Made by a program: the position numbers and the translations under genes
Source: Patescibacteria group bacterium
Lineage (GTDB): Bacteria > Patescibacteriota > UBA1384 > DATEAH01
NCBI GenBank assembly: GCA_035288465.1
Contig: DATEAH010000009.1
Location: forward strand, 11,951-75,950
Reading direction: 5' to 3'
Length of the DNA stretch: 64,000 nucleotides
Notes under the pieces: generated by a model
The model's database searches: none
Seen by the model: the letters and a program-made list of their open reading frames with translations, nothing else
Told to the model about the DNA's origin: nothing
Shown: one piece after another, positions 1-64,000 of the stretch
How positions within the stretch are numbered: the first letter of the stretch is position 1
How the letters are laid out: every line of letters starts with the position of its first letter

Positions 1-1
1 A

Positions 2-1669
2 TCATTGGATTTGCCGCTTGAAATTAATATTGCGCAGCCGAAATCTACCCCAAAATATAGCTATCGGTTGATTTCTAATTTAAAAATTGGGTCATCCCCA
101 GATTGGTTAGTAAAAAGATTAGAGCAAATGGGAGGCCGGTCTGTTAATAATATTGTTGACGTCACCAATTATGTGATGTTAGCTGTAGGACAACCTTTGC
201 ACGCTTTTGATTATGATAAAATTGAGCCTAAAATAATCTCGATTCGGAATTCAGAAGATTCAGAAAAAATTACCACCTTGGATGGGACTGAGCATAAATT
301 AGCCCCAGAAACGCTCGTAATTGAGAATAACGGCCGTTTAATTGATCTTGCAGGGATTATGGGTGGGGAAAATTCACAGGTTTCTCATGAGACCGGCACA
401 ATTATTTTACAGGCAGCAATTTTTGATCCTGTCCAAGTCCGCCGCAGCTCAAAAAAATTAAATTTTTCCACTGACGCCTCATACCGATATGAAAGGGGAG
501 TGGATTTTGAATTTACGCAATATGTCTTAGATTTCGCCACCAACTTAATCTTGAAATTATCAAAAAATGCCAAAGCTGGCGAAATTGTCGATTTAGTTTT
601 GGAAAAAGAAAAACCAATTGAATTAGACTTATCTGTCGAGAAAATCAATCACCTTTTAGGGACAAATTTATCCAAAGAAGTAATGGAAAAAATTTTGAAA
701 AATTTGGGATTCAAAATCGGCAATAAAATTACAGTTCCGTCCTGGCGCCACGATATTTATTGCTGGCAAGATTTAGCCGAAGAAATTGCCAGAATTTCCG
801 GATATGTAAATATTAAAATGAGTTATTTAAAACCCAAACCTCAACGGACGAATTTGGAATTTAATATTGAACAAAAAACAGCTTCAATCATATCCTCGTT
901 GGGATTTGTCGAAACTTTAAGTTATTCATTTGTTTCAGAAAAAGATTTGCAGAATTTTGGACAAAATCCAGCTAATGTTTTGGAAGTCACCAATCCAATT
1001 TCAAAAGAATATCAGTATTTGCGGCCTAATCTAAAAATTTCCGTCATTAAACAAATTGCCAAAAATCCCTGGGCGCCCGAGGTCAAATTATTTGAAATTG
1101 GGAATGTTTTTAATAAAAAATCTTCAAAAACGGAATTATTAATCGCCTCCACTCAAAAAAAATTAAAAACCGAAGAAATTATCTCAAATCTTAAAACCGG
1201 GTTAGGGATTAAGAATATTGAATATCAGGAAGAGGCGATTGAAGCGCGACTTTTAGGTTTATATAAAATTCGCCGTCCGGTGCGGATTATTTCAATTAAT
1301 TTTAATCAAATCAATAAAGTCGCCAAGCCTATTAAGATTGAATACCAATTACCAGAAATGTCCCAAAAATATCAACCAATTTCTAAATTTCCACCCACCA
1401 TTCGCGATTTAGCCTTTATCATCGATGCTAATATTTTGGCAGATGAGGTTTTAAAAACTATTAAAGTAATTGATCCGAAAATATTTTTAGTCGAAATTTT
1501 TGACGAATTTGCCTCTGATAAATTTGGAAAAGGCAAAAAAAATCTTGCTTTTCATATCTGGCTACAAGATTTACATAAAAACTTGAATCCAAATGAAGTT
1601 GATAATATAGTTGAAAAAATTAGCAATCTCATACAGAAAAAATATCAGGCAAAAATTAGAAATTTCTAA
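2..1669 (+). CDS. pheT: phenylalanine--tRNA ligase beta subunit, C-terminal portion (5' end outside window)
   Basis: ORF open to window edge; PheT-like B3/4-B5-FDX-ACB region (…GRSVNNIVDVTNYVMLAVGQPLHAFDYDKI…); aspS starts 9 nt downstream. Confidence 0.8.
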   Translation, partial: SLDLPLEINIAQPKSTPKYSYRLISNLKIGSSPDWLVKRLEQMGGRSVNNIVDVTNYVMLAVGQPLHAFDYDKIEPKIISIRNSEDSEKITTLDGTEHKLAPETLVIENNGRLIDLAGIMGGENSQVSHETGTIILQAAIFDPVQVRRSSKKLNFSTDASYRYERGVDFEFTQYVLDFATNLILKLSKNAKAGEIVDLVLEKEKPIELDLSVEKINHLLGTNLSKEVMEKILKNLGFKIGNKITVPSWRHDIYCWQDLAEEIARISGYVNIKMSYLKPKPQRTNLEFNIEQKTASIISSLGFVETLSYSFVSEKDLQNFGQNPANVLEVTNPISKEYQYLRPNLKISVIKQIAKNPWAPEVKLFEIGNVFNKKSSKTELLIASTQKKLKTEEIISNLKTGLGIKNIEYQEEAIEARLLGLYKIRRPVRIISINFNQINKVAKPIKIEYQLPEMSQKYQPISKFPPTIRDLAFIIDANILADEVLKTIKVIDPKIFLVEIFDEFASDKFGKGKKNLAFHIWLQDLHKNLNPNEVDNIVEKISNLIQKKYQAKIRNF

Positions 1670-1677
1670 GGAGTAAA

Positions 1678-3096
1678 ATGACTCAACAATCAAAATCATC
1701 AACCAAATTAGAAACTCGAATTGAAATTATCAAATGCCCAGATTTAATTAACAAAGAAGTTCAATTATCAGGTTGGGTCCATTCCCGCCGCGATCACGGC
1801 CAGATAATTTTTATTGATTTGCGGGACCGATCTGGAATTGTGCAATTAGTTTTTTCTAAAGATTTAAGCCCTAAAGCTTATCTGCTTGCTCAAAAATTAA
1901 CTGCCGAAGACGTAATTTCAATTACCGGCCAAGTTTCTGCCAGACCTGAAAAAATGGTCAATTTAGAAATTCCCACCGGTAAAATTGAAATTTCAGTTAA
2001 AGAATTAGAAATTTTAAACAAAGCTGCCAATTTACCCTTTGATCCAACACAAGACACCCAAAAAATTAATGAAGAAACCAGGCTAAAGTATCGTTATTTA
2101 GATTTACGGAATGAACGCCTCAAAAATAATCTCGAAAAAAGGCATCAAGCAATTTTATTTATCAGAAATTGGTTAGCCAAACACGATTTTTGGGAAATCG
2201 AAACCGCAATTTTAACTAAATCCACTCCAGAAGGTGCCCGCGATTATTTAGTGCCTTCGCGCCAACAACCAGGCAAATTTTATGCCTTACCACAATCCCC
2301 TCAGCAATATAAACAATTATTGCAGGTGGCTGGTATTGAAAAATATTTTCAGATCGCACGTTGTTTTCGCGATGAAGACCCCAGAGCTGATCGCCAGCCC
2401 GAATTTACTCAGTTGGATTTGGAAATGAGTTTTGTTAAGGCTGAGGATGTGATGCAAATCACCGAAGAACTTTTTATAGAATTGGTTGAAAGAGTTTTCC
2501 CAAAAAAGAAAATCAGCCAAAAACCATTTCCGAAATTAACTTATGACGAAGCGATCAAAAAACACAAAACCGACAAACCAGATTTAAGAAAAGATCCCAA
2601 AAATCCCCACGAATTAGCTTTTGCCTGGATTACAAATTGGCCATATTTTGAAAAAACCGAAAATGGTTTTGAACCGCACCACCATATTTTTACTTCGCCA
2701 ACCCAAGAAACTGTCAAATATTTAGATTCAGATTTATCGAAAGTCAAATCTTCCCAATATGATTTAGTTTTAAATGGCTATGAAGTGGGTGGCGGTTCGA
2801 TTCGAATTACCAACCCCGAAATTCAAAAAAAGATTTTTAAGGTGGTAGGGATTTTGGAAAAAGATGCCGAAAATAAATTCGGGCACATGTTAAAAGCCTT
2901 TACTTTTGGCGCGCCCCCGCATGGCGGTATTGCCCCGGGCTTAGATCGAATTATTGCAATTTTACAAAATGAAGATAATATTCGCGAAGTCATCGCCTTT
3001 CCTAAAACCGGTGATGGCCGTGATCCTTTAATGTCTTCGCCCTCTGAAGTGGCAAACGAGCAATTAAAAGAACTCAAAATTCAAATTAAAAAATAA
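1678..3096 (+). CDS. aspS: aspartate--tRNA ligase, short (archaeal/eukaryal-like, no GAD insertion) form
   Basis: Class IIb motifs: QLSGWVHSRRDHGQIIFIDLRD (OB fold), FRDEDPRADRQPEFTQLDLEMSF, GAPPHGGIAPGLDRI; RBS AAGGAG before ATG. Confidence 0.85.
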   Translation: MTQQSKSSTKLETRIEIIKCPDLINKEVQLSGWVHSRRDHGQIIFIDLRDRSGIVQLVFSKDLSPKAYLLAQKLTAEDVISITGQVSARPEKMVNLEIPTGKIEISVKELEILNKAANLPFDPTQDTQKINEETRLKYRYLDLRNERLKNNLEKRHQAILFIRNWLAKHDFWEIETAILTKSTPEGARDYLVPSRQQPGKFYALPQSPQQYKQLLQVAGIEKYFQIARCFRDEDPRADRQPEFTQLDLEMSFVKAEDVMQITEELFIELVERVFPKKKISQKPFPKLTYDEAIKKHKTDKPDLRKDPKNPHELAFAWITNWPYFEKTENGFEPHHHIFTSPTQETVKYLDSDLSKVKSSQYDLVLNGYEVGGGSIRITNPEIQKKIFKVVGILEKDAENKFGHMLKAFTFGAPPHGGIAPGLDRIIAILQNEDNIREVIAFPKTGDGRDPLMSSPSEVANEQLKELKIQIKK

Positions 3097-3191
3097 AAAA
3101 AGCTTGGCAGGGGTTTTAGGAATTAATATTAAAATGGAGATAACCCAATTACCAAGCTTAGATTTTGGATAAAGTAGATTTAGTGTTTGTG

Positions 3192-3419
3192 CTACACCCT
3201 GATAAAAGTAGGTGGTGATTCAATTAAATGAAAACGGCTCACAAATGATTGAACGCCACAAATATCAGTATAAGATTTAGGGAATGGGCTATTTTCTGAA
3301 ATCGGACAGGTATAACGGTATGCTACTAAATTATTAATTACTCTGGTTACGACCACTTCCGTATTATCAGAATTTCGACGAAATTTTTCATTGAGACGAG
3401 GTACTCTTGGGCTGTCCAT
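3192..3419 (-). CDS. hypothetical small protein
   Basis: 75-aa ORF immediately downstream of the previous one on the same strand; no motif recognised. Confidence 0.25.
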   Translation of the reverse strand: MDSPRVPRLNEKFRRNSDNTEVVVTRVINNLVAYRYTCPISENSPFPKSYTDICGVQSFVSRFHLIESPPTFIRV

Positions 3420-3425
3420 GATGGT

Positions 3426-3761
3426 TTATGCCTCCTCAGTATCTCGAAATAAATCTTCCTGACATTCACCAATATACGTAGTCGAAGCTGCGGCAGCTCT
3501 TAGTGAGCGGGCATGGATTAATCTCATTGGATTATTCGAATAAGCCTTTCGAGCTTTTTCTTCAATTTCGCGAATTTCTTCAGGTGTTCGCCTGATAACT
3601 CGTAAAGTTTTTCGTGATTTAACGTTCTGCGAAGCCTCAAGTTCTTTACTTCGCAATATTACTAATTGTTCCTCGGTTAAATCACGATGATGAGAGGGAT
3701 ATTTTAACAAATGAGAAAATCTTGGCGTCTTTTTACGGTGTGTTTTTTTTGCCACGCTCAT
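3426..3761 (-). CDS. hypothetical basic protein (start uncertain; track ORF begins at a TTG)
   Basis: ORF in a 42-45% GC segment; no motif recognised. Confidence 0.3.
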   Translation of the reverse strand: MSVAKKTHRKKTPRFSHLLKYPSHHRDLTEEQLVILRSKELEASQNVKSRKTLRVIRRTPEEIREIEEKARKAYSNNPMRLIHARSLRAAAASTTYIGECQEDLFRDTEEA

Positions 3762-3891
3762 CAGCTCCCTGAGAGGAGTCAAAACCCATCGTTTAAATTA
3801 TATCTAAAAAACAGGTAAAAGTCAAAAATTTGCATTATTTGAAATTTAATTTTATGATAGGTATAGATTAGAAAAAAAAGAGGGGAATTCA

Positions 3892-5301
3892 ATGATTAAA
3901 AAAATCAGCCTGTTTTTTATCGCTTTAATTACTTTATTTTTGCCTCAAACGGCTTTGGCAGATGGTGGAGTTTTTCCGCCCCCAGACAAATATGTCACCG
4001 AAACTGATCAAAAAGCCATTATCGCCTTCGAAAACAATTTAGAAACCCTAATTTTGTCCGTCAACTTTAAGGGTGATCCTGAGGATTTTGGCTGGGTAAT
4101 TCCTATTCCTTCAAAGCCCGAAATTACCAAATCCCAAGATAATTTATTTCAAGCCTTATCAGATTTAACACAACCTATCACCACCCAAACCCCGACAATG
4201 TCCAATGGTTTTAATTTATTAGATAAAGCGACTACGGCCGAGACCCATGTTAGTATTGTCGAAACGCAAGAAATTGAAAATTATGATATTACTACTATTA
4301 CTGCCAATGATTCCAAAGCCTTGGCCAAATGGCTCGCCGATAATAAATACCAGGTTCCCGAAACAGCTTCCGGAATATTTGAAGATTATGTGCAAAAATC
4401 ATGGTATTTTATTTGTATCAAATTGGATTTATCCAAAACCACCGCCGCGGCCAAGGACCAATTAAAAAGTGGCCACGCCACCCCCTTAAAAATTCAGTTT
4501 GAATCAAAACAAATTATTTTTCCTTTAAAACTAACCTCGATTTTATCCGAATATGAAGAATTATCTCCGGATGCCAAAAATGAGGTTAAGGGTTTAACGC
4601 GTTTGCCCCAAATTTCCATCATGCTATATGTTTTAGCAGATGGCAAAAAAACGGCTCCGGGCTTTACCACCCAATTTGCTAAATGGTTGCGAAGAAATGA
4701 AATTCAAGATTTATCCCAAGATACCGAAGGCTCGAGTTGGTATCAGCCAAAAGCTCCAAAACTATATTTGACAAAATTATACCGTTCCATGAGTACGGCG
4801 CAAATGACTGACGATTTAGTAATTTCATCAGTCAGCAATAATGAAACTGTCGGGACATCGGCAAACAATTTGTGGCTGGACATTATTACTGCCGTGGTGG
4901 TTTTTGCCTTGTCGTTAGTGATTATTATTTTATCGCCGCTAGGTTTGTTGTATTTTATTTTTGCCTTGGTTCAGTTTTTCTCAAAATCCAAAACCGCTCA
5001 TATTGTCGCCTGGATATTTCAATCTTTATTAATTTTATTAACATTGTTGGTGGGTTTGGTTGTATCTTTAGTGGTATCGGATAATTTTAAAAATAATGTT
5101 GCCATTGACTCAATTGGGTATAATTATCGCTTTGATTGGTCTGGAGTTGGCGTTTTAACAGCTATTGTGATGGTGATAGCCTGCCAAACTGTAGTTTTAT
5201 TTTATCAGCGTCGACATCACCAAACCTTGATCCAGACCAAAAACGATAATCCCGAGAACAAAGCTGACGAAATGTTTGAAGGCGAAAAGCAGGAAAAATA
5301 A
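3892..5301 (+). CDS. secreted/membrane-anchored protein of unknown function (signal peptide, C-terminal TM cluster)
   Basis: N-terminal MIKKISLFFIALITLFLPQTALA signal; hydrophobic C-terminal third; AGAGGGGA RBS. Confidence 0.5.
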   Translation: MIKKISLFFIALITLFLPQTALADGGVFPPPDKYVTETDQKAIIAFENNLETLILSVNFKGDPEDFGWVIPIPSKPEITKSQDNLFQALSDLTQPITTQTPTMSNGFNLLDKATTAETHVSIVETQEIENYDITTITANDSKALAKWLADNKYQVPETASGIFEDYVQKSWYFICIKLDLSKTTAAAKDQLKSGHATPLKIQFESKQIIFPLKLTSILSEYEELSPDAKNEVKGLTRLPQISIMLYVLADGKKTAPGFTTQFAKWLRRNEIQDLSQDTEGSSWYQPKAPKLYLTKLYRSMSTAQMTDDLVISSVSNNETVGTSANNLWLDIITAVVVFALSLVIIILSPLGLLYFIFALVQFFSKSKTAHIVAWIFQSLLILLTLLVGLVVSLVVSDNFKNNVAIDSIGYNYRFDWSGVGVLTAIVMVIACQTVVLFYQRRHHQTLIQTKNDNPENKADEMFEGEKQEK

Positions 5302-5304
5302 AAA

Positions 5305-6252
5305 ATGGTTTCAAATTTTATTTTAGCAGTTACAATTTTAGCTGAAATTTTTGGTATTGTTCATCCCACCCAAAAGCTCTCGACCGAAATCGGTGAAAAT
5401 TCTGTTTTTGTCAAATCGACTCCGGGACAGGTTTTAGGAGAAAGCTCTAAAGATTCACAACTTCCCCAAATAGCGCTTTCGCAGATTAATCCCTTGCCTC
5501 AGCCAATCCAAAAAAATCAATTTTCAACCAGGGCACGCTCAGCCTTAGTTTTAGATATGAATTCAAATAAAATTTTGTATCAAAAAAATGCCAATTTATC
5601 ACAACCCATAGCTTCAATTACGAAATTAATGACCGCGGTGGTGATTTTAGATAATTTTAATGTTAATGAAACCGTGGATATTTCTGCCCATTCAGCTTTT
5701 CAGGTCGGTTCAAAAGCCCATTTATTACCCGGTGAACAAGTTTCCGCTTTAGAATTAATTAAAGCCATACTCATTGTCTCCGGCAATGACGCCGCCGCCG
5801 CCTTAGAAGAGCATTATGGTCAAGAAAAATTAGTCGCCACCATGAACGAAAAAGCCCAGTTTTTGGGCATGACAAATTCAAAATTTGCCGATGCGACCGG
5901 TTTAGATTCGGGTAATATTTCAAATGCGAATGATTTGGTTTTGCTGACTAGGTATGCGATGAAAAATAAAATCATTGTTGATGCTGTTATCACTAGGGAA
6001 TATATTGTTGTGGCAAAAAATGGCCAAACTCAACATCTTATTCATACTACCAATCGTTTATTAAACCAATATCCAGATATTATTGGTGTAAAAACTGGTT
6101 TTACAAATGAAGCTGGCAATTGTTTAATTGCCGTTGCAAAACAAAACAAACATCAAATTGTCTCAATAGTGCTCGGCGTTGATAATTACGACTTGCGGTT
6201 TTCAGAATCGCGAGATCTTTTGGACTCAGCCTTTTCCGGTTTCAAATGGTAA
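5305..6252 (+). CDS. D-alanyl-D-alanine carboxypeptidase (S11 serine peptidase, PBP5-like)
   Basis: SxxK (SITK), SGN (VSGND) and KTG (KTGFT) motifs in canonical order. Confidence 0.8.
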   Translation: MVSNFILAVTILAEIFGIVHPTQKLSTEIGENSVFVKSTPGQVLGESSKDSQLPQIALSQINPLPQPIQKNQFSTRARSALVLDMNSNKILYQKNANLSQPIASITKLMTAVVILDNFNVNETVDISAHSAFQVGSKAHLLPGEQVSALELIKAILIVSGNDAAAALEEHYGQEKLVATMNEKAQFLGMTNSKFADATGLDSGNISNANDLVLLTRYAMKNKIIVDAVITREYIVVAKNGQTQHLIHTTNRLLNQYPDIIGVKTGFTNEAGNCLIAVAKQNKHQIVSIVLGVDNYDLRFSESRDLLDSAFSGFKW

Positions 6253-6259
6253 TTATAAA

Positions 6260-6766
6260 TTAAAAAACCTTGCTTACAAACCAGCCGATCATGATGGCGG
6301 CTAAGGCAAATTTTAATATTGAGCCGAAAATAATTCCAAAAATTGCACCTACACCAGCCTTAACAGCTCCTTCAATTTTTTTATGGGAAAATATCATTTC
6401 AAAAAGAATTGTGCCTATAAATGCTCCGCCTATGATACCGACCAAGCCACCAATAAAAATCCCCACAATTGCTCCCACGATTGCGCCAAGAATGCCCATA
6501 AAATCTGCTTTGCCGCTTTTGGCACCTAAAATAGCTCCCAACCAATCAAATAATAAACCAAATAGGGTCAAAGCCAGAAAAATTATAATAAAAATTAAGT
6601 TTGTTTTTTCAAAACCAGTCCAAATCGAATATATGAGTGCGCCCAAAAAAACAAAAATTAAATCAGGCAATCCTGGCACCAAAATTCCCGCCAGTCCGAC
6701 CAGCATTACAATTAAAGCAACAATAAATGGCGCTAAATCGGTCATTTTTTTGATTCCTTTGGCCAT
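6260..6766 (-). CDS. small integral membrane protein (DUF456-like, Gly-zipper rich)
   Basis: Four hydrophobic helices with GxxxG repeats; overlaps rnc 3' end by 25 nt. Confidence 0.45.
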   Translation of the reverse strand: MAKGIKKMTDLAPFIVALIVMLVGLAGILVPGLPDLIFVFLGALIYSIWTGFEKTNLIFIIIFLALTLFGLLFDWLGAILGAKSGKADFMGILGAIVGAIVGIFIGGLVGIIGGAFIGTILFEMIFSHKKIEGAVKAGVGAIFGIIFGSILKFALAAIMIGWFVSKVF

Positions 6767-7440
6767 TTATCAATGGCATTTTGGGCAGCTTTTACTTGGG
6801 CTAATTGTTTAGATGATCCTTGTCCAAGACCTGCCTCTTTGTTGCCTAAAAATACGGTCATCGTGAAAATTTTCGCATGGTCGGGACCGGTTTCCTTCAA
6901 AACCTCATAGGTTGGCGTCACGCCCAATTCATCTTGGGCTTTTTCTTGTAACTGAGTCTTAGGGTCAATATAAATCTTTTTTTCAATAATTTCCGGCAAA
7001 TCGCTTAAAAGGTGTTTTTCGAGAAATTTTTTTACCTTTTCGTAGCCTTTTTCTAAATATAAAGCGCCGATTAACGCCTCAAAAGCATTCGCTAGCAATA
7101 AATCTTTTTCACGGCCACCCATTTTTTCTTCCCCGCGGGATAAATACAAAAATTTTCCCATCTCAAATTTTATGGCAACTTTAGACAGGCTTGGTCCGCA
7201 AACCAAAGCCGAACGCCAGCCAGTTAATTCGCCTTCGGGATTTTGATAATTTTTAAACATATTTTCCGTCACCACTAATTCCAAAACCGCATCACCTAAA
7301 AATTCGAGCCTTTCATTTGACTCTAAAGTTAATTTCGGATTTTCATTCAAGAAAGATCGGTGAATAAAAACATTTTTGAGCAAATTTTTATTATCAAATT
7401 TAATCTCAATTTTACTTTCAAATTCTTTTAAATCTCGCAT
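6742..7440 (-). CDS. rnc: ribonuclease III
   Basis: RNase III signature ERLEFLGDAVLELVV plus C-terminal dsRBD-like segment. Confidence 0.9.
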   Translation of the reverse strand: MRDLKEFESKIEIKFDNKNLLKNVFIHRSFLNENPKLTLESNERLEFLGDAVLELVVTENMFKNYQNPEGELTGWRSALVCGPSLSKVAIKFEMGKFLYLSRGEEKMGGREKDLLLANAFEALIGALYLEKGYEKVKKFLEKHLLSDLPEIIEKKIYIDPKTQLQEKAQDELGVTPTYEVLKETGPDHAKIFTMTVFLGNKEAGLGQGSSKQLAQVKAAQNAIDKWPKESKK

Positions 7441-7461
7441 TATGCTCCTTTAGGGTAAATC

Positions 7462-7598
7462 ATAATTTCTAAATTCTAAATCCTAAACAATATTAAAATT
7501 CAAAAGTCCAAATATCCCAAACATGTTTGAAATATTGTATTTTAGAAATTTGAATTTGTTTAGTATTTGGTGCTTAGGATTTCGGATTTCTTCAAAAG
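7462..7598. repeat. AT-rich palindromic dispersed repeat, copy 1 (arms ~CTAAATCCTAAACAA … TTGTTTAG..TAGGATTTCGGATTT); right arm supplies the last codons of the NUDIX gene
   Basis: Imperfect inverted arms around ~70 bp; same arm sequences recur at 20.65k, 42.55k, 52.35k and inside leuS. Confidence 0.5.
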
Positions 7599-8051
7599 CA
7601 AAATTGCTTTTGAAACGATTGGCTTTAAATCTTTATATTTAATTAATTTTTCAGCCTCAATTATTGGTAACCATTTCGCATCTCTAATTTCATGTTTTTG
7701 AATTTTTAAAGCATCTTGCGGATCAGCTTTAACTAAAAAATATTCCACAATTTTAAAAATTGGTTGACCCTTAAGTCGAAAAAAATATTTTGCTTTTCCA
7801 ATTTTTTCAATAATTTCTAATTTCACCAAACCGGTTTCTTCGGAAATTTCCCGTAAAGCCGCATGGGTCATTTTTTCTTTGATTTCCGGATGACCCTTTG
7901 GCAAGGCCCATTTTCCATAAGAATCCTTAATCACTAATATTTCAAATTTATTTTTTAAATCGTGGCTTTCAATTTTCCTATAAACCACCCCACCCGCGGA
8001 AATTTCAAATTTAGTCTTGGGTTTATTCAATTTTTTATTTTCACTCTGCAT
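7560..8051 (-). CDS. NUDIX hydrolase
   Basis: Nudix box GHPEIKEKMTHAALREISEETGL; start taken at MQSEN (track ORF starts further upstream at 8108). Confidence 0.8.
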   Translation of the reverse strand: MQSENKKLNKPKTKFEISAGGVVYRKIESHDLKNKFEILVIKDSYGKWALPKGHPEIKEKMTHAALREISEETGLVKLEIIEKIGKAKYFFRLKGQPIFKIVEYFLVKADPQDALKIQKHEIRDAKWLPIIEAEKLIKYKDLKPIVSKAILLLKKSEILSTKY

Positions 8052-8514
8052 TTTTACTTTTTGCTCTTTTATTTTCAAATTTATTATCATCTTCTTTGAC
8101 ATAAACATCTGAATGGCGATAAATTGTCCCTAAAACACCGTTCACAAATTTAGAACTATTTTCCCCTCCAAAATTTTTAGCAATTTCAACCGCTTCATCT
8201 ATGGCAACTTTTGGCGGCACGCGCTTATCTTTATCTTCGTACAAAAGCTCAAAAACTGCAATTCTCAGTACGTTTTTATCAACTCGAGCAATTTGTTCTA
8301 ACGGCCATTCTGGGGCGGAATCGGCAATTAATTTATCAATCTCCTTGGTATGTTTGATGACACCCGAAATCGTATTTTTTACAAAATCTTCATCCGTATT
8401 TGGTTTTTCGGTAAAATTTCGATTTAAAATTTCCGTCAATTTTGCCGATGGCCTAAGATCAAATTCGTATAAAGACTGCATTGCGCAAATACGAGATTGA
8501 TGACGATTTGCCAT
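8041..8514 (-). CDS. nusB: transcription antitermination factor NusB
   Basis: MANRHQSRICAMQSLYEFDL… NusB N-terminus and overall helical profile. Confidence 0.85.
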   Translation of the reverse strand: MANRHQSRICAMQSLYEFDLRPSAKLTEILNRNFTEKPNTDEDFVKNTISGVIKHTKEIDKLIADSAPEWPLEQIARVDKNVLRIAVFELLYEDKDKRVPPKVAIDEAVEIAKNFGGENSSKFVNGVLGTIYRHSDVYVKEDDNKFENKRAKSKNAE

Positions 8515-8586
8515 AATCGCTCCTTTTAGTCGCTAAAATTTAAGATTAAAAAGAAAAGATTATAAATTAAAATTAAAAATAACAGA

Positions 8587-8964
8587 TTATTTATTTTTTA
8601 AAGTTAAAATACTTTTACCTAAAATATTACTAAGCTGATTCGTCTCGTCAAGGAGTTTGTTCGTTTTATATATTTCTGATTTTTTTGAATCGCGAAGTAA
8701 GCATAACCAAAATTTAGTTTCATTTGCAGATTTTAAGGCATGGCTTAGGAAATTTTTAAAATCATTTCGAGAACTTGACGCTTGAGCCTCCACGATATTT
8801 GCACTAATTGACGTTGCAGAACGTAATAGTTGTTTGTTTATAATCTGTGTTGTTGTATTTTCAGGCGTACTTTCAATAAATTTAATAATATTCAACGCAA
8901 AGACATAAGCTCTTTCTTTGGCAACATTGTTATTCTGTCCAAATCTTTGATTTTTGCTTTGCAT
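8587..8964 (-). CDS. four-helix-bundle protein (23S rRNA intervening-sequence protein family)
   Basis: LRSATSISANIVEAQ…SRNDFKNFLSHALKSANETKFWL matches the TIGR02436-type pattern. Confidence 0.7.
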   Translation of the reverse strand: MQSKNQRFGQNNNVAKERAYVFALNIIKFIESTPENTTTQIINKQLLRSATSISANIVEAQASSSRNDFKNFLSHALKSANETKFWLCLLRDSKKSEIYKTNKLLDETNQLSNILGKSILTLKNK

Positions 8965-8974
8965 TTTTACTCTT

Positions 8975-9184
8975 TTATTTTTTATTTTTTATTTTTTTAG
9001 TCACTTTTGTGGCGGTTTCTAAAACTTCGCGTCCTTTATATGTTCCACAAACTTGGCAGACATGATGAGGTAGATGTTTGGTACGGCATTTTGGGCAAAT
9101 TGATAATTGAATTTTGGTTATTTTTTGTGATCCCTTGCGTTTTCGGTTTCGAGATCGAGATAGCTTTTGCTTTGGCTCTGGCAT
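8975..9184 (-). CDS. rpmF: 50S ribosomal protein L32
   Basis: KRKGSQ…CPKCRTKHLPHHVCQVCGTYKG zinc ribbon; GGAAGGAG RBS. Confidence 0.85.
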   Translation of the reverse strand: MPEPKQKLSRSRNRKRKGSQKITKIQLSICPKCRTKHLPHHVCQVCGTYKGREVLETATKVTKKIKNKK

Positions 9185-9396
9185 ATTCGCTCCTTCCCTT
9201 CCTAATTTATTTGGGTCAGTCGCTTAAAATAAAAGATTAAAGAGAAAAAATAAAAAATCCTGTTATAAATTTTTAATCTTTGCTCTGCATTTTTAATCTT
9301 TGATTTTTAATTTTTACTTTTATATTTTCTTATCTAAATTATATCCGAAAAATCGCCAAATTGCAATCCCATATACCTATTATATATATTAATAAA

Positions 9397-9436
9397 GCCC
9401 TGCCTCAGCAGATGTGATCTGCGTCTGAGGCAGGGC
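9397..9436 (-). terminator. intrinsic terminator-like hairpin downstream of the DHH gene (12-bp GC stem, then AT/T-rich tract on minus strand)
   Basis: GCCCTGCCTCAG…CTGAGGCAGGGC perfect 12-bp stem. Confidence 0.6.
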
Positions 9437-9480
9437 TCGTATGATATCAGCAACTCCGAAAGTCGCTGTTAGGGGTTCGT

Positions 9481-10686
9481 TTACAGGGTAACTCCTTCGG
9501 CGATGTTTAGACAACGCGGCAGCCCAAAGGGGAACATCGAACACTTATTACCTGAACAAGTATTGCGGGGGCAGTCCTTGGCGAGCACTTTATCGTTGAC
9601 GCCAACATACAGGGCATGGGACAACTCATCCATCGAAAGCATTGTAGATTTAATGTCATGTTTTTGAGAGCCATTCATCACTCCCCAGACAATGCCGTTT
9701 TTACCCCGAGGTGCGTACCACCAGGGACAGATGCCATTAAAATCATCAGGTGAAAGGTCGCAAATCCGGTAAGAATCCGTAATTCCTCGAGCCTTTAGCT
9801 CAAGCACCTTGATTATTCGCGCTGTATCAGCAAGATCTAAATATTCGTCTGATGGACCCAAATCATCCTGGGGACGATGCACCCATTGATTGAGGAGAAT
9901 CTGGGTATTGCCCGATGATTGACGCTGAATAATAATATTGTGCTGCCCACCAGCTTTGCTTCGGCTATAACCGGCAACACCGTCCACATCAGTTTCGATC
10001 ATTGCCACTGAAATACACATTCGTCCGATTATGAATGATTTACACTTCACTTTATCTTGATATTCTGCTGGGACAGTAGCATCATACCAACGTTTGTAAT
10101 CAACCATACCGTCAACAATTCGTCCAACCAGCGTTTTCTCGCCTGGATCGCCAAGCTTTTTTCTTAGGTGCCCCATGATTGAAGGTAAACTAAACATTTC
10201 CAGAAGTCGGACCCGATCTTGTATTTCTTGCGGAGCTCCCAAATCACGAAGATCCTGAGAAACCGTGAAAGGCCCTTCGGTGTCGTGCATGTCAACATAA
10301 TCAACAAGAGCTCGAAAATAAGGGTGAAATTCAACTCCACCCCGGCGCGCGACGAGACGGGTTGTCGAACAATCAACGTCACTGGTTCCATGGTGGTCAA
10401 TAACGTAAAGGTCTAATTCCGGATCGTGCAATTTCTCAAGGGTTAAATGTTGTCTCCCAAAATCAAGAGCAATCGCACCAGCTTGTTTCATCTGTGCTAA
10501 GGTCATTGGCAGTTTGCCATGAAATTCAACTTTAGCCTCGCGAATTCCGGGAAATGCATGCAAACACTCTTCCTGGCGAGCGATTGCCAAAGATGCGAGG
10601 GCATCAAGGTCGGTATTTTGATGTAAAAGGACAATCTTAATGGTCGGATATTCTCTAATAGTTCGTGTCGGTTCTGAGTTAGCCAC
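9481..10686 (-). CDS. DHH-family phosphoesterase-like protein with Cys-rich C-terminus; GTG start preferred over the longer track ORF
   Basis: DHH motifs I (HQNTDLDALASL) and III (VIDHHGTSD), possible GGGH-like AGGQH; RBS AAGAGGTGA + GTG at 10686; ~47% GC. Confidence 0.55.
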   Translation of the reverse strand: MANSEPTRTIREYPTIKIVLLHQNTDLDALASLAIARQEECLHAFPGIREAKVEFHGKLPMTLAQMKQAGAIALDFGRQHLTLEKLHDPELDLYVIDHHGTSDVDCSTTRLVARRGGVEFHPYFRALVDYVDMHDTEGPFTVSQDLRDLGAPQEIQDRVRLLEMFSLPSIMGHLRKKLGDPGEKTLVGRIVDGMVDYKRWYDATVPAEYQDKVKCKSFIIGRMCISVAMIETDVDGVAGYSRSKAGGQHNIIIQRQSSGNTQILLNQWVHRPQDDLGPSDEYLDLADTARIIKVLELKARGITDSYRICDLSPDDFNGICPWWYAPRGKNGIVWGVMNGSQKHDIKSTMLSMDELSHALYVGVNDKVLAKDCPRNTCSGNKCSMFPFGLPRCLNIAEGVTL

Positions 10687-10744
10687 TTGAGTCACCTCTT
10701 GGGGCGTGGTAGAGATTAAATTGTGTATGTGCTTCTGGTTCAAG

Positions 10745-10773
10745 ATTATATCAAATAAATTATAAAATGTCAA
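10745..10773 (-). promoter_or_regulatory. sigma70-like promoter for the DHH gene (TTGACA-17-TATAAT)
   Basis: Consensus -35 and -10 hexamers with 17-nt spacer on minus strand, in an AT-rich stretch. Confidence 0.5.
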
Positions 10774-10993
10774 GATTTTAGTACAAAAAAATCCAAAATT
10801 ATATTTTTTGGATTTAAAAACGATAAAGGCTGGCATAGGTGGATTCTGAAAGAGAGGATCAACAGAGCGAACTCTGTTGAAGATTCTTTCAGGCCTATGT
10901 CAGCCTTCTGGACATCAAGCTCTTGGGGAGCCTGATGTTAGTAGTTTAGGTTAGAACGGGGGTGTTGGTGGGTGGGGTGTGCCCCAGGTTGGG

Positions 10994-11958
10994 CTACCCC
11001 TCGCGGAGGAAGCTGTTGCGGGTGCGGGTGGGTTTGTTCTGCCGAGCGGCACGGCGAATCTCCTTGCCGTTCTCGGCGTTGCGCTTGGCATCGCGGCGGG
11101 AAGTGGGGCGGGAAGTGGAGGCCGGTGCGGCCTGAGTAGTGGTCTGTTCCAGGTAGGGACCCACATCGCCGTACTCGCGGTGATCAGCCTTGGCGATGAT
11201 CAGCCGAAGACCAGTACCGTTCATGCGGTCCTGTACCGCGGCCACGAGACCCTCCCCGCGCTCACGCGAACGCAGGTACATACCGGCGTTCTTGAGCGCC
11301 GTTGCGACCTCGTTCCATGTCTCCTGCCATTGCGCGCCCTGAGCGAAATACGAGTGGGCACGTTCAAGCTCGACGGGGAAGCCGTCGGCTTCGGCCTTGG
11401 AGATGAACTTCTCGACGGACTGTCTGGCGGCAGTCTCGTTGCCCTGGAAGACCTCGCTGGCAACGCCGAGAAGTTCGGCGAGGCACGTCTCGAACTCGTC
11501 GTGGCTCATCGCAGCGACGGTCTGTCCCTCCCACGCATAGGAGGGTTCGAACTCGCGAGACGGCAGCTCAGCCTGTGTGGCCGATGCCGTCGCTGCGTCC
11601 GTGTCGGCGCAGACGTCGTCTGCGGTCTCGGTCTGTGTCTCGGCCGCGGGCTCTGCAGACTCAGCGACGGGTGTCGCTTCAGCCGCAGGCGCGGTTTCGG
11701 GGGTGGGGGCCATCTCGGCCTCGGACCCACCCTCGTCGCTCGGTGCCGGAGGGATCTCCTCCTCTACAGGAGCAGGAGGGATCACCTCTTCGGCGGCAAT
11801 GAGCTTCGTTTCGCGAAGATCGAACCACGAAGCCCAACCGTCGTTGGCGGCGCGGAGCTTGGCGACGCCGTCGGTGTTCTCATCGCAGACCTGACAGAAC
11901 TCCGTCAGAGTCTGTGCCCCCTGAAGGGCAGTCGAAAGATCAGCGAGAGTCAAAGACA
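10994..11958 (-). CDS. hypothetical acidic protein (Pro/Ala/Glu-rich central low-complexity region), high GC
   Basis: GGAGG RBS then ATG at 11958 (MSLTLADLS…); ~62% GC; no family recognised. Confidence 0.45.
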
Positions 11959-12365
11959 TTATTGAACCTCCAGTGGTGCTATATTCCCTCCGCTTAAGCG
12001 CGAGGGTTTGTAACCTTGGAGCATGATCACGTCGAGTATGTAAACGAGTTAGTACGACAAATCTAACTCGAGACTTTTCCAGACCTTGGATGTACAAGTT
12101 GCGATTAAGTCAAGTTGTGAAGGAACCGAGTTGATCTGGCAAACAGCGTGAAGCTGAAATAATACCATTACAACATATGCGTATATTATAGCAAATAATA
12201 ATTTATTTGTCAAGAGTTATAGGAATAAAATCTCAGAAAATAATTTAGGCTCATAAAAAACGAACAGGGTGGGCAGAAAATCTCGGGTTGATAGCTGAAA
12301 GCTATCAAGCTTTGAAATTCTACCCACCCTTGGGTAAATTGTCAGATCCGACCGAAGTCGAATCA

Positions 12366-13028
12366 TTAGTCATCGGGTACGGGCGGAATCGGTTCAAGTG
12401 TTGGAGTTGACGGGGCTGGAGGTGCGGGGGTTGGTGGCGTTGGTGTAGTGTCGGCGGTGGGACCAACAGTCGCGCCAGCGGCGAACCGAGTCCGATTGGT
12501 GACCCGGGTGGTGTATCTGATGTACACAGAATTCCGGGCCGGGATCTCGGTGACCCCAAAGTCAGACAAGGAGGCATCCCCACCAAAGAGTCGAGCAAGT
12601 TGCTCGTCCGAAATGGGGATGTCTTCGCCGTCCCGGCCGATGTTAAGCAGACCGGAACCGGCCACCAAGGTCGCGTCACCATGTAGATTGTCGGTGCCGC
12701 GAACCTCATCCGCACGGGTCGGGGTATACCCGGAGTTCTGCCAATCGAGGCGCCACCGGAGATAGTCCCCGACACCGGACTCGACATTCTCCTGCCAGCC
12801 TGAGCCGGCGGGAGTCCGAGTCAAGTTCCGGACAAGCTTGAACGTCCGGAGCGGAGGCGGGAGGATCACCCTCGAAGCAGCTCGCGCTTCCCGAATGGGG
12901 ATTCCCAGGAACCAACCCCGCAAGATATTGGTAATCCTGCGACCGGACCAGAACAGAAGCCACAGGAGCCAGGCAACGACTCCTGCTGCGACGACGGACA
13001 ATACCGTTACGAGTGTGGTCATTACCAT
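12366..13028 (-). CDS. hypothetical N-terminally membrane-anchored protein with Pro/Thr-rich C-terminus, high GC
   Basis: [29 protein letters not shown] helix; start overlaps stop of upstream collagen-like gene (ATGGTAATGA). Confidence 0.45.
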
Positions 13029-13702
13029 AACCTCCTGAGGTATTCCCGGATGCCGATGTACGCGCAGCCCAAGATTACGAAAATCAGGGCTACGATGGCA
13101 ACGAGTAGCCAAGGGCTGTCTCCTTGCCCATCGGGTGCGGACGGACCAGTCATTGTCTTGGATGCGAGGACCTGACGGTCTCGTGCCTCGACAAACGACT
13201 TTGAGACGACGCCGGATTTGATAGCCCATTCCGCGATGGTCTCAATGACCACGTGGCGCGATAGGCCATCTTGTCCGGCTGGTCCGCGAGGTCCGCGCGA
13301 ACCGCGACGTCCCAGACCCGAAGGTCCAGGTACGCCATCTTTGCCAGCAGGACCAGGAGCACCGTTTTGGCCGTTTAGACCAGGCGCCCCGTCCTTAACG
13401 GCAGGCCCCGGGATTCCCTGCGGACCCGGAGGTCCGGCAAGTCCGCCAGTTGACACCACCACTGGGGGTGGTGTTGTGTCCGGTGAGACCGGAGGCGCTA
13501 GAGTTTCCGGAGTCGAATTGACCTCCGGTTGCTCCACTGGAATCTCCACTGGGATGGTCGGCTGGTTGGGCTGATCAGTGCGCCCAAGGACTTTTACGTC
13601 CCGGGCGTCACCTTCGGCCCTTGCAACTTGCAACGAGGCCACCGCTGCCAGGAGGCAAGCGGCGACCCAGAGAACGAACTTGTGACGGTTCATCGCCGTC
13701 AC
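13022..13702 (-). CDS. secreted collagen-like (Gly-X-Y) repeat protein with C-terminal TM anchor, high GC
   Basis: Signal peptide [29 protein letters not shown]; [11 protein letters not shown]…[25 protein letters not shown] triplets; C-terminal hydrophobic helix. Confidence 0.55.
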
Positions 13703-13865
13703 CTCCTATCCGGCAGCGGTGACCTCTCTGGTGGTCATCGTGCCTAAAACCGTCCCAATACACCCACAAAGGGTTTAATCAGGATCGGTCGAGAGCTATG
13801 TTAAAGTGCCTGAGGCACTTGGAATCTGAGAAATCTGAGAGTAAGCCTCGAATTCCTATATTATA

Positions 13866-13905
13866 TCAAAAAAAGCTCCCTCTGTCAAGGGAATTAGCTT
13901 TATTT
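13866..13905 (-). terminator. intrinsic terminator of leuS (TCCCT-loop-AGGGA + GCTTTTTTT on minus strand)
   Basis: Hairpin followed by 7-T run directly 3' of the leuS stop. Confidence 0.6.
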
Positions 13906-13939
13906 TACTAAATTTATTCTAGCGCACTATAAAATTTAA

Positions 13940-16780
13940 TTAGATCACAAAATTTATTAAACGGTTTGGGACCCAGATCGTTTTTTTTATTTTTTTATCA
14001 GCCAATAACGCCAAAATATTTTTAGATTTTTTCGCCAGTTCAATTATTTCTTTTTCCGAAATTCCATTGACCACTGTTAATTTATCTCGAACTTTGCCAT
14101 TAATTTGCACTACTACCAAAATATCTTTAAGTTTGACTAATTTCTCATTAAACTCAGGCCATTGTTCTTCGAAAATGGGATTTTTATGTCCTAATTTTTG
14201 CCATAACTCTTCAGCCAAATGCGGAAATATCGGTGCCATTAAAATCAGGATTTTTTCACCAGGCTTTTTTTCGTGATTAAAATATTCCATCATTGCCGAA
14301 ATTGCGGTATTTAATCGAAAATTTTCTAAATCTTCTGTCACTTTTTTAATCGCATGATGTAGCAGTGGTGTTTCATTTTGACCAAATTTTGTCCCCCAGA
14401 CTTTTTTCAAAAACCTAAAAATACCCAAGATGCCAGAATCCATCCATTCCGAATCCTCATCAGCCGGACCGATAAACATTTCATAGCCGCGTAAAGCATC
14501 GGTGCCATATTTTGCCACCAATTCATCTGGCGAAACAATATTGCCTTTGGATTTGGACATTTTTGCACCTTGATAATAAATCATGCCAATGTTAAATAAT
14601 TTGCGAAATGGTTCGCCATCTGGATCAAAATTAGTTAATTTGAAATCGTGTAAAAATTTACAAATAAATCTCGCGTATAATAAATGCATCGTGGCGTGTT
14701 CAATACCACCAATATATAAATCAACCGGCAACCAAAACTCGGTTTTTTCCTCATCAAAAGCTTTTTCAGAGTTTTTCGCATCCGCGTATCTTAAATAATA
14801 CCAAGATGAACAAACAAATGTATCTAAAGTATCGGTTTCTCGTACAGCTTCGCCGCCGCATTTTGGACATTTGGTTTCTAAAAATTCTTTATCGTGTTTT
14901 AATGGAGAACCGCCAGTCGGTTTAAATTCAATCTCTTTTGGCAACACCACTGGCAGCTCATTTTCAGGTACAGCCATCTCACCGCACTTATTGCAATATA
15001 TAATAGGTATAGGGGCACCCCAATAGCGCTGCCTCGAAACCAACCAGTCTCGTAAATGATAAGTGGTGGTTTTTTTAGCTTCGCCCTTTTTCGCCAACGA
15101 GCTTGTAATCTTAATTTTTGCTTCATTAGAATCCAAGCCATCAAATTCACCCGAATTTATCAAAATTCCCGTCTCCTCATAAGCCAAATTTTCATGATCA
15201 ATTCGGTCAAACCACAAATCTAATTCTGCACAAGTCATTCTGGCTGGAGTAATTTGCTCGCGAGATAACCATTCAATCTCGTGTTTTTCTTTTTCTTCCG
15301 CAGAAACTGGTACGCGCTCGTCATCAATCAATTCAAAATACAAAGCATTCGTCATCGCCTGCCGATTGACATTTTTGTGAGCGGCATAATATTCGGAAAA
15401 AACCAGACCGCCTAAAAATCGAGTGAATTTAACATTCACAAAACCGGTTTCTTCTTTAATTTCTCTTTTGGCTGCCCCTACTAAATCTTCGCCATCTTTT
15501 GCGCCGCCAACCACAAAAGCGATCCAGGGTTGTTTTTTCCAATTCAAACAGAGGTATTTTTTAGTTTTTGGATTGAAAACTATGGCATGGACTGAATTTC
15601 TTTTGGCAATTTCTTTTCCGTCTTTGGGTGGATTTTTAGAATCAATTCGATGGGGGATAATGACATCTTTTATCGGTAAATCGTATTTCTTAGCAAATTC
15701 AAAATCGCGCTGGTCATGAGCTGGCACACACATAATTGCACCTGTCGCATAATCTCGCAAAACATAATCCGCGACCCAAACCGGGATTTTCTCGCCATTT
15801 ACCGGATTAACCGCGTATGCACCCGTGAAAACGCCAGTTTTTTCACGAGTCGTAGAAGTTCTTGCTATTTCCGAATATTTTCCGGCCTTTTCCACGTATT
15901 CCGCCACCGTCTTTTTTTGTTTAGGAGTAGTAATTTTAGCCACCATTTCGTGTTCTGGGGCCAAAACTAAATAAGTGGCGCCAAATAAAGTGTCGGGTCT
16001 GGTGGTAAACACCTCAATAAAATGTTTCGAATTTAATATTTGAGATTTAGGATTTGTTTCGAATTTCGAATTTCGAATTTCGAATTTAATCGTTACTCCC
16101 TCAGAGCGTCCAATCCAATTTTTTTGCAAGATCTTAGTTCGTGCTGGCCAATCAATTTTTCCCAAATCCGCTAATAACCGATCGGCATATTTAGTAATCT
16201 TAAAAAACCATTGTTTTAAATCTTTTTTGACCACTTTTGAACCGCAACGTTCGCATTCACTTGCCACCACCTGTTCATTAGCCAAAACCGTGTGGCAAGA
16301 TGGACAAAAATTAACCAAGGCTTTTTTGCGATATGCCAAACCCTGTTTATATAATTGCAAAAATAACCACTGCGTCCAGCGATAATAATCAGGGCTTGAG
16401 GTATTAATTTCTCGTTCCCAATCATATAATGAACCAATTTGTGCCAATTGTTCTTTAAATTTAGAAATCGCAGTCTCAGTAAATTCCGCCGGATGAGAAT
16501 TTTTTTTAATCGCCGCATTTTCCGCCGGCAAGCCAAAAGCATCAAAGCCCATCGGATGCAAAATATTTTTACCTTTTAAAATTTGATAGCGCGTCCAAAT
16601 GTCAGACAAAACATAGCCTCGCCAATGCCCCACATGCAAACCTTCCCCAGATGGATAAGGGAACATATCCAAACAATAAAATTTGGGCTTTTTAGAAAAA
16701 TCCACGGCCTGATTTAAATTATTCTTGGCCCAAACTTTTTGCCACCTGGATTCAATTTTTTGAGGATTATAATCTGTCAT
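13940..16780 (-). CDS. leuS: leucine--tRNA ligase carrying an inserted NUDIX domain (aa ~375-535) and a repeat-derived low-complexity insertion (aa ~231-254)
   Basis: HIGH (LHVGH), KMSKS, CP1 editing AHDQRDFEFA; Nudix box GGAKDGEDLVGAAKREIKEETGF between IKDVI and GILINSGEFDGL. Confidence 0.9.
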   Translation of the reverse strand: MTDYNPQKIESRWQKVWAKNNLNQAVDFSKKPKFYCLDMFPYPSGEGLHVGHWRGYVLSDIWTRYQILKGKNILHPMGFDAFGLPAENAAIKKNSHPAEFTETAISKFKEQLAQIGSLYDWEREINTSSPDYYRWTQWLFLQLYKQGLAYRKKALVNFCPSCHTVLANEQVVASECERCGSKVVKKDLKQWFFKITKYADRLLADLGKIDWPARTKILQKNWIGRSEGVTIKFEIRNSKFETNPKSQILNSKHFIEVFTTRPDTLFGATYLVLAPEHEMVAKITTPKQKKTVAEYVEKAGKYSEIARTSTTREKTGVFTGAYAVNPVNGEKIPVWVADYVLRDYATGAIMCVPAHDQRDFEFAKKYDLPIKDVIIPHRIDSKNPPKDGKEIAKRNSVHAIVFNPKTKKYLCLNWKKQPWIAFVVGGAKDGEDLVGAAKREIKEETGFVNVKFTRFLGGLVFSEYYAAHKNVNRQAMTNALYFELIDDERVPVSAEEKEKHEIEWLSREQITPARMTCAELDLWFDRIDHENLAYEETGILINSGEFDGLDSNEAKIKITSSLAKKGEAKKTTTYHLRDWLVSRQRYWGAPIPIIYCNKCGEMAVPENELPVVLPKEIEFKPTGGSPLKHDKEFLETKCPKCGGEAVRETDTLDTFVCSSWYYLRYADAKNSEKAFDEEKTEFWLPVDLYIGGIEHATMHLLYARFICKFLHDFKLTNFDPDGEPFRKLFNIGMIYYQGAKMSKSKGNIVSPDELVAKYGTDALRGYEMFIGPADEDSEWMDSGILGIFRFLKKVWGTKFGQNETPLLHHAIKKVTEDLENFRLNTAISAMMEYFNHEKKPGEKILILMAPIFPHLAEELWQKLGHKNPIFEEQWPEFNEKLVKLKDILVVVQINGKVRDKLTVVNGISEKEIIELAKKSKNILALLADKKIKKTIWVPNRLINFVI
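16019..16090. repeat. intragenic in-frame copy of the palindromic repeat family inside leuS, including (TTCGAAT)x4 7-bp tandem repeat
   Basis: Sequence …GAGATTTAGGATTTGTTTCGAATTTCGAATTTCGAATTTCGAATTT… matches arms of intergenic copies; encodes FEIRNSKFETNPKSQILNSKH. Confidence 0.5.
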
Positions 16781-16869
16781 AAATTATTCCTTTTGAGTAA
16801 ATTTTATCAAAAAAAATCAAATTTCGCAATTAAAATTGGCAAAATTTCAATAAATTAAATTTTAGGAGG

Positions 16870-17301
16870 TTATGATTGAGTTTGGATTTTGCTCTTTTGC
16901 TTAAAGACCCAGAATTTACTCCAGATATAGTTCCAAATAAAAACCAATATTAGCGAAATAATTTTTGCATAATTGAACCATAAATGGGCATATTGAATAA
17001 AAACAAACATCGCCAATAAATTTAAACCAAAACCCGTGCCGCGGACAATAAAAAATTGAGTGTATTCAGTCGCTTTATTGCCTTTACTTTTGAAAGTCCA
17101 AATCCGATTCCAAATATAAGCATTCGTGGCCGCCACGATAAAGGAAATTGAGGTGGCAAGGTAAACATTCGTATGAAAAACTATCACCAATAGATTTAAA
17201 ACCGCAAAATCAATTACCAACGATGAAAGGGCAACTAAGGCAAATTTTAAAAATTCAAGCACATTTTTTTGAGTTTTTTGGGGTTGGCTATTTTCCGGCA
17301 T
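16870..17301 (-). CDS. GtrA-family membrane protein
   Basis: 4-TM ~140-aa protein with the N-terminal pattern typical of GtrA-like proteins. Confidence 0.6.
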   Translation of the reverse strand: MPENSQPQKTQKNVLEFLKFALVALSSLVIDFAVLNLLVIVFHTNVYLATSISFIVAATNAYIWNRIWTFKSKGNKATEYTQFFIVRGTGFGLNLLAMFVFIQYAHLWFNYAKIISLILVFIWNYIWSKFWVFKQKSKIQTQS

Positions 17302-17327
17302 TTACTCCTCCTTTAAAAAATTTAGTC

Positions 17328-17945
17328 CTATTTAATATTTTCGATTTTTATTGAATTAATTTTGTCGCCAACTGCGATATTTTTCACTACATCCATTCCG
17401 ACAGTAACTTGTCCGAATAAATTATATTGTTTTGGCAGGGTTGGTTGATCATCTAAACAAATAAAAAATTGCGAGCCGTTGGTGTCTGGACCAGAATTAG
17501 CCATCGCCACTGTGCCAGCTTTATAATCTCCTTGAACTTTCTCATCCTCAAATTGATATCCCGGGCCACCCGATCCGGTTCCCTCGGGATCTCCGCCCTG
17601 AATCACAAAACCAGGTACTACACGATGAAAAGTTAAACCATCATAGAACCCTTTTTCAGCTAAATATACAAAATTACTGACCGTTTTTGGCGCAGAATCT
17701 GCATATAATTCAAATTCAATTTTGCCCTTGCCAGTTTCTAAAACGGCTTTTTTGTTATTAATTTTATCTTCTGCTAAAATTCCAGGAAATTCTAATTTCA
17801 TCCCAGTCTCCTTTTTAATATTATTATCAGCGGTATTTGTGTCGGTGTTATTATTAGTATTTGATTTTGCGCCAGACCCTTTGAGTCCAAAATATGCAAA
17901 AACCGCAATAATCGCAATTAATATAATAATTCCAAAACTTTTCAT
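17328..17945 (-). CDS. peptidyl-prolyl cis-trans isomerase, cyclophilin type, membrane/secreted
   Basis: FHRVVPGFVIQGGDP … MANSGPDTNGSQFFI cyclophilin motifs; N-terminal hydrophobic anchor. Confidence 0.8.
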   Translation of the reverse strand: MKSFGIIILIAIIAVFAYFGLKGSGAKSNTNNNTDTNTADNNIKKETGMKLEFPGILAEDKINNKKAVLETGKGKIEFELYADSAPKTVSNFVYLAEKGFYDGLTFHRVVPGFVIQGGDPEGTGSGGPGYQFEDEKVQGDYKAGTVAMANSGPDTNGSQFFICLDDQPTLPKQYNLFGQVTVGMDVVKNIAVGDKINSIKIENIK

Positions 17946-18078
17946 GAATAATATATCCTTAGGTAAAAAATTATTTATAACACATGTGTTTCGAAAATAA
18001 ATCTATTTTATTATTGAAAACTTTAATATAATTGTCGGCTAGTTTTTTTTATTTTAAATTCTTCAGTTAAGTATTTTT

Positions 18079-18867
18079 TCATATCTTATTATTTAAACCC
18101 TTCATCTTTTTATCTATCTCATTATAAAGTTCTGAACCTACTTCCTCAAAAACTTTTAATAAATCTTCATAAGTATTTTTACCGCCAAGTAAATCCCAAA
18201 ATTCAACCCCAACCAAAACTTCTTCTTTCAAGTCAAAAAGTCCTTGCAATGTCCAACGCTCATATGGTTTTGGTTCGTAAGGATTATATGGAATAGCAAC
18301 GATTGTTTTAATTTTTGCTTTTGGGTTTTCACTACCGCGCATCGTAATCCAATCTAGCATTTGCTTTTTAATGCCGGTAAATTCGTTCATGTTTGGTTTT
18401 GCGCTTTTTAGTTCAAAATAATACTCTGTTTCGTCTTTCATTTCTATAAAAAGGTCAACGCGCTTTTTAAGTTTTTTTCCCATTTCGCCTTTGCCGGCTA
18501 CGGCCAATACTTCTTTCGTTTCTTTATCCTTATCAGGCGTTCGTGAAGCAAGACGTAATTCACGCATTATACTATCAATTTTCAAAACGGCTTCGCTACT
18601 GATATATCCTTCAAATCCTTTATATTGTCCTATTGCTTGTTTGGCTTTTGGCTCGGCGATTATTTTACCAACCTGCTCAAAAATTGATGTTCCAAGTATT
18701 GTGTTTACTGATTGAATAAAAGAGAATAACGCCATTCTATCTTTGCCGAGTAAACGAAAATGAAATGGCATTGAATTTGTCTCCGGATCATAAGTCGCCA
18801 ACTTTTGGCGGATTTTACTTACTAAATACTCCTTAATCTGTTTGCTTTGTTGAGTTGTGAGTGCCAT
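18079..18867 (-). CDS. putative type II restriction endonuclease (PD-(D/E)xK-like candidate)
   Basis: Starts 1 nt after the MTase stop on the same strand; possible VDLFIEMK catalytic motif; no firm family match by eye. Confidence 0.45.
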   Translation of the reverse strand: MALTTQQSKQIKEYLVSKIRQKLATYDPETNSMPFHFRLLGKDRMALFSFIQSVNTILGTSIFEQVGKIIAEPKAKQAIGQYKGFEGYISSEAVLKIDSIMRELRLASRTPDKDKETKEVLAVAGKGEMGKKLKKRVDLFIEMKDETEYYFELKSAKPNMNEFTGIKKQMLDWITMRGSENPKAKIKTIVAIPYNPYEPKPYERWTLQGLFDLKEEVLVGVEFWDLLGGKNTYEDLLKVFEEVGSELYNEIDKKMKGLNNKI

Positions 18868-18868
18868 A

Positions 18869-20458
18869 TTATTTTTCCTTTTTTAAGTGAAAAATTATTT
18901 CCGAATAAGGAGACTTGTCCCGTTCGGTTCTATTTAATACTGGTCGTTTAAATTGGTTTATAATTTTCATTCCAACTCGATCGGCAATTGTAGAATAAAG
19001 ATTGTATTTATCGTTTGCAACGATGAATACATCAAAATCATTAGCTAAAAATTTTCTACAATTAAGCAGAACTCTTGAAATTCCCTCAACATAAGATGCG
19101 CGCGCTTCCGTACTCTGACCTTTATAAAGCGGTCCTATCTCAAGCTCATCTCTGCGTTCAAATCCGAAAAGATCGTATGCATAAGCATGTTGCTCGTGAT
19201 AATCAATTTGACCAACATAGGGTGGTGAAGTAAAAATGCCATTGATTTTTTTCTTCTTTAAAACCTCGTAGAATTTTTTGTTTCTTTTTTTTACTTCTTC
19301 AAAAATATCCACCGTCCGAGAGTCTGCAGGAAGTATGGTATAATGTGCGTTTGTCTTTAGCTTTGTGAAGGTTCTGAGTCGATATACAGTATCAACTGCA
19401 TATCGATCGAACCACTCCTTTACTGAGAAAAGAGGCTTACAGATCTTTTTGTGTTTCCAGCAATAATAAGTTGTTATTTGCGGTTCTTTGAGGGTAGCTA
19501 AATCCGAGTGTGTCGTTGCGCGGCACGACCTTATCGTTCGACTCAAAATTATCGCTAATATCTTTTTATTCCTGACATCTTTTACTTTCTTGATTTGTTT
19601 AAATGCAAAATCAATTTCTTTGCGTATATTTTTAATATACCATTTGTCTAAGAAGTTTTTAGCGGAAAAATGATTTAATTCAATACCATATTTCTTAACG
19701 AGGCCGTTATAAATTTTCAAAAATTCTTTTTCTTTCTCTGTCGAGTATTTTTTTTCATCTATTTGTCTTCTTTGAACCTTATATTTGAATTCTGGACTTG
19801 GGAAGTATTTATTATTGAAATTTGTCATATGCATTAATAGCTCATTTTCAAAACTAGTAAGATTAATGTCAGCCTCGTAGTTTGTAATTGCTTGTCTTAT
19901 TTTTTCAACTTCGCTCTCAAGAGCTGGAAAATCATAATCGAGCAACTTTGTTTCTGTCATCATGCAATTAAAACGAGATATATCAATACCGATAGCATTT
20001 ATTCCCATTTCATGTGCTTGTACAAGTGTTGTTCCTGAACCGGAAAACGGATCAAGAACAATGTCGCCTGAATTAAAATAAACATCTTTTTTAAAATTGT
20101 CAGTATGGTTGTCAATAAAATATTGGACAAGTTGCGGAATAAACTTGCCTTTGTACGGATGCAAACGATGGACGTGCTTTGTCGTGTCCTTTTCTTTGAG
20201 GTGATCAAAGGACAATGCCCAATTCAAGTCATTACCAAGTCGTTTTTTCCAATCAATCTCTTGTTTTCCTCGATATGAATCATAATAATTTTTTAAATCG
20301 TTTAGATTAACAAAAATAGAAGCACCGCTATTGTGTTTTTTTATTTTCCCGTATTGAACTAAATACGAAATATTTGATTCGCTAATATCGCGCCTAAGGA
20401 AATCACTTGCCCAATGACTCGCTTCTTTAATTGTTAGAAGTTGTTTAGTTTGTTGCAT
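18869..20458 (-). CDS. DNA methyltransferase (N4-cytosine/N6-adenine type; SPPY motif IV and DPFSGSGTT motif I)
   Basis: VLDPFSGSGTTLVQA (AdoMet motif I) and IFTSPPYVGQIDY (motif IV). Confidence 0.8.
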   Translation of the reverse strand: MQQTKQLLTIKEASHWASDFLRRDISESNISYLVQYGKIKKHNSGASIFVNLNDLKNYYDSYRGKQEIDWKKRLGNDLNWALSFDHLKEKDTTKHVHRLHPYKGKFIPQLVQYFIDNHTDNFKKDVYFNSGDIVLDPFSGSGTTLVQAHEMGINAIGIDISRFNCMMTETKLLDYDFPALESEVEKIRQAITNYEADINLTSFENELLMHMTNFNNKYFPSPEFKYKVQRRQIDEKKYSTEKEKEFLKIYNGLVKKYGIELNHFSAKNFLDKWYIKNIRKEIDFAFKQIKKVKDVRNKKILAIILSRTIRSCRATTHSDLATLKEPQITTYYCWKHKKICKPLFSVKEWFDRYAVDTVYRLRTFTKLKTNAHYTILPADSRTVDIFEEVKKRNKKFYEVLKKKKINGIFTSPPYVGQIDYHEQHAYAYDLFGFERRDELEIGPLYKGQSTEARASYVEGISRVLLNCRKFLANDFDVFIVANDKYNLYSTIADRVGMKIINQFKRPVLNRTERDKSPYSEIIFHLKKEK

Positions 20459-20551
20459 GATTCCATTTTATCAAATCATCAATTAAAACGCCCAGCGCTT
20501 TGGCTATTTTTGAATGTTGAATTTTCAAATTATAAAAAATAAAATAATTTT

Positions 20552-20625
20552 TGGACCCAGCCGGATTCGAACCGGCGGCCTCATGCATGCCATGCATGCG
20601 CTCTAGCCAGCTGAGCTATGGGCCC
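20552..20625 (-). tRNA. tRNA-Ala (anticodon GGC)
   Basis: Cloverleaf by hand: acceptor GGGCCCA/TGGGTCC with G3:U70, anticodon loop ATGGCAT, T-loop TTCGAAT; no encoded CCA. Confidence 0.9.
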
Positions 20626-20645
20626 AAATTTGTAAAAATCCTAAG

Positions 20646-20782
20646 CACGAAATCCTAAATCCTAAACAAACTCTAATGATCAAAATTTTAAATGTTTAAA
20701 ATCGGTTTTGAAAATTTGAATATTGGGATTTTGATATTGTTTAGAATTTAGATATTCGGATTTCGAATTTTCAACGAAGGTG
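20646..20782. repeat. AT-rich palindromic dispersed repeat, copy 2 (CGAAATCCTAAATCCTAAACAA … TTGTTTAGAATTTAGATATTCGGATTTCGAA)
   Basis: ~25-bp inverted arms around ~75 bp; right arm overlaps last codons of dgkA. Confidence 0.5.
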
Positions 20783-21133
20783 TGGCCAAAAAATAATAAT
20801 CCCTACCACCAGTGAAACGATAGACCACAATAAAACAAAACCGGCCATCATGTCTTTAATAATTTTAACGTCTAAATCATTTGAGGGATGAAAACGATCC
20901 AAGGTAAATTCGACTAAAGTGTTTAAGATTTCCGCCGCAATCGTTGATGTCACAAAAAGCAAAAGAATTAATTCCTTATTAAATTCCAATTGATAATACC
21001 AGGCTAAAAACATTACCAATATCCCGACTACCAGCATAATCCATAAATTTTGTTCAGTGACTAGCGATCGCCACAAACCAGACCAGGCGTAAAAAAAGCT
21101 TCCTTTAAATCTTTCCCAGCTTGAAAAAATCAT
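20771..21133 (-). CDS. dgkA: diacylglycerol kinase / undecaprenol kinase (DgkA family)
   Basis: 3-TM 120-aa protein; AAEILNTLVEFTLDRFHPSNDLDVKIIKDMMAGFV matches prokaryotic DAGK core. Confidence 0.65.
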   Translation of the reverse strand: MIFSSWERFKGSFFYAWSGLWRSLVTEQNLWIMLVVGILVMFLAWYYQLEFNKELILLLFVTSTIAAEILNTLVEFTLDRFHPSNDLDVKIIKDMMAGFVLLWSIVSLVVGIIIFWPHLR

Positions 21134-21181
21134 TTTCCCTCCTCCTAATTTTACCCAATTTGTACCTAAAAATCAATAAAT

Positions 21182-22498
21182 TTATATATTTTTAATAAAT
21201 TTTTCCGCTTCAACTTTAGTTTTTACTTTTTCTTCGAGCTGCGCATCCATTAAAGCTTCCATAATTTTTCCTACCTCAGGGCCAGATTCAATTTTTAAAA
21301 TTTTCATAATCTGATTACCATTTAATAGTGGAATAGGTGGTTGTGGTTTTTTCAATTCTGCCTGATATAATTTTAAAGAATAATTATACAAGGTTAAATC
21401 TTCAGGCATTGATCCTTGGCCATCAGCTTTCCAAACCGCCAATAAGTCGTGAATCCAAGGATGCCTTGCCCAGCGGATTTGTTTGGCCAATTTCATTTGC
21501 ATAATATCTTTGTGGCGTAAATGTTCGCGTACCAAAAAAACCACTTTTTCAGAAAATTTTCGTGGAAATTTTAACCTTTTCATAATCTTTTCTGTCATTT
21601 GCGCTGATAATTTAACATGGCCATAAAAAGTGATTCTTTTGCCATATTTTGGGTGTTCGCGGATTTTCCAGGTTTGCGGTTTGCCAATATCATGCAGTAA
21701 AACTGCCCAAATCACCGATAATTTTGCCTGGGCTGGAATTTTTTTCAATGATAAAATCGTATGAATCCAAACATCGCCTTCAGCATGAAAATTATTAGGC
21801 TGTGTTGAACCTTTGCCGTTTTCAAGCTCTGGCAAAAGATGATTTAAAATTTCTAATTTTGACAAATCTTCAATACTTTTAGTTCTGGAAGGATTTTTGA
21901 GCATTTTATTCAATTCATCTCGAATTCTCTCGGCAGATACCGAAATTACCAATTTCGCATTTTTACGAAGCGCTTTTTCGGTTTCTGGATCAAATTTAAA
22001 ACCCAAAGCATTTTTAAAACGAACCGCGCGCAAGATTCGCAAATGATCTTCGCCAATTCTTTTTTCGGGATTGCCAATAAATCGCAAGATCTTATTCTTA
22101 ATATCTTTTTGCCCGTCAACCCAATCGATTACTTTATTTGAAAGAGGATCATACAAAAGGGCATTAACCGTAAAATCTCGGCGTTTAACATCTTCTTCGG
22201 CGGTTGCCCAGGAGACTTGGGATGGTCGGCGAGAATCACGATAATCCGCTTCGGTGCGAAAGGTGGCGACTTCAAATTGATGTTTATTTTTGATCACCAA
22301 AATCACCCCAAATTTTTTCCCCACCGCCACGGTTTTAGAAAATAGTTTTTCGACTTCGTCGGGTTTTGCCGAGGTGACAATATCAAAATCATGGGGAGTT
22401 TTACCCATGACAATATCTCGTACGCACCCGCCAACCCAATAGACTTCGTGTCCGGCATTTTTGAGTTTTTTGACAATTTCCAAGGCTGTTTTTTTCAT
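21182..22498 (-). CDS. cca: CCA-adding tRNA nucleotidyltransferase with HD domain
   Basis: YWVGGCVRDIVMG…DFDIVT head motif; RRDFTVNAL; downstream HD-like LLHDIGK. Confidence 0.85.
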   Translation of the reverse strand: MKKTALEIVKKLKNAGHEVYWVGGCVRDIVMGKTPHDFDIVTSAKPDEVEKLFSKTVAVGKKFGVILVIKNKHQFEVATFRTEADYRDSRRPSQVSWATAEEDVKRRDFTVNALLYDPLSNKVIDWVDGQKDIKNKILRFIGNPEKRIGEDHLRILRAVRFKNALGFKFDPETEKALRKNAKLVISVSAERIRDELNKMLKNPSRTKSIEDLSKLEILNHLLPELENGKGSTQPNNFHAEGDVWIHTILSLKKIPAQAKLSVIWAVLLHDIGKPQTWKIREHPKYGKRITFYGHVKLSAQMTEKIMKRLKFPRKFSEKVVFLVREHLRHKDIMQMKLAKQIRWARHPWIHDLLAVWKADGQGSMPEDLTLYNYSLKLYQAELKKPQPPIPLLNGNQIMKILKIESGPEVGKIMEALMDAQLEEKVKTKVEAEKFIKNI

Positions 22499-22585
22499 AA
22501 TTAATTTAATATTAGCATGAATTCCGCTAAAAATGAAGCTTTGACGAATCCGCTCCGGTTTGATATTGTGGAGAAAGGAGGTAAA

Positions 22586-24367
22586 ATGTCTAAAAAATTT
22601 ACTTATGAGACTATCAAAAAATCAAAAAAAGACTTAAAAATTGAGCCAAATCTACCAGATTATGACAAGACCCATCAAACTTGGGATTGGAAGAAGGCTG
22701 AAAAAGCCCTAACTTGGTTTCCGGGCCACAAAATCAACGCTGCTTACAATGCCATTGACCGGCATGCCGAAGGTGAACGTAAAAACAAAGTGGCACTTTA
22801 CTGGATGGGCGAAGACGGCACCAAAAAGGAATTCACTTTTTGGGAGATGCAGAATTTATCAAACCAAGTCGCTAATATCTTAAAAAATCATGGACTCGAA
22901 AAAGGCGAACGAGTTTTCCTATTTTTACCCAGAAATCCCGAACTTTATTTTAGCTTTTTGGGAGTGATTAAAACTGGCGCCATTGCCGGCACCATGTTTC
23001 AGGCCTTTGGACCCGAAGGGATACGCGACCGTTTGCAAAATTCCGGCGCCAAATTTTTAATCACCACCAGCGAAATGGTCAAACGCGTTTACAAAATTAA
23101 AAAAGATCTTCCAAATTTAGAAAAAATCTTTTTAACTGATGTCAAACCTGGCCAAAAACTCAAAAAAGGCGAAGTCGACTTTCAAAAAGAAATGAAATCA
23201 GCCTCAGTTGAGTTTAAAGTCGTGGAAATGAAACCCGAAGATTACGCCTTTATGCTTTATACTTCAGGCACCACTGGCAAACCCAAAGGCGTGGTACATA
23301 GGCACTTAGCTATTTTACAGGAACATTTTACCGCCAAGTGGGTTTTAGACATTCATGATTCTGATATTTATTGGTGCACGGCTGATCCGGGCTGGGTGAC
23401 CGGCATCGCTTATGAAATTTTAGGGGTTTGGTCAATTGGTGCCTCGTCAGTGGTTTATGATGGCAGATTTGATCCGGCAACTTGGTATCAGATTTTGCAG
23501 GATTATGAAGTCACAGTTTGGTATACCGCGCCAACCGCAATTCGCATGTTGGCAAAATCTGGCACTGATTTGGTCAAAAAATATGATTTATCCCATTTGC
23601 GCTATATGGCTTCGGTGGGTGAACCTTTAAATCCTGAACCGATTAAATGGGGCATGAAAGCTTTTGGTTTGCCATTTCATGATAACTGGTGGCAGACCGA
23701 GATTGGCGGCATTTCCATTGCCAATTACCCAACCATGGACATCCGTTTAGGTTCAATGGGCAAGCCAATTCCTGGCGTCTTTGCCACCATTTTGTCGGAT
23801 GATGGCAAGGAATTGCCAAATTTGCATGAAGGCAATTTAGTTTTAAAGCCGGCTTTTCCGTCGCTCATGAAAGCCATTTGGCGCCGTCCCGGCAAATTTA
23901 AATCTTATTTTATGAAGGGGCTGGCTGGCCACGAGCGGGGAGTCGAGTGGTATATTACCGGCGACCGTGCCTTCAAAGACAAAGACGGTTATTTTTGGTT
24001 TATTGGTCGTGCTGACGATGTCATTAAAACTGCCGGCGAAAGAGTTGGTCCGTTTGAAGTCGAATCTGCCTTAATTGACACCGGCAAAGTCATTGAAGCA
24101 GGCGTCATCGGCAAGCCAGATCCAGAACGTGGCGAAATTATCAAAGCCTTTTGTATATTGCGGCAAGGCGTGACCCCATCTGAAAAATTGAAAACAGAAC
24201 TCTCAGAATATGTCAAAAAACATTTAGCCGGCCACGCCTACCCCAAAGAAATTGAATTTGTCGAAACTTTACCAAAAACCCGCTCAGGCAAAATTATGCG
24301 ACGTGTTTTAAAAGCCAAAGAACTCGGTTTACCGGTTGGCGACACCTCGACACTTGAAGAGTATTAA
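22586..24367 (+). CDS. acetyl-CoA synthetase-like AMP-forming acyl-CoA ligase
   Basis: YTSGTTGKPKG AMP-binding motif, Acs-like N-terminus (WFPGHKINAAYNAIDRH); start set at ATG after GAAAGGAGG RBS. Confidence 0.7.
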   Translation: MSKKFTYETIKKSKKDLKIEPNLPDYDKTHQTWDWKKAEKALTWFPGHKINAAYNAIDRHAEGERKNKVALYWMGEDGTKKEFTFWEMQNLSNQVANILKNHGLEKGERVFLFLPRNPELYFSFLGVIKTGAIAGTMFQAFGPEGIRDRLQNSGAKFLITTSEMVKRVYKIKKDLPNLEKIFLTDVKPGQKLKKGEVDFQKEMKSASVEFKVVEMKPEDYAFMLYTSGTTGKPKGVVHRHLAILQEHFTAKWVLDIHDSDIYWCTADPGWVTGIAYEILGVWSIGASSVVYDGRFDPATWYQILQDYEVTVWYTAPTAIRMLAKSGTDLVKKYDLSHLRYMASVGEPLNPEPIKWGMKAFGLPFHDNWWQTEIGGISIANYPTMDIRLGSMGKPIPGVFATILSDDGKELPNLHEGNLVLKPAFPSLMKAIWRRPGKFKSYFMKGLAGHERGVEWYITGDRAFKDKDGYFWFIGRADDVIKTAGERVGPFEVESALIDTGKVIEAGVIGKPDPERGEIIKAFCILRQGVTPSEKLKTELSEYVKKHLAGHAYPKEIEFVETLPKTRSGKIMRRVLKAKELGLPVGDTSTLEEY

Positions 24368-24454
24368 ATCGCCTCATCGGCGATCCGCCAGAGAGGCGGA
24401 ATATACAAAAAAGCTTCTGGAAAACTTGAATCTATAACCTAGGAGCTTTTTTTA

Positions 24455-24483
24455 TTGGCAAAAATTTCGAATTATGGTATAAT
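24455..24483 (+). promoter_or_regulatory. sigma70-like promoter upstream of purN (TTGGCA-17-TATAAT)
   Basis: Near-consensus hexamers ~30 nt upstream of purN ATG. Confidence 0.5.
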
Positions 24484-24509
24484 TTTGATATTAGTAAGGA
24501 ATTAAAATA

Positions 24510-25124
24510 ATGGAAAAATTAAAATTAGCGGTTTTAATCGGCCGTGGTGGCAGGTTAGAAGCCCTCTATAATAATTGCCAAAAATCAGGACTTGCAGAAA
24601 TCGTGGCGGTAATTTCACATAAAAAAGAATCACCCGGGATTGAGTGGGCAAAAAAGCAGGGGATTGAGGCTTTTTATTTTCGCTGGTCAGATTTCAAAAT
24701 CAACAATAATAACCGTTGCGCTTTTGACACCGAATTAGCTAAAAAATTACAAAAATCAAACCCAGACCTAATTGTTATGGCTGGCTGGGATTTGATAATT
24801 CACGACGAACTAATCTCCAAATTTCCCAATAAAGTTATCAATATTCATCCCGCCTTATGTCCCGCATTTCCCGGTACGGAAGCCGAAAAACAAGCTTTAG
24901 ACTATGGCGTGCAATTTACCGGCTGCACAGTTCATTTTGTGACCGATGAAGGCGTTGATACTGGACCAATCATTCAGCAAGCGGTGGTTAAAATCGAAAA
25001 AGGCGAAACCGTTGAATCATTACAAGCCAAAATTCACCAAGGCGAAGATGAAATATTAGCCGAGGCTGTCAAATTAATTGCCCTCAAAAAAATAAAAATC
25101 TCCGGTCGCAGAGTGGAGATTTAA
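24510..25124 (+). CDS. purN: phosphoribosylglycinamide formyltransferase
   Basis: Formyl-transferase core NIHPALCPAFPG…; ~200 aa as expected for PurN. Confidence 0.75.
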   Translation: MEKLKLAVLIGRGGRLEALYNNCQKSGLAEIVAVISHKKESPGIEWAKKQGIEAFYFRWSDFKINNNNRCAFDTELAKKLQKSNPDLIVMAGWDLIIHDELISKFPNKVINIHPALCPAFPGTEAEKQALDYGVQFTGCTVHFVTDEGVDTGPIIQQAVVKIEKGETVESLQAKIHQGEDEILAEAVKLIALKKIKISGRRVEI

Positions 25125-25170
25125 AAATTACCAAAACTCAATAAAATTATGCTCGAACCCTTATCGGGAT

Positions 25171-26751
25171 TTAATTTTTATTTAGGCTAGAAAGCAGGCT
25201 TTTGCCGGTCATTTCCGCCGGAATCGCTAAGCCTAAAAGTTCTAAAATTGTGGGTGCAATATCGGCCAAATTATAATCAGAACCCATCATTGCCGAGATT
25301 ATTGAGCCTCGATCAACTTGTTGCATCAGACTATGTTGGTCAAGGCGGTTGTCTGGATTAATTAAAATAAATGGCACCGGATTAGTGGTATGAAAATTTT
25401 TTAATTGACCGGTAAAACTGCTAATTTTGCCCATTTCTTCGGCTAAACCATGATCAGCAGTCAGAATCGCACAACCGCCCACGCTAAGGGTTTTTTCGAC
25501 AATTTCCGCAATTGCAATATCAACATATTTAACCGCCGTTTCCACAACTTGGGAATTTCCGGTATGTCCGCAAATATCAACATTTGGTAAATTCGTCACA
25601 ATTAGATTAAAATTGCCCTGCACAATTTTAGAAACTACCATATTTTTAACGTCATATAACCTTAATTGTGGTGATTTGTTAATATCATGGCTGGTGTATG
25701 ATTTGAGAATAAAATTTTCTTCACCTGTGAATTTTGAATGTGAATAGCCGTTAAAATCATATATTAAATTCTTTTCTTTGTAGCTTTCCGTGATTTTAGC
25801 AATTTTTAAATTATTTTTAGAAATCACCTCGCTAAGGGTAGGGCTAACTTTGGGGGTGGTAAAAATCGGTTGAGTTTTGAGATGGGAATAATCAGTCAGG
25901 GTATAAATATTTTTATTATAATTAGAAATAATATTGATATATTCGGAAATATCTCGGCCATTAAAATTAAAAAATATGATCGAATCGTCAGGTTTGATGC
26001 GACTCAATTCAGGATCAAAATTTAACATTAAAGTTGGCGAAAAATCAGCATCACCAACATGATTCTGATAAGAATTTTTAATCGCCTGCAGAGGATTGGG
26101 GGAAGTCGGAATTTTATTTGTTTCAAAAAGAGCTCGAGCCGAGATTCTAATTTGTCGCAAATCAGCATCGCCATCCTCAATCCAGCCTCGTCCAGTTAAG
26201 GTGGCAATTTTTCCCAAATTTTGGCTTTCCAGCGTTTTTTCTAACCAATCAATCGTGCCAATGCCGGCATTGTGATTGGTGTCAACGCCATCCAAAATCC
26301 CGTGCAAATAAACGTTTTTTACCCCTTTATTTTTAAAATAATTAAGTAAGGCCTGTAAATGAGTTAATTCAGCCACCGAATGAGCTTTGGTAATCATGCC
26401 CACCAAATGTAAATTTGTTTTGGCATTAAAAATATTTAAAGCAATTTTGTGCAAAATTTGGTTTTGATAAAATTCACCGCTTTTAATCTGGCTGGAGATA
26501 ATCCCCGAAATCGGCAAAACTAATCGTCCCGCACCAATTATAGTATGGCAGATTTCAGAATCAGGGTATGTGTCTCGATCACTCGAGACCATCGCTAATG
26601 ATTTTAATGATTGATGGGGATAATTTCGCCAATAATAATTAAAATTTCTCGGCTGTCCCGAAGCAATAAAATTACCGCTCCAAGAAGGAGTTAAGCCCCA
26701 GCCGTCTAAAATAATTAGCACAATTGGTTTATAAAGAGATTTTTGATTCAT
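25171..26751 (-). CDS. divergent paralog of 2,3-bisphosphoglycerate-independent phosphoglycerate mutase (iPGM/alkaline-phosphatase superfamily)
   Basis: ILDGWGL N-terminus and metal-binding DHGL…, CGHTGN conserved, but canonical MGNSEVGH replaced by DSEICHTIIG. Confidence 0.6.
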   Translation of the reverse strand: MNQKSLYKPIVLIILDGWGLTPSWSGNFIASGQPRNFNYYWRNYPHQSLKSLAMVSSDRDTYPDSEICHTIIGAGRLVLPISGIISSQIKSGEFYQNQILHKIALNIFNAKTNLHLVGMITKAHSVAELTHLQALLNYFKNKGVKNVYLHGILDGVDTNHNAGIGTIDWLEKTLESQNLGKIATLTGRGWIEDGDADLRQIRISARALFETNKIPTSPNPLQAIKNSYQNHVGDADFSPTLMLNFDPELSRIKPDDSIIFFNFNGRDISEYINIISNYNKNIYTLTDYSHLKTQPIFTTPKVSPTLSEVISKNNLKIAKITESYKEKNLIYDFNGYSHSKFTGEENFILKSYTSHDINKSPQLRLYDVKNMVVSKIVQGNFNLIVTNLPNVDICGHTGNSQVVETAVKYVDIAIAEIVEKTLSVGGCAILTADHGLAEEMGKISSFTGQLKNFHTTNPVPFILINPDNRLDQHSLMQQVDRGSIISAMMGSDYNLADIAPTILELLGLAIPAEMTGKSLLSSLNKN

Positions 26752-26760
26752 AAAATTAAA

Positions 26761-28329
26761 TTATGTCGTAGTTGGTAAACCATGATAATGATTTTGGGCA
26801 AATAAACTATTTTCCATTTCTTGAGGTTTTGGAATATCTAAAATTTCCAAAATTGTGGGCGCAATATTTGCCAAACGCCCAGGATGAAGGTTTTGATATT
26901 TTCTCACATCGTCAATGATAATAAAGGGGACATCAGAAGTGCTGTGCTCGGTTTCAGGTTCTGAAGTTTTTGGGTTTAACATTTGTTCGGCATTGCCATG
27001 GTCGCCGGTGATGATCGTGACCCCTTTATGGCGCTTCATTTCATTCACAAAACTGCCCACGATTTTATCTAAATAAGTAACTGCCGCAATAGTTGCCTGC
27101 ATGTTGCCGGTGTGGCCAACCATATCCGCATTGGCAAAATTAATTACCATAAAATCAAATTTATTTAAATTTTCAATTGCTGTTTGGGCAATTTCGGCCG
27201 CAGACATTTCGGGTTGAAGATCGTAAGTAGATATTTTTTGGGAGGGGATTAGAATTCTTTTTTCTCCAGGAAATGGGTTTTCCCTGCCACCATTAAAAAA
27301 ATAAGTAATATGGGCGTATTTTTCAGTTTCTGCCAAATGCAGTTGCGTGAGATTATTGTTCGATAAAATTTCCGCTAAACAATTTTTAACTTCAGCCGGG
27401 ACAGGAAAGGCTACTTTTATATCTAATGAATTCTCGTATTCATAAGGCACTAAGCTGGCAAAATAACACTTTTTAAGTTTTTTGGTATGAAATTCTTTAA
27501 ATTTGGGATCGCAAATGCTCCGCACGATTTGTCTCATTCGATCAGCACGAAAATTAAAAAATAAAACTGCATCGCCATCTTTAATTTGACCGGCTGGTTG
27601 ATTTTTAGCTTCAATACTGGTCGGTTCAATAAATTCATCAGTTTTACCAGCAGCATAATTTGCGCTCACCGCTTTTCGGGCATCGCTTGACACCGCGCTT
27701 TTGCCTTCGACAATCACTCGATATTCTCTTTCGGTTCTTTCCCATCTTTTATCGCGATCCATCGCATAATATCTGCCACCAATACTCGCAATTCTGCCCA
27801 CCTTAGTTTGGTTAATTTTATCAGTCAATTTGGCAATAAACGAAATTGCGGCGGTCGTTGGAGTGTCGCGACCATCGCAAAAAGCATGAATAAATACTGA
27901 ATCTAATTCTTTTTGCTGGGCATAATCCAATAATGAAAACAAATGATTAATATGAGAATGGACACCGCCATCCGAAACTAAACCCACGAAATGTAAAGAA
28001 GAGTTATGTTTTTTCGTCCAATCAAAAGCGGCATTAATGACGGGATTTTTAAAAAAACTCCCATCGCTAATTGATTGGTTAATTCTCGAAATGTCCTGTT
28101 TTAAAACCCGACCTGTGCCAATACTCAAATGGCCAACTTCGGAATTGCCCATTTCCTGGCCCGGTAAGCCGACATTATCACCCGAAGCTTTTAATTGAGT
28201 ATGAGGGTAAATAGACCAATAACGGTTCATGTTTGAAGTTTCAGCCAATGAAATTGCATTACCACCCCAAGAAGGGCTGATTCCCCAGCCATCCAAAATT
28301 ACCAAAGCAAATGGTGATATTTTCTTCAT
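26761..28329 (-). CDS. gpmI: 2,3-bisphosphoglycerate-independent phosphoglycerate mutase
   Basis: VILDGWGI, MGNSEVGHLSIGTGR, GDHGN, MVGHTGN motifs. Confidence 0.85.
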   Translation of the reverse strand: MKKISPFALVILDGWGISPSWGGNAISLAETSNMNRYWSIYPHTQLKASGDNVGLPGQEMGNSEVGHLSIGTGRVLKQDISRINQSISDGSFFKNPVINAAFDWTKKHNSSLHFVGLVSDGGVHSHINHLFSLLDYAQQKELDSVFIHAFCDGRDTPTTAAISFIAKLTDKINQTKVGRIASIGGRYYAMDRDKRWERTEREYRVIVEGKSAVSSDARKAVSANYAAGKTDEFIEPTSIEAKNQPAGQIKDGDAVLFFNFRADRMRQIVRSICDPKFKEFHTKKLKKCYFASLVPYEYENSLDIKVAFPVPAEVKNCLAEILSNNNLTQLHLAETEKYAHITYFFNGGRENPFPGEKRILIPSQKISTYDLQPEMSAAEIAQTAIENLNKFDFMVINFANADMVGHTGNMQATIAAVTYLDKIVGSFVNEMKRHKGVTIITGDHGNAEQMLNPKTSEPETEHSTSDVPFIIIDDVRKYQNLHPGRLANIAPTILEILDIPKPQEMENSLFAQNHYHGLPTTT

Positions 28330-28347
28330 AATAAAATCTCATTAAAT

Positions 28348-29652
28348 TTAATATATGGTGCTTTCACTTTTAGAATTATGTCCAAAAACCGCTTTTGCAC
28401 CCAAGGCTTCTTCGATACGAATAATTTGATTATATTTGGCGGTTCGTTCAGACCGTGATAAACTTCCAGATTTAATACCAAACGCACCCACCCCCACCGC
28501 TAAATCAGCAATAAATGTGTCTTCAGTCTCACCCGAGCGATGTGAAATAATTATCGTATAACCTGATTGTTGCGCTAATTTAACCGTTTTAATCGTTTCC
28601 GACAAGGTTCCCACCTGATTAGGTTTAATAATAATCGCGTTGCCGGCTTGATTTTGAATCCCGAGATTCAATCTTTCAATATTGGTCACAAAAATATCAT
28701 CACCCACAATTTTGATATTTGTGCCCAGCAAAGTGGTTAATTTGGTCCAGCCTGCCATATCATCATCTGCCAAACCATCCTCAATGCTATAAATTGGGTA
28801 TTTGTCCGCTAGGGATTTTAAATATTCAATCATTTGGTCGGTTGATAAAACCTTATTTTCTTTTTTAAGCGTATATTGACCGGATTGATTCATTATTTGA
28901 GAGGCGGCGACATCCAAGCCAACAAAAACATCTTTTCCGGGAGTAAAGCCAGCGCTGGTAATTGCCTCAACAATTGCCGCAATCGCTTTTTCGTTTTGGT
29001 CAAAAGAGGGAGAATAGCCACCCTCATCGCCAACATTCGTTGAAACATTTTTTGATTTTAATTGTTTGCCTAAAGCATGATATACTTCAGAACCCCATCT
29101 TACTGCTTCTTTAAAGCTGTCTGCACCCATGGGAATAATCATAAATTCTTGAATATCTAAATTGTAACCCGCGTGAATGCCGCCATTAATGACATTCATA
29201 AAGGGCACCGGCATATGATATGATTCAGGTTGTGGTCGAGTCAAGCGAGTTAAATATTGGTATAAAGGGTATCGATAAGCGATTGCTCCAGCTCGAGCAC
29301 AAGCTAAAGAGGCGCCTAATATTGCATTTGCACCTAATTTGGCCTTGTTGGCAGTATTATCTAAATAAATTAAGATGCGATCAATTTCAGTCTGATTGGC
29401 TAAATCTTTGCCCACAAGATTTTTTTGAATTACAGTTTCCACATTTTCAACCGCTTTTAAAACTCCTTTACCGCCAAACCTTTTTGGATCGCTATCCCTT
29501 AATTCCAAAGCCTCAAATTGTCCCACCGAGGCTCCAGATGGGACCGAAGAGCGGTCAAAAAAACCATCATCAGTAATCACATCAACTTCTACCGTGGGAT
29601 CACCGCGTGAGTCTAATATCTCACGGGCAATTAATTTCGCAATTTTTGACAT
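28348..29652 (-). CDS. eno: enolase
   Basis: AREILDSRGDPTVEVDV N-terminus, SHRSGETEDTFIADLAV active-site region; start at MSKIAK after GGTGGAG RBS. Confidence 0.9.
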   Translation of the reverse strand: MSKIAKLIAREILDSRGDPTVEVDVITDDGFFDRSSVPSGASVGQFEALELRDSDPKRFGGKGVLKAVENVETVIQKNLVGKDLANQTEIDRILIYLDNTANKAKLGANAILGASLACARAGAIAYRYPLYQYLTRLTRPQPESYHMPVPFMNVINGGIHAGYNLDIQEFMIIPMGADSFKEAVRWGSEVYHALGKQLKSKNVSTNVGDEGGYSPSFDQNEKAIAAIVEAITSAGFTPGKDVFVGLDVAASQIMNQSGQYTLKKENKVLSTDQMIEYLKSLADKYPIYSIEDGLADDDMAGWTKLTTLLGTNIKIVGDDIFVTNIERLNLGIQNQAGNAIIIKPNQVGTLSETIKTVKLAQQSGYTIIISHRSGETEDTFIADLAVGVGAFGIKSGSLSRSERTAKYNQIIRIEEALGAKAVFGHNSKSESTIY

Positions 29653-29693
29653 TTCTCCACCCCCTTTACGATAGGTCAATAAAATCTTTGAGC

Positions 29694-30758
29694 TTATTTT
29701 TGTAAACGATCTTTTAGGAAAATGATCGTTTCGTTTGAACTGGGATCAACTTCGTGTAAAATTCCCAGATAAAAACTGGTATAATCGCCCAATAACACAT
29801 AGGCTAACATCTCTGCCAAGGCTGAACATTTTAATTCCAAATTAACCAACAGATTTGGAATTTCTTTTTTATCCAAAATTTCTCGGCAAATCCCAATTCT
29901 TTTATGAATTCTTGGATTATAATATTTTGACTGCAATATCAGCACGTATATTGGGTTTGGCTTTGGAAAATCTAAATCAGCAATGGTATTATGGTTTAAT
30001 TCGGGCAATGCTTCAAAATAAGATGAATATTTAGAATTTTCATTAAACTGGCATTTCCAGCGCCGCGCCACTTCTTCTAGGTTTTCAGCTGACCAAACAA
30101 ATGGCACTGAGCCAAAAATCTGATTTGCAATTCGTTTGGCTAAATTTCGCCCAGTTTTATTTTCAGGTTTGAGGTTTTCATTAACCTGGTTTAAAATCAC
30201 AATTGCCTCATCAATATCTTTTTGCGCTAATTCCGACATCAAGCCAATTTTTTTCATCACCCCTAAAATTGCCCCGAATCCATAACCCATGGCTGCTCGC
30301 GGCTGAGGCGCATCACTTTGGTATTTATACAAAGGCGCGCGATATTTTTTCGCTAATGATTCTAATTTGCCGCCAGTCGTGATTGCTATTAATTTTGCAC
30401 CCTTGGAAAAGGCGGCCACGAATCCATCTAAAACCTCTTCGGTTCCACCAGAATGAGAAACGGCAATTACTAATGTTTTATTGTCAACAAAAGCTGGTAC
30501 CCCATAATCTCGATGAATGATTATCGGATGGGGATTCTCTTTTTTTAATAATGCCTGGACCAAAGCGCCAGCAATACCTGAACCGCCCATGCCTAAAATA
30601 ACAACTTTGCTGGTATTGGGATAAAATGAGGGAATAATTAATTTTTGAGCACTTGACCAGCCTAACTGAATTTGAGGACCCAACTCCGCAATATATTTAC
30701 GGGTGTTTTTAGTATCAATTTGAGCAATTTTGTCTAAATCATTTAAGTTGTTCATCAA
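29694..30758 (-). CDS. bifunctional phosphoglucose/phosphomannose isomerase (SIS domain)
   Basis: SIS motifs VVILGMGGSGIAG and IAVSHSGGTEEV; length typical of PGI/PMI family. Confidence 0.75.
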   Translation of the reverse strand: MMNNLNDLDKIAQIDTKNTRKYIAELGPQIQLGWSSAQKLIIPSFYPNTSKVVILGMGGSGIAGALVQALLKKENPHPIIIHRDYGVPAFVDNKTLVIAVSHSGGTEEVLDGFVAAFSKGAKLIAITTGGKLESLAKKYRAPLYKYQSDAPQPRAAMGYGFGAILGVMKKIGLMSELAQKDIDEAIVILNQVNENLKPENKTGRNLAKRIANQIFGSVPFVWSAENLEEVARRWKCQFNENSKYSSYFEALPELNHNTIADLDFPKPNPIYVLILQSKYYNPRIHKRIGICREILDKKEIPNLLVNLELKCSALAEMLAYVLLGDYTSFYLGILHEVDPSSNETIIFLKDRLQK

Positions 30759-30815
30759 ATAATTCCTTTTAGCTTAATTATAGCTATAAATTATAAAAAT
30801 ACAAGACTATACCTG

Positions 30816-30886
30816 TGGAGACACCGGGAGTCGAACCCGGACCTCGGCAATGCGAATGCCGTGTAATGCCATTTTACTATGTCCCC
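30816..30886 (-). tRNA. tRNA-Ala (anticodon CGC)
   Basis: Acceptor GGGGACA/TGTCTCC with G3:U70, anticodon loop TTCGCAT, T-loop TTCGACT; no encoded CCA. Confidence 0.85.
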
Positions 30887-31010
30887 ATTCTGATTTCATT
30901 TTACCTTATTTGAGCTAAATTTCAATAAAAAAAGCCCGCCAAGGTTTTCCCGCGACGGGGCAGTTAAGGGGCAGTTAAAATGATAAAGTGTTTGAATAAT
31001 TGGGTTTGTG

Positions 31011-31211
31011 TTAAATAAATTTGATCTTATCTGGAGGGGGAAAAGGATTATCCTTGTAAAGGGTTTTAAAGATTTGATAATAATGGCGTTTGGTGGTCCG
31101 GCTATTTTTCGAACAAAGCAGACAAGCAAGAACTGACGTAAAAGTCAAGAATGATATAATCGCCAGCAACGGGATTAAACTAACCAATCCGATAACGGCT
31201 TCATGGCTCAT
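31011..31211 (-). CDS. small hypothetical membrane protein
   Basis: 66-aa ORF with one TM helix and AAAGGAGA RBS. Confidence 0.4.
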   Translation of the reverse strand: MSHEAVIGLVSLIPLLAIISFLTFTSVLACLLCSKNSRTTKRHYYQIFKTLYKDNPFPPPDKIKFI

Positions 31212-31268
31212 CTTTCCATCTCCTTTGGGTTGGTTTGGTGACTGTGGATTAAATAAGGCAAGTTTGAT

Positions 31269-31547
31269 TCACGGGCGAGTATCTGAGAATTCAATAAAGG
31301 GATTAAATGGATAAAACCCATTTGTCACCCCTGAGCTGGCATCGGACAATATTATCAAAAATCTTTGTTGTGCTTCGTCATCTTCTGGAAGAACAGATTC
31401 GATCCAGCAAAACAAATTCTTAAAGAGCCTTTGAGCAAAAAACAACAATACATACCCAATCAATAGGAGAATTGGGATTAATATTGACCAGATGAAGAAA
31501 AATGCGATGTCAGAAAAAAGATACTGCAGATTCGCCACCATATGCAT
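31269..31547 (-). CDS. small hypothetical membrane protein
   Basis: 92-aa ORF with TM helix and GGAAAGGAGA RBS. Confidence 0.45.
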   Translation of the reverse strand: MHMVANLQYLFSDIAFFFIWSILIPILLLIGYVLLFFAQRLFKNLFCWIESVLPEDDEAQQRFLIILSDASSGVTNGFYPFNPFIEFSDTRP

Positions 31548-31659
31548 TATCTCCTTTCCGAGAAAGGATGTTCAATTTATAATACTACCAAAAAATAGCT
31601 AAAAAATCAAATTAAATCTTTAAAAAAAACGATTTTTAGGGTATAATTGAGCTAAGAAT

Positions 31660-31743
31660 GCCGAGGTGGCGGAATTGGTAGACGCGCAGGTCTCAAACAC
31701 CTGTGAGCGCAAGCTCATGCGGGTTCGATTCCCGCCCTCGGCA
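31660..31743 (+). tRNA. tRNA-Leu (anticodon CAA), long variable arm
   Basis: Acceptor GCCGAGG/CCTCGGC, D-loop AATTGGTAG, anticodon loop CTCAAAC, 15-nt variable arm, T-loop TTCGATT; TATAAT -10 13 nt upstream. Confidence 0.9.
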
Positions 31744-31794
31744 TTTTTTATTTGGCCACAAAAAAAAGACTTGACATTTTACCGAATTTGAGTT

Positions 31795-32472
31795 ATGATA
31801 AAATCAATGAAATTTACATTTTTAGCCCAAGAAAATTTAAAAAATCTTTTCAAAAACGTCCTCAAATTTGCGGTTTTCTTTTTAATTATCTTTGCCATTA
31901 TGTTTACACTTTTAAATTGGCCAGCCGTGAAAATTAATGTTAGCTATTATTGGGGAAAAATATTTCACCAAAATAATTCCCAAAAAACAGAACTTACGAC
32001 CTTACCAAATATTAATAATTCCAAACAGCCAACCACCACCGAACTTAAACTCGGAAATAACCGGATTGTGATAAATAAAATAAATATAAACGTTCCTATT
32101 GTTTGGAATGTGCCTGAAAAAGATTTTATTGCCAGTTTAAAAAATGGCGTGGCTCATTATCAAGGCACCGCCAAACCCGGCGATAAAGGCAACATTTTTA
32201 TCGCTGGCCACTCTTCAAATTATTGGTGGGAACAAGGTCCTTATAGCGCCATTTTTTCGATGATCAATAAATTAGATCTCGGCGACGAGGTGATCATTAC
32301 CTATAATAATAAAGCTTATTATTATCGCGTCCAAGAGAAATTTACAGTTAAGCCATCTCAAGTTGAAGTCATGATGCCAACCAAAGAACCAACTTTAACC
32401 TTAATGACTTGCACGCCAATTGGCACGAGTTTAAATCGTTTAATTGTTCGAGCCGATCAGGTAATTCCTTAA
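31795..32472 (+). CDS. sortase-family transpeptidase
   Basis: TLMTCTP catalytic Cys motif and upstream IAGHSS His; N-terminal TM anchor. Confidence 0.7.
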   Translation: MIKSMKFTFLAQENLKNLFKNVLKFAVFFLIIFAIMFTLLNWPAVKINVSYYWGKIFHQNNSQKTELTTLPNINNSKQPTTTELKLGNNRIVINKININVPIVWNVPEKDFIASLKNGVAHYQGTAKPGDKGNIFIAGHSSNYWWEQGPYSAIFSMINKLDLGDEVIITYNNKAYYYRVQEKFTVKPSQVEVMMPTKEPTLTLMTCTPIGTSLNRLIVRADQVIP

Positions 32473-32483
32473 AATTCATCGAG

Positions 32484-33788
32484 CTAATTTCGAAATTTGA
32501 GCAAATTAAGTTTTTTATCAAGATCTAAATAAATTAATTGATTTTGCGAGATTATCTCAAAATTTACCCCCGGAGCTAAGGTTATTTCGTTTTTGCCGAA
32601 TAAATCTATCACTTTTATTTTTTGGTCAAGATTAAAAATAATATAAGGAAAATTATCAAGCCATTCAATTTTCGAAATGGTTTTTGAGGTACGGTAAATT
32701 AAGACATTATTTTTGGTTTCCGGATCATAGTACCAAATTTCACCTAAATCGGTTTTGTATAAAAGTTTTGATTTTTTAATCAAGCCAAAAAAGCGTAATT
32801 CTTGTGAACAAGAAAAATCCTCGACTTGGCTCGAAATCGTTTTAAGCGAGTTATTAATTACTATTGATAATTTGCCTTTTTCATCTAAAATAAAAATATT
32901 TGAATTTTTCACAAAAAGTTTATATTCGCCAGCCGTTAAAGTCACCAAATTTTTAGAATTTGTCAAATCAAAATCAGCTCTTCTGAGCTGGAGTTTATTT
33001 TTTGCTAAAGTTAAATAATAAAGGTCGTTATTCTCAGGGAATATTTTTTGAATATTGTCAGCAATTAGCTTTAAGTTGCCATTTTTAATATTATAAAATT
33101 TGCTATCTTGAGTTAAAATTAAAAAGGTCTGATGACCTTGAGGTAGCCAATAAATTTGTTTAATTTTAGCCGGTATTTTAAAATCAACCGCTGCCAGAAT
33201 ATTATCATTGGCATTATAAAGATAGTAATTACCATTGCCTGCCAGCAAGGCTACTTCAGAATCTGCCGACCAACTGCTAATTTTAAGATTTTCGGGAATT
33301 TTTTTAATGCTTCTAAGGTCTTTGGTGTTTAGATTGTATTGATTTAAAGTTTTATTTATATATAATAATTTATTTGAATCTGGTGAAACCTGGAAAGATT
33401 TAATATTTGAAGCGATATTGGTTTTTTCCGGAGAGGCATAAAAAAGGACAATGTCTTCAAATTTAATCACCCGACCAACCTCAACCGTGATGTGCTTTTT
33501 CCAACTTTGATAATTTGTTTTGCGAATTTCCAAGTCATAATCACCCGGCAATAATCCCAAAGAAGCCGGGCATTGACTTGCCGCTAATTTTCCCGAAACC
33601 AAAATCTCGACATCGCGCGGTTGGCAGGTTATATAAATTAAACCGGATTTTTGCCATTTATGAGCCGAGTAATTATATTTATACCCAGCTGCCCAGAGTA
33701 CCAAAAATATCGAAACTGCCAAAAAAATCACTCCGATCAAACTCCAAAGACTAAGGGTGGCAATAATTTTTTTATGATGTTTTTTCAT
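32484..33788 (-). CDS. membrane-anchored PEGA-domain / beta-propeller-like protein
   Basis: N-terminal TM; PEGA-like segment CQPRDVEILVSGK…GDYDLEIRKTNYQSWKKHITVEVGRV; repetitive beta-rich remainder. Confidence 0.5.
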   Translation of the reverse strand: MKKHHKKIIATLSLWSLIGVIFLAVSIFLVLWAAGYKYNYSAHKWQKSGLIYITCQPRDVEILVSGKLAASQCPASLGLLPGDYDLEIRKTNYQSWKKHITVEVGRVIKFEDIVLFYASPEKTNIASNIKSFQVSPDSNKLLYINKTLNQYNLNTKDLRSIKKIPENLKISSWSADSEVALLAGNGNYYLYNANDNILAAVDFKIPAKIKQIYWLPQGHQTFLILTQDSKFYNIKNGNLKLIADNIQKIFPENNDLYYLTLAKNKLQLRRADFDLTNSKNLVTLTAGEYKLFVKNSNIFILDEKGKLSIVINNSLKTISSQVEDFSCSQELRFFGLIKKSKLLYKTDLGEIWYYDPETKNNVLIYRTSKTISKIEWLDNFPYIIFNLDQKIKVIDLFGKNEITLAPGVNFEIISQNQLIYLDLDKKLNLLKFRN

Positions 33789-33904
33789 AATATTTACTTA
33801 AATTATACCTAAAAAACCTCAAAAACTCAAGCAATGAGCTTGCAAAAGAGTGAAATTTTGGTAAAATTAAAGGTAATCGAAATAAAATAATAAAAGGCAT
33901 AAAT

Positions 33905-35164
33905 ATGGCAAAATTTAAAATTATCGGTGGCAAGCCATTACACGGTACTATCAGCACCACCGGTGCGAAAAATTCGGCATTACCGATAATTGCTGCTTGT
34001 CTTTTAACTGATGAAATTTGTGAAATTGATAATATCCCAGATATTTTGGATATTCAAGTAATGCTGGAGATTATTCAAGAATTGGGCGCTATTGTTAAAA
34101 AAATAAACCCTCATAAGTATCAGATTCAGGCTCAAAAAATTAAAACTACCCAATTAAAATCAGAATTAATCTCAAAACTTAGAGCCTCAATTTTGTTGAT
34201 GGGGCCAATGTTGGCCCGAATGAAAAAAATTCAAATGAAGCATCCGGGAGGTTGTATTATTGGCAAAAGGCCGGTTGGAACTCATTTTTGGGCTTTAGAA
34301 AAAATGGGCGCCACTACCAAACAAGATCAAACATATTATTATGCCCAAGCGCCTCGCGGATTAAATCCGACTGAAATGTTTTTAGATGAGCCATCTGTGA
34401 CTGCCACCGAAAACGTCTTAATGGCGGCCGCTCTTACTCCTGGCAAAACCGTACTCAAGGATGCAGCTTGCGAACCGCACGTTCAAGATTTAGCGCATTT
34501 TTTGATCAAAATGGGCGCATTAATATCAGGCATTGGCACTAATCATTTAGAAATTATTGGCGCTCAAAAATTACAAGGCGCCAAACACCGCCTAATTCCC
34601 GACTTTCTTGACATTGGCACTTTTGCCGCGGCCGCCGCTGCCACCAAGGGCGAAATCACTATCAAAGATGTCGTTGCCACGGATTTAGATCCGATTTTAG
34701 CCAAATTAGAAATGATGGGCGTCAAATATAAACTTGAAAATCGTAGTCTAAAAATTTTAAAAAGCCCCAATCTTAAAGCTTCCCGGATTCAAACTCGACC
34801 CTGGCCAGGCTTTCCCACTGATTTGCAAGCGCCGTTTTGCGTGCTATCCACCCAAGCTAAAGGCACGAGTTTAATTCATGATTGGATTTACGAGCGAAGG
34901 TTATTATACACTGATAATCTAATAAAAATGGGTGCCGAAATTGTCTGGTGCGATCCGCATCGCGCCTTAGTTACCGGACCAACCCAATTATATGGCGCAC
35001 AAATTGGCAGTCCAGATATTCGCGCCGGCATCGCTTTAATTATTGCTGGTTTAGCCGCCAAAGGTGAAACAATCATTGATAATATTGATTTGGTTGATCG
35101 AGGTTATGAAGCAGTTGAAATTAGGCTGCAAGCCCTAGGTGCCAATATCAAAAGAATCAAATAA
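33905..35164 (+). CDS. murA: UDP-N-acetylglucosamine 1-carboxyvinyltransferase
   Basis: MAKFKIIGGKPLHGTISTTGAKNSALPIIAACLL N-terminus and EPT fold length. Confidence 0.9.
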   Translation: MAKFKIIGGKPLHGTISTTGAKNSALPIIAACLLTDEICEIDNIPDILDIQVMLEIIQELGAIVKKINPHKYQIQAQKIKTTQLKSELISKLRASILLMGPMLARMKKIQMKHPGGCIIGKRPVGTHFWALEKMGATTKQDQTYYYAQAPRGLNPTEMFLDEPSVTATENVLMAAALTPGKTVLKDAACEPHVQDLAHFLIKMGALISGIGTNHLEIIGAQKLQGAKHRLIPDFLDIGTFAAAAAATKGEITIKDVVATDLDPILAKLEMMGVKYKLENRSLKILKSPNLKASRIQTRPWPGFPTDLQAPFCVLSTQAKGTSLIHDWIYERRLLYTDNLIKMGAEIVWCDPHRALVTGPTQLYGAQIGSPDIRAGIALIIAGLAAKGETIIDNIDLVDRGYEAVEIRLQALGANIKRIK

Positions 35165-35237
35165 TAAACTTGTTGGTATATAAATTAGTATATAATTAGG
35201 TAACACGGATTTAATTTAAATATCGTAATGGAGGAAG

Positions 35238-36248
35238 ATGTTAGGTCGAAGAATTGGCATTGATTTAGGGACCACCAATACTTTAGTGTATTTGCCCAAA
35301 AAGGGGATTGTGAGTAATGAACCAACGGTGGTGGCATTATCGGTTGATGATAACCGTGTTTTAGCAATTGGCAAAGAAGCCAAAGAAATGATTGGACGCA
35401 CGCCTGAAAGTATTATTGCTTCGCATCCTTTGCGGGATGGTGTCATTGCCGATTATCGAATTTGCGAAGCGATGTTGAGATATTTTATTAATCGCGTTTC
35501 TGGCGGTTTAAGGTTATTTCGTCCGGAAGTGATGATTGCCGCCCCAGCTGGTATTACCTCCACTGAAAAAAGGGCGGTTATTGATGCGGCCTTGCAAGCT
35601 GGTGCCAAAGCAGCTTTTATCATCAAAGAGCCGGTTGCCGCCGCGCTTGGTGCGGAAGTGCCAATTTCTTCTCCGTCGGGGAATATGATTATTGATATTG
35701 GCGGTGGCACCTCTGAAGTAGCAGTAATTGCTTTGGGTGATATTGTCGCGGCCAGCTCAGTTCGTACCGGGGGCCGGAAAATGGATCAAGCTCTTGCCAA
35801 TTATATCCGTCGCAAACATAATCTAATTGTTGGCGAACAAACCGCCGAAAACATTAAAATTAAAATCGGTTCAGTTTTACCTTTGAAAAAAGAGTTAAAA
35901 ATGGAGATCTCTGGTTCTAATTCAATCTCTGGCTTGCCCGAAACAATTATCGTTACCAGCAATGATGTGGTAAAGTCACTTAAAAATGAGTTAAAAGATA
36001 TTATCAACACCGTCAAAAATGTTTTACAAAACACCCCCCCGGAATTAGCCGCAGATGTGATTGATAAAGGCATTATAATGTCTGGTGGCGGTTCAATGTT
36101 GCGAAATATTGATTCATTAATGACCAAGGTCACCGGCGTGCCGTGCCATGTTGCTGAAGAGCCTTTATTGGCGGTGGCAAAGGGAACAGGCATGGCGGTT
36201 GAAAATTTAGACGCCTACAAAAAATCAGTCTTATGGATAAAATCATAA
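35238..36248 (+). CDS. mreB: rod shape-determining protein MreB
   Basis: IGIDLGTTNTLVY phosphate-1 motif, IIDIGGGTSEVAV, actin-fold length. Confidence 0.9.
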   Translation: MLGRRIGIDLGTTNTLVYLPKKGIVSNEPTVVALSVDDNRVLAIGKEAKEMIGRTPESIIASHPLRDGVIADYRICEAMLRYFINRVSGGLRLFRPEVMIAAPAGITSTEKRAVIDAALQAGAKAAFIIKEPVAAALGAEVPISSPSGNMIIDIGGGTSEVAVIALGDIVAASSVRTGGRKMDQALANYIRRKHNLIVGEQTAENIKIKIGSVLPLKKELKMEISGSNSISGLPETIIVTSNDVVKSLKNELKDIINTVKNVLQNTPPELAADVIDKGIIMSGGGSMLRNIDSLMTKVTGVPCHVAEEPLLAVAKGTGMAVENLDAYKKSVLWIKS

Positions 36249-37186
36249 TCATGATTAATCCTAAAGTAGCCATTATTTTAGTTAATTATAATTCACAACA
36301 AGACACTCTCGAATGCTTAGAGAGTCTTTTTCGAATTAGCTATCCGAATTTTAAAGTGGTTTTAGTGGATAATAATTCCAAAGATGATTCAGCCAAAATA
36401 ATTCGACAAAGATTTGGTGCTAAAGTAAAAATCATTGAAAATTCTAAAAATTTAGGTTTTGCCGAAGGTAATAATGTTGGCGTTCGTTGGGCACTAAAAA
36501 ACAATGCCGACTATGTTATGCTCTTGAATAATGACACCATTGTTAATCCGAGTTTTTTGGATATTTTAATCAAAAATGTCCAAAATAAACCCCAATTCGA
36601 AGTTTTTTCCCCACAAATCCGCATGTATCCGGATAAAAACCGCTTATGGTATGCGGGGGGACGAATGATGCCGTTTCTCGGGTCTGTGCAAATGTTTAAT
36701 CGGGGTGCCAAAATTTCAAATGCGAAATTAAAAAAACCAAGCGAAATTACTTTTATCACTGGGGCGGCGATGCTAATCTCCGCTTTGTTATTTAAAAAAG
36801 TGGGTTTTTTGGATAAAAAATATTTTTTATACTGGGAAGAAACAGATTGGGAAGCTCGGGCTCTTCGTGCTGGGGTAAAATTTTTATATGTTCCAGATGC
36901 GGTGATTTGGCACAAGATTTCCCAAAGCACTGGTGGTGCCGCAAACCCCAAAATGCAATATTATTTCTATCGCAACAATTTATTATTTGCGAAAAAGAAT
37001 TTGGTATTTTATTGGTGGCCAACTTTTTTACTTTTTATATTTTTTAGAATTTTATTTTTTGAAATTGGTTTAGGGTTAATCCAATATTTGTTTGGAAAAC
37101 GAACTCGATTTTTAGGTTTAAAATATTTATGTAGGGGAATTTTAGATTTTTTTAGCGGCAAATTTGGTGCAACAAAATTGGAATAA
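36233..37186 (+). CDS. family 2 glycosyltransferase
   Basis: VAIILVNYNSQQDTLECLESL … VVLVDNNSKDDS … DxD-type GT-A signature; C-terminal TM. Confidence 0.8.
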   Translation: MDKIIIMINPKVAIILVNYNSQQDTLECLESLFRISYPNFKVVLVDNNSKDDSAKIIRQRFGAKVKIIENSKNLGFAEGNNVGVRWALKNNADYVMLLNNDTIVNPSFLDILIKNVQNKPQFEVFSPQIRMYPDKNRLWYAGGRMMPFLGSVQMFNRGAKISNAKLKKPSEITFITGAAMLISALLFKKVGFLDKKYFLYWEETDWEARALRAGVKFLYVPDAVIWHKISQSTGGAANPKMQYYFYRNNLLFAKKNLVFYWWPTFLLFIFFRILFFEIGLGLIQYLFGKRTRFLGLKYLCRGILDFFSGKFGATKLE

Positions 37187-37399
37187 TTTTTAAAATGTTT
37201 CGCTCGGCACTCTCCACAAAAAGACGCTCCGTCAATCAAATTTATTATCAAAATTACTCTCAAGCCGTCGCTTGACTCTTGTCTTGCCCCAATTGTTATA
37301 CTTTTTTAATGCCTTATCTTGGGCAAGTCTGCGAGACACTTTTTTTAGGAGGTGCCTTCGCTCTTTACCTGTAAATTTTATCTTTTTAAGGTAGAGATA

Positions 37400-37427
37400 T
37401 TGACAAATATTTTTGATATGGTATAAT
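37400..37427 (+). promoter_or_regulatory. near-consensus sigma70 promoter (TTGACA-16-TATAAT) driving the GC-rich noncoding unit
   Basis: Exact -35 and -10 hexamers in an AT-rich spacer just before GC content jumps. Confidence 0.6.
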
Positions 37428-37434
37428 AAGTAAA

Positions 37435-38564
37435 ATAAAGAAAAACAAAGATAAACCCAAAATAAACTAAAACGCAGGCAACACCCGCCAGGGTGCAGAC
37501 GGAGGTCGTCTGTCCCAACAGACCCATTCGTCGGGTCTGACTACATATGGCAGAAGGAGATGGTGTCAATGGTCGTACCAGGTCGCTCAGACAGACAGGG
37601 AACACACAGGGCCTGACGGCGGTTGACCCCAGCACCGGACCGGCGATGCGTCCCACAAGACGTAATCCATCATCAGAAAGGAGTATCAACTCCTTGAACC
37701 GGTTCTTCTCGAGCTTCCGAAAACGATAGTCCGACCCCACCCCCGGGAGCATGTTCAGTTCAGGTAGGATAGTCAGGATAGTCGGTTGGCAAGCCCGGCA
37801 ACCTCGAGGTGTTCTGCCAACGGGTTATACCGGTCGTCAGCTGATAAAAGCGCCGTCGCGTTTCCTGTCGTCCGGCATCGCTTCCGGCGTCGTAAAACTC
37901 GGCAGCTCCACCAGTCTTCGGCTAGATACCCAACTATCCTCGGAATCACACCCACAGGTTTCATGACTGGGGTTTGGTCCAGGACACGGCCCGTCAAGGC
38001 CACTAGGGTTTCGGCCACAAGGAAGACTGGGTTCGGTTCGTACCTTCACAACTAGTCGCAACTTCTTCTCGGCGCATAGTGCAGCTCTCGCGCTAAACTA
38101 CCAGAAGAACTGGTTCACCTTCGGGTGATAAGAAAACGGTTTCTGCACGAACCGGACCTAAGGTAAAGAAGAAACGCCAAACAGTTTCGCGTCGAGCAGG
38201 CATGGCCGTAGTGGTTACAAGAAAGTGTGGCCTGCCGCCGCGAAACTGCCGCTGGGCGACCAGATGTGGTTCCATCTTAGAGCTCCTAATCGGGCTCAAC
38301 AAACCCATCTGGTCTGACAGCACAACGTCCCACTGGGGGCGACCAAGCCGGGTAACGGGATTGGAGCGGATTCATCCGACTTACAACCCCTCACCAACCT
38401 GACTTCGGTCGCCCCTCCCTTTCCACCCTTCCTCCGCAATCCTCGTCTCTTTCGTCCTATTCGGGGCGGCAGCCGGTCCACAACGGGACCCTTCTGGGTC
38501 ACGAAACCCCCACTGGCTTGCCGCCCCGATATCTAAAAATTATTAGACCTTTTGGTCTTTTTTT
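37435..38564 (+). ncRNA. candidate large structured noncoding RNA (~1.1 kb, ~57% GC, ORF-free) of unknown class
   Basis: Bounded by promoter and intrinsic terminator; only short overlapping Arg/Pro/Ser-rich ORFs on both strands, none with RBS; UUCG tetraloop hairpins (CACC-TTCG-GGTG, GAC-TTCG-GTC); ~13-bp closing helix GGGGCGGCAGCC/GGCTTGCCGCCCC. Confidence 0.55.
38545..38564 (+). terminator. intrinsic terminator AGACC-TTTT-GGTCT + TTTTTT
   Basis: Perfect 5-bp stem, UUUU loop, 6-T run at 3' edge of the GC-rich unit. Confidence 0.7.
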
Positions 38565-38648
38565 GTTTCCAGCTTTATTTTTGGCTTAAAAAATGATAGA
38601 ATAGCATCAAGTAAAATCAGTAAACAATAAACAAATAATATCCGCCAG

Positions 38649-40028
38649 TTGGCGGAAGCAATCATCATGATAATTTTAGTAATTTTCGCCTTAGCCTTAA
38701 TTATTTTTTCATTTCTAAAACCCAAATGGGCGTTTTATTTGTTATTAGCTTTAATTCCCTTCCATGCTTTTTTATTCACCACTTTCAATGAATTATTAAA
38801 TTTAACTGGCCGCAGTTCGCAAATTCTGGCTTCTTGGAAAGAAATTATTATGTTCGGTTTGATTTTGCGCATTTTATGGCAAATTGTTAAGACTCGAAAA
38901 CCACCCTTTAAAATTTTATTTGTCGACAAAATTATTGCTTTATTGTTTTTACTCGGCATTTCCACCATGATCTTTTTCTTGATTCCGCTCAAATCTGCTT
39001 TTTGGGGATTTCGATTTGATTTTGAGATGTTTTTAATTTATTTCCTAGCTCGCTCCTATGTTTGGAAAAAACCTGAAATTCAAAAATCAGTCCTAATAAT
39101 TTTATCATCAGCCATGATTGTGGCTCTTTTTGCATTGTTGCAAGCCTGGTTTCTGCCGGCCGATTTTCTGACTCATTTCGGTTATTCATCAGGAGTAAAT
39201 TGGCAACAAGCGATCGCTTTGCCGGCTTATCAAACCATTGGCGCCTCAAATGTGGTGCGCATGCAATCATTTTTAGCTGGTCCAAATCAATTAGGCTCGT
39301 ATTTATTAATCCCAATTTTTATCAGCCTGGTGTATTTAATTTCTGCAAAAAGTAACAAATTAAAATTACTGTTAACTGTTTACTGTTTACTGTTAATTTT
39401 TTCTTTATTTTACACCTATTCCCGTTCCGCATGGTTGGCATTTGCCGCAGGTTTGGTGGTTTTAATTTTAATAAAAATCAAACAGCGTTACCCACTCAAA
39501 ACATTTTTAATCACCATGTCTGCAATTTTTGTAGTTTTAATAGGATTGTTGATTTTTATCCAATATCAACCCTTTGGTATTAAATTTGCCGATGTATATA
39601 TTAATCATCAAGGCTCAAATTTGGAAAGATTTAGCCGGCTTCAAGCCTCTTTTGAAACTATTATTAAAACACCGTGGGGTTTGGGAATCGGACAAGCTGG
39701 GCAAGCTCAACTTCATTCCATGAGTGCTACGGCTTTAATTTCAGAAAATTGGTATTTGCAAATTGGCGTTGAATTGGGAATTTTGGGTTTGATAATTTAT
39801 TTGCTCGTTATCTACCACTTTCTTAAAAATTTATGGCAAACCTTAAAATTTTTAACTGGAAAATTTGGCCACGATCTTAGTCTGGCGGTATTTTCAGGAT
39901 TTATCGTTCTTTCTTTGCACGCGATGTTTTTACACACTTGGTCTGATATTTCCACCGCTTTAACCTTTTGGTTTTTGGTCGGCTTGATTTTGACACAGAC
40001 ATCTACAAAATTACAAAAAAGTACATAA
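38649..40028 (+). CDS. O-antigen ligase/polymerase-like polytopic membrane protein
   Basis: ~10-12 TM helices with a large periplasmic loop; context with GT2 and TagA genes. Confidence 0.55.
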   Translation: MAEAIIMIILVIFALALIIFSFLKPKWAFYLLLALIPFHAFLFTTFNELLNLTGRSSQILASWKEIIMFGLILRILWQIVKTRKPPFKILFVDKIIALLFLLGISTMIFFLIPLKSAFWGFRFDFEMFLIYFLARSYVWKKPEIQKSVLIILSSAMIVALFALLQAWFLPADFLTHFGYSSGVNWQQAIALPAYQTIGASNVVRMQSFLAGPNQLGSYLLIPIFISLVYLISAKSNKLKLLLTVYCLLLIFSLFYTYSRSAWLAFAAGLVVLILIKIKQRYPLKTFLITMSAIFVVLIGLLIFIQYQPFGIKFADVYINHQGSNLERFSRLQASFETIIKTPWGLGIGQAGQAQLHSMSATALISENWYLQIGVELGILGLIIYLLVIYHFLKNLWQTLKFLTGKFGHDLSLAVFSGFIVLSLHAMFLHTWSDISTALTFWFLVGLILTQTSTKLQKST

Positions 40029-40096
40029 ATACAAGAAATAAAAACTTTCGTATTTTCGTAAAATTTTGTATTTAGTAAAATAGTTATGGAGGATTT

Positions 40097-40867
40097 ATGA
40101 AATTAACAATTTTGGGATCCGGTGGCGCGCTTTACAACCTTAAAAGGGGTTTTCCGGGTTATTATTTAGAAATTGGCAATGACAAAGTTTTACTCGATGC
40201 CGGTCCCGGCACTTTGACAAAATTAGCCAAAGCCAAAATTGATTATTTTGATTTAACCCATATTTTAATTTCTCATACTCATGCTGATCACCTTTCTGAT
40301 TTAATGCCGATCCTTATTAATATTTATTTGAAAACTTTATCAGCATATGGTGGGAAAGAGAAAATAAAACCTCTAATAATTTTTGGCCCACCAGGCTTTA
40401 AAAAAACATATCATCAATTAAAAGAAATGATGTTCCCCGAAAAAGAAAGTTTTAAAATTGAAATTCGCGAGCTTAAAAATAGCCGACTAAAATTTAAAAA
40501 TTGGCAATTAGAATCAGTTATTACGCGCCATGTCCCTTACTGGAAATCAATTTCGGTTAAATTTACCGAGTCCAATACTTCTTTTGTTTATTCAGGTGAC
40601 AGCGCATTTTGTCCAGAATTGATCAAATTATCCCAAAATGCCGAAAACTTATTGTTTGATTGTTCGGCGTTAATTAGTAATGAGTTTCCTCAATCACATT
40701 TAAATCCCCAATTTGCGGCCGAAATTGCTAATTTATCTGGTGCGAAAAAATTAATTTTATCCCATTTATATGATTTAGATGAGCTTGCCGAGATTAAAAA
40801 AGAGGTTGCCAAAGTTTTTAAAGGTGAAATCCATCTTGCTCGTGATTTGGAAAAATATATCTTATGA
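40097..40867 (+). CDS. MBL-fold metallo-hydrolase (RNase Z/BN-like)
   Basis: LISHTHADHLSDL zinc-binding motif; N-terminal ILGSGGA. Confidence 0.7.
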   Translation: MKLTILGSGGALYNLKRGFPGYYLEIGNDKVLLDAGPGTLTKLAKAKIDYFDLTHILISHTHADHLSDLMPILINIYLKTLSAYGGKEKIKPLIIFGPPGFKKTYHQLKEMMFPEKESFKIEIRELKNSRLKFKNWQLESVITRHVPYWKSISVKFTESNTSFVYSGDSAFCPELIKLSQNAENLLFDCSALISNEFPQSHLNPQFAAEIANLSGAKKLILSHLYDLDELAEIKKEVAKVFKGEIHLARDLEKYIL

Positions 40868-41688
40868 AATATCAAATTGGTTTAAAGGTTGGGTCAAAAT
40901 ATGGTTTTGGGGATGTTAAATCCTTAATTAAAAAAGGAATTAGTTGGGGTATTAATTTTTTTGAAATCACCACTACCGATATTAAAGATATTGAATTTTA
41001 TAAAAATTTAAAAAAACAAAAGATAAATTTTGGTATTCATGTTCCTCATGCTTATACACCTGACAACCCCATGGCTTTATGTGCAACTCTTTCTCCGTAT
41101 AAAGAAAGAGCAATTAAGTGGTTTAAAAAATCTATTAAAATCGCTCAAGAATTAAACGCAAAATATATTATCGTTCATCCGGATTTATCCCAAATTCCTA
41201 AAGGAAATTCGCGTTATCCGGAAGGAATTAAATTTGCGAGGAACAGAAAAGAAGGATTTAATCAATTTATTGAAAACATTAAGAAATATCATCAAGAAAT
41301 TCCCTTACTAATTGAAGTAATGCCAAGCCCTAATTATTATAATTTTAATTTAAAGGAGAGTTTAAAATTACATAATATAATTAAAACAAATTTTTGTTTT
41401 GATGTTGATCATGCTTTTGAAGTTGACCAAAAAATAAACACAGTAATTCACTGGTACCAAGGCATTAAAAAATATGTTGAGATATTTCATGTCTGTGATT
41501 TTGATCCTGAAATTAGAGGGCACTTACCAATTGGCGAAGGAAAAATTAATTTTAACAAATTTTTCCAAAAAATTAAATTAAATAATAATCAAATTTTTAT
41601 TTTAGAAGTTTTGCCAAATTCAATAAAAAGCACCGAAAAGGATTTAATTGGCTCTAAAAATAAATTAGAGCAATGGCTGAAAAATTAA
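40864..41688 (+). CDS. sugar-phosphate isomerase/epimerase-like TIM-barrel protein
   Basis: Weak resemblance to xylose-isomerase-like TIM barrels (GIHVPHAY…IIVHPD…); 4-nt overlap with upstream gene. Confidence 0.45.
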   Translation: MKYQIGLKVGSKYGFGDVKSLIKKGISWGINFFEITTTDIKDIEFYKNLKKQKINFGIHVPHAYTPDNPMALCATLSPYKERAIKWFKKSIKIAQELNAKYIIVHPDLSQIPKGNSRYPEGIKFARNRKEGFNQFIENIKKYHQEIPLLIEVMPSPNYYNFNLKESLKLHNIIKTNFCFDVDHAFEVDQKINTVIHWYQGIKKYVEIFHVCDFDPEIRGHLPIGEGKINFNKFFQKIKLNNNQIFILEVLPNSIKSTEKDLIGSKNKLEQWLKN

Positions 41689-41692
41689 TCAT

Positions 41693-42418
41693 ATGGATAT
41701 TTTAGGAGTTAGAGTTCATAATCTTAGTTTTAATCAAGCTCTTGAGAAAATTGAGAGTTTTATCAAAAGTGGGCAAAAACATCAAATCGCCACCATAAAT
41801 GCAGAATTTATTATTGCCGCGCAAAAAGATTTAGAATTCAAGAAAATCTTGAATTCGGCTTCATTGGCAGTTCCAGATGGAACCGGCTTACTATTCGCTT
41901 CAAAATTTTTATATGGTGCAAAAAATGCTTTCAAAGAACGGGTGACTGGAGTTGATTTAACTTGGGAATTGGCAAAAATTGCTGAAAAAAATAATTGGTC
42001 AATATATCTTTTGGGCGCCAAAACTGGCGTGGCCCAAAAAACAGCTGTTAGATTAAAATATTTATATCATAATTTGAAAATTGTTGCTATTTCCGAAGGC
42101 ATGCCAAGATACACCGAGAAACAGGTGCTCGCCAACATTAATAAAGTCAAACCAGATATTTTATTAGTCGCTTTTGGTGCGCCCAAACAAGAAAAATTTA
42201 TCGCTAAAAATTTACCTAATTTAAATTTCAAAGTCGCCATTGGTGTCGGTGGGACATTTGATTTTATTGCCGAAACGCAAAAAAGAGCCCCGGTTTGGCT
42301 ACAAAAACTTGGTTTAGAGTGGTTGTGGCGACTAATTCATGAACCTAAAAGAATTGGTCGGATTTATAACGCGGTTATAAAATTCCCGTTCTTAGTTTTC
42401 TGGTCAAAAATCACTTGA
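41693..42418 (+). CDS. WecB/TagA/CpsF-family glycosyltransferase
   Basis: Family-typical ATINAEFIIAAQKD…LAVPDGTGLLFAS…YLLGAKTGV pattern. Confidence 0.75.
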   Translation: MDILGVRVHNLSFNQALEKIESFIKSGQKHQIATINAEFIIAAQKDLEFKKILNSASLAVPDGTGLLFASKFLYGAKNAFKERVTGVDLTWELAKIAEKNNWSIYLLGAKTGVAQKTAVRLKYLYHNLKIVAISEGMPRYTEKQVLANINKVKPDILLVAFGAPKQEKFIAKNLPNLNFKVAIGVGGTFDFIAETQKRAPVWLQKLGLEWLWRLIHEPKRIGRIYNAVIKFPFLVFWSKIT

Positions 42419-42532
42419 CAAAAAAATTAACCGGGCTTATAATAAAAATGATCTGGTGGCTTTTGGCCACCTCATTTTTTACCAAAATCCTTTGCTGAAA
42501 TTAATAATATTTGATATAATATATGTAAGGAA

Positions 42533-42658
42533 ATTCTAAATACTAAATCCGAAATCCTAAACAAATTCAAAATTCTAATTTCCCAATTTTCTAAACTATT
42601 TAGCAGATATAATTTGGGTCATTGAAATTTGTTTAGAGATTAGAAATTAGAATTTGAC
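42533..42658. repeat. AT-rich palindromic dispersed repeat, copy 3 (AAATCCGAAATCCTAAACAAATT … AAATTTGTTTAGAGATTAGAAATTAGAATTT)
   Basis: Same arm sequences as copies at 7.5k and 20.7k; fills tagA-nusA intergenic. Confidence 0.5.
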
Positions 42659-42672
42659 TCCGAAGGAGCAAT

Positions 42673-43914
42673 GTGGATCCAGAGTTTGTAGCCGCCGTTC
42701 GGCAAATTTGTGACGAAAAAGGCATTCAACCAGAACAAGTTTATGAAACCGTCGCTTCGGCGATCGCTTCCGCATACAGAAAAGATTTTGCCAAACCCGG
42801 CAATAAGATTGAGGCCGAATTTGATCCAGAATCTGGAAAAGTGCGAATTTTCCAGGTTTTAGAAGTAGTAGAAGAAGTTGAAAATCCGGATCGTGAAATC
42901 ACCGTTGATGAAGCTAAAAAATATAAGAAAAAGCCCAAAGTCGACGACACCATTCAAATTGACAAAGAGGCCCCAGTTAGTTATGGCCGCATTGCTGCTC
43001 AAACCGCCAAACAAGTTGTAATTCAAAAAATCCGCGAAGCTGAACGAAACGTCTTGTTTAATGAATTCAAAGATAAAGAAGGCGAATTGCTCACTGGCGT
43101 GGTTCAGCAAATTGAAGGTCGGAATATCATTATTAATTTAGGCCGAGCCAATGGAATCCTTTTTCCCAAAGATCAAATTGCTGATGAAAGATATTATTTA
43201 GGACAAAGATTAAAAGTCTATATTGCGGCGGTTGAAGAAACCTCAAAAAATCCGCAAATTCTTTTGTCCCGAACCCATCCAGAAATGATTCATCGTCTAT
43301 TTGAATTAGAAGTCCCGGAAATTAATTCTGAAGCGGTGGAAATTAAAGCCATTGCCAGAGAAGCGGGGAAGAGATCTAAAGTGGCAGTTTCGGCAAATCA
43401 GGAAGGGGTGGATCCGGTTGGTTCGTGTGTTGGTCAGCGAGGCACCAGAATTCAAGCGGTTTTAGCCGAAATTGGTGAAGAAAAAATTGATATCATTCTT
43501 TGGGACGATAAAATTGAAAAATATATTGAAAATGCGCTTTCTCCTGCCAAAATTAAAAGCCTTAAGTTAGATAAAAAAAATCAAGTTGCCACCGTCAATG
43601 TGGCTGAAGATCAACTTAGTTTAGCCATTGGTCGAGAAGGCCAAAACGTTAGATTAGCTTCAAAATTAACTGGTTGGGAAGTCAATATTCAAAAAGCCGA
43701 AGTTGTTGAAGCCAAGAAAATCCAAAAACCCACCGAAGCCAACCCAGCAAGCGAAGCTGAGACCAATTTGAATCCTAAAGATCTCAAAGATATTAAAACA
43801 CCCAAAAGGGAAGTTTCAAAAATTAAAAGCGCTAAAGTCCCTAAAAAGGCTACCAAAATCAAAAAAGCCAGTGCCAAATCCAAAACTGTCAAAAAAACTG
43901 GCAAAAAGGGATAA
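42673..43914 (+). CDS. nusA: transcription termination/antitermination factor NusA (Lys-rich C-terminal tail)
   Basis: NusA N-terminal domain, S1 and two KH regions (GxxG: GREGQNVRLA). Confidence 0.85.
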   Translation: MDPEFVAAVRQICDEKGIQPEQVYETVASAIASAYRKDFAKPGNKIEAEFDPESGKVRIFQVLEVVEEVENPDREITVDEAKKYKKKPKVDDTIQIDKEAPVSYGRIAAQTAKQVVIQKIREAERNVLFNEFKDKEGELLTGVVQQIEGRNIIINLGRANGILFPKDQIADERYYLGQRLKVYIAAVEETSKNPQILLSRTHPEMIHRLFELEVPEINSEAVEIKAIAREAGKRSKVAVSANQEGVDPVGSCVGQRGTRIQAVLAEIGEEKIDIILWDDKIEKYIENALSPAKIKSLKLDKKNQVATVNVAEDQLSLAIGREGQNVRLASKLTGWEVNIQKAEVVEAKKIQKPTEANPASEAETNLNPKDLKDIKTPKREVSKIKSAKVPKKATKIKKASAKSKTVKKTGKKG

Positions 43915-44004
43915 TATACTTTATTATTTTATCAGCTATTTTTCAGTTGATCGGCTTATATTATAATTAATTTTACAAATTAGAAAATATGTTAAGGAGG
44001 TAAT

Positions 44005-46530
44005 ATGAACGAATTTAATCGATTTTCGGCAGAAGCTAAAAAGATTATTAAAGTTGCTGAAAATATTGCTACTGACATGAACACTCAGACTGGTTCTAAC
44101 CATATTTTATTATCAATCGCTTCAAGTTCTAATACCGCTTCTGCTGAAGTATTGCGAAATAACGGTATTAATATTGATCGGATTCATTTAGCAATTTCAA
44201 TTTCAAGATTGAGTAGTTTTGATGTTTTTCCGATTGGCGTCAGCAATGAAACGAAAAAATTAGTTGAAAAAGCCTTGGTTTGGGCAAAGGATTTAGGTTC
44301 GTCCATGGTTGAGCCGGATCATCTTTTTTTAGCAATTTTGTCTGAACCTGGTTTTGCCGGATATAAAATTTTAGAAGATTTAGGCATTGACTCGCAATTA
44401 TTAAAAGAGCAATTACTGTCGATGTTGACTGGGTCCGAAAAAGCGGCAGAATCTGCCTCAAATTCCGAAGAAACAGATGAGGAACCAGTCTCTGGATTTG
44501 GTGAATTTGGCAAATTAGGGGAAATATTTGATGAACCATTTTTTGGCCAAGCTCTTCAAGCGATCCGACCTAAAAAAAGCTCAAGTTCGGTTTTGGCAAA
44601 TTATACTTTAGATTTAACACAAAAAGCTTCAGAAGGCGTTTTAGATCCAATTGTGGGGCGTGGTCCGGAAATTCAGAGAGTTTTGCGGATTTTAAACCGT
44701 CGCAATAAAAATAATCCAGTCTTGGTTGGCGAACCAGGAGTGGGTAAAACCGCGATTGTCGAGGGATTAGCCCAAAAAATAATTGCCGGTGACATTCCTA
44801 AAAATATTGCCGGAAAGAGAATTTTGGTTTTAGATTTAGCCTTGTTATTAGCTGGTACTAAATATCGAGGTGAATTCGAAGAAAGAATCAAAAAGGTTAC
44901 CAAAGAAATAATGCAGGCTAAAGATATCATCCTTTTTATTGACGAACTTCACACCATTGTGGGTGCGGGATCAGCAGAAGGCGCCATGGATGCGGCAAAT
45001 ATTCTAAAACCAGCCTTAGCCCGAGGCGATTTACGCTTGGTTGGTGCCACGACTCTTGATGATTATCGAAAATACATCGAAAAAGATCCAGCCCTCGAGC
45101 GACGCTTGCAGATGGTGAAGGTGGATGAACCAACCCCTGAAGAAACCCTGCAAATTCTCCAGGGGATTAAAAAAAAATACGAAGAATTTCACCATGTTAA
45201 TATTAGTGATGAAGCAATTGAGGCTGCGGTTGAGCTATCTGTGCGTTATATTTCTGATCGATTTTTGCCTGACAAAGCGGTGGATTTAATTGACGAAGCC
45301 GCCTCTGACGCTTCGTTATATGCTTCACCTCGAAATCCCGAATTGATTAATCTTAAAAAACAGTATAATGAATTAGAAAAGGAAAAAGATCAATTAGTAG
45401 CTCGCGAAAATTTCAAAAAAGCCGCTCAAATTAAGATTAAACAGCGCCAGATTCGACAAAAAATCTTACAATCAGGCTCAAAAACTTCAGATATTCATCC
45501 GATTATAATTAACAGAACCAATATTGCCAAAGTTGTTTCTGAATGGACCAAAATTCCAGTTTCATCTTTAGTTAAAGAAGAAATTGCCAAATTTAAAAAT
45601 CTCGAGCAAATTCTCAAAAAGAGAATCAAGGGGCAAGATGAAGCCATAGATACAATTAGCCAAAGCATTAAGAGATCGCGCACAGGTGTCACTGCCGAAA
45701 CCAGACCTTTAGGCTCATTTATCTTTTTGGGTCCAACCGGTGTTGGTAAAACTGAATTAGCCAAAGTTTTGGCTGAAGAAATTTTTGAATCGTCCGAAGC
45801 ATTGATTAAGATTGATATGTCTGAATTTATGGAAAAACACAATATTTCCAGATTAGTGGGCGCACCTCCAGGTTATGTTGGCTATGAAGAAGCTGGCAAA
45901 TTAACCGAATCGATACGTCGCCGACCGTATTCAGTCGTTCTTTTTGATGAAATCGAAAAAGCCCATCCCGATGTGCAGAATATTCTACTTCAAGTTTTAG
46001 AAGATGGCTATTTGACGGATGCTCGAGGCAGGAGGGTAAATTTTAGAAATACAATTATTATTATGACCTCAAATATTGGCATGCGTGAATTAACGACTCA
46101 AGCCGTGGTTGGTTTTCGAGCCCAGGATAATCGCAAACAGGATTTTCTCAAAAGTTATGAACAAATGAAAGACAAGGTTCTACGCGATTTAAAACAGCAA
46201 TTTCGACCCGAATTTCTAAATCGTGTTGACAGGGTCGTGGTTTTTAAACCTTTGGGCGAAAAAGAAATTGCCGAAATTGTTGATTTAAGACTCTCGGAAT
46301 TAATCGAAAGACTGCAAAAAGGACAAGAAATTTTACTGAAATTTTCGCCAAAAGTTAGGGAAAAAATTGCCAAAATTGGTTTTGATCCCGAAAATGGCGC
46401 TCGACCAATTCGACGAGCCATTTCTGATTTAGTTGAAGAACCATTAGCTGAAGCGATCTTAGCTGGAGAGATAAAATCTGGCCAAAAAGTATTAGTGGAT
46501 CTTCGTGGAGATAAAATCGTTTTCAAATAA
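44005..46530 (+). CDS. clpC: ATP-dependent Clp protease ATP-binding subunit (ClpC-type, two AAA+ modules)
   Basis: Clp_N repeats, Walker [16 protein letters not shown] and [15 protein letters not shown], short middle domain, 841 aa. Confidence 0.85.
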
Positions 46531-47306
46531 ATAAAATCGTATATCTAAAAAAAATCCCTCTAAGGATGATGGTTATGAAAAGTTGGCCCTAAAGGGAAAA
46601 GTAAAAAAATAATAGATTAATGTCGTCTCGTCTGCAAACGCGATGGGGGTCGGCGACAGCAATCAGGTTTTGTGGGATGATGTTTTAAATGACCATTTCG
46701 GCCGTTATTTTTGGTTGATTTCGGTTGGGTGGGTTCTAAAGGCTGCATTTGCCACTTATTACATGCAAGCGAATCGGGTCGGAAGGATCGCTTACGAAAT
46801 GAACAAGACAATTCATCTGTATCAATCGCCATTTGATCTGTGGATTCGCCAGTCCAGACTGATTGAAATTGAATTTGGTGGTGGGCATGAGTGCAGAAAC
46901 CGCACCGTTTCACCCGATCCCGATGTAGCTGTCTGTTGTCTGACGCCTCCGACGAAGTGGTGCTTGGAACGACTGGCTTTTTCGGCAAGAGCTGTCACCT
47001 CTTCTGGAGTTCGCACGGATGTTCTTATTATACCAATTTCCAAATTTTTGTCAATGTCGAAAAAATGGCCGAGGGTTCCAAGATGAACATTTATTTGAAT
47101 CTCTGACCCGTATCTGTTGACGCCAGCAATAATGCATACGCTGGTTAAAAGACGTGCAATTTGCACAAAGCTTTGTGCGGTGACGCTTAGCCTTAATCCG
47201 GTGAACTTTTTTTCTTCTCTTTGAGTTTGGGATTAGATCCACCTCCACAAGAATATCAGAATGTTAATAATATACCCATTTTTTGTTTATTTGTCAAATT
47301 GAAATC

Positions 47307-47335
47307 TTGCCAAATAATTTAAAACGTGAGATAAT
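47307..47335 (+). promoter_or_regulatory. sigma70-like promoter (TTGCCA-17-GATAAT) placing the TSS at/near the rel ATG (leaderless)
   Basis: Hexamers with 17-nt spacer; ATG at 47343 has no upstream SD. Confidence 0.45.
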
Positions 47336-47342
47336 TTAGCAA

Positions 47343-48839
47343 ATGAATATTAAAATTGATGAAGTTCTCAAAATTTGTGCCAAATACCAAAGCAAGACAG
47401 ATTTAGAATTAATTAAAAAAGCTTATTTATTTAGTGACCACGCGCATTTTGGGCAAAAACGAAAAAGTGGGGAAGATTATATCCAACATCCTTTACAGCT
47501 GGCAAAAACCTTAGCCGAGCTTGGTTTGGATGCTCCCACAATCGAGGCTGGATTATTACATGATACTGTTGAAGATGCTGGAATAAATTTAACGCAGATT
47601 GAAAAAGAATTTGGCAAAGATGTGGCGGTTTTAGTGGCTGGCGTGACCCGGGTTTCAAAAGTAAGGTTAAAATCAGATTATGTCGAAAATAATTTAAATC
47701 CGCGTGAAAAAAGTCAACTTGAAAACTTACGCAAAATGTTTATCGCCATGTCCGAAGATTTACGTGTCATTTTTATCAAATTGGCAGATAGGCTCCATAA
47801 TATGCGAACTTTGTATGCCTTGCCAGCTTCAAAAGCCACCAGAATCGCCAGGGAAACTTTAGAAATATACGCGCCAATCGCCCATCGACTCGGAATTGGT
47901 GAAATTAAGGGCGAACTCGAAGATTTAGCCTTTCCTTATGTATATCCTGAAGATTATAAAACTGTTAAAAGTTTAGTCGGTGTCAGAAGGCTAGAAAATG
48001 AAATATATGTCGATCTCGTCATTTCTAAAATAAAATCAGAACTCAAAAAACGAGGCATTAAATTTACCAATATAAATGGGCGGGCAAAACACCTGTATAG
48101 CCTTTTTAAAAAACTTAAAAAACATAACCAAAATATGTCTAAAATTTATGATCTCATCGCGATTCGGATAATCTGTAAAACTGTTTCTGATTGTTACGAA
48201 ATTTTAGGCGAGATTCATCAATTTTTCAAACCCTTGCCAGGCTATATTAAAGATTACATTGCCATGCCAAAGCCCAACGGTTACCAAAGTTTGCATACGA
48301 CGGTTTTTGCGCTCAAGGGCCGAATTTGTGAAATTCAAATTAGAACCATTAATATGCACGATCATGCTGAAAAAGGCGTCGCCGCGCATTGGCATTATAC
48401 CAATAATACTGGCGAAAAAAACGAAATTGAAAAAAGGGGGATTTTTGCGCCGAAAAAAGAAATTGCTTGGATTGCTGATTTGGCGCGCTGGCAGGAAAAA
48501 TTAAATAATCCCCAAGAATTCAAAAAAGTCTTAAAAATGGATTTTTTCTCAGATCGAATTTTTGTCTTTACTCCTGAAGGCGATGTCAGAAATTTGCCCC
48601 AAAGCGCCACCCCGATCGATTTTGCCTATTCTGTGCACACGGAAATTGGTGGTACTTGTCGGGGTGCAAAAGTCAATGGGAAAATGGCTTCTCTGGATTA
48701 CAAATTAAAAAATGGTGATATGATTGAAATAATCACCGCTAAAAATTCAACTCCGAGGCCAGATTGGTTAAAATTAGTTAAAACTACGCAAGCTCGCTCA
48801 AAAATTCGAACTTATCTTAAGAACAAAGGCCTAATTTAA
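47343..48839 (+). CDS. rel: RelA/SpoT-family (p)ppGpp synthetase/hydrolase, short form (HD + synthetase + TGS, no ACT)
   Basis: HD motif HPLQLAKTLAE…LLHDTVEDAG; synthetase RAKHLYSLFKK; C-terminal TGS-like GDVRNLPQSATPIDFAYSVHTEIG. Confidence 0.85.
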   Translation: MNIKIDEVLKICAKYQSKTDLELIKKAYLFSDHAHFGQKRKSGEDYIQHPLQLAKTLAELGLDAPTIEAGLLHDTVEDAGINLTQIEKEFGKDVAVLVAGVTRVSKVRLKSDYVENNLNPREKSQLENLRKMFIAMSEDLRVIFIKLADRLHNMRTLYALPASKATRIARETLEIYAPIAHRLGIGEIKGELEDLAFPYVYPEDYKTVKSLVGVRRLENEIYVDLVISKIKSELKKRGIKFTNINGRAKHLYSLFKKLKKHNQNMSKIYDLIAIRIICKTVSDCYEILGEIHQFFKPLPGYIKDYIAMPKPNGYQSLHTTVFALKGRICEIQIRTINMHDHAEKGVAAHWHYTNNTGEKNEIEKRGIFAPKKEIAWIADLARWQEKLNNPQEFKKVLKMDFFSDRIFVFTPEGDVRNLPQSATPIDFAYSVHTEIGGTCRGAKVNGKMASLDYKLKNGDMIEIITAKNSTPRPDWLKLVKTTQARSKIRTYLKNKGLI

Positions 48840-48934
48840 AAATTTTAGACTTGATTTCAGATAAAAAAACGTTTAAAATAAGGCTAAATGAATTAAATTT
48901 TATTTATTTTAATTAATTAGGAAAGCGAGGCATT

Positions 48935-50236
48935 ATGCTCTTTCAAGCCCCCAGAGGCTGCAAAGACATTCTTCCTGATGATCAAAAGTACTATCAATTT
49001 ATTGAGCGAACTCTAGACAAGCAAGCAGAGATTAATGGCTATGAAAAAATTGAGACGCCGTTATTTGAATATGAATCGTTATACAAAAAAGGCACTGGCG
49101 AAGGCTCAGAGATTGTTCAAAAAGAAATGTATGAAGTCAAAAGGTTGATTAAAGATGAAAACGAAGATAAAGCCGAAAAAGAACGTTTAATTTTGCGACC
49201 TGAATATACACCAGGAGTAATTAGGGCTTTTATTGAGCATGGCATGAAAAACTTACCACAGCCTGTTCAATTATATTATTTTGGACCGGTTTTTAGGTAC
49301 AATCGGCCTCAAAAAGGGCGACTCAGGCAATTTTATCAATTTGGTTTTGAACAAATTGGTGCGGCCGATCCAGCTACTGATGCGCGCATGATTTCTTTAA
49401 TGCACTCATTGGCAAAAGCTTTACGCTTAGAAGAAGTGGTCATTTTAATCAATAGTATTGGTTGCAGTACTTGTCGGCCGAATTTGAAAGATTATTTAAA
49501 AGATTTTTTCAGCAAGAAAAAAGCCGCTCTCTGCGAAGATTGCAAGTCTCGGCTTGAACAAAATCCTTTTCGAATTTTAGACTGTAAAAATGAAACCTGC
49601 CAAAAAATTGGCAAAACTACCCCACCGATTATTGACCATCTTTGTGAAGCCTGCAAAGATCATTTTAAACAAGTTTTAGAATTTTTAGATGAATCTGAAA
49701 TCCCTTATGATTTGGAACCGACCTTAGTTCGAGGTTTGGATTATTATGCTCGGACAGTTTTTGAAATGGTGATGAAATCAGACAATAAGCGACAAAATTC
49801 CTTGGCTGGTGGGGGAAGATATGACGATTTAATCCAAATCTATGGCGAAAGACCCACTCCTGCGATTGGGGTGGCTTTTGGTGTCGAAAGAATCATTGAA
49901 TTATTAAAAGAACGCCATATTAAGCTCGAAGAAGCCGAAAAGCCCCAAATTTTTATTGCTCAATTAGGCGAAAAAGCCAAGAAAAAAGCGATCGCAATTT
50001 TGGAAATTTTACAGCATGAAAATATAATCGCTCGTGCCGCTTTGTCAAAAAATACTCTCAAATCTCAGCTCAGAGTCGCGGATCAACTTGAAGTGCCTAT
50101 TACTGTCATTATTGGTCAGCGTGAAGTGATGGATGGCACCGCCATTATTCGCGACATGCGCGAAGGTGTTCAAGAAATTGTCGAACAAGAAGAGATTTTA
50201 GATCGTCTCAAGCGTAAATTAGAACTAAAAAAATAA
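48935..50236 (+). CDS. hisS: histidine--tRNA ligase with a 4xCxxC zinc-ribbon-like insertion
   Basis: Class II motifs LRPEYTPGVIRAF, FRYNRPQKGRLRQFYQFGFE; insertion CSTC…CEDC…CKNETC…CEAC; C-terminal anticodon-binding domain. Confidence 0.85.
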   Translation: MLFQAPRGCKDILPDDQKYYQFIERTLDKQAEINGYEKIETPLFEYESLYKKGTGEGSEIVQKEMYEVKRLIKDENEDKAEKERLILRPEYTPGVIRAFIEHGMKNLPQPVQLYYFGPVFRYNRPQKGRLRQFYQFGFEQIGAADPATDARMISLMHSLAKALRLEEVVILINSIGCSTCRPNLKDYLKDFFSKKKAALCEDCKSRLEQNPFRILDCKNETCQKIGKTTPPIIDHLCEACKDHFKQVLEFLDESEIPYDLEPTLVRGLDYYARTVFEMVMKSDNKRQNSLAGGGRYDDLIQIYGERPTPAIGVAFGVERIIELLKERHIKLEEAEKPQIFIAQLGEKAKKKAIAILEILQHENIIARAALSKNTLKSQLRVADQLEVPITVIIGQREVMDGTAIIRDMREGVQEIVEQEEILDRLKRKLELKK

Positions 50237-50251
50237 TATTCTGGAGGGAAA

Positions 50252-51133
50252 TTGTCCTCAAAAGTCGGCATTTCAAGAGGCTCAAATCGTCAGGACAATA
50301 TTCTGGCGGCCTTAAAGCCTTTGGCTGATGATTTGCGCGAAAAAATCGCTCGCAAAAGACGAGTTGTCATAAAGCCTAATTTAGGTTTTATTAAACATAA
50401 TTTAGCTAACACACAAGCGGAAGCCGTGGAAGCTGTTTTAATGTTTTTACGCCAGTTTTATTCTAAAAAAATCATAATTGCGGAAAGTACTACCGTGGGA
50501 GAAACCGATCGAGCCTATTTTGAATATGATTATGAAGATTTAGCCGACAAATACAATGTGGAACTCCGCGATTTAAATGATGATGATTTTGTCGATTTTA
50601 AAATTTATGATGGCAGATTATCGCCAAAATCAGAAATTGGTTTGGCTAAAACCTTAGCAAAATCAGATTTTATTATTTCTGTATGCCCGATGAAAACACA
50701 CGATTCGGTGATTGTCACTTTGGGAATTAAAAATGTCGCGGTTGGTGCGATTAGGCGAAAAGATCGGTCTAAATTGCATGCCGGTCCCAAAGCGATTAAT
50801 TTATCAATCGCTAAAATTGCCAAAAAAGTTTGGCCAAGCCTATCTGTTTTAGATGGTTTTTGGGGAATGGAGGGGAATGGGCCAGTTGAGGGCGAAAAAG
50901 TTGAATTTAAAACCGCCATAGCAAGTCTTGATGCCATGGCCGCTGATGTGATGGGCACGATTTTAATGGGTTATAATCCGCAAGAAATTGGTTATTTATC
51001 AGAATTAGCAAATCAAAAAATGGGCACTGCTGACCCATTAAAAATGATTATAATGGGGGGAAATTGGCGAACGATGGTGAGAAAATTTAAACCCCACGAA
51101 TCATATCAGCAACAACTCAAGTGGCAAACTTAA
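50252..51133 (+). CDS. DUF362-like protein
   Basis: N-terminal VVIKPNLGF…AESTT pattern reminiscent of DUF362. Confidence 0.5.
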   Translation: MSSKVGISRGSNRQDNILAALKPLADDLREKIARKRRVVIKPNLGFIKHNLANTQAEAVEAVLMFLRQFYSKKIIIAESTTVGETDRAYFEYDYEDLADKYNVELRDLNDDDFVDFKIYDGRLSPKSEIGLAKTLAKSDFIISVCPMKTHDSVIVTLGIKNVAVGAIRRKDRSKLHAGPKAINLSIAKIAKKVWPSLSVLDGFWGMEGNGPVEGEKVEFKTAIASLDAMAADVMGTILMGYNPQEIGYLSELANQKMGTADPLKMIIMGGNWRTMVRKFKPHESYQQQLKWQT

Positions 51134-52137
51134 CACGTTTTATTAAGTTCTAAATAGGCGAGCGTCCAATACGAAGAAATAAAAGCATTTGTAGGACCTG
51201 AAATCACGGCCATCACTAACAGTAAGAGCACAAAAGCACAAATTGCGTAGATGATAGTTGCGGTAGTGCCAAAAATAAAATATAACGCCACCCCAATCCC
51301 GGCAAATAATCCGCCAATTATCAAAAAGCAAATTCCAATTATTATCCCCACAATTAAGCCCAAGATAACAGAAATTAGCCAAATTAGGCTAGTTTCTTTT
51401 AGTTTAACCCGAATTGCTCCAAAAGCTTTACCAAGCGCCTCGGAAGCTGATATTTTATCAATCACGATCATTCGTAGGCCGTATTGTCGAATAATATCCA
51501 AAATAATCATCGCTAAAATCATTGGCAAAATGACAATTACCATCCAAATAATACCAATCGCATAAATATTTACTATAAACGAGAAAATTACCGGTAAACC
51601 TACCAAAAAAATTAAAGCCAGCCCCATTAAAGCTAAAAATAAATCTAAAAATATTACTTGCCAAAAAACATGGTAACCTTTTTTTATGCAACTCGCAAAA
51701 TCACTTTTGTGGTCGTGCTCTATTTCTTTTACGCCCCAAACCAAACCAGCCTGAGCCACGCGCGAAATGACTATAACCGCGATCGTAATTAAAATAATTA
51801 TTGCCAAAATAATAATAATCGTTAACCAATGCGCTTCAAGCCAATTGCTGATCCCTGTTAAGGTATCAGTATTATTTAGGCTAATTTTATTGCCTAAAAC
51901 ACGCTCTTTTATGTTTTGCGCCGTGGTAGTGGGATATGTGGGCGCGGTATTGCCATTGTTTTCCCAGATTTTTTTAAATTCATTATAATCTGCAGAGCTA
52001 AAATTACCGAAATTAAAATTCGAGCCAGATTGAGTCAAAGCCGCCAAAATTCCCAAGATCCACAAAAATTTGTTTTTGGTAGTAATTAGAAATGCTTTTT
52101 TAACAATTCCAAAATAGTTCAAAATAATTCCTTTCAA
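51130..52137 (-). CDS. hypothetical polytopic membrane protein
   Basis: Multiple long hydrophobic helices; no motif recognised. Confidence 0.4.
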   Translation of the reverse strand: MKGIILNYFGIVKKAFLITTKNKFLWILGILAALTQSGSNFNFGNFSSADYNEFKKIWENNGNTAPTYPTTTAQNIKERVLGNKISLNNTDTLTGISNWLEAHWLTIIIILAIIILITIAVIVISRVAQAGLVWGVKEIEHDHKSDFASCIKKGYHVFWQVIFLDLFLALMGLALIFLVGLPVIFSFIVNIYAIGIIWMVIVILPMILAMIILDIIRQYGLRMIVIDKISASEALGKAFGAIRVKLKETSLIWLISVILGLIVGIIIGICFLIIGGLFAGIGVALYFIFGTTATIIYAICAFVLLLLVMAVISGPTNAFISSYWTLAYLELNKTC

Positions 52138-52340
52138 CTATATTATAACAGATTTGTCAAATTATTATAATTTAAAACAATGATTGTTCAAAAAAGTCAA
52201 TTCTTGACAAGATTTGTCATAGGATTATACTAAAAATAGATGTATAACATTGTGTATAACTTTTAATTTTGATAATTTAGTCGGCGAGTTTAAGGTTGCC
52301 CCTCCTTCTTAAACTCGCCCATAGAATTATCAAAGTAAAT

Positions 52341-52465
52341 CAAATCCGAAGCACTAAATCCGAAACAATTTCTAAATCACAAAATCGCAAATCATAAACG
52401 AGTTTAGAATTTGAAAAATTAGAATTTAAAATTTGTTTAGAAATTAGATATTAGAAATTATGATT
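52341..52465. repeat. AT-rich palindromic dispersed repeat, copy 4 (AAATCCGAAGCACTAAATCCGAAACAATTTCTAAATC … AAATTTGTTTAGAAATTAGATATTAGAAATT)
   Basis: Same arm family; immediately upstream of lexA. Confidence 0.5.
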
Positions 52466-52497
52466 TCTCCGTCAAAAGAGGGCAAAGGAGGTTTAAA

Positions 52498-53118
52498 ATG
52501 CCCAAAACCATTACTAAAAATCAAAAGAAAATTTTAGAACTAATTCGTTTGGCCCTCGAAGAGTATGGTGAAGCGCCGACCATCCGAGAATTAATGATGG
52601 AAATTGGCGCCAAATCGCCCAGAACCATTTCTCATCACATTGAGCAATTGGAAAAATCAGGTCTGATCAAAAGAACTGGCGAAGCGAAAAGAAATATTAT
52701 TCTCACCAAAAATGATCCCAAAAATCCTTTTCGAGATTTAGTGCGAGTGCCCTTGGTTGGTTGGACTGCTGGTGGGGAAGCGATTTTTTCTGAAGAAAAT
52801 ATTTTAGATTGGATTTCGATTTCCACGAGATTTTTTAAAGCCCCCTCAAACGATGTTTTTCTGCTCAAAGTACGAGGCAATTCAATGAGCCCAAAAATTG
52901 ATGATGGCGATATTGTGATTGTTAAAAAACAATATACCGCTGAGCCAGGTCAAACCATTGTCGCTCTTTTAGGTGCGGAAACGACCGTCAAAAAGTATTT
53001 ACCCCGCGAAGACCATATTGTTTTACAGCCAATCAATGAAAATTTTGAGCCAATTGTAGTTTTCCCCGATGAACTCAGAATTCAAGGCGTAATCCAAGGC
53101 GTGCTTAAATATTGTTGA
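52498..53118 (+). CDS. lexA: LexA repressor (S24 autopeptidase)
   Basis: N-terminal wHTH, catalytic GNSM Ser and VKK Lys, cleavage-region VGWTAGG; AAAGGAGG RBS. Confidence 0.8.
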   Translation: MPKTITKNQKKILELIRLALEEYGEAPTIRELMMEIGAKSPRTISHHIEQLEKSGLIKRTGEAKRNIILTKNDPKNPFRDLVRVPLVGWTAGGEAIFSEENILDWISISTRFFKAPSNDVFLLKVRGNSMSPKIDDGDIVIVKKQYTAEPGQTIVALLGAETTVKKYLPREDHIVLQPINENFEPIVVFPDELRIQGVIQGVLKYC

Positions 53119-53176
53119 AAACTATGCTTGCAAACTTTATTAAATTATATATTATAATAGGTATAGGGACTAATAA

Positions 53177-53407
53177 TTGATTCGAAGTATAAAGGTATTA
53201 ATGATTGTTATTATTAGGATCATCATTGTCAGTGCTGTAATCTTTGCTGTTTTGGGTTTTTTATTCTCCATTTTTCAGTGGCTACCTCATTTTCCAGGAG
53301 ATACCTTTTATACTCGTGAAAATTTTACCTTTTATTTTCCGGTTATTACCTGCGCGGTTATATCAATTTGCGCCGCCGCCATTTTGTGGTTAACCAAAAA
53401 AATATAA
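53177..53407 (+). CDS. small hypothetical membrane protein
   Basis: 76 aa, two TM helices. Confidence 0.3.
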   Translation: MIRSIKVLMIVIIRIIIVSAVIFAVLGFLFSIFQWLPHFPGDTFYTRENFTFYFPVITCAVISICAAAILWLTKKI

Positions 53408-53420
53408 ATTTGAGGTCATT

Positions 53421-54065
53421 GTGTTTCCATTATCATTTATCCTGCTATTAATCCTCGCTATCCCGTTCCTTTTTTTGGTGTTAAATTATCATATTTCTGA
53501 ATTAGCTTTTGTCAAATTGGGAATTCCCGCCAATCTTATTTTTGCCGTTTTTATCCTTTCATTACTGGGCGGTTTAATTAATATTCCGATTTCAAAACGA
53601 AAAATTACCCAAAAAGATGAATTACCACCCTTAATGTCAATGTTTTTTTATTATCCACCACGAATGAGAGAGCAAATCATTGCCATAAATGTCGGCGGCG
53701 CCATTGTCCCGATTTTAATTTCAATTTATTTATTCAAATTTGCCCCAATTGTGCCAGTCATAATTGCCACCACTATTATTACGATTTTAACCAAATTTTT
53801 AGCCAGGCCAGTTCCAGGAATTGGGATCGCCATGCCCGCGTTTATCCCGCCGATTGTGGCAGCGGTTTTAGCGATGTTGCTCGCCCATAATCAAAATCCG
53901 GCCGCCGTGGCCTATATCTCTGGAGTGATCGGAACCTTGGTGGGTGCAGATTTGCTAAACTTAAATAAAATTAGCAAAATGGGCGGCTATGTCCTTTCCA
54001 TTGGTGGCGCCGGTGTTTTTGATGGAATTTTCTTAATTGGCGTTATCGCCGCATTATTAGCTTAA
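53421..54065 (+). CDS. hypothetical polytopic membrane protein
   Basis: 214 aa, ~6 TM helices, Gly/Ala-rich helices. Confidence 0.4.
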   Translation: MFPLSFILLLILAIPFLFLVLNYHISELAFVKLGIPANLIFAVFILSLLGGLINIPISKRKITQKDELPPLMSMFFYYPPRMREQIIAINVGGAIVPILISIYLFKFAPIVPVIIATTIITILTKFLARPVPGIGIAMPAFIPPIVAAVLAMLLAHNQNPAAVAYISGVIGTLVGADLLNLNKISKMGGYVLSIGGAGVFDGIFLIGVIAALLA

Positions 54066-54090
54066 ATTAATAATTATATAAGGAGGTAGA

Positions 54091-54251
54091 TGAAAAAGAA
54101 ACAAATTGCGGGAGTTTTGGTTGTTTTGTCTGGATTAGCCATCATTTTAGCTTTCATTGGTTCACTAAATTATGATTTATGGTTAGCTTCAACTCAATGG
54201 TTGCTGATTGGTATTGCCTTGGCTGCTTACGGTATTTACGCCAAGTTATAA
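54091..54251 (+). CDS. small hypothetical membrane protein (53 aa, below ORF-track cutoff)
   Basis: AAGGAGG RBS 6 nt before ATG; two TM helices. Confidence 0.3.
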
Positions 54252-54328
54252 AGGCTGAGTTTATAATGTAGAATTTATCTGCTGAATTCCAATTATTTCA
54301 TGAATTAAAAAGAGAGGGAGGGGTTATA

Positions 54329-57300
54329 ATGCCCTTTGAGATTCAACCAAGTTTTATCTTGATAATTTTGGCATTTTTAGGTATTTTTGTTTTTTGGTAT
54401 CCAAAAACAAGAGTTCTAATTATAAAATATTCTAAATTATTTTGGAAAATTATCTTAATTTGTCTAAATAATCTTTCAAAATTGTATAAAATAATAAGTA
54501 TTTATTGGGAAAAATACATTTTTGTCTATTTCCGAACACGAGAAAAAGAGCAAATCCGTGGACTGACAAAAATTGCAATTATTCTCATTATTTTTTCCTT
54601 TATTCTCAATTCATTTGGCCTTGAACCCGACAGTCCCCAAAAAGCAGTCGCCGGCTATCAATGGACGCCTTCGGGGGGAAGTGTTATTACCGGGAGTGAA
54701 TATAATACCCAAGATGCAATTGCCAACACGCCTTCATATCGGGCATTAATGTCTAGCGATGATGTCCGCTGGCTGACAAAATATGATCCTGCCGCAGGTT
54801 TAGATAAACGGACCTATATTGATGGGGTTCAGCTTCAGGGCGCTAACAAAATGTTTATCACTTATGAAGGTTACGCCAGTGATGCCGCCGGAAATTATAC
54901 GGTTGAGATTTATGATAACACTGATTTTGTTTGGCGGACTTTAAATTGGCGCGGCACTGCTTTTACTAATACCAGTGACTCAACTTATACTTTTGAAATC
55001 TATAATGGTTTTTGGCAATCAGGCGGAAATCCGGTTAATACGCCCTTGTCTCGTTTTGTGACCGGAGATGCCAATAAGAGAGTCTCTATTCGAGTTTATT
55101 CGGCCGTAACTGGCGGCAGAATTCATTATTGGGACCGGCTGCAAGTTGAAGTTGGCATTGATCCGGTTTATTACACAAACTCTTTAACTAAATTAAATGG
55201 CTGGACAGGGGCAATTACCAATGATTATACCTGGACTAATTATGCCGATGACCAAAGAATGGTTGCCGCAAATCAAGCCGGAACGCCTTTGGATTTTTAT
55301 CTTTCATACACCGGAATCCAAACATACCCTAGCGCTAATACTATCTTTGTTGATTTTCAAGGCTCAGTTTCAAACGCGGCCCTAACTTATCAGCTTCAAA
55401 TTTATAATTTTACCGGTTTAAGCTGGGAAAATTTAAACACCACCCTGCTTGCCAATACTACTGAAACAAGTTATTATTTTGCTAAAAATAATGTCACACT
55501 TGCAGATTATATTTCTGCTAATGAAGCCAGAATTAGGATTTATACCGCTACTGGCAATACCTACACCTTAAGCGCAGACCGGGTTTATATCACTGTCGGC
55601 TCAACTAATACTGACCAAGGTTTGTGTCAGGTTTCTTTTGGCACAGAAGCTGGCGGGACAAATTGTTCAAATACTCGAACGATTGATACTTCAAGCGCCG
55701 AGAGTACTTGGCAGCAGACCACAGCGACTACCGCCGCCGCTGGTTATTACCCGGGAGATTACGCTGGAACCTGGGGAACTAATTATTCGGCGTCTGCTAA
55801 TCTTTCGGTGCCAATTACCATTCCAGACAGTACCGCGGTGACTGGGATTAAATACACGGCTAGATTTCGTTCAAATGTGACCACCAACACGATGATGCCA
55901 AGCCTAAAAGATATGTCTGGGATTAATACCTCTGTGGTCGGGACAGGCTATGCCGCACCCGGGGGTTGGGTTGATGTTTCAGCTTCAAATGCATTAACGA
56001 CTTATTCCACTTTAGAACCAGCCGCTTATACTCTTTCAACTTCATCAGAAGATTTTATTAATACTGAAAGCGATCTTGCGAATATACGCATGCGAACCTC
56101 AGCCAGCACTGCTACCGGAAGCGTAACGAGGGACTGGGATTTTGCTTTAATTGCGATTCGATGGCTTGCTGATGACACTGTCGCGGCCGATAATCCCCAA
56201 TATGTAGCCACATCTGGGTCTCTCCAAACCGGGACAGCGGTTGCAGTTGGCGCGACAAATACCGCATCATATTCCGGCACATTAAATTCTGAAAATTATT
56301 ACTGGCAAAACCAAAATTCAGCTTCTGGTTTGGATGTTCGGGTCAACATCGATGGTGTTAAACTCAACAATGCCAACAAAATGATTATTACTTATGAAGG
56401 CATGGTTTCAAACGCGGCTTTAGTATATTATGTGCAAATCTATGATAATACCAACTCTTTATGGCGAACCTTAAATGACCGAGGAGCAGCCCTCACCAGT
56501 ATTACGGAATCAAGCTATTATTTCTCGATCTTTAATGGTTTCTGGGGAGCAGACACTCCCTTATCAAACTTTATCACCAGTGATGCCAACAAACGGGTTC
56601 AACTAAGAATCTATTCTGAATATAAGGGTACTGCCTATACTCAATCTATAGACCGACTTCAACTTGAAGTAGCCACTGACCCAATTTACTGGGCTAAAGA
56701 CCAGACAGTTTTAGCGGGTGGAGATGGGGCAGTGACTAGTACCGGAACTAATGCCAGAGCCTTTGATATTACTAAAGATTCCTCTTATACGTATGCAGTA
56801 GGATATTGCGGAAATGATTGGTGCATAGAAAAAAGAAGAATTTCTGACGGAAGTTTAGTCAATGATTTTGGCAATAATGGTTTGGTTATTGGTACAATAT
56901 CGAGCAATAATGCGACTGCGCTTGCGATTGACGCAACTTATATGTATATTGTCGGGAATACTGGTGGATTTCCAAGTAATTTTTATTACGAAAAAAGAAA
57001 CCTTATTGATGGTAATCTAGATTTAGGTTTTGGGACTAACGGTGTTATTACCGGTGATCCCGATAGTAATATGGCTACAAGTATTGTCATTGATAATAGT
57101 AATATGTATGTGATTGGATACGACGATTCAAATAATTTACGCATTGAAAAAAGATCATTAACTAATGGCACATTAGATGCAGGTTTTGGTACCAATGGTG
57201 TGATCACTGGCGATCCATCAAGCAATATCGCTGAAGATATAGCCATAGATAATGAGTTTATGTATGTGGTAGGAGCTGATGACACTCCGGACTGGCGAAT

Positions 57301-60300
57301 CGAGAAACGTTATTTATCTGACGGCGACCCGGATGTAACTTTTGGCATTAATGGGGTGAAAACTAGTGACGCCGCCAGTAAATATGCTTTTGCAATTGCG
57401 ATTGACGCGACTCAAATGTATGTGGTGGGTCAAGATGAAACGCCGGATATTCGTATTGAAAATAGATTGCTTTCTGATGGCAGTTTGGATTTGACTTTTG
57501 GTTTAAATGGGGTGAAAACTAGCGACGCCGCAAGTGTTGTCGCCCAAGATATTGCCATTGACGACCAATATATGTATTTGACAGGGTCCAACACTACCCC
57601 GGACTGGCGAACTGAAAAACGCCTCTTATCTGATGGCAGTTATGATTTAGGTTTTGGTACTAACGGTGTTGCGACTAGTGCCTCAGCGAGTGACTACGCT
57701 TTTGGTATCGTGATTGATGCAAATGATATGTACATCGCCGGTAGTGAATACGCAGCCGATTGGCAGTGGCGGGTTGAAAAAAGAAGTTTATCTGACAGCT
57801 CTTTAAATACAATTTATGGAAGTCTTAATAATAATTACAAATTTACTCATCCGGCGGCTGGCAGCGCCATCTCTACTGGCGGTTCAGATGACCAAAGGAT
57901 GACTTTTGCCAATCCTTCAGGTGCCTCTTTTGATTATTATCTCACCTTTGGCAATGTGACTAAATACACTGGTGCGAATGCGATTCTGGTCTATTATGAA
58001 GGCAACACCTCTACTGCCAGTTTAACCTATAAAATTAAAATCTATAATTTTACCACTCCAGGCTGGGAAGATTTATCTAGCACTGTTTTTGCTAATACTT
58101 CAGATACTGCATATCAATTTGCCAAAGCTCCCATTGCCAATCTTGATGATTACATCTCTGATGGCAATATCAGGATTGGTTTTTACACCAATACCACTCA
58201 AGCTGGTACTTTTTCTGTTGATTACGTTTATGCCACCCTGGGTAGCGTGATTTCCGATGCTGGCAATTCTGAATTAACTTTTGGCGCCACCAATGGCGGC
58301 TCTTCATCATTAAATAGCCAATCCATAGATACAAGTTCAACCTCGCCTTCTACCTGGCAGATAAATACTTCAAATACCGGTGCAAATCCTTATGCTTCAG
58401 ATTGGGCAGGACAATATAGTGTCAATCAGCAAGCCACCGCTTTAATTGATTTTTCAACTACTTTAGGGAATAATACCCCCACCACTGGTATCAGATATGC
58501 TTTTCGGATGTTAACTGCTTCCACCAGTTTGACTTGGCAAGGGTATCAACAAGATTATTCGGGATTAATCGGCACTGTTGGCGGTTGGTTAGCAGCTGGT
58601 ACAACCAATAGTTCCGATTCAACATATACATATACCGAAGGCTGGAATGGCACCACTTTTAGAAATAATGAAAATTATCTCAATACTTTCGAAAATACCT
58701 TGAATTTAAAATTAAAACCGACTGCCAGTACCCGAGGTACCCAGTTAACCACCAATTGGGATTTTGCTTTTGCCTCTTTGCGTTGGTATGAAAATTCAGC
58801 CAACGCCCATTATAATTTTCAACTCACCCCAACCAATAGCAGTATTACTTTAGGTTCAGATATCGATCCTCAAGATGCGGTGCAAAATGTTGGTTCTTGG
58901 CGGGCCGCCTTAGCTTCAGATGATAATAGATGGGTAATTAAAAATGACCCTACCGCCGGACTTGATGCTAGAATCAGCCTTGATAATATTGACTTAAACT
59001 CCGGCAACAAAATGATGATTACTTATGAAGGCTCAGTCTCATATGCCTCAGCTTATTATTTTGTCCAAATTTATGACAATGTAAGTTCGGTTTGGCGAAC
59101 TTTAAATGACCGAGAAGTAGCTTTAAATAATACCACCGAAACTAGTCCATATTATTTTTCAATTTTCAACGGTTACTGGAATGATGGCGGGGGTTCTGTT
59201 AACGCGCCTTTGAGTAATTTTATCACCAACGATGCCAATAAACGGGTTCAGATTAGATTTTATTCGACGACGAACATTGTTGGATTTACCTTAGCAATAG
59301 ACCGTGTGCAGGCCGAAGTCGCGACTGATCCGGTTTATTGGCCAAGTAATTTTAATTTATCAAGCGGCAGTGATGGGATTATGGATGGCGTTGTCGCTAG
59401 TGATAGCATTCGCGCTATGGCGAAGGATACCAGCTATATGTATGTGGTAGGTAATGATAGCACTCCTGACTGGCGAGTTGAAAAAAGAAGTTTAATAAGC
59501 GGCAGTTTGGATACTGGTTTTGGCACCAATGGCGTAGCCACCGGCGCTTCGGCAAGCAACTGGGCTTATGCCATTGCTATTGATGCTAACTTTATGTACG
59601 TTGCAGGGGGTGATAGTACTCCTGATTTGCGCATTGAAAAACGCAGATTGTCTGATGGCAGTTTAGATGTAGGTTTTGGCACCAATGGCGTGGTTACTGG
59701 AGCATCGTCTAGTAATGGAATTTCGACCATTGCCATTGATTCTACCTATATGTATGTGGCTGGGTGGGATAGCACTCCTAATTGGCGCATTGAAAAACGC
59801 AGCTTGTCTAATGGCAGTTTAGATTTAGGTTTTGGCAATAATGGCGTCATTACCAGCGATTCGGATGGCGATTATGCTCAAGCTATTGCCATTGACACTA
59901 ATTTTATGTATGTGGCGGGAATAACCGGCGCTCCTAATTGGCGCATTGAAAAACGCAGCTTATCCGACGGCAGTTTAGATTTAGGTTTTGGCACCAATGG
60001 CGTAATCGCTTGCGACCCAGCAAGCAATGATCTGGGGGGGATTGCTGTAGCTGCCGGTTTTATGTATATAGCAGGTTTTGATGACACTTTTAATTGGCGC
60101 ATTGAAAAACGCAACTTATCCGACGGTACTCCGGATAATGGTTTTGGCACCAACGGTGTCGTCACCGGCGACCCGGCGAGCAACAGGGCTTATGCCATTG
60201 CCATTGATGCTACCTATATGTATGTAGCGGGACGCGATGAAAATACTAAATGGCGCATTGAAAAACGCAACTTATCCGACGGTACTCCGGATAATGTTTT

Positions 60301-63300
60301 TGGCACCAACGGTGTCGTCACCGGCGATGTAACCAGTTTTGTTGCTTTTGCCATTACTATTGATGCCAGCAAAATATATACGGCAGGTTCTGATTGGGTG
60401 GGTAACTGGCACATTGACAAAAGAGCTCTTTCTGACGGTGCCTTAGATACATCTTCTGGCTCAGGTTTTGGCAATGTTGATTATAATACTTACAAAGCCA
60501 CTCATCCAATTGCCACGACAGCAATTTCTTCGGGCGGTTCGGATGATCAATACCTAGCTGTTCAGAATATCTCTGGTCAATCGTTTGACTTTTATCTGAC
60601 TTTCGGCAATGTTGCCACCTATACCGGTGCTAATGCCCTTTTTGTTTATTATGAAGGTAAAACCTCAGCGGCAGGTTTAACCTACAAAATTAAAATCTAT
60701 AATTTTACTACCCCCGGCTGGGAGGATTTATCAGCCACGGTTTTTGCTAACACCACTGATACAGCCTACCAGTTTGCCAAGGCTCCGATTGCAAATCTCG
60801 ATGACTACATTTCGGGCGGGAATATTCGGATTGGTTTTTACACACCTTCCACCACAGCTGGGAGCTTTAGTATTGATTATCTTTATCTGATGCCGGGTTC
60901 AGTGATTGACAATGCCGCTAATTCGGAAATATCTTTTGGCACAGAAGCGGGCGGTACCGCCGCCACCGGGACGCAAAGCTTGGATACAAGCTTAGGAGCA
61001 GGCGCCGAAAATTATTGGGGAGTCACCACCGCGACAACTGCCACTAATCCTTATTTTGGCGACTGGTCAGGAACCTACAGCACAAATGATAACGGCGCCG
61101 CTAATATCTCCTTTCCGGTGACAATGCCCGCCAACGCTAAAGTGACTAACACCAGGTCTGTGGCAAGGTATTTGTCTAATTCAGCCGCAAACACGATTGA
61201 ATACGCTTTTAAAGATTATGGCGGAGCTTTGGGAACAACCGGCGGTTGGGTTGATCCGGGCGCTGTCAGCAATAACTCTTCCACTTATTCTATAAATTAC
61301 TATCGGCAAACCACAAATCCCGAAGATTTTATCAATACCTCAACTAACAAAATGAACATGAAAATCAGAACCACCGCCAGCACTGATGCTAATTTGGTCA
61401 CTTACCGCTGGGATTTTGCTTTCGTCACTTTTGCTTGGACAACCGAAGAAGATCACCCTTCGGGTTCTCATCAATTCACCGGTACAGGCGGTTCTTTAGA
61501 AGTTGGGATAGGCATGGCGTTGTCATCAACTAATTATGGCAGCTGGCGCGGGACTTTAGCGTCTGATAATGGTTACTGGCAAAACCAAAATTCAGCTTCG
61601 GGTTTAGATGTGCGAGTCAGCATCGATGGTGTTAAACTCAACAATGCCAACAAAATGATTATCACTTATGAGGGCATGGTTTCCAACGCGGCCTTAACTT
61701 ATTATGTCCAAATATATGATAATACCGCTGGTTTCTGGCGGACCCTAAATGATCGAGGCGCCCTATTAACCAGCACCACCGAATCAACTTATTATTTCTC
61801 CATCTTCGACGGTTTTTGGGGTTCAAGTACTCCCTTATCAAACTTTATCACCAGTGATGCCAACAAACGAGTTCAATTAAGAATCTATTCCGAATATACT
61901 GGCACGGCCTACACCCAATCTGTTGACCGATTCCAACTTGAGGTTGCCACGGATCCTGTTTATTGGGCTAAAGACCAGACAGTCTTGGCGGGTGGAGATG
62001 GGGTAATTACTAGTGCTGCTGATGGCTATGAAGCCACTGATGTTGCCAAAGATGATACCTATATGTATGTGTTTGGAAACAATGAATCTTTTGATTGGCG
62101 GGTTGAAAAAAGAAAGTTATCCGATGGCACCCTAGATGTTGGTTTTGGTAATAATGGTGTTGTTTCAAGCCCGGGAGCAAGTAATTATGCTGAAGCCATT
62201 ACTATTGACTCGACTTATATGTATATCGTAGGTAGTAATTGGACAACTGAGGACAAAATACGAGTTGAAAAACGTCGTTTGTCTGATGGTAGCTTAGATA
62301 TGAGCTTCGGCACAAATGGTGTAATTTTAGGTGATTCAAGTAGTTCTTATGCTTACGCCATTGATGTTGACTCAACTTATATGTACATAGTTGGAACTGA
62401 TGACACTCCTGACTGGCGAATTGAGAAACGTTATTTATCTGATGGCAGCTTAGATTTAAGTTTTGGGAATAATGGTATTATCACTTGCGATCCTTTAAGT
62501 TATGCAGCATTAGCAATTATTATTGATAATAATTTTATGTATATTACCGGGAGAGATGAAACGGCAGATTGGCGCATTGAAAAAAGGGCTCTTTCAAATG
62601 GTGATTTAGATTTAGGTTTTGGCGATCAAGGTGTAATCACCGGTGACCCGGCAGGTTTCGCGGCTAATAATCTTGCCATTAATGACACGTATATGTATGT
62701 CGTTGGAAATATCCCAACCCCTGATTGGCGCATTGAAAAAAGAGCTTTACTTGATGGTAGTTTGGACTTAAGTTTTGGCAATAATGGTGTTATTTCAGGT
62801 GATCCATCCAGTAATACTCCATATGATATTACTATTGATTCAAATTATATGTATGTTACCGGAGATCAATGGGCGGCTGGATATGACTGGCGAATTGAAA
62901 AACGAGCCCTCTCAGACGGTGCTCCAGATTTAGGTTTTGGCACCAACGGGGTGATCACCGGTGATGTAGCCACATATCGGTCTTATGGCATTGTTAAAGA
63001 CTCAAATGATATGTATGTGGTTGGGGGTGACGGTTCTGATTGGCGAATTGAAAAACGAGCCCTCTCAAATGGTGCCCTAAATACTATCTTTGGCAGTCTT
63101 AATAATAATTACAAATTTACCCACCCGGCGGCTGGCAGCGCTATTTCCACTGGCGGTTCAGATGATCAGAAGTTGGCTTATGTCAATCCTTCAGGTGCCT
63201 CTTTTGATTATTATTTAACTTTTGGCAATGTCGCTACTTATACTGGCGCAAATGCAATTTTGGTCTATTACGAGGGTATGACTTCCACCGCTAGCCTTAC

Positions 63301-64000
63301 CTACAAACTTAAGATATATAATTTTACTAATTTGAACTGGGAAGATTTATCCTCAACTGCTCTTGTCAATACGGCAGATACTGCCTATCAGTTTGCCAAA
63401 GCGCCCATTGCAAACCTCGATGATTATATCCAAGGCGGCAATATCCGGATTGGTTTTTATACCTCTACCACCCAAGCCGGCACTTTTTCTGTCGATTATA
63501 TTTATGCCACCCTGGGCAGTGTGATTTCTGATGCGGGGAATGCCCAAATCTCTTTTGGCTCAACTGACGGTTCAAGCGCTTTAAACACCCAAAACCTCGA
63601 TGCTTCTTTAGCCAGTCCTGCTGTTTATGGCGTAAATACTGCCACCACTGCCGCCAGTTTTTACGCGAATGATTATGCACCAGGTCTATATAATGTTGCT
63701 CAAAATGGGGCCGCGAATATCAATTTTAACATCACACCCACTAATAATACTTTTGTGACCGGTATTCGATATGCGGCGCGTTATCGTTCTAATTCAACTT
63801 TACTGACAGTCCAGCCTAATGTTTTTGATTACAGCGGTTTACTTGGGGTATCAGGCGGCTGGTTAGCGGTCGGCACCACCAATGCCCTTACTACCTATAC
63901 TTATTCTGAAGGTTTTCATAATGCCACGAATAATAACGCTTGGGGTTTTAATAACGATCTTTCTAATATGCGTTTGAGAACTACCGCCAGTACTTTAGGC
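54329..64000 (+). CDS. giant N-terminally membrane-anchored surface repeat protein (>3,224 aa, 3' end beyond window)
   Basis: GGGAGGGG RBS then ATG 54329; hand translation stop-free to window end (9,672 nt = 3,224 codons); two N-terminal hydrophobic helices then repeated A/B/C modules and delta-60-like ~45-aa repeats. Confidence 0.75.
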   Translation, partial: MPFEIQPSFILIILAFLGIFVFWYPKTRVLIIKYSKLFWKIILICLNNLSKLYKIISIYWEKYIFVYFRTREKEQIRGLTKIAIILIIFSFILNSFGLEPDSPQKAVAGYQWTPSGGSVITGSEYNTQDAIANTPSYRALMSSDDVRWLTKYDPAAGLDKRTYIDGVQLQGANKMFITYEGYASDAAGNYTVEIYDNTDFVWRTLNWRGTAFTNTSDSTYTFEIYNGFWQSGGNPVNTPLSRFVTGDANKRVSIRVYSAVTGGRIHYWDRLQVEVGIDPVYYTNSLTKLNGWTGAITNDYTWTNYADDQRMVAANQAGTPLDFYLSYTGIQTYPSANTIFVDFQGSVSNAALTYQLQIYNFTGLSWENLNTTLLANTTETSYYFAKNNVTLADYISANEARIRIYTATGNTYTLSADRVYITVGSTNTDQGLCQVSFGTEAGGTNCSNTRTIDTSSAESTWQQTTATTAAAGYYPGDYAGTWGTNYSASANLSVPITIPDSTAVTGIKYTARFRSNVTTNTMMPSLKDMSGINTSVVGTGYAAPGGWVDVSASNALTTYSTLEPAAYTLSTSSEDFINTESDLANIRMRTSASTATGSVTRDWDFALIAIRWLADDTVAADNPQYVATSGSLQTGTAVAVGATNTASYSGTLNSENYYWQNQNSASGLDVRVNIDGVKLNNANKMIITYEGMVSNAALVYYVQIYDNTNSLWRTLNDRGAALTSITESSYYFSIFNGFWGADTPLSNFITSDANKRVQLRIYSEYKGTAYTQSIDRLQLEVATDPIYWAKDQTVLAGGDGAVTSTGTNARAFDITKDSSYTYAVGYCGNDWCIEKRRISDGSLVNDFGNNGLVIGTISSNNATALAIDATYMYIVGNTGGFPSNFYYEKRNLIDGNLDLGFGTNGVITGDPDSNMATSIVIDNSNMYVIGYDDSNNLRIEKRSLTNGTLDAGFGTNGVITGDPSSNIAEDIAIDNEFMYVVGADDTPDWRIEKRYLSDGDPDVTFGINGVKTSDAASKYAFAIAIDATQMYVVGQDETPDIRIENRLLSDGSLDLTFGLNGVKTSDAASVVAQDIAIDDQYMYLTGSNTTPDWRTEKRLLSDGSYDLGFGTNGVATSASASDYAFGIVIDANDMYIAGSEYAADWQWRVEKRSLSDSSLNTIYGSLNNNYKFTHPAAGSAISTGGSDDQRMTFANPSGASFDYYLTFGNVTKYTGANAILVYYEGNTSTASLTYKIKIYNFTTPGWEDLSSTVFANTSDTAYQFAKAPIANLDDYISDGNIRIGFYTNTTQAGTFSVDYVYATLGSVISDAGNSELTFGATNGGSSSLNSQSIDTSSTSPSTWQINTSNTGANPYASDWAGQYSVNQQATALIDFSTTLGNNTPTTGIRYAFRMLTASTSLTWQGYQQDYSGLIGTVGGWLAAGTTNSSDSTYTYTEGWNGTTFRNNENYLNTFENTLNLKLKPTASTRGTQLTTNWDFAFASLRWYENSANAHYNFQLTPTNSSITLGSDIDPQDAVQNVGSWRAALASDDNRWVIKNDPTAGLDARISLDNIDLNSGNKMMITYEGSVSYASAYYFVQIYDNVSSVWRTLNDREVALNNTTETSPYYFSIFNGYWNDGGGSVNAPLSNFITNDANKRVQIRFYSTTNIVGFTLAIDRVQAEVATDPVYWPSNFNLSSGSDGIMDGVVASDSIRAMAKDTSYMYVVGNDSTPDWRVEKRSLISGSLDTGFGTNGVATGASASNWAYAIAIDANFMYVAGGDSTPDLRIEKRRLSDGSLDVGFGTNGVVTGASSSNGISTIAIDSTYMYVAGWDSTPNWRIEKRSLSNGSLDLGFGNNGVITSDSDGDYAQAIAIDTNFMYVAGITGAPNWRIEKRSLSDGSLDLGFGTNGVIACDPASNDLGGIAVAAGFMYIAGFDDTFNWRIEKRNLSDGTPDNGFGTNGVVTGDPASNRAYAIAIDATYMYVAGRDENTKWRIEKRNLSDGTPDNVFGTNGVVTGDVTSFVAFAITIDASKIYTAGSDWVGNWHIDKRALSDGALDTSSGSGFGNVDYNTYKATHPIATTAISSGGSDDQYLAVQNISGQSFDFYLTFGNVATYTGANALFVYYEGKTSAAGLTYKIKIYNFTTPGWEDLSATVFANTTDTAYQFAKAPIANLDDYISGGNIRIGFYTPSTTAGSFSIDYLYLMPGSVIDNAANSEISFGTEAGGTAATGTQSLDTSLGAGAENYWGVTTATTATNPYFGDWSGTYSTNDNGAANISFPVTMPANAKVTNTRSVARYLSNSAANTIEYAFKDYGGALGTTGGWVDPGAVSNNSSTYSINYYRQTTNPEDFINTSTNKMNMKIRTTASTDANLVTYRWDFAFVTFAWTTEEDHPSGSHQFTGTGGSLEVGIGMALSSTNYGSWRGTLASDNGYWQNQNSASGLDVRVSIDGVKLNNANKMIITYEGMVSNAALTYYVQIYDNTAGFWRTLNDRGALLTSTTESTYYFSIFDGFWGSSTPLSNFITSDANKRVQLRIYSEYTGTAYTQSVDRFQLEVATDPVYWAKDQTVLAGGDGVITSAADGYEATDVAKDDTYMYVFGNNESFDWRVEKRKLSDGTLDVGFGNNGVVSSPGASNYAEAITIDSTYMYIVGSNWTTEDKIRVEKRRLSDGSLDMSFGTNGVILGDSSSSYAYAIDVDSTYMYIVGTDDTPDWRIEKRYLSDGSLDLSFGNNGIITCDPLSYAALAIIIDNNFMYITGRDETADWRIEKRALSNGDLDLGFGDQGVITGDPAGFAANNLAINDTYMYVVGNIPTPDWRIEKRALLDGSLDLSFGNNGVISGDPSSNTPYDITIDSNYMYVTGDQWAAGYDWRIEKRALSDGAPDLGFGTNGVITGDVATYRSYGIVKDSNDMYVVGGDGSDWRIEKRALSNGALNTIFGSLNNNYKFTHPAAGSAISTGGSDDQKLAYVNPSGASFDYYLTFGNVATYTGANAILVYYEGMTSTASLTYKLKIYNFTNLNWEDLSSTALVNTADTAYQFAKAPIANLDDYIQGGNIRIGFYTSTTQAGTFSVDYIYATLGSVISDAGNAQISFGSTDGSSALNTQNLDASLASPAVYGVNTATTAASFYANDYAPGLYNVAQNGAANINFNITPTNNTFVTGIRYAARYRSNSTLLTVQPNVFDYSGLLGVSGGWLAVGTTNALTTYTYSEGFHNATNNNAWGFNNDLSNMRLRTTASTLG
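56300..64000 (+). repeat. tandem ~2.64-kb intragenic supermodules (x3+ within the giant gene), ~88-90% DNA identity between copies
   Basis: e.g. ACTGGCAAAACCAAAATTCAGCTTC…GATGGTGTTAAACTCAACAATGCCAACAAAATGATTAT at 56.30k and 61.57k; CTTAATAATAATTACAAATTTAC…GGCGGTTCAGATGA at 57.82k and 63.10k. Confidence 0.7.

Follow-up and report, generated by a model that had tools for sequence, protein, structure and literature searches.

Two overlapping GC-rich open reading frames, ORF1 and ORF2, are located on the minus strand of the window (the whole 64-kb stretch of DNA that was analyzed), and the first of these encodes a collagen-like sequence. The locus raises the question of what the two translated products are, and whether such a gene pair belongs to an AT-rich genome or was brought in from elsewhere.

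The overlapping open reading frames

The features of the gene pair and its junction are as follows.

13693-13022, minus strand: ORF1, 223 aa, ATG start
13693-13616, minus strand: ORF1 signal peptide, aa 1-26, classical n-h-c pattern with an AXA site, then EGD
13615-13445, minus strand: ORF1 tip, aa 27-83, Pro/Thr/Glu-rich
13444-13259, minus strand: ORF1 collagen-like region, aa 84-145, 19 Gly-X-Y triplets
13258-13154, minus strand: ORF1 conserved non-collagen segment (AEW...SFVEARDxxxL), aa 146-180
13111-13049, minus strand: ORF1 C-terminal transmembrane (TM) helix, aa ~195-215, then a short basic tail, REYLRRLW, predicted cytoplasmic
13035-13020, minus strand: coupling junction, reading GGAGGTTATGGTAATGA, with GGAGG at 13035-13031, an 8-nt spacer and ATG at 13022-13020
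13022-12366, minus strand: ORF2 (P0001), 218 aa
13019-12948, minus strand: ORF2 N-terminal TM helix, aa 2-25
12938-12501, minus strand: ORF2 DUF11-like beta-sandwich, aa 29-174
12464-12369, minus strand: ORF2 disordered Pro/Thr-rich tail, aa ~187-218

The initial annotation had described a signal peptide, about 20 collagen triplets and a C-terminal TM helix in the upstream open reading frame, and all three are present. A direct count gives Gly-X-Y runs of 5, 8 and 6, i.e. 19 triplets; the periodicity holds on closer alignment apart from two interruptions, a triplet with Val in place of Gly (VKD) and a two-residue break (GL). The Pfam Collagen model (PF01391) matches ORF1 at E = 4e-6 and 26.9 bits, which is 0.3 bit short of the gathering score of 27.2. 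The NCBIfam models for Lcl (NF046116) and SclA/SclB (NF038329, NF038330) reach 18.9–27.5 bits, where the cut-offs are 325–500, and align with residues 83–143 only. A word-indexed protein search with ORF1 returned Gly-X-Y matches only. The sequence evidence supports ORF1 as a secreted, membrane-anchored collagen-like protein. A lipoprotein assignment (VAAC, residues 10–13) was rejected, as the hydrophobic core runs beyond the Cys to the AXA site and the homologues have no Cys.

ORF1 resembles Scl1/Scl2 of Streptococcus, Lcl of Legionella and BclA of Bacillus in that a signal peptide is combined with a Gly-X-Y repeat that would hold a variable N-terminal region outward. Unlike the Scl-type proteins, it has neither an LPXTG motif nor a globular head, is anchored by a C-terminal TM helix and contains only 19 triplets. 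Short Gly-X-Y segments are also found in collagen-like phage tail fibres (phrog_366, phrog_8745, phrog_1806), and PHROG tail-fibre and collagen-like minor-tail profiles match ORF1 at E = 1e-8 to 1e-3; the pair could thus be read as what is left of a prophage module for a tail fibre or for receptor binding. However, all of the PHROG matches are confined to residues ~80–150, which is the Gly-X-Y stretch, and ORF2 and the neighboring ORF3 have no match in PHROGs, phage genomes, IMG/VR or BFVD structures. ORF1 also combines a signal peptide with a TM anchor, unlike a tail fibre, and there are no phage genes in the flanks. A phage origin is therefore very improbable.

The ORF1 stop codon TAA (13024-13022) and the ORF2 ATG (13022) share one base in a TAATG overlap, and this agrees with the initial annotation, which had placed the stop over the next start and had noted the GGAGG ribosome binding site (RBS) and the N-terminal TM helix. 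The start at 13022, 8 nt past GGAGG, is also that of the public gene call (P0001, 218 aa); an alternative upstream ATG (13028) is merely 2 nt from GGAGG. The arrangement supports translational coupling of ORF1 to its N-anchored partner.

ORF2 had been taken for an N-anchored Pro/Thr-rich protein. The anchor is there, but only the last ~30 residues are Pro/Thr-rich, and the body is a folded beta-sandwich in an AF2 model built with a 16-sequence alignment (pLDDT 89). The alignment was needed for a reliable model, as the single ORF2 sequence gave a pLDDT of 48, which is useless. ORF2 itself is below every Pfam threshold, and DUF11 profile matches in its family are weak and occur in 5 of the 16 members. 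In a phmmer search of the whole library ORF2 matches DUF11 proteins at E = 2e-9 to 4e-4, and these proteins are identified as DUF11 by Pfam scores of 1e-18 to 1e-59. The strand motifs of the ORF2 family, K-x-V-x-N-x-T and x-N-x-G-x-T, are as in DUF11. On the evidence of model and matches, the domain is probably a divergent DUF11-type sandwich with an Ig-like fold.

The sandwich is shared with DUF11 (PF01345), MSCRAMM N2-type and PrgB Ig domains. The known domains of these kinds are extracellular, and a cytoplasmic site would be unusual. Unlike them, the ORF2 domain is present in a single copy, follows directly after the N-terminal TM helix and is predicted to be cytoplasmic. The sole basis of the latter prediction (N-terminus out, C-terminus in) is the positive-inside rule: in all six split ORF2-type proteins there are no Lys/Arg residues before the TM helix and 2–5 after it. 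The top Foldseek matches of ORF2 are collagen-binding MSCRAMM domains; the matches are weak. A role of ORF2 as a collagen-binder of ORF1 was set aside on account of this weakness and of the predicted topology, in which the membrane separates the two parts. The initial annotation had overlooked the Ig-fold domain of ORF2, as well as the relation of the two open reading frames as halves of one protein.

The split and fused protein family

ORF1 aligns with residues 45–172 of a single homologous protein, P0069 (E = 3e-14), and ORF2 with residues 205–319 of the same protein (E = 7e-16). This collinear homology to the N- and C-terminal parts of fused proteins shows the pair to be the split form of one stalk-TM-sandwich family, and by sequence ORF1 and ORF2 each make up half of a single member of an undescribed family of envelope proteins.

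Among 1.84 billion representative proteins there are 22 homologues of ORF2, each of them either a small split form or a fused form. The fused architecture of signal peptide, TM helix and domain is displayed by 11 of the 22, seven of which have Gly-X-Y runs. The fused forms have a signal peptide and one TM helix between stalk and sandwich, and the module order is that of ORF1-ORF2; one of them is situated after LeuRS, as in the window. With respect to the five split homologues, every upstream partner ends with a TM helix, and a signal peptide and stalk are found in all partners whose contig extends to the N-terminus. The junctions overlap, or nearly so, in four of the five cases (loci are given by L numbers): an ATGA overlap in L092, TAG and ATG back to back in L095/L096, 3 nt between stop and start in L098 and one shared base in L103. 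L097 differs from the others and has a 29-nt gap and its own RBS. The family has so far been seen only in AT-rich genomes that resemble CPR/Patescibacteria. The window, too, probably comes from such an ultra-small bacterium, an indirect assignment that draws in part on the gene content of related loci. A word-indexed protein search with ORF2, and then with alignment A1, returned ORF2 itself only; a metagenome scan with the closer alignment A3 gave the known loci only, and IMG/VR gave nothing.

The association of a collagen-like stalk with a DUF11-like domain across a TM helix, whether by pairing or by fusion, sets these proteins apart from Scl, Lcl and BclA. Animal membrane collagens and collectins build a trimeric stalk, anchored in the membrane, from a short and interrupted collagen segment next to a helical neck and one TM helix. 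The likeness is an analogy without homology; the orientation here is type I, whereas the animal proteins are type II, and the setting is prokaryotic.

Transcription signals, composition and origin of the locus

The transcription signals of the pair and the two units that follow it are listed below.

13888-13860, minus strand: promoter of the ORF1-ORF2 unit, TTGACA-17 nt-TATAAT with TG at the extended -10, 12/12 matches
13853-13694, minus strand: 5′ leader, ~160 nt, 3′ part GC-rich, GGAGG at 13706-13702
12330-12250, minus strand: terminator-like hairpin, 31-nt arms at 12330-12300 and 12296-12266, then GUUCGUUUUUUAU
12213-10994, minus strand: ORF3 unit, with a perfect promoter (12213-12185), a leader and ORF3 (11959-10994, 321 aa)
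10773-9481, minus strand: ORF4 unit, with a perfect promoter (10773-10745) and ORF4 (10686-9481, 401-aa form), which has DHH motifs

Perfect promoter matches number four in the window, where none is expected (100 shuffles), and three of these precede ORF1, ORF3 and ORF4. Near-perfect equivalents are found upstream of family genes in L091, L098, L099, L101 and L104. The ORF1 leader has a predicted fold with z = -3.9 relative to shuffled sequences, and an inverted repeat (13712-13726 and 13635-13649) flanks the RBS and start codon of ORF1. When the leaders of six loci were compared for a common RNA structure, zero pairs were predicted. The hairpin downstream of ORF2 has a minimum free energy of -52.3 kcal/mol (z = -8.05). 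By its sequence signals, i.e. consensus sigma-70 promoter, structured leader and terminator-like hairpin, ORF1-ORF2 constitutes a self-contained bicistronic unit. An Rfam scan of the window shows three tRNAs only. A strand-switch region at ~31–35 kb may be the replication origin.

ORF3 encodes an acidic, Ala/Glu/Pro-rich protein with a basic C-terminal tail (GC 0.65), and no family or homologue was found in Pfam, PHROGs, NCBIfam and phage searches. Acidic high-GC genes with basic tails are present at the equivalent position in L092, L099 and L101; homology of these to ORF3 is not demonstrable (hhalign E = 0.2). A Rosetta-stone comparison found no link between ORF3-like proteins and the extensions that long family members have at the C-terminus. 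ORF4 has a weak similarity to Pfam DHH (E = 0.0024), and homologues of it in L092 (30% identity, E = 2e-50) and L099 (29%, E = 2e-41) adjoin family genes.

ORF1 and ORF2 both have a GC content of 0.61. The values of GC at the third codon position (GC3) are 0.58 for ORF1 (z = 4.5), 0.65 for ORF2 (z = 5.7) and 0.74 for ORF3 (z = 7.3), relative to 0.33 ± 0.056 for the 42 other genes of the window. The initial annotation spoke of a high-GC cassette in an AT-rich genome. The deviant GC3 bears this out, but the tract is not a single block, as ORF3 lies beyond a 406-nt spacer of 40% GC that has its own promoter.

The composition steps are sharp, at about 13,790 and 12,366. That high-GC reads of another organism were joined into an AT-rich contig, an assembly artefact of the kind that the initial annotation had raised, is hardly credible. 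Mis-joins do occur in the tract: the JGI contig L007 diverges from the shared sequence within ORF3 and runs on into a different, unrelated gene of high GC. However, the same arrangement with both AT-rich flanks is found at 99.6–100% identity in at least nine other contigs (ENA/MEGAHIT, Logan and JGI assemblies) from several samples and three assembly pipelines with different assemblers, and orthologous arrangements are present in divergent lineages. The source samples are those of the ENA ERZ272548xx series and JGI 3300025325-27.

In a sister lineage (L091, L095) a family gene is located at the same site, between LeuRS and YceD/L32, and the gene order is that of the window, which shows inheritance in place beside LeuRS. 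Between the lineages, housekeeping proteins are 50–72% identical, as compared to 30–44% for ORF1 and ORF2; by this measure the locus evolves much faster than its neighbors. Alignment of L091 with L095/L096/L109 shows 631 bp of downstream flank without a difference (100% identity) and a 5′ part that is 90.5–96.4% identical, whereas the ~750 bp between the flanks have no nucleotide similarity. The presence of fused and split alleles between near-identical flanks in the sister lineage shows cassette replacement.

Variation within the population is concentrated in the ORF1 tip. Two non-synonymous SNPs, one synonymous SNP and a 6-bp indel (variant L002) are all at positions 13486-13536; the three SNPs of the region outside these positions are all synonymous, and the protein sequence of ORF2 does not vary. 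A diversity-generating retroelement was considered and rejected, there being no reverse transcriptase nearby and no variation in the ORF2 protein.

Recent import of the pair as an islet from a high-GC donor, i.e. an actinobacterial host or another high-GC bacterium, would account for the GC3 deviation and the sharp composition steps, and allele replacement by recombination is seen at the locus in the sister lineage. Such an origin is nevertheless improbable. No relative of ORF2 is present in IMG/VR, among 72,556 plasmids and 50,697 phage records, or in a set of 185,579 GTDB species with one genome each, and the initial proposal of a foreign cassette from high-GC Actinobacteria or phage is not supported. 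The homologue loci with enough flank are all among AT-rich housekeeping or T4SS-like genes, and the gene position is the same in the diverged sister lineage. The spacers between the GC-rich genes are host-like in composition and contain host-type consensus promoters. There is no integrase or other mobility gene, no flanking direct repeat, and no tRNA within 6 kb. With respect to a genomic island, composition is deviant; however, the site is occupied by orthologues in the relatives (L091/L095).

GC3 is above that of neighboring genes not only in the window but also in L091, L092, L095, L098, L099 and L101, at least six other loci. Raised GC3 is thus a recurrent trait of the gene family in several AT-rich genomes, and a single recent import does not fit with this. 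That recombination and GC3 are linked in bacteria has been proposed (PMC4450053). We propose that the high GC3 may reflect a hot spot of recombination, with repeated import of alleles, GC-biased gene conversion or both.

Secretion gene neighborhoods and possible function

In L098 the gene order is TrbL_3, a 490 aa open reading frame, the pair, an 880 aa open reading frame, DUF5663, PrgI, TraC-like, VirB4-like and a hydrolase. L099 displays LeuRS, TPR, TrbL_3, the fused gene, further genes, PrgI, TraC-like and VirB4-like, and in L092 the pair is followed by further genes and a TrwB/VirD4-like gene 5 kb away. A virB4 cluster with other T4SS components within about 20 genes is thus found at L098 and L099 and a VirD4-like gene near the L092 pair; the window has no such cluster, and tblastn of its 64 kb detected no TrbL, PrgI, TraC-like, VirB4 or T4CP. 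L098 and L099 are fairly close relatives (VirB4 is 73% identical), therefore the adjacency rests on two to three lineages and could represent inherited gene order.

Family members resemble accessory or adhesin components of type IV secretion systems (T4SS) of the monoderm (MPF-FATA) type in being bitopic membrane proteins with a surface-exposed part, and in position, i.e. between VirB6/TrbL-like and PrgI/TraC-like/VirB4-like genes or near VirD4-like. The pair displays no homology to known T4SS components, and the family has no sequence or profile likeness to PrgB, PrgC, VirB8/PrgL or the other components listed for these systems. Ultra-small CPR/Patescibacteria live attached to other cells. 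T4SS-like genes are reported to be essential for the attached lifestyle of Patescibacteria, and the survey of their T4SS detected no adhesin such as PrgB and does not mention the present family (PMC12102498).

The pair may instead be an abundant structural part of the envelope, such as a wall-spanning strut or an S-layer or coat anchor, that is unrelated to type IV secretion and is beside LeuRS by ancestry. In the window and in L091/L095 it is between LeuRS and the L32 cluster with T4SS genes absent nearby, and the kinship of L098 and L099 means that their T4SS adjacency is not independent evidence. A perfect promoter, a long structured leader and a strong terminator-like hairpin are typical of very highly expressed surface-layer genes, and the pair has all three. 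However, in L098 and L099 the TrbL...PrgI-VirB4 block encloses the pair or its fused form, in L092 the VirD4-like gene is 5 kb away, and allele replacement and a variable tip better fit a recognition function. We regard the structural alternative as unlikely.

The reading that we prefer, and consider somewhat better than an even prospect on the sequence comparisons, is that ORF1 and ORF2 are a split member of the envelope family and likely form a hypervariable surface contact fibre, i.e. an adhesin or a host/partner recognition protein of an episymbiont, that probably acts with T4SS-like machinery. ORF1 would be exported and would trimerise through its collagen-like segment to form a stalk reaching ~16 nm off the membrane, with the variable tip outermost. 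Ribosomes ending ORF1 would start again on ORF2, so that the two proteins are made in similar amounts. ORF2 would insert with its N-terminus outside and C-terminus inside, placing the sandwich in the cytoplasm, and the TM helices of the two proteins may pack together and thereby rebuild the fused protein. The consensus promoter suggests a product made in large amounts. The pair most likely forms a trimeric surface fibre that is both abundant and hypervariable.

A more specific proposal is a recombination-driven specificity cassette of an ultra-small episymbiont, in which the outer tip of a transmembrane collagen fibre recognises the partner cell, the cytoplasmic Ig-like domain couples contact to the T4SS-like machinery, strains exchange entire alleles of either form, fused or split, and GC3 is the footprint. 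This is speculative and more probably wrong than right. If true, the cassette would be the source of the adhesin that has been missing from surveys of the Patescibacteria T4SS, and the GC3 rise would be the footprint of exchange through GC-biased gene conversion, or the result of selection on a very abundant, long-lived mRNA.

For genome scans, the locus shows that an orphan-looking high-GC gene need not have been inserted recently from a foreign source when it is met in an AT-rich genome. The family displays a reproducible, gene-specific high synonymous GC in AT-rich genomes, which can be used to test gene conversion against mRNA selection, and it is a clean natural case of a membrane protein with fused and split alleles at the same locus. 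A fast-evolving, allele-swapping and strongly promoted fibre gene beside T4SS-like genes is a concrete candidate adhesin.

The ORF1-ORF2 unit and its expression signals

ORF1 and ORF2 are an overlapping gene pair, with the leucyl-tRNA synthetase (LeuRS) gene upstream and ORF3 and ORF4 downstream. The features of this tract are as follows.

13888-13860, minus strand: ORF1 promoter, perfect TTGACA-N17-TATAAT with extended -10 TG
13693-13022, minus strand: ORF1, 223 aa
13022-12366, minus strand: ORF2, TM helix at residues 2-25, folded body, Pro/Thr-rich tail of about 30 residues
12213-12185, minus strand: ORF3 promoter, perfect TTGACA-N17-TATAAT with extended -10 TG
10994-12213, minus strand: ORF3 unit, with its own perfect consensus promoter
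10773-10745, minus strand: ORF4 promoter, perfect TTGACA-N17-TATAAT with extended -10 TG
9481-10773, minus strand: ORF4 unit, DHH motifs (Pfam DHH at only E = 0.0024)

ORF1 displays a classical N-terminal signal peptide ([26 protein letters not shown]|EGD) followed by 57 residues rich in Pro/Thr/Glu. Gly-X-Y triplets fill residues 84-145 in runs of 5, 8 and 6, interrupted by one Val-for-Gly triplet (VKD) and one break of two residues; the match to Pfam Collagen (26.9 bits, E = 4e-6) is 0.3 bit below the cut-off. Homologues share the segment [31 protein letters not shown], which comes after the collagen part. Towards the C-terminus a TM helix spans residues 195-215 or so, and the protein ends with REYLRRLW. 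The junction with ORF2 reads GGAGG-TT-ATG-GTA-ATG-A, and the last A of the ORF1 stop codon TAA (13024-13022) is the first base of an ATG 8 nt past GGAGG. Public gene calls start ORF2 at this overlapping ATG (P0001, 218 aa). The initial annotation thus described the pair accurately as to the signal peptide, triplets and C-terminal helix of ORF1, the stop/start overlap, the GGAGG and the N-terminal helix of ORF2. It also termed ORF2 an N-anchored Pro/Thr-rich protein; the anchor is present, but the composition applies to the tail and not to the protein overall.

Perfect TTGACA-N17-TATAAT matches occur four times in the window, where chance predicts none, and three of them, all with the extended -10 TG, precede ORF1, ORF3 and ORF4. 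The leader of ORF1, some 160 nt long, has a folding z of -3.9 relative to shuffled controls; comparison with the leaders of other loci gave no structure in common. Directly 3′ of the ORF2 stop codon is a hairpin with 31-nt arms (z = -8.05) and then a U-run. Promoter, folded leader and hairpin with U-run thus make ORF1-ORF2 a self-contained bicistronic unit that bears very strong expression signals. A 15-nt inverted repeat (13635-13649 / 13712-13726, 93% complementary) has arms that flank the ORF1 RBS, start codon and first 15 or so codons, and could block or control the start of translation. The ORF4 promoter lies inside a longer 451-aa call of that gene, which favours a 401-aa product from the GTG at 10686.

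An assembly error behind this tract, a possibility raised initially, is not supported. The order LeuRS-ORF1-ORF2-ORF3-ORF4-L32 is found at 99.6-100% identity in ENA (MEGAHIT), Logan and JGI contigs of several samples. On its side is the JGI contig L007 (4745-5612, about window position 11781 downward), which matches the common sequence to about codon 60 of ORF3 and then enters an unrelated high-GC AsnC_trans_reg2-type gene; it is probably itself a chimera formed within the GC-rich tract. Related to the neighbouring LeuRS gene (13940-16780, minus strand, 946 aa), precomputed Pfam matches place a NUDIX domain in mid-protein, and the contig L001 calls the gene in two pieces of 275 and 668 aa.

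Split and fused members of the family

A word-indexed protein search with ORF2 returned ORF2 itself as the sole match. Among 1.84 billion representative proteins, an exhaustive search with HMMER identified 22 homologues. Five are small and ORF2-like (188-211 aa, 36-46% identity to ORF2 in the family alignment), and 11 are longer, the ORF2 domain being preceded by a signal peptide, a stalk, a ...(F/Y)V(E/D)ARDQK.L... motif and a single TM helix. The stalk is low-complexity or coiled-coil, with Gly-X-Y runs in seven of the 11; collagen repeats are a common form of it, though not found throughout. In the fused protein P0069, residues 45-172 align with ORF1 (E = 3e-14) and residues 205-319 with ORF2 (E = 7e-16). 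The upstream partner of every small homologue (5/5) ends in a TM helix, and has a signal peptide and stalk wherever its N-terminus is on the contig. From these partners and the collinear alignment of P0069, the window genes are the split form of a single protein family. Junctions overlap or nearly overlap in four of the five split homologues (ATGA; TAG then ATG; a 3-nt gap; a 1-base overlap), the exception being L097, where 29 nt separate the paired genes and there is a separate RBS.

Import from Actinobacteria or phage, suggested at first, is not supported: ORF2 has no relatives in GTDB representative genomes, phage genomes, plasmids, IMG/VR or BFVD, and the phage tail-fibre profile matches of ORF1 are limited to the Gly-X-Y repeat.

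AF2 with the family alignment models ORF2 confidently (pLDDT 89.2), placing a beta-sandwich behind the TM helix. Weak Pfam DUF11 matches are found in 5 of 16 family members, and the more distant phmmer matches (E = 2e-9 to 4e-4) are to strong DUF11 proteins with multiple repeats. K-x-V-x-N-x-T and N-x-G motifs are kept across the family. Lys and Arg are absent ahead of the TM helix in all six split ORF2-type proteins, which have 2-5 of them behind it, and in fused forms one TM helix separates the stalk from the ORF2-type domain. On this basis the domain is predicted to be cytoplasmic, which would be unusual for a DUF11-like fold.

Inheritance, allele replacement and base composition

The loci L091 (fused) and L095/L096 (split) keep the window order of LeuRS, family gene, YceD/L32, NusB and RNase III onward. 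Identity between lineages is 50-72% for housekeeping proteins and 30-44% for ORF1 and ORF2. Given this lower identity within a common gene order, the family gene is inherited in place and is fast-evolving.

Among closely related strains, L091 (1145-2971) and L095/L096/L109 have a fused or a split allele within near-identical flanks. The 631 bp downstream of the gene are 100% identical in L091 and L095, and the promoter, signal peptide, tip and first collagen triplets of L091 are 90.5-96.4% identical to those of L095, L096 and L109. The intervening 750 bp or so of L091, which encode the rest of the fused protein there and of the split pair in the others, have no nucleotide similarity to L095/L096. 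In the window population, the variant L002 carries two non-synonymous SNPs, a synonymous one and a deletion of two codons, all of which fall within 13486-13536, in the predicted external tip; the three SNPs located elsewhere in ORF1-ORF3 are synonymous.

GC at third codon positions (GC3) is 0.58, 0.65 and 0.74 in ORF1, ORF2 and ORF3 (z = 4.5, 5.7 and 7.3 relative to 42 other window genes, 0.33 +/- 0.056), ORF3 being the highest in the window. Fourfold-degenerate-site GC is raised too, but less. The spacers, where the promoters are located, have 40-43% GC. In every other locus checked the family gene again exceeds its neighbours.

GC3 of the family gene and of its neighbours
L091: 0.42; neighbours 0.26-0.28
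L092: 0.62-0.63; neighbours 0.32-0.38
L095: 0.41-0.43; neighbours 0.26-0.30
L098: 0.44-0.45; neighbours 0.26-0.32
L099: 0.70; neighbours 0.43-0.48
L101: 0.61; neighbours 0.34

A single ancient import is excluded as the cause, since synonymous sites are saturated at such protein divergence. The pattern reflects either repeated allele import from GC-richer members of the same gene pool, and such members exist (L097, L102, L105), or a gene-specific force. For the latter, a recombination hot spot may undergo GC-biased gene conversion, a process proposed for bacteria (PMC4450053), or selection may act on an abundant mRNA. Two small open reading frames elsewhere (37378-37752, minus strand; 46643-47086, plus strand) have moderately raised GC3, of 0.51 and 0.46 (z = 3.2 and 2.3).

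ORF3 encodes 321 aa, acidic and Ala/Glu/Pro-rich with a basic C-terminal tail, and a search for its family or homologues found none. In L092, L099 and L101 the place after the family gene is taken by acidic, GC-rich, basic-tailed genes, whose homology to ORF3 is not demonstrable. Homologues of ORF4 adjoin the family gene in L092 and L099.

Genomic setting and proposed role

The pair in L098 has TrbL_3 (VirB6-like) on one side and PrgI, TraC-like and VirB4-like genes and a wall hydrolase on the other. In L099 a fused, collagen-bearing member with LeuRS upstream comes immediately after TrbL_3 and is followed by PrgI, TraC-like and VirB4-like genes, and in L092 a VirD4-like gene is 5 kb from the pair. 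These genes correspond to the Patescibacteria T4SS of PMC12102498, a survey in which no adhesin such as PrgB was detected and whose text does not mention the ORF1/ORF2 family. Directly upstream of the L092 pair is an integrase/transposase-like gene (3-815, minus strand); conserved genes for proteins of 614 and 108 aa lie 3′ of the pair and are also present in L097 and L098.

The window pair is surrounded by housekeeping genes, and no T4SS genes were found in the window. The cumulative GC skew minimum is at about 31000-35000, where genes turn from mainly minus to mainly plus strand, with two tRNAs and a gap of about 0.9 kb at 30.8-31.8 kb; this region lies about 20 kb away from the pair and is a possible replication origin. 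T4SS genes of Patescibacteria are often close to the origin (PMC12102498).

Elsewhere in the window, a HinfI-type endonuclease and an N6/N4 DNA methyltransferase form a restriction-modification pair (18079-20458, minus strand) with very low fourfold-site GC (0.25-0.28). Tandem cofactor-independent phosphoglycerate mutase paralogues (25171-28329, minus strand; 526 and 522 aa) adjoin enolase and a bifunctional PGI-type isomerase; family profiles match the first paralogue far more poorly than the second. A giant open reading frame (54329-64000, plus strand; >3224 aa, leaving the window end), Thr/Ser/Ala/Gly/Asn-rich with N-terminal hydrophobic segments, is probably a very large surface protein.

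On the best-supported reading, ORF1-ORF2 belongs to a family of bitopic envelope proteins not described before, as a split member with translationally coupled genes. The product, predicted from promoter, leader and hairpin to be strongly expressed, would have an external collagen-like stalk, probably trimeric, with a variable tip, would be anchored in the membrane by two parallel TM helices and would carry a DUF11-like domain on the inner side; its alleles are swapped among strains. A contact or recognition fibre tied to a T4SS-like apparatus is a plausible role, its main rival being a purely structural one in the envelope.

Follow-up and report, generated by a model that had tools for sequence, protein, structure and literature searches.

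The window analysed here is a 64-kb (64,000-nt) stretch of Patescibacteria DNA whose leuS gene occupies positions 13940-16780 on the minus strand and encodes a leucyl-tRNA synthetase (LeuRS) of 946 amino acids, as assigned from the ORF list, Pfam, and protein matching. The Pfam hits are PF00133 (tRNA-synt_1), PF13603, PF09334, and PF08264 (Anticodon_1) together with a NUDIX domain; the editing domain spans residues 220-382, and the translation contains the motifs FTTRPDT and KMSKS. With a class I core, a CP1 editing domain, and an anticodon-binding domain all present, the protein is a LeuRS of bacterial type. It is 100% identical to HLC39123.1 from a Patescibacteria metagenome-assembled genome (MAG), and the part of interest below matches T. 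thermophilus LeuRS (1H3N) with E=2.7e-48. The gene is single and essential. An island of 61-64% GC adjoins it. A chimeric assembly was suspected because of this island and was dismissed, since all independent assemblies share the same junction.

Elsewhere in the window lie four intergenic copies of a dispersed repeat, all imperfect palindromes of ~125-135 nt, listed without a strand and able to form long hairpins. E1 (7457-7590; RNA hairpin z=-3.4) consists of two arms, and the upstream NUDIX-family ORF (7560-8108, minus strand) terminates within it, with the tail KKSEILSTKY before the stop. E2 (20636-20770; RNA hairpin z=-3.9) lies between an ORF at 20771-21133 (minus strand) and tRNA-Ala, E3 (42530-42655; z=-2.3) between two plus-strand genes, and E4 (52340-52466; z=-1.7) in a divergent intergenic region. 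At gathering thresholds, Rfam finds three tRNAs in the window and no known RNA family over the elements, and inspection of the borders of the four copies and of the related segment in leuS reveals no evident direct repeats. GAAnnTTC motifs resembling heat-shock elements and CsrA-type GGA motifs were considered and, judged by eye alone, dismissed for their spacing and sequence.

A single 64-nt arm of this heptamer-built palindrome family runs in frame through leuS at 16024-16087 (minus strand) and encodes K232-H253. On the coding strand, from 16087 to 16024, it reads (AAATTCG)x4, AAACAAAT, CCTAAAT, CTCAAAT, ATTAAAT, TCGAAAC, which is the module architecture of the family: about four AAATYCN heptamers, the AAACAAAT hinge, about four looser heptamers, and AAAC. 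The segment aligns without gaps to all eight intergenic arms of the four palindromes (MAFFT), and an nhmmer profile made solely from those arms matches leuS at 16029-16087 on the minus strand (31.2 bits, E=1.2e-8). Apart from the training arms, it is the only hit in the 64 kb, the next best (E=0.08) being the same leuS site on the opposite strand. The likeness to the intergenic repeats that the earlier note had pointed out has therefore passed a formal test. Identities between the leuS copy and the arms (0.57-0.67) fall inside the arm-to-arm range (0.55-0.74), so that by this measure the leuS copy is no less typical of the family than the arms themselves; the right arm of E2 (20713-20770) is 76% identical to leuS 16030-16087.

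The proximal part of the arm is a perfect heptamer tract at 16057-16087 (minus strand) that encodes KFEIRNSKFE. Tandem Repeats Finder reports period 7, 4.4 copies, 100% matches, and a score of 62, with the unit TTTCGAA on the plus strand and AAATTCG on the coding strand. An (AAATTCG)n array is stop-free in all six frames, whereas heptamers ending in T, the prevailing kind in the intergenic copies, do contain stop codons. The earlier note had described an in-frame repeat copy with a tandem 7-mer at the start of the editing domain of an essential gene; the perfect tract, the ORF at 13940-16780, and the Pfam domains bear this out, and its interval, 16019-16090, is exactly codons I231-F254, with the peptide (IKFEIRNSKFETNPKSQILNSKHFIEV) as it was quoted. 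Two parts of that description do not hold. The gene contains one arm rather than a palindrome: there is no second, inverted arm near leuS that could form a hairpin, and the leuS mRNA segment folds with z=-0.9 against shuffled sequences, compared with -1.7 to -3.9 for the intergenic elements. Nor is the insertion 72 bp long, as the net gain over the modal 16-residue spacer is 39 nt.

This gain of 13 codons maps, with approximate gap placement, to 16019-16057 (minus strand), T242-F254, TNPKSQILNSKHF, as judged from spacer lengths, 1H3N, the LeuRS L137, and an AF2 model. The LeuRS spacer measures 29 aa here against a mode of 16 aa among 120 homologues, in which it ranges from 14 to 43 aa. In the alignment to 1H3N a 13-residue gap falls between residues 241 and 242, at a hairpin turn, and the first four codons of the arm (KFEI) replace a native β-strand position and add no length. 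The AF2 model has a mean pLDDT of 90.3, and its only segment below 50, residues 243-250, sits between strands 225-236 and 254-259. The insert is thereby predicted to form the tip of the first β-hairpin of the editing domain, at the surface and compatible with the fold, and the tip, longer by 13 residues, is probably disordered. The same loop holds unrelated insertions in other LeuRSs, among them repeat-like peptides in P0056, P0059, P0064, and P0085. Certain 16-aa spacers of Patescibacteria LeuRSs (e.g., KFQILKSKFQIEV in L007) are already loosely heptamer-like, and part of the leuS "arm" could therefore predate the 39-nt gain.

The tract could also have grown in place by heptanucleotide slippage from the A/T-rich K-F-E-I codons, with the shared heptamers explaining the likeness to the intergenic elements. 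Heptanucleotide repeats are reported to be the most abundant class of long simple sequence repeats (SSRs) in prokaryotes, for which polymerase slippage has been proposed (Mrazek et al. 2007, via PMC4679880). In keeping with such an origin, the start of the tract coincides exactly with the native K-F codons, many genes elsewhere have a tract alone, lacking hinge and distal half, and period 7 is the only period enriched in these loci, with nine blocks compared to none for periods 5, 6, and 8-11. Slippage does not account, however, for a gap-free match that continues past the tract through the AAACAAAT hinge, the distal heptamers, and the terminal AAAC, or for a family tract length that is fixed at ~4 units rather than broadly spread. 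Most of the net gain, moreover, lies in the non-tandem distal half. Growth in place is accordingly an unlikely origin.

Comparison with related enzymes supports the claim of an insertion. In the nearest LeuRS, P0006/L137 (72-75% identical), the spacer has the ordinary length of 16 aa and the site shows no heptamer signal; a stretch of 22 kb from this relative contains no arm copies. The arm is present in five LeuRSs (window, L103, P0017/L001, P0073/L003, and P0088) that are 55-62% identical to one another, and the window enzyme, P0017, and P0073 each have arm-less relatives at 68-75% identity, for example P0044 for P0017 and P0049 for P0073. In these distant Patescibacteria LeuRSs the arms share a common length (28-29 aa spacer) and codon register, and their peptides are 62-85% identical. 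Such uniformity is what a single, ancient insertion would leave behind, that is, a 13-residue extension that an early Patescibacteria ancestor gained on one occasion and that was conserved as protein, its likeness to the repeats being secondary. That history is improbable nonetheless: the closest relatives of three arm-bearers do not have the arm, many precise reversions to a normal hairpin of 14-16 aa would be required, and selection on the protein does not explain why identity at third codon positions is higher in the arm (0.54-0.81) than in flanking conserved codons (0.23-0.46).

Arm-less close relatives and high third-position identity instead argue for repeated gain, and we infer that the same kind of insert was acquired independently at the same spot by distant relatives. 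In the window lineage, it is proposed from these comparisons that the arm arrived after the split from the nearest sequenced relative. The LeuRS tree is a crude neighbour-joining tree, for which reason some of the gains could be shared. The arm is pristine in the window and L103 and decayed in L001, whose genome has 59% GC, as expected from insertion followed by neutral decay. Random insertion plus selection would hardly give identical length and register in at least four distant LeuRS lineages; a mechanism that is targeted or guided by homology may be at work, or else some constraint on DNA, RNA, or peptide. Further arm-bearing enzymes were sought by a protein search with a 63-aa query across the insert, which returned only short LeuRS fragments without it, and by an N-rich junction pattern in JGI metagenomes, which gave no matches for leuS; a plain 31-mer search of the same metagenomes gave 40 contigs.

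The tract has one hallmark of a contingency locus, a perfect tandem repeat in an ORF whose unit (7 nt) is not divisible by three, and slippage could in principle toggle leuS or yield alternative products. The earlier note had framed this as a dilemma, either a contingency locus or a site under strong purifying constraint. The dilemma mostly dissolves, because four heptamers before the AAACAAAT hinge are the family norm (78 of 120 unrelated copies, with the distribution peaking at four) and the tract is identical in eight independent consensus assemblies from different samples and in all cluster members at ≥90%, with no tract-length polymorphism among them. The four-heptad tract is a fixed family feature, not a free-running microsatellite. 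What stands of the dilemma is that slippage of one or two units would throw an essential gene out of frame, and such variants would be purged by selection. The identity of the tract across eight assemblies leaves a contingency locus unsupported, leuS is single and essential, there is no expanded array, and the only gene model that is split (P0123/P0124) is interrupted at residue 275, outside the tract; a slippage switch is very improbable indeed. Known contingency loci of Haemophilus, Neisseria, and Campylobacter share with leuS a perfect repeat of non-3n unit in coding sequence, but leuS differs in being an essential host that is not a surface or restriction-modification gene, in lacking length polymorphism, and in having a copy number fixed by the family.

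The repeat family reaches far beyond this genome. It is not specific to Patescibacteria, as more than 120 species from many phyla carry the exact 25-mer. The AT-rich module is kept even in genomes of 60-66% GC from unrelated phyla, and in further genomes copies are often in frame within other essential genes. The same 25-mer had no matches in 2.9 million viral contigs, and a phage vector was dropped as an easy explanation of the cross-phylum spread. Solo arms or tracts predominate inside real genes, and in the window the similarity of the two arms within an element (identity 0.60) does not exceed that between arms of different elements (0.65), with no co-variation of paired arms, as a sign of selection for pairing, beyond this between-element similarity. 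Both observations lead us to propose that the arm, and not the whole palindrome, is the unit of the family.

Alternatively, the arm may be kept for a role of its own as DNA, mRNA, or peptide, such as regulation of LeuRS synthesis or modulation of the editing-domain hinge. In the mRNA version, it may be a binding array for a heptamer-binding single-strand protein, e.g., one with a cold-shock domain; CspB binds as one protein per heptamer (cited in PMC4679880). A function would suit the high conservation of synonymous sites in the arm between distant lineages, the fixed four-heptamer architecture, the persistence of the module across phyla against GC-rich backgrounds, and its recurrent placement in LeuRS. 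It fits poorly with the L001 copy, which is visibly decaying toward host composition, with the absence of the arm from most LeuRSs, the nearest relative included, and with a peptide that is predicted to be disordered. The module also turns up in a wide range of unrelated genes, in either orientation and in each of the three frames, a pattern for which opportunism is a better fit than a leuS-specific role. A functional element is given a small chance.

The behaviour of the family is well described by the analogy with Rickettsia palindromic elements (RPEs) that the earlier note had drawn. RPEs are short dispersed repeats found between genes and in frame within unrelated, often essential genes (Ogata et al. 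2000, 2002, via PMC10969869). Both systems have intergenic and in-frame copies (four and one, respectively, in the window), recurrent occurrence, and an added peptide that is compatible with the fold, here as a surface insert in the AF2 prediction and the 1H3N alignment. RPEs, on the other hand, are inserted as whole palindromes of ~100-150 bp and are restricted to Rickettsia, whereas leuS holds a single 64-nt arm of 7-nt units with a net gain of 39 nt, and the heptamer family is found in Patescibacteria and many other phyla, with one LeuRS site struck in several distant lineages. The Patescibacteria MAG host and the architecture exclude membership of the RPEs, and the likeness is one of analogy only.

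Other known repeats resemble the family in part. REP/BIME, ERIC, Correia, and MITE-like palindromes are likewise imperfect intergenic palindromes (~125-135 nt in the family described here) that can form long hairpins, but the heptamer family is cross-phylum rather than genus-specific. It also has arms made of heptamer arrays, with the arms of one element not specially complementary, and it has no evident target-site duplication or terminal signature such as the REP heads GTAG/CGTC. A further comparison is with the TAACTGA heptanucleotide repeats of Beggiatoaceae and Cyanobacteria (PMC4679880) and the elements of four or five heptanucleotides in Geobacter metallireducens, which lie between and within genes and include one class of pairs on opposite strands (PMC2700814). 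These arrays share with the present family specific 7-mer tandems, typically of 4-5 units, that are scattered through genomes with a puzzlingly patchy phylogenetic distribution. The present family differs in its AAATYCN unit, in an array that forms part of a larger conserved module, followed there by a hinge and a distal half, and in regular in-frame read-through of essential genes; in its forward orientation, TAACTGA contains stop codons. Literature, sequence-string, and keyword searches returned no description of this repeat family or of in-frame repeats in Patescibacteria. TIGR-Tas arrays are tandem interspaced arrays, not dispersed palindromes.

Taken together, the leuS segment is probably a translated arm of a dispersed repeat that was acquired after the split from the nearest relative and is a tolerated passenger rather than a switch. 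The basic module is ~64-66 nt long. In intergenic DNA, two modules stand head to head and give a long imperfect hairpin, while leuS contains a lone module with the A-rich strand as sense. The module can be read through because (AAATTCG)n is stop-free in six frames and no stop codon interrupts the distal part in the leuS frame, and read-through would turn a short hairpin, xFxI-turn-xIxVF, on the way from the core to the CP1 editing domain, into one with a longer tip. The arm may be guessed to have entered by recombination, gene conversion, or template switching that involved a dispersed copy, perhaps aided by A/T-rich K-F-x-I codons pre-existing at the site; neither a target-site duplication (by border inspection) nor a donor copy was identified for the leuS arm. 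Most likely, the insert is selfish or neutral DNA that is tolerated at an insertion-tolerant surface loop, with neutrality suggested by the structure prediction and by decay in one lineage.

To our knowledge, Rickettsia is the only textbook example of selfish repeats that colonize essential genes in frame. What is seen here resembles RPE behaviour in Patescibacteria, with a new, heptamer-built family and a single-arm form. A wider generalization is possible, although we hold it only tentatively and consider it more doubtful than the reading of the leuS segment itself: an undescribed cross-phylum 64-nt module (Patescibacteria, Planctomycetota, Verrucomicrobiota, Acidobacteriota, Desulfobacterota, Omnitrophota, and others) may repeatedly insert itself as a single stop-free arm into surface loops of essential proteins in a register-preserving and possibly targeted manner, with the LeuRS hairpin as a preferred site. 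Candidate host genes in reduced Patescibacteria genomes are those for LeuRS, other aminoacyl-tRNA synthetase (aaRS)-like proteins, TopA, and MurC/D-like, LigA-like, and TsaD-like proteins. Where MAG marker genes such as those for aaRSs contain repeat-derived segments of this kind, their alignment, phylogeny, and domain annotation can go wrong. The persistence of the module in GC-rich genomes of unrelated phyla and its recurrence at one LeuRS register open to testing how such modules spread, what makes heptanucleotide arrays so frequent among bacteria, and what share of the odd additional loops of Patescibacteria proteins is repeat-derived. The generalization, if true, would provide a second and far broader case of "protein-coding palindromes", so far taken to be special to Rickettsia, and a general route by which Patescibacteria proteins acquire new loops.

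The leuS reading frame (13940-16780, minus strand; 946 codons) encodes a bacterial-type leucyl-tRNA synthetase (LeuRS) with the Pfam class I catalytic core, a LeuRS editing domain (residues 220-382), and an anticodon-binding domain, and its product matches the Patescibacteria MAG protein HLC39123.1 at every residue. It contains the interval 16019-16090, which is exactly codons I231-F254. The coding strand there reads ATT (AAATTCG)x4 AAACAAAT CCTAAAT CTCAAAT ATTAAAT TCGAAAC ATTTT ATT GAG GTG and encodes I-KFEIRNSKFETNPKSQILNSKH-F-IEV, then FTTRPDT; at 16057-16087, Tandem Repeats Finder identifies 4.4 perfect tandem copies of a 7-nt unit.

Between genes, the window has four imperfect palindromes (~125-135 nt), E1 (7457-7590), E2 (20636-20770), E3 (42530-42655), and E4 (52340-52466), all with 7-nt periodicity in their arms. 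When the eight arms are oriented A-rich, the leuS coding strand aligns to all of them with zero gaps, and arms and leuS copy share one architecture: four AAATYCN heptamers, a AAACAAAT hinge, approximately four heptamers of looser sequence, and AAAC at the end. An nhmmer profile of the eight intergenic arms only, trained without the leuS copy, matches leuS 16029-16087 (minus strand) at 31.2 bits (E = 1.2e-8), with nothing else in the 64 kb scoring below E = 0.08. Identity between the leuS copy and the arms is 57-67%, compared with 55-74% among the arms themselves. The similarity to the intergenic repeats is therefore real and formal, bearing out the earlier note's proposal of an in-frame repeat copy. 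That note's description of a palindromic element needs correction, because leuS holds one arm only, no partner arm lies nearby, and the folding of the mRNA segment does not exceed that of shuffled controls (z = -0.9). E1-E4 fold as long hairpins (z = -3.4, -3.9, -2.3, and -1.7, respectively). Arm likeness within one element (0.60) is not above that between different elements (0.65), which suggests that the evolutionary unit of the repeat is the single arm. Element-encoded residues occur a second time in the window, where a NUDIX-family ORF (7560-8108, minus strand) runs ~30 nt into E1 (at 7560-7590) and takes from it its final residues (…KKSEILSTKY) and stop codon. A separate, GC-richer inverted repeat with 32-nt arms (52263-52339; 81% complementary, 13-nt loop) lies directly upstream of E4 in a divergent intergenic region.

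Comparison with relatives supports an insertion. The spacer between WIGxSxG and FTTRPDT spans 16 residues in most of 120 LeuRS homologues vs 29 in the window LeuRS, and alignment to the solved T. thermophilus enzyme (1H3N) opens a gap of 13 residues between positions 241 and 242, at the turn of the hairpin EILFPVEGKEV/RIPVF by which the chain enters the editing domain. P0006, the nearest relative in a collection of 5.8 billion proteins (72% identity by BLASTP over the N-terminal half; 75% in a masked alignment), has a spacer of the usual 16 residues, whose DNA is not periodic, and the arm profile finds no match in the 22 kb around its gene. These comparisons put the net gain at 39 nt (13 codons) rather than the 72 nt first supposed. 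KFEI, the first four codons of the arm, replaces the native β-strand (xFxI). In an AlphaFold2 model built with 55 homologues (mean pLDDT 90.3), residues 243-250, between strands 225-236 and 254-259, are the sole segment below 50, and the additional residues are predicted to lie at the exposed tip of the β-hairpin.

Inserts of the same kind, with spacers of 28-29 residues, occur in four more LeuRSs: P0017 (locus L001, 59% GC), P0073 (locus L003, a Candidatus Uhrbacteria MAG, 54% GC), P0088, and the partial leuS of L103 (a MAG labelled Saccharibacteria). In the three for which DNA was compared (L001, L003, and L103), the module is recognisably the same, with the arm length and codon register of the window; the arm reads (AAATTCG)x4 AAACAAATCCTAAACTCGAAATTCCAAATTCCAAAC in L103 and AAATTCC AAATTAC AAATCCC AAATCAC AAACAAAT... 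in L003. The arm-bearing enzymes share just 55-62% identity and are dispersed in a neighbour-joining tree, and three of them (window, P0017, and P0073) have arm-less relatives at 68-75% identity. Third-codon-position identity among the window, L001, L003, and L103 is 0.54-0.81 within the arm vs 0.23-0.46 in flanking, strongly conserved codons. One ancient, vertically inherited LeuRS insert is thus improbable, since conservation at the protein level cannot account for this pattern. Two processes could yield it: independent gains out of a conserved repeat family, or constraint on the nucleic acid itself. That the arm is a functional DNA, RNA, or peptide element seems unlikely. For independent acquisition, the coexistence of pristine copies (window and L103) with the GC-rich L001 copy, which is eroding toward host composition, fits insertion and later decay. 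In other LeuRSs the same loop carries unrelated insertions (spacers of 14 to 43 residues), among them other periodic or palindromic DNAs, namely (ATGTCAG)n in L008 and a pair of short palindromes in L006; to judge from these sequences, it is evidently insertion-tolerant.

The earlier note rightly held that slippage by one or two units would frameshift leuS, and considered a contingency locus. Eight assemblies from different samples agree in the tract and the entire insert (leuS has 0-1 substitutions in seven, and the eighth differs at the 3′ end only), as does every member of the protein cluster at ≥90% identity, so that exploitation of slippage leaves no sign at this level. The only split gene model, P0123/P0124 on an ENA contig of 116,608 nt from the same organism, divides leuS into 275-aa and 668-aa products at residues 275-279, outside the tract, and probably reflects an error of assembly or sequencing, or else a rare variant. 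As four units are moreover the fixed architecture of the family, a phase-variable leuS is very hard to credit. Growth of the tract in place by heptanucleotide slippage is a doubtful explanation as well.

The repeat family extends well beyond this genome. Among species-representative genomes, at least 120 stretches contain the exact 25-mer AAATTCGAAATTCGAAATTCGAAAC; hosts among the matches listed include MAGs labelled Planctomycetota, Verrucomicrobiota, Acidobacteriota, Desulfobacterota, Gammaproteobacteria, Omnitrophota, Bacteroidota, many Patescibacteria, and others, with megabase contigs and one complete 5.3-Mb chromosome. Among these listed matches, the window-only profile finds full arms in 46 loci and arms paired convergently as palindromes in 31, host-locus GC ranges from 35 to 66%, and four heptamers precede the hinge far more often than any other number (78 of 120 loci, under a search pattern that demanded at least three). 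A scan of 2.9 million viral contigs gave no match to the 25-mer. The AT-rich module persists even where genome GC reaches 66%, and a variant heptamer, AAGCACG, is conserved at the second or third heptamer position in unrelated phyla (L009-L128; JGI loci L138-L177) as well as in E1, E2, and E4.

In low-GC, Patescibacteria-like contigs, the tract or a whole arm frequently lies in frame within real genes. Judged from conserved motifs in the translations, the hosts are transketolase-like, topA-like, murD-like, prmC-like, ribD-like, and tsaD-like genes and glycosyltransferases, with murC-like, ligA-like, and aaRS-like genes in JGI metagenomes; a tRNA-synt_2-family gene (EpmA/LysRS-like) of L003, the Uhrbacteria MAG, carries (AAATTCC)x4-AAACAAATCCC in frame (GKFQIPNSKFQTNPKSE; 21152-21196, minus strand). 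In-gene copies use all three frames and both orientations; (AAATTCG)n, (AAATCCG)n, and (AAATTCC)n are stop-free in all six frames, which makes this possible. Stops are present in the T-ending heptamers AAATCCT and AAATTCT, which dominate the window's intergenic copies. The leuS copy has the stop-free heptamer only, and its distal half is open in the used frame alone. Among short periods, 7 alone is enriched in the repeat loci (9 blocks vs 0 for periods 5, 6, and 8-11). The earlier note overlooked this wider picture: gains that recur at one site, and a family that spans phyla.

Several further features of the window and of LeuRS deserve mention. A NUDIX hydrolase domain (PF00293, E = 6.5e-14; 15242-15604, minus strand, residues 393-513) lies inside the LeuRS editing/CP1 region; it is common to many Patescibacteria LeuRS homologues and absent from P0006, and a keyword search of the literature found no paper on it. 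Homologues P0017, P0081, P0082, and P0118 have an additional alpha/beta-hydrolase domain. Directly downstream of leuS, a GC island (~11000-13700; 61-64% vs ~35-40% for the genome) holds overlapping ORFs, one of them collagen-like (G-x-y repeats; Pfam Collagen match just under threshold). An assembly chimera is ruled out, because all independent assemblies share the junction and L137, the contig of P0006, likewise has a collagen-like gene close to leuS. Another heptamer tract, (TTACTGT)x4.1 (39366-39402, plus strand; 90% matches), is in frame in the ORF of a Wzy_C/O-antigen-ligase-like membrane protein (38649-40028) and encodes …LLLTVYCLLLI…; its heptamer is unlike that of the leuS family. Two adjacent ORFs (18079-20458, minus strand) look like a type II restriction-modification pair (Pfam N6_N4_Mtase and HinfI annotations in matching assemblies). 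Several large genes at 54900-63600 consist of 156-nt (52-aa) tandem units (13-19 copies, 60-80% identity, recurring WR-EKR-LS-DGSLD--FG motif) along with higher-order repeats of ~2.6 kb, a pattern that fits paralogous giant repeat proteins.

By behaviour, the closest known system is the Rickettsia palindromic elements (RPEs), described as dispersed repeats inserted in frame into unrelated genes (PMC10969869); the likeness drawn by the earlier note stands as analogous behaviour of a dispersed, selfish-looking repeat. RPEs, however, enter genes as whole palindromes, whereas leuS holds a lone, heptamer-built arm, and the host range is entirely different; the leuS arm is therefore not a member of the RPE family. 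It is related to poorly understood bacterial heptanucleotide arrays: heptanucleotides are the most abundant long simple-sequence repeats of prokaryotes, the distribution of TAACTGA arrays across phyla is puzzling (PMC4679880), and the Geobacter metallireducens genome has four-tandem-heptanucleotide elements between and within genes and five-tandem sites drawn as opposite-strand pairs (PMC2700814). No paper on the AAATYCN family or on in-frame repeat insertions in Patescibacteria was found, in a literature coverage that is incomplete and does not prove absence.

Most likely, the turn of the first hairpin in the LeuRS editing domain received a single stop-free arm from the dispersed heptamer-palindrome family. 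Entry would postdate the split of this lineage from its nearest sampled relative and may have come about through recombination with dispersed copies or template switching to them, with the native strand's A/T-rich K-F-x-I codons as the seed. The arm would be translated as a disordered 13-residue extension that is tolerated there, and similar arms would have entered independently in other Patescibacteria. Further low-complexity segments occur elsewhere in leuS, several of them at other loops: L003 has two more in-frame heptamer-periodic segments (10838-10873 and 12691-12725), one of them a 6-residue insertion (VNVKCKMKNVKL); heptamer periodicity or arm similarity is detected in EISNFNFQISNI of L006 (11997-12041) and LKSQVPNSKQSLS of L007 (~11974-11999), and KKSKIKNQKSKTQTKNQNNQN of L103 is heptamer-like in appearance only. 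Repeat-derived loops may thus be common in Patescibacteria LeuRS proteins.

Follow-up and report, generated by a model that had tools for sequence, protein, structure and literature searches.

The five repeats identified in the window (the whole stretch of 64,000 nucleotides that was analyzed) belong to a family of palindromic elements of ~136 bp that is common to many bacterial phyla. This family has apparently not been described so far, since it was found nowhere in the literature that we searched by sequence, peptide, and keyword. The sequence-only reading of this DNA had claimed five copies of an AT-rich palindromic repeat, and all of them are present, each within 10 nt or less of the position proposed. 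The copies, with ends refined by heptamer register and with E values obtained with the cross-phylum profile, are as follows.

Copy A, full: 7457-7589, 133 bp, 22.6% GC, E = 6.4e-27; neighbors are rnc (6742-7440, minus strand) and a NUDIX gene (7560-8102, minus strand), according to Pfam on the flanks.
Copy B, full: 20636-20770, 135 bp, E = 4.2e-30; neighbors are tRNA-Ala (20551-20626, minus strand) and dgkA (20771-21133, minus strand).
Copy C, full: 42531-42655, 125 bp, E = 2.4e-21; in the nusA leader, ending 17 nt before the nusA start (42673).
Copy D, full: 52335-52466, 132 bp, E = 7.3e-21; in the spacer that separates a DUF7544 gene (51130-52122/52137, minus strand) from the divergently oriented lexA (52498-53118, plus strand).
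Copy E, half (single A-rich arm): 16016-16087, minus strand; in leuS (13940-16780, minus strand).

The copies have a GC content of 22 to 24% in a window of 38.8% GC and are rich in short repeats, as would be expected if AT-rich spacers of low complexity resembled each other by chance. We consider the probability of this explanation to be negligible, based on several lines of evidence. (i) The full copies share 70 to 74% pairwise identity in the best orientation (n = 4), as compared to 52.3 ± 2.2%, with a maximum of 61%, for 6,670 pairs of equally AT-rich 130-bp segments of the window; their identity thus exceeds that of random AT-rich pairs, the comparison on which the sequence-only reading had staked its claim. 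(ii) The identity of the full copies to their own reverse complement is 64 to 74%, with a null mean of 51%. (iii) The pattern AAATCCKAAACAA-N55-80-TTGTTTMGNNNTT matches all four full copies, and no match is expected from shuffled sequences. (iv) A profile constructed from other genomes, free of window sequences, matches the window copies with E values from 1e-13 to 1e-30. The half copy in leuS was detected by this profile built solely from other genomes (E = 1.9e-13) and, when left out of training, by a window-only profile (E = 7e-8). (v) A 7-nt register is exact in nine of the nine window arms. A repeat search of the window recovered the copies as dispersed families plus inverted pairs, and no further copy was found in the 8.3 kb upstream of the window on the same contig.

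A genome scan with the profile retrieved the element from at least 15 phyla among at least 120 loci, in hosts with a GC content of 31 to 67%; both the range of taxa and the numbers of copies are thus minimum values, obtained under an unknown sampling order. Carriers include Patescibacteria, Omnitrophota, Planctomycetota, Verrucomicrobiota, Desulfobacterota, Chloroflexota, Nitrospirota, Gammaproteobacteria, and a group of related phages, and some of the profile matches are located on long contigs (0.9 to 2.6 Mb). Only 22 contigs of IMG/VR carry the element, many of which are the related phages, and BLAST searches of PLSDB and INPHARED yielded no match, so that no plasmid or cultured-phage vector was found in these databases. 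At the gathering threshold, Rfam 15 families matched only tRNAs and a glycine riboswitch in the window and 18 loci, and a search by E value returned only miRNA-hairpin matches far below the threshold. Copies within a genome are up to 87 to 94% identical, and the mean identity between genomes is 67.6 ± 4.6%. The window copies show a similarity of 0.70 to 0.71 among themselves and of up to 0.80 to copies in other phyla. They are thus no closer to each other than to those of other phyla, which excludes a recent burst; they may have been acquired independently or driven by selection toward a shared consensus. The GC content of the element follows that of the host (r = 0.69), indicating long residence, and the ~70% mutual identity suggests that the copies in this genome are old.

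The family has a well-defined anatomy. Both arms consist of arrayed 7-bp units and lie in inverted orientation on either side of a center that varies. The outer part of an arm consists of four units of the form AA-nnn-C-(G/T), in which the triplets nnn are drawn from a small alphabet (ATC > ATT > GCA > TAT > ACT); an invariant AAACAA box and then about four looser CAAA-type units follow inward. One arm reads AAATCCGAAGCACGAATATCGAAATCCGAAACAA. The termini are exactly 5'-AAAT...ATTT-3', and the ends are sharp, with the information content of both arms dropping to zero at a distance of exactly 21 nt outward from the AAATCCKAAACAA box. Terminal inverted repeats are present, given that the same 34-nt profile ending in AAACAA is found in both arms. 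The median length is 136 bp, with an interquartile range of 132 to 143 bp (164 complete copies from the fetched loci), and the GC content is 22 to 38%. In the heptamer register, both arms of copy A comprise four units followed by AAACAA; the right arm of copy C contains three outer units, the outermost left unit of copy D is degenerate, and copy E reads (AAATTCG)x4, AAACAA, and then inner units. Stop codons in all six frames are present in 50 of the 55 copies of the CTAA flavor and in all four full window copies. A six-frame stop cassette was nevertheless rejected as the defining function, since stops are expected at 23% GC and since the CGAA flavor, which is the commoner one, is mostly open.

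Our best reading of the comparisons between copies is that the arms are constrained by sequence and not by pairing. The agreement of an arm with its own partner is 62.1%, and that with the partner arms of other copies is 62.6%; the variable triplets of mirrored units agree less often than expected by chance. RNAalifold retained only an 8-bp box, CKAAACAA/TTGTTTMG, with a consensus energy of -4.5 kcal/mol. Orthologous copies in phages are 85 to 93% identical, as compared to 62 to 90% for their flanks, and chromosomal orthologues have nearly identical arms around a diverged center. Arms at orthologous sites hence evolve as slowly as, or slower than, neighboring coding DNA, and the purifying selection on these copies points at least as much to a function for host or phage as to selfish persistence.

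These data also bear on the idea that the element acts as a structured RNA, with a long hairpin in the transcript that would be cleaved by RNase III, stabilize the mRNA or mark it for decay, or separate neighboring cistrons; the palindrome in the DNA would then serve solely to encode this hairpin. Individual copies do form long imperfect hairpins (the folding energies of the window copies range from -17 to -29 kcal/mol and their z-scores from -1.7 to -3.8, and the family mean is -39 kcal/mol); they are found in transcribed spacers and leaders and, in rRNA, at the tips of hairpin loops, and other hairpins occupy the same spacers in related phages. However, covariation is absent, mirrored units tend to differ in their triplet, no Rfam family matches, and the half copies inside proteins cannot form the hairpin. 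Nor is one strand favored, since the sense strand is more stable in 47 copies and the antisense strand in 42 (p = 0.59). We therefore regard a structured RNA as unlikely.

Family copies are located close to genes, at a median distance of 8 nt after the stop codon and 19 nt before the start codon. Copy B lies 10 nt upstream of the 5' end of tRNA-Ala, and four other family members are 8 to 12 nt from tRNA genes. The notion that copies fill whole spacers applies to copies A (119 nt) and B (144 nt) but not to copies C and D, which occupy about half of 254 nt and about one third of 360 nt, respectively. Similarly, of the two genes proposed to derive their last codons from a copy, the NUDIX gene indeed ends inside copy A, which overlaps its last ~10 codons and the stop codon (tail ...KKSEILSTKY*), whereas copy B contributes no codons to dgkA, the stop codon of which directly adjoins the element. 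Because the full window copies carry stops in all six frames, insertion at the end of a gene would re-terminate it, as seen for the NUDIX gene.

Shared promoter or intrinsic-terminator modules, which the sequence-only reading had also considered, are supported by the location of copies upstream of rnc, tRNA-Ala, nusA, and lexA and by a few weak sigma-70-like matches (9/12) inside copies A, B, and D. On balance, this suggestion is not supported. No terminator-like site (a GC-rich stem followed by a T-run) was found in the four full window copies, and the stronger signals are outside of the elements: upstream of copy C there are a promoter with a 12/12 consensus match (42415-42443) and a terminator-like hairpin (42455-42471), and a promoter-like site (52204-52231, 11/12) is situated upstream of copy D. 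Furthermore, gene orientation at 135 sites (16% convergent, 12% divergent, and 72% tandem) matches the background (14, 15, and 71%, respectively), and the family also occurs in hosts of 60 to 67% GC, in rRNA, and in ORFs. We thus consider such modules very improbable. An anti-Shine-Dalgarno motif, CTCCGAAGGAG, noted beside copy C and copies at phage loci was discarded, as four of the five cases detected correspond to one phage; Shine-Dalgarno-like motifs near copies are not enriched (11.7% versus 10.2%).

Copies are also found within RNA genes and proteins. A Saccharibacteria locus (L037) contains four copies in a single 23S rRNA gene, three of which are shown to be at hairpin loops. Inserts of 179 and 211 nt replace 23S loops of 8 and 6 nt, the insertions are near model positions ~165, ~283, and ~583, and these rRNA copies possess extra flanking stems. 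The positions presumably resemble the classical sites of intervening sequences that RNase III excises without religation. Insertion at helix tips is hence a property of the family and not of the window copies, none of which is in rRNA. A general insertion into preexisting hairpin loops was rejected, as the complementarity of the flanks equals the null except for the rRNA copies and one other.

In proteins, the elements are half copies with a single A-rich arm only. Copy E is read in frame in leuS as KFEIRNSKFETNPKSQILNSKH, and the corresponding loop before the CP1 editing domain of LeuS exceeds that of 17 of the 19 aligned homologues by 13 residues. A LeuS of Uhrbacteria and an EpmA/GenX-like protein (aminoacyl-tRNA synthetase-like) contain independent half copies in the same reading frame, so that LeuS has acquired K/N/S-rich loops from half copies in two lineages. 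Full-length copies inside ORFs of GC-rich genomes were dismissed, since in most cases the Pfam domains begin downstream of the element, indicating that these ORFs are spurious N-terminal extensions; one copy (L099), in a MacB/FtsX-like protein, may be a real full-length in-ORF copy. A peptide search in a set of 5.8 billion proteins retrieved only nine small hypothetical proteins and was uninformative.

The explanation that we consider best, in which we place about as much trust as doubt, is that the repeat is an RPE/MITE-like foldback insertion element, discrete and non-coding, with arms constrained in sequence. The proposal that the repeats are mobile or recombinogenic is borne out by their behavior: they are discrete, sharp-ended, dispersed units, are near-identical within some genomes (up to 94%), are inserted in 23S rRNA and in frame in proteins, and are absent around leuS in relatives, as the two nearest relatives contain no copy in 46 kb around this gene. 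In these same two relatives, nusB and rnc overlap. What is not supported is the assignment to classical MITEs, given that neither a target-site duplication nor a target motif was detected, and that no autonomous partner or transposase was detected nearby. The check for target-site duplications that had been suggested was carried out on 117 copies (k = 2 to 8, all offsets within ±3) and showed no excess at k ≥ 4; at k = 4, at most three flank matches were observed as compared to 0.46 expected, and at k ≥ 5 there were zero to one. Outside the element ends, the information content is zero and there is thus no target motif. Among 148 loci, there was no pair of arms with an ORF for an enzyme between them; the sole distant pair of a left and a right arm (L136, 1.7 kb apart), considered as a candidate autonomous version, encloses phage structural genes. 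The 150 flanking ORFs matched 180 different Pfam families, mostly housekeeping and none with more than two members; there is no transposase among the 25 families listed for these ORFs and no RAYT/IS200-type gene among the families listed for flanking ORFs (8 to 23 kb per genome).

Against this explanation, no transposition event, clean empty site, or mobilizing enzyme was found, and the lack of both target duplication and target motif is not in line with any well-characterized bacterial transposition chemistry. We count in favor of it that the copies appear to be fixed in the source population: no presence/absence polymorphism was detected, copy D recurs with the same profile score in six contigs that originate from different samples, and all variants keep the copies, including copy E in leuS.

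A comparison with known systems shows partial similarities. Rickettsia palindromic elements (RPE, families RPE1 to RPE10) are non-coding dispersed palindromes of 100 to 150 bp that occur in spacers, in RNA genes, and in frame in proteins, to which they add peptides at the surface. To our knowledge, they cause no target duplication, have no known transposase or mechanism, and are confined to Rickettsia. They are reportedly the subject of a study by Ogata et al. from 2000. The family resembles RPE as a dispersed non-coding palindrome without target duplication that is present in spacers, RNA genes, and in-frame peptides, the latter two traits being documented by both LeuS proteins, the EpmA/GenX-like protein, and the L037 23S rRNA. 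It differs in its presence in many phyla, in its phased 7-bp units, and in that proteins contain single arms only. The label RPE-like is hence appropriate for the behavior but not as membership in the Rickettsia family, since the peptides of the element have no match in NCBIfam release 20 or Pfam at E values up to 1, a test at the peptide level only that presumes that RPE domain models are part of these libraries. Bacterial MITEs such as Correia/NEMIS, RUP, and ERIC/IRU generate target-site duplications (TA in the case of Correia) and have IS-related arms; Correia hairpins are RNase III substrates, and no MITE family is known to extend beyond a genus or family. Like MITEs, which measure 50 to 500 bp and are transcribed along with the adjoining genes, the element is small, non-coding, intergenic, probably co-transcribed, and hairpin folding, with inverted terminal arms, a similar size, and multiple dispersed copies (4 full copies in 64 kb and 164 complete copies overall). 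Unlike MITEs, it has no target duplication, no IS relation was found in the loci covered, and its arms are not kept complementary. Drosophila foldback (FB) transposons are kilobase sized, with variable numbers of units and target duplications, and share with the element, by analogy of architecture and not by homology, the long inverted arms composed of short tandem units.

REP/REPIN elements, which are associated with RAYT transposases of the IS200/IS605-like Y1 type, are intergenic inverted doublets that form hairpins without target duplication (PMC3116915, PMC3733652). REPs are GC-rich palindromes of 20 to 40 bp with GTAG or CGTC heads and maintained hairpins (PMC3116915, PMC3733652). The family is likewise inverted, intergenic, non-autonomous, free of target duplication, and of long vertical persistence; in contrast, it is AT rich with AAAT...ATTT termini and shows neither a GTAG/CGTC head nor covariation. 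Finally, uncharacterized ORF-less insertions of less than 200 bp have been described in rRNA genes of CPR bacteria, in an article that mentions neither a repeat family, nor a heptamer build, nor an occurrence outside rRNA (PMC11270868). Three of the L037 copies resemble 23S intervening sequences in their position at the tips of hairpin loops, but, as opposed to classical rRNA-specific intervening sequences, the family is also present in spacers, phage genomes, and proteins across phyla.

As to the mechanism, the arms may be arrays of sequence-specific recognition units for a protein acting in trans. Recognition by such a protein would account for the conservation across phyla of sequence rather than pairing. 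The protein could be a moving enzyme that leaves no target duplication, and that would thus differ from classical DDE cut-and-paste enzymes, or a host factor. The copies are probably transcribed together with their neighbors, namely, in the NUDIX-rnc spacer and in the tRNA-Ala, nusA, and lexA leaders, and the transcripts would fold into imperfect AU-rich hairpins of ~55 to 65 bp that are tolerated. RNase III, encoded by the gene adjoining copy A, may trim these hairpins in the way it processes intervening sequences of rRNA. An A-rich arm inserted in frame would give rise to a hydrophilic loop of K/N/S/E/I/R/P, as in LeuS.

Conservation of the arms can also be read in another way, in that the inverted heptad arrays form a cis-acting module of host or phage, a platform for a conserved nucleic-acid-binding protein that would spread horizontally because it is useful in nucleoid organization, gene regulation, or operon punctuation. 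An analogy is provided by the omega repressor/centromere protein of inc18 plasmids, which binds contiguous 7-bp heptads. We know of no agreement in spacing or sequence with CIRCE, CtsR, LexA operators, parS, integron attC, or the tRNA T-arm, and take any resemblance to be coincidental. In favor of this module are the conservation of arm sequence across phyla without maintained complementarity, the orthologous phage copies that are more conserved than the flanking genes, the chromosomal orthologues with near-identical arms and diverged loops, the star-like similarity in which window copies are equally close to other phyla, and the fact that the same spacers of related phages always hold some palindrome ("hairpin slots"). 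However, copies show no preference for a gene, gene family, or orientation, a platform for DNA binding does not easily account for those inside rRNA helices and proteins, the nearest relatives contain no copies at the same loci, and we know of no candidate protein, nor is one encoded nearby. We consider this module rather doubtful.

The same phage spacers provide a further observation: the spacer that holds the element in L135 holds other palindromes in L130, L132, L144, and L148, and heptamer-periodic palindromes of a CAGTAGC type and an AAAAGTT/TTTTTAC type were noted among them. We tentatively propose, as a possibility that goes beyond the foldback insertion element itself, that the family typifies a class of prokaryotic foldback DNA not described so far. 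This class would comprise palindromes composed of phased 7-bp recognition units, would be present in most bacterial phyla and in their phages, would move or be exchanged without target duplication, and would be under purifying selection owing to a conserved protein that reads the heptad arrays. Under this tentative proposal, the CAGTAGC-type and AAAAGTT/TTTTTAC-type palindromes might be sister families, and the family might be the source of many ORF-less short intervening sequences in CPR rRNA and of lineage-specific loops of essential enzymes.

Small palindromic repeats such as REP, Correia, and RPE are normally lineage specific. The ends, unit phase, and core box of this family are recognizable from Patescibacteria to Planctomycetota and phages, in hosts of 31 to 67% GC, a breadth that implies the existence of a horizontal vector of very wide reach or else of a reader protein that is conserved; we know of neither. 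The family links the short ORF-less insertions in CPR rRNA with loops in LeuS and other essential proteins that are lineage specific and unexplained, and also with the many tiny "hypothetical proteins" that are called from metagenomes and are rich in FRISDF or KSEIRN. Its profile would be of use to clean annotation, for example, by flagging spurious N-terminal extensions in GC-rich genomes, and as a marker to follow how insertions are gained and lost in uncultured lineages. One of the carriers, Wenzhouxiangella sp. 15190 (locus L081), is an isolate, which makes the mechanism experimentally testable.

Direct reading of the window sequence confirmed all five copies of the AT-rich palindromic repeat, with the arms claimed for them, at the places given in the sequence-only reading. 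Refined in a 7-nt register, these copies are the following:

Copy A, 7457-7589, full element
Copy B, 20636-20770, full element
Copy C, 42531-42655, full element
Copy D, 52335-52466, full element
Copy E, 16016-16087, half copy (one arm) inside leuS

In a repeat search of the window, the five places were linked as direct repeat families D9, D15, and D16 and as inverted pairs I1-I3. The pairwise identity of the four full copies (70-74%, better of two orientations) exceeded that of random AT-rich pairs, as had been anticipated; the latter amounted to 52.3±2.2% (maximum, 61%) for 6670 pairs of 130-bp window segments with ≤30% GC. A chance likeness of AT-rich spacers was rejected. The self reverse-complement identity of the full copies is 64-74%, compared to a null mean of 51%. 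The pattern AAATCCKAAACAA-N55-80-TTGTTTMGNNNTT matched the window exactly four times, at copies A to D, with 0 matches expected from shuffles, and copy E was detected by the window profile with E=7e-8, although not among its training sequences. All nine window arms read, in 7-nt register, (AA nnn C K)x3-4, where K is G or T and nnn a variable triplet, followed by AAACAA and looser units.

The window copies are members of a cross-phylum family, since they are matched by a profile built from 117 extracted copies with the window sequences left out (E=6e-27, 4e-30, 2e-21, and 7e-21 for copies A to D, respectively, and 2e-13 for the leuS half copy). Scanning a species-representative genome collection with the same pattern retrieved at least 120 loci, and both the taxonomic range and the copy numbers are thus minimum values. 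The matches listed include (i) Patescibacteria, among them Saccharibacteria, Parcubacteria, WWE3, Doudnabacteria, and Jorgensenbacteria; (ii) Omnitrophota; (iii) Planctomycetota, among them Phycisphaerae, Pirellulales, and Gemmataceae; (iv) Verrucomicrobiota, Kiritimatiellia, and Lentisphaerae; (v) Desulfobacterota, Syntrophaceae, and Chloroflexota, including Dehalococcoidia; (vi) Nitrospirota, Elusimicrobiota, WOR-3, Binatia, and one actinomycete; and (vii) Gammaproteobacteria, including the isolate Wenzhouxiangella sp. 15190. Mis-binning as the cause of this range was ruled out, since several matches are on contigs of 0.9-2.6 Mb. Among the matches listed, host loci have 31-67% GC, and the extracted copies are alike far past the bases imposed by the pattern. 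There was no match in PLSDB plasmids or INPHARED phages; 22 IMG/VR contigs contain the element.

In a conservation profile anchored at the AAATCCKAAACAA box, conservation starts sharply, exactly 21 nt outside the box in both arms, and the information content farther out is zero. This defines the element as a discrete unit (termini, 5'-AAAT...ATTT-3') whose median length is 136 bp (interquartile range, 132-143 bp; 164 complete copies). The outer unit is AA-nnn-C-K, in which both A positions and the C position show 88-96% conservation, and the triplet alphabet is small (ATC 338, ATT 176, GCA 97, TAT 68, and ACT 52). K is mostly uniform within a copy, resulting in CGAA and CTAA flavours, and a CCAA flavour was observed in an Uhrbacteria genome. 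A few copies (in loci L058, L098, and L107 and copy 2 of L037) carry an extra central insert, some of which are visibly GC-rich hairpins. The GC content of the element follows that of the host (r=0.69; 27% in AT-rich and 38% in GC-rich hosts), which suggests a long residence of the copies in their hosts.

The placement of the copies was analyzed with genes of the fetched loci called simply as longest ORFs. Flanking-gene orientation corresponds to the background (tandem, 72% vs 71%; convergent, 16% vs 14%; divergent, 12% vs 15%), and packing is tight, with medians of 8 nt past the upstream stop codon and 19 nt ahead of the downstream start codon. The 150 flanking ORFs match 180 different Pfam families, mostly housekeeping and with ≤2 members each; no transposase was among the 25 families listed. 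Five copies adjoin tRNA genes at a distance of 8-12 nt. The locus L037 (Saccharibacteria CAZUCU010000009.1, 3425-6545) contains four copies inside a single 23S rRNA gene and a fifth just upstream. According to the Rfam alignment, 179 nt replace an 8-nt loop and 211 nt a 6-nt loop, and a third insert is near model position 583; we estimate that the first and third positions match classical sites of RNase III-excised intervening sequences. The in-gene copies are each bracketed by short, GC-richer, pairable stems that are similar among copies, which suggests that copy and stems were duplicated in this gene as one composite unit, with identities of up to 94%. Numerous uncharacterised, ORF-less insertions of <200 bp were reported at such sites by a 2024 survey of CPR rRNA genes, in which the element family is not described (PMC11270868).

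Discrete ends and the copies within rRNA and proteins are evidence for insertion. In the two nearest relatives, the 46 kb around leuS contain no element copy; in their loci examined (L149, L150, and L152) the genes are arranged as leuS-L32-nusB-rnc and the last two overlap, whereas the window genome has a NUDIX gene and copy A between nusB and rnc. Evidence for insertion also comes from related phages, one spacer of which carries the element in L135 and other palindromes or GC hairpins in L130, L132, L144, and L148. Within genomes, copies are up to 87-94% identical, compared to 67.6±4.6% between genomes. Of the earlier proposal of a mobile or recombinogenic element, insertional origin and proliferation within genomes were retained. 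The target duplication of a MITE, for which a search had been proposed, was absent for k=2-8 at any offset, and flank complementarity was in general not observed. The best-supported reading is that of a non-autonomous foldback element of insertional origin, the arms of which are conserved as sequence.

A purely RNA-structural reading is a rival, since individual window copies fold imperfectly into hairpins (z-scores, -1.7 to -3.8). However, the two arms of a copy are not conserved as complements: identity to the own partner arm is no higher than that to partner arms from other copies (62.1% vs 62.6%), and the same triplet occurs in mirrored units more rarely than expected by chance. RNAalifold retained for 60 copies only the 8-bp box CKAAACAA/TTGTTTMG, where only the K position changes on both sides, from G-C to U-A. 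Sense and antisense strands fold equally well (sense more stable in 47 copies, antisense in 42). The constraint on the element is not on base pairing. The second rival, a purely functional binding platform, is favored by the similarity among the window copies (0.70-0.71), which does not exceed that to copies of other phyla (up to 0.80). It is also consistent with the conservation of orthologous copies: four phage copies are 85-93% identical, compared to 62-90% for adjacent coding DNA, and in two chromosomal pairs the arms are nearly identical and the centre has diverged. For the preferred foldback element of insertional origin, the heptad arrays would be recognition units of a putative trans-acting protein, either an enzyme that moves the element without target duplication or a host or phage factor.

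Among known elements, Rickettsia RPEs are closest in behaviour, being palindromic and located in spacers, RNA genes, and proteins. As with the element, neither target duplications nor an enzyme are known for RPEs. Membership in the RPE families was rejected at the peptide level because the element peptides match no NCBIfam or Pfam model, on the assumption that these libraries include RPE domains. The element differs from MITEs in lacking target duplications and from REP/REPIN sequences in lacking their GC-richness and tagged head, and resembles a 23S rRNA intervening sequence when in rRNA. No Rfam family matches it, and literature searches by sequence strings, peptides, and keywords, with a coverage that excludes most subscription journals, retrieved no earlier description. 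We consider it a new small palindromic repeat, for which a prior description is possible given this coverage. Its cross-phylum range, phased 7-bp build, absence of target duplication, and sequence constraint without covariation are unusual for such repeats.

The gene names assigned earlier around the window copies (rnc, NUDIX, dgkA, WecG/TagA, nusA, DUF7544 membrane protein, lexA, and leuS) were supported by Pfam, and the tRNA-Ala beside copy B by ARAGORN. The copies had been proposed to fill whole spacers, which holds for A and B, in intercistronic or pre-tRNA spacers, but C and D occupy only part of spacers of 254 and 360 nt, respectively, where they follow a predicted promoter and precede the start codon. 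Similarly, a contribution to gene ends was found for the NUDIX gene, whose last codons are overlapped by copy A (tail ...KKSEILSTKY*), but not for dgkA; copy B, located 10 nt upstream of tRNA-Ala, touches the dgkA stop codon but contributes no codon. The following sites were predicted near copies C and D:

42415-42443, perfect sigma-70-type promoter (TTGACA-17-TATAAT), outside copy C, overlapping the WecG/TagA gene end
42455-42471, terminator-like hairpin (GGTGGCTTTTGGCCACC and T-run), directly after this promoter, upstream of copy C and nusA
52204-52231, promoter-like site (11 of 12), outside copy D

Since the predicted promoters and the hairpin are all outside the copies and no window copy contains a terminator-like site, the suggested role as shared promoter/terminator modules was rejected. 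The first promoter and the hairpin may form an attenuator arrangement. A separate 32-nt inverted repeat (52263-52339; 81% complementary, 13-nt loop) directly adjoins copy D in the lexA upstream region.

The window copies are fixed in the source population: copy D has identical profile scores in six contigs from different samples, three contigs contain copy A, and the element-derived residues are kept in every variant of the LeuS and NUDIX 90%-identity clusters. Proteins identical to those of the window, which is from an uncultured Patescibacteria genome, are encoded by metagenome contigs that reach 117 kb; the nearest LeuS is from Berkelbacteria (58% identity). We interpret the window copies as old, fixed, and probably co-transcribed, with a role of at most RNA punctuation, possibly as RNase III substrates; that rnc adjoins copy A is taken to be a coincidence. 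In locus L004 (1084-1600), from a variant strain of the window genome, no DUF2905 gene separates lexA from the DUF1614 gene, and the DUF1614 product is shorter (143 vs 214 aa). A giant gene (~54000-64000) runs off the window end; on the full contig, its product has 3826 aa. The gene contains numerous 156-nt tandem repeats (52 residues each) as well as larger repeat units of ~2.6 kb, and no Pfam domain is recorded for it.

At the half copy, the window LeuS reads ...GVTIKFEIRNSKFETNPKSQILNSKHFIEVFTTRPDT..., in a loop that is 13 residues shorter in 17 of 19 aligned homologues. A parallel insert, KFQITNPKSQTNSKSQIPNSKLE, is present in a distant LeuS from Uhrbacteria (48% identical); the DNA of this insert matches one profile arm (E=2e-7), and a second half copy at the same locus is in frame in an EpmA/GenX-like protein (GKFQIPNSKFQTNPKSELSNH). 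All three correspond to the A-rich arm in the same frame and encode hydrophilic peptides. The T-rich arm would encode hydrophobic FRISDFGF-type peptides, a probable reason for the survival of half copies only in proteins. Several frames are open in the CGAA flavour; full copies inside ORFs of GC-rich genomes were mostly dismissed as spurious N-terminal extensions, with Pfam domains starting downstream of the element.

Other features of these genes were also observed. The window LeuS (13940-16780, minus strand) contains, right after the CP1 editing domain, a complete inserted NUDIX domain (residues 393-513; Pfam E=6.5e-14), whose Nudix box, GGAKDGEDLVGAAKREIKEETGF, is perfect. Protein searches found PF00293 also in many CPR LeuS homologues, some with alpha/beta-hydrolase domains too, and LeuS-NUDIX is therefore a lineage-wide fusion. 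In the cluster of the window LeuS (P0140 and P0141), leuS of ENA contig k141_3086140 was called as two ORFs (275 and 668 aa), split after ...LVLAP, away from the element, which could be due to misassembly or to a genuine frameshift or stop codon in this sample. The window operon at 6742-9300 is remodelled, with a 23S_rRNA_IVP (PF05635) gene (8587-8964) between L32 and nusB. This gene and the NUDIX gene have a common ~55-nt 5' leader, including the start MQS(E/K)N, as if both had been inserted as cassettes.

In related phages, the spacer that carries the element in L135 (3187-3322) contains a heptamer-periodic palindrome of CAGTAGC units in L130 (~1700), L132 (~1800), and L144 (~3870) and GC-rich hairpins in L148. 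Such spacers between phage structural genes resemble fixed "hairpin slots" in which palindromes can be exchanged. The window has a second AT-rich repeat family (D12, D17, and I5) at 8022-8082, 8546-8589, 8935-8995, and 9222-9342; its arms are A-rich and T-rich, with a periodicity of ~7 nt (TTTTTAC/TCTTTGA/TTTGCAT). This family lies around the small genes for NUDIX, the 23S_rRNA_IVP-family protein, and L32 and resembles the alternative palindrome present in place of the main element at phage loci L132 and L141.
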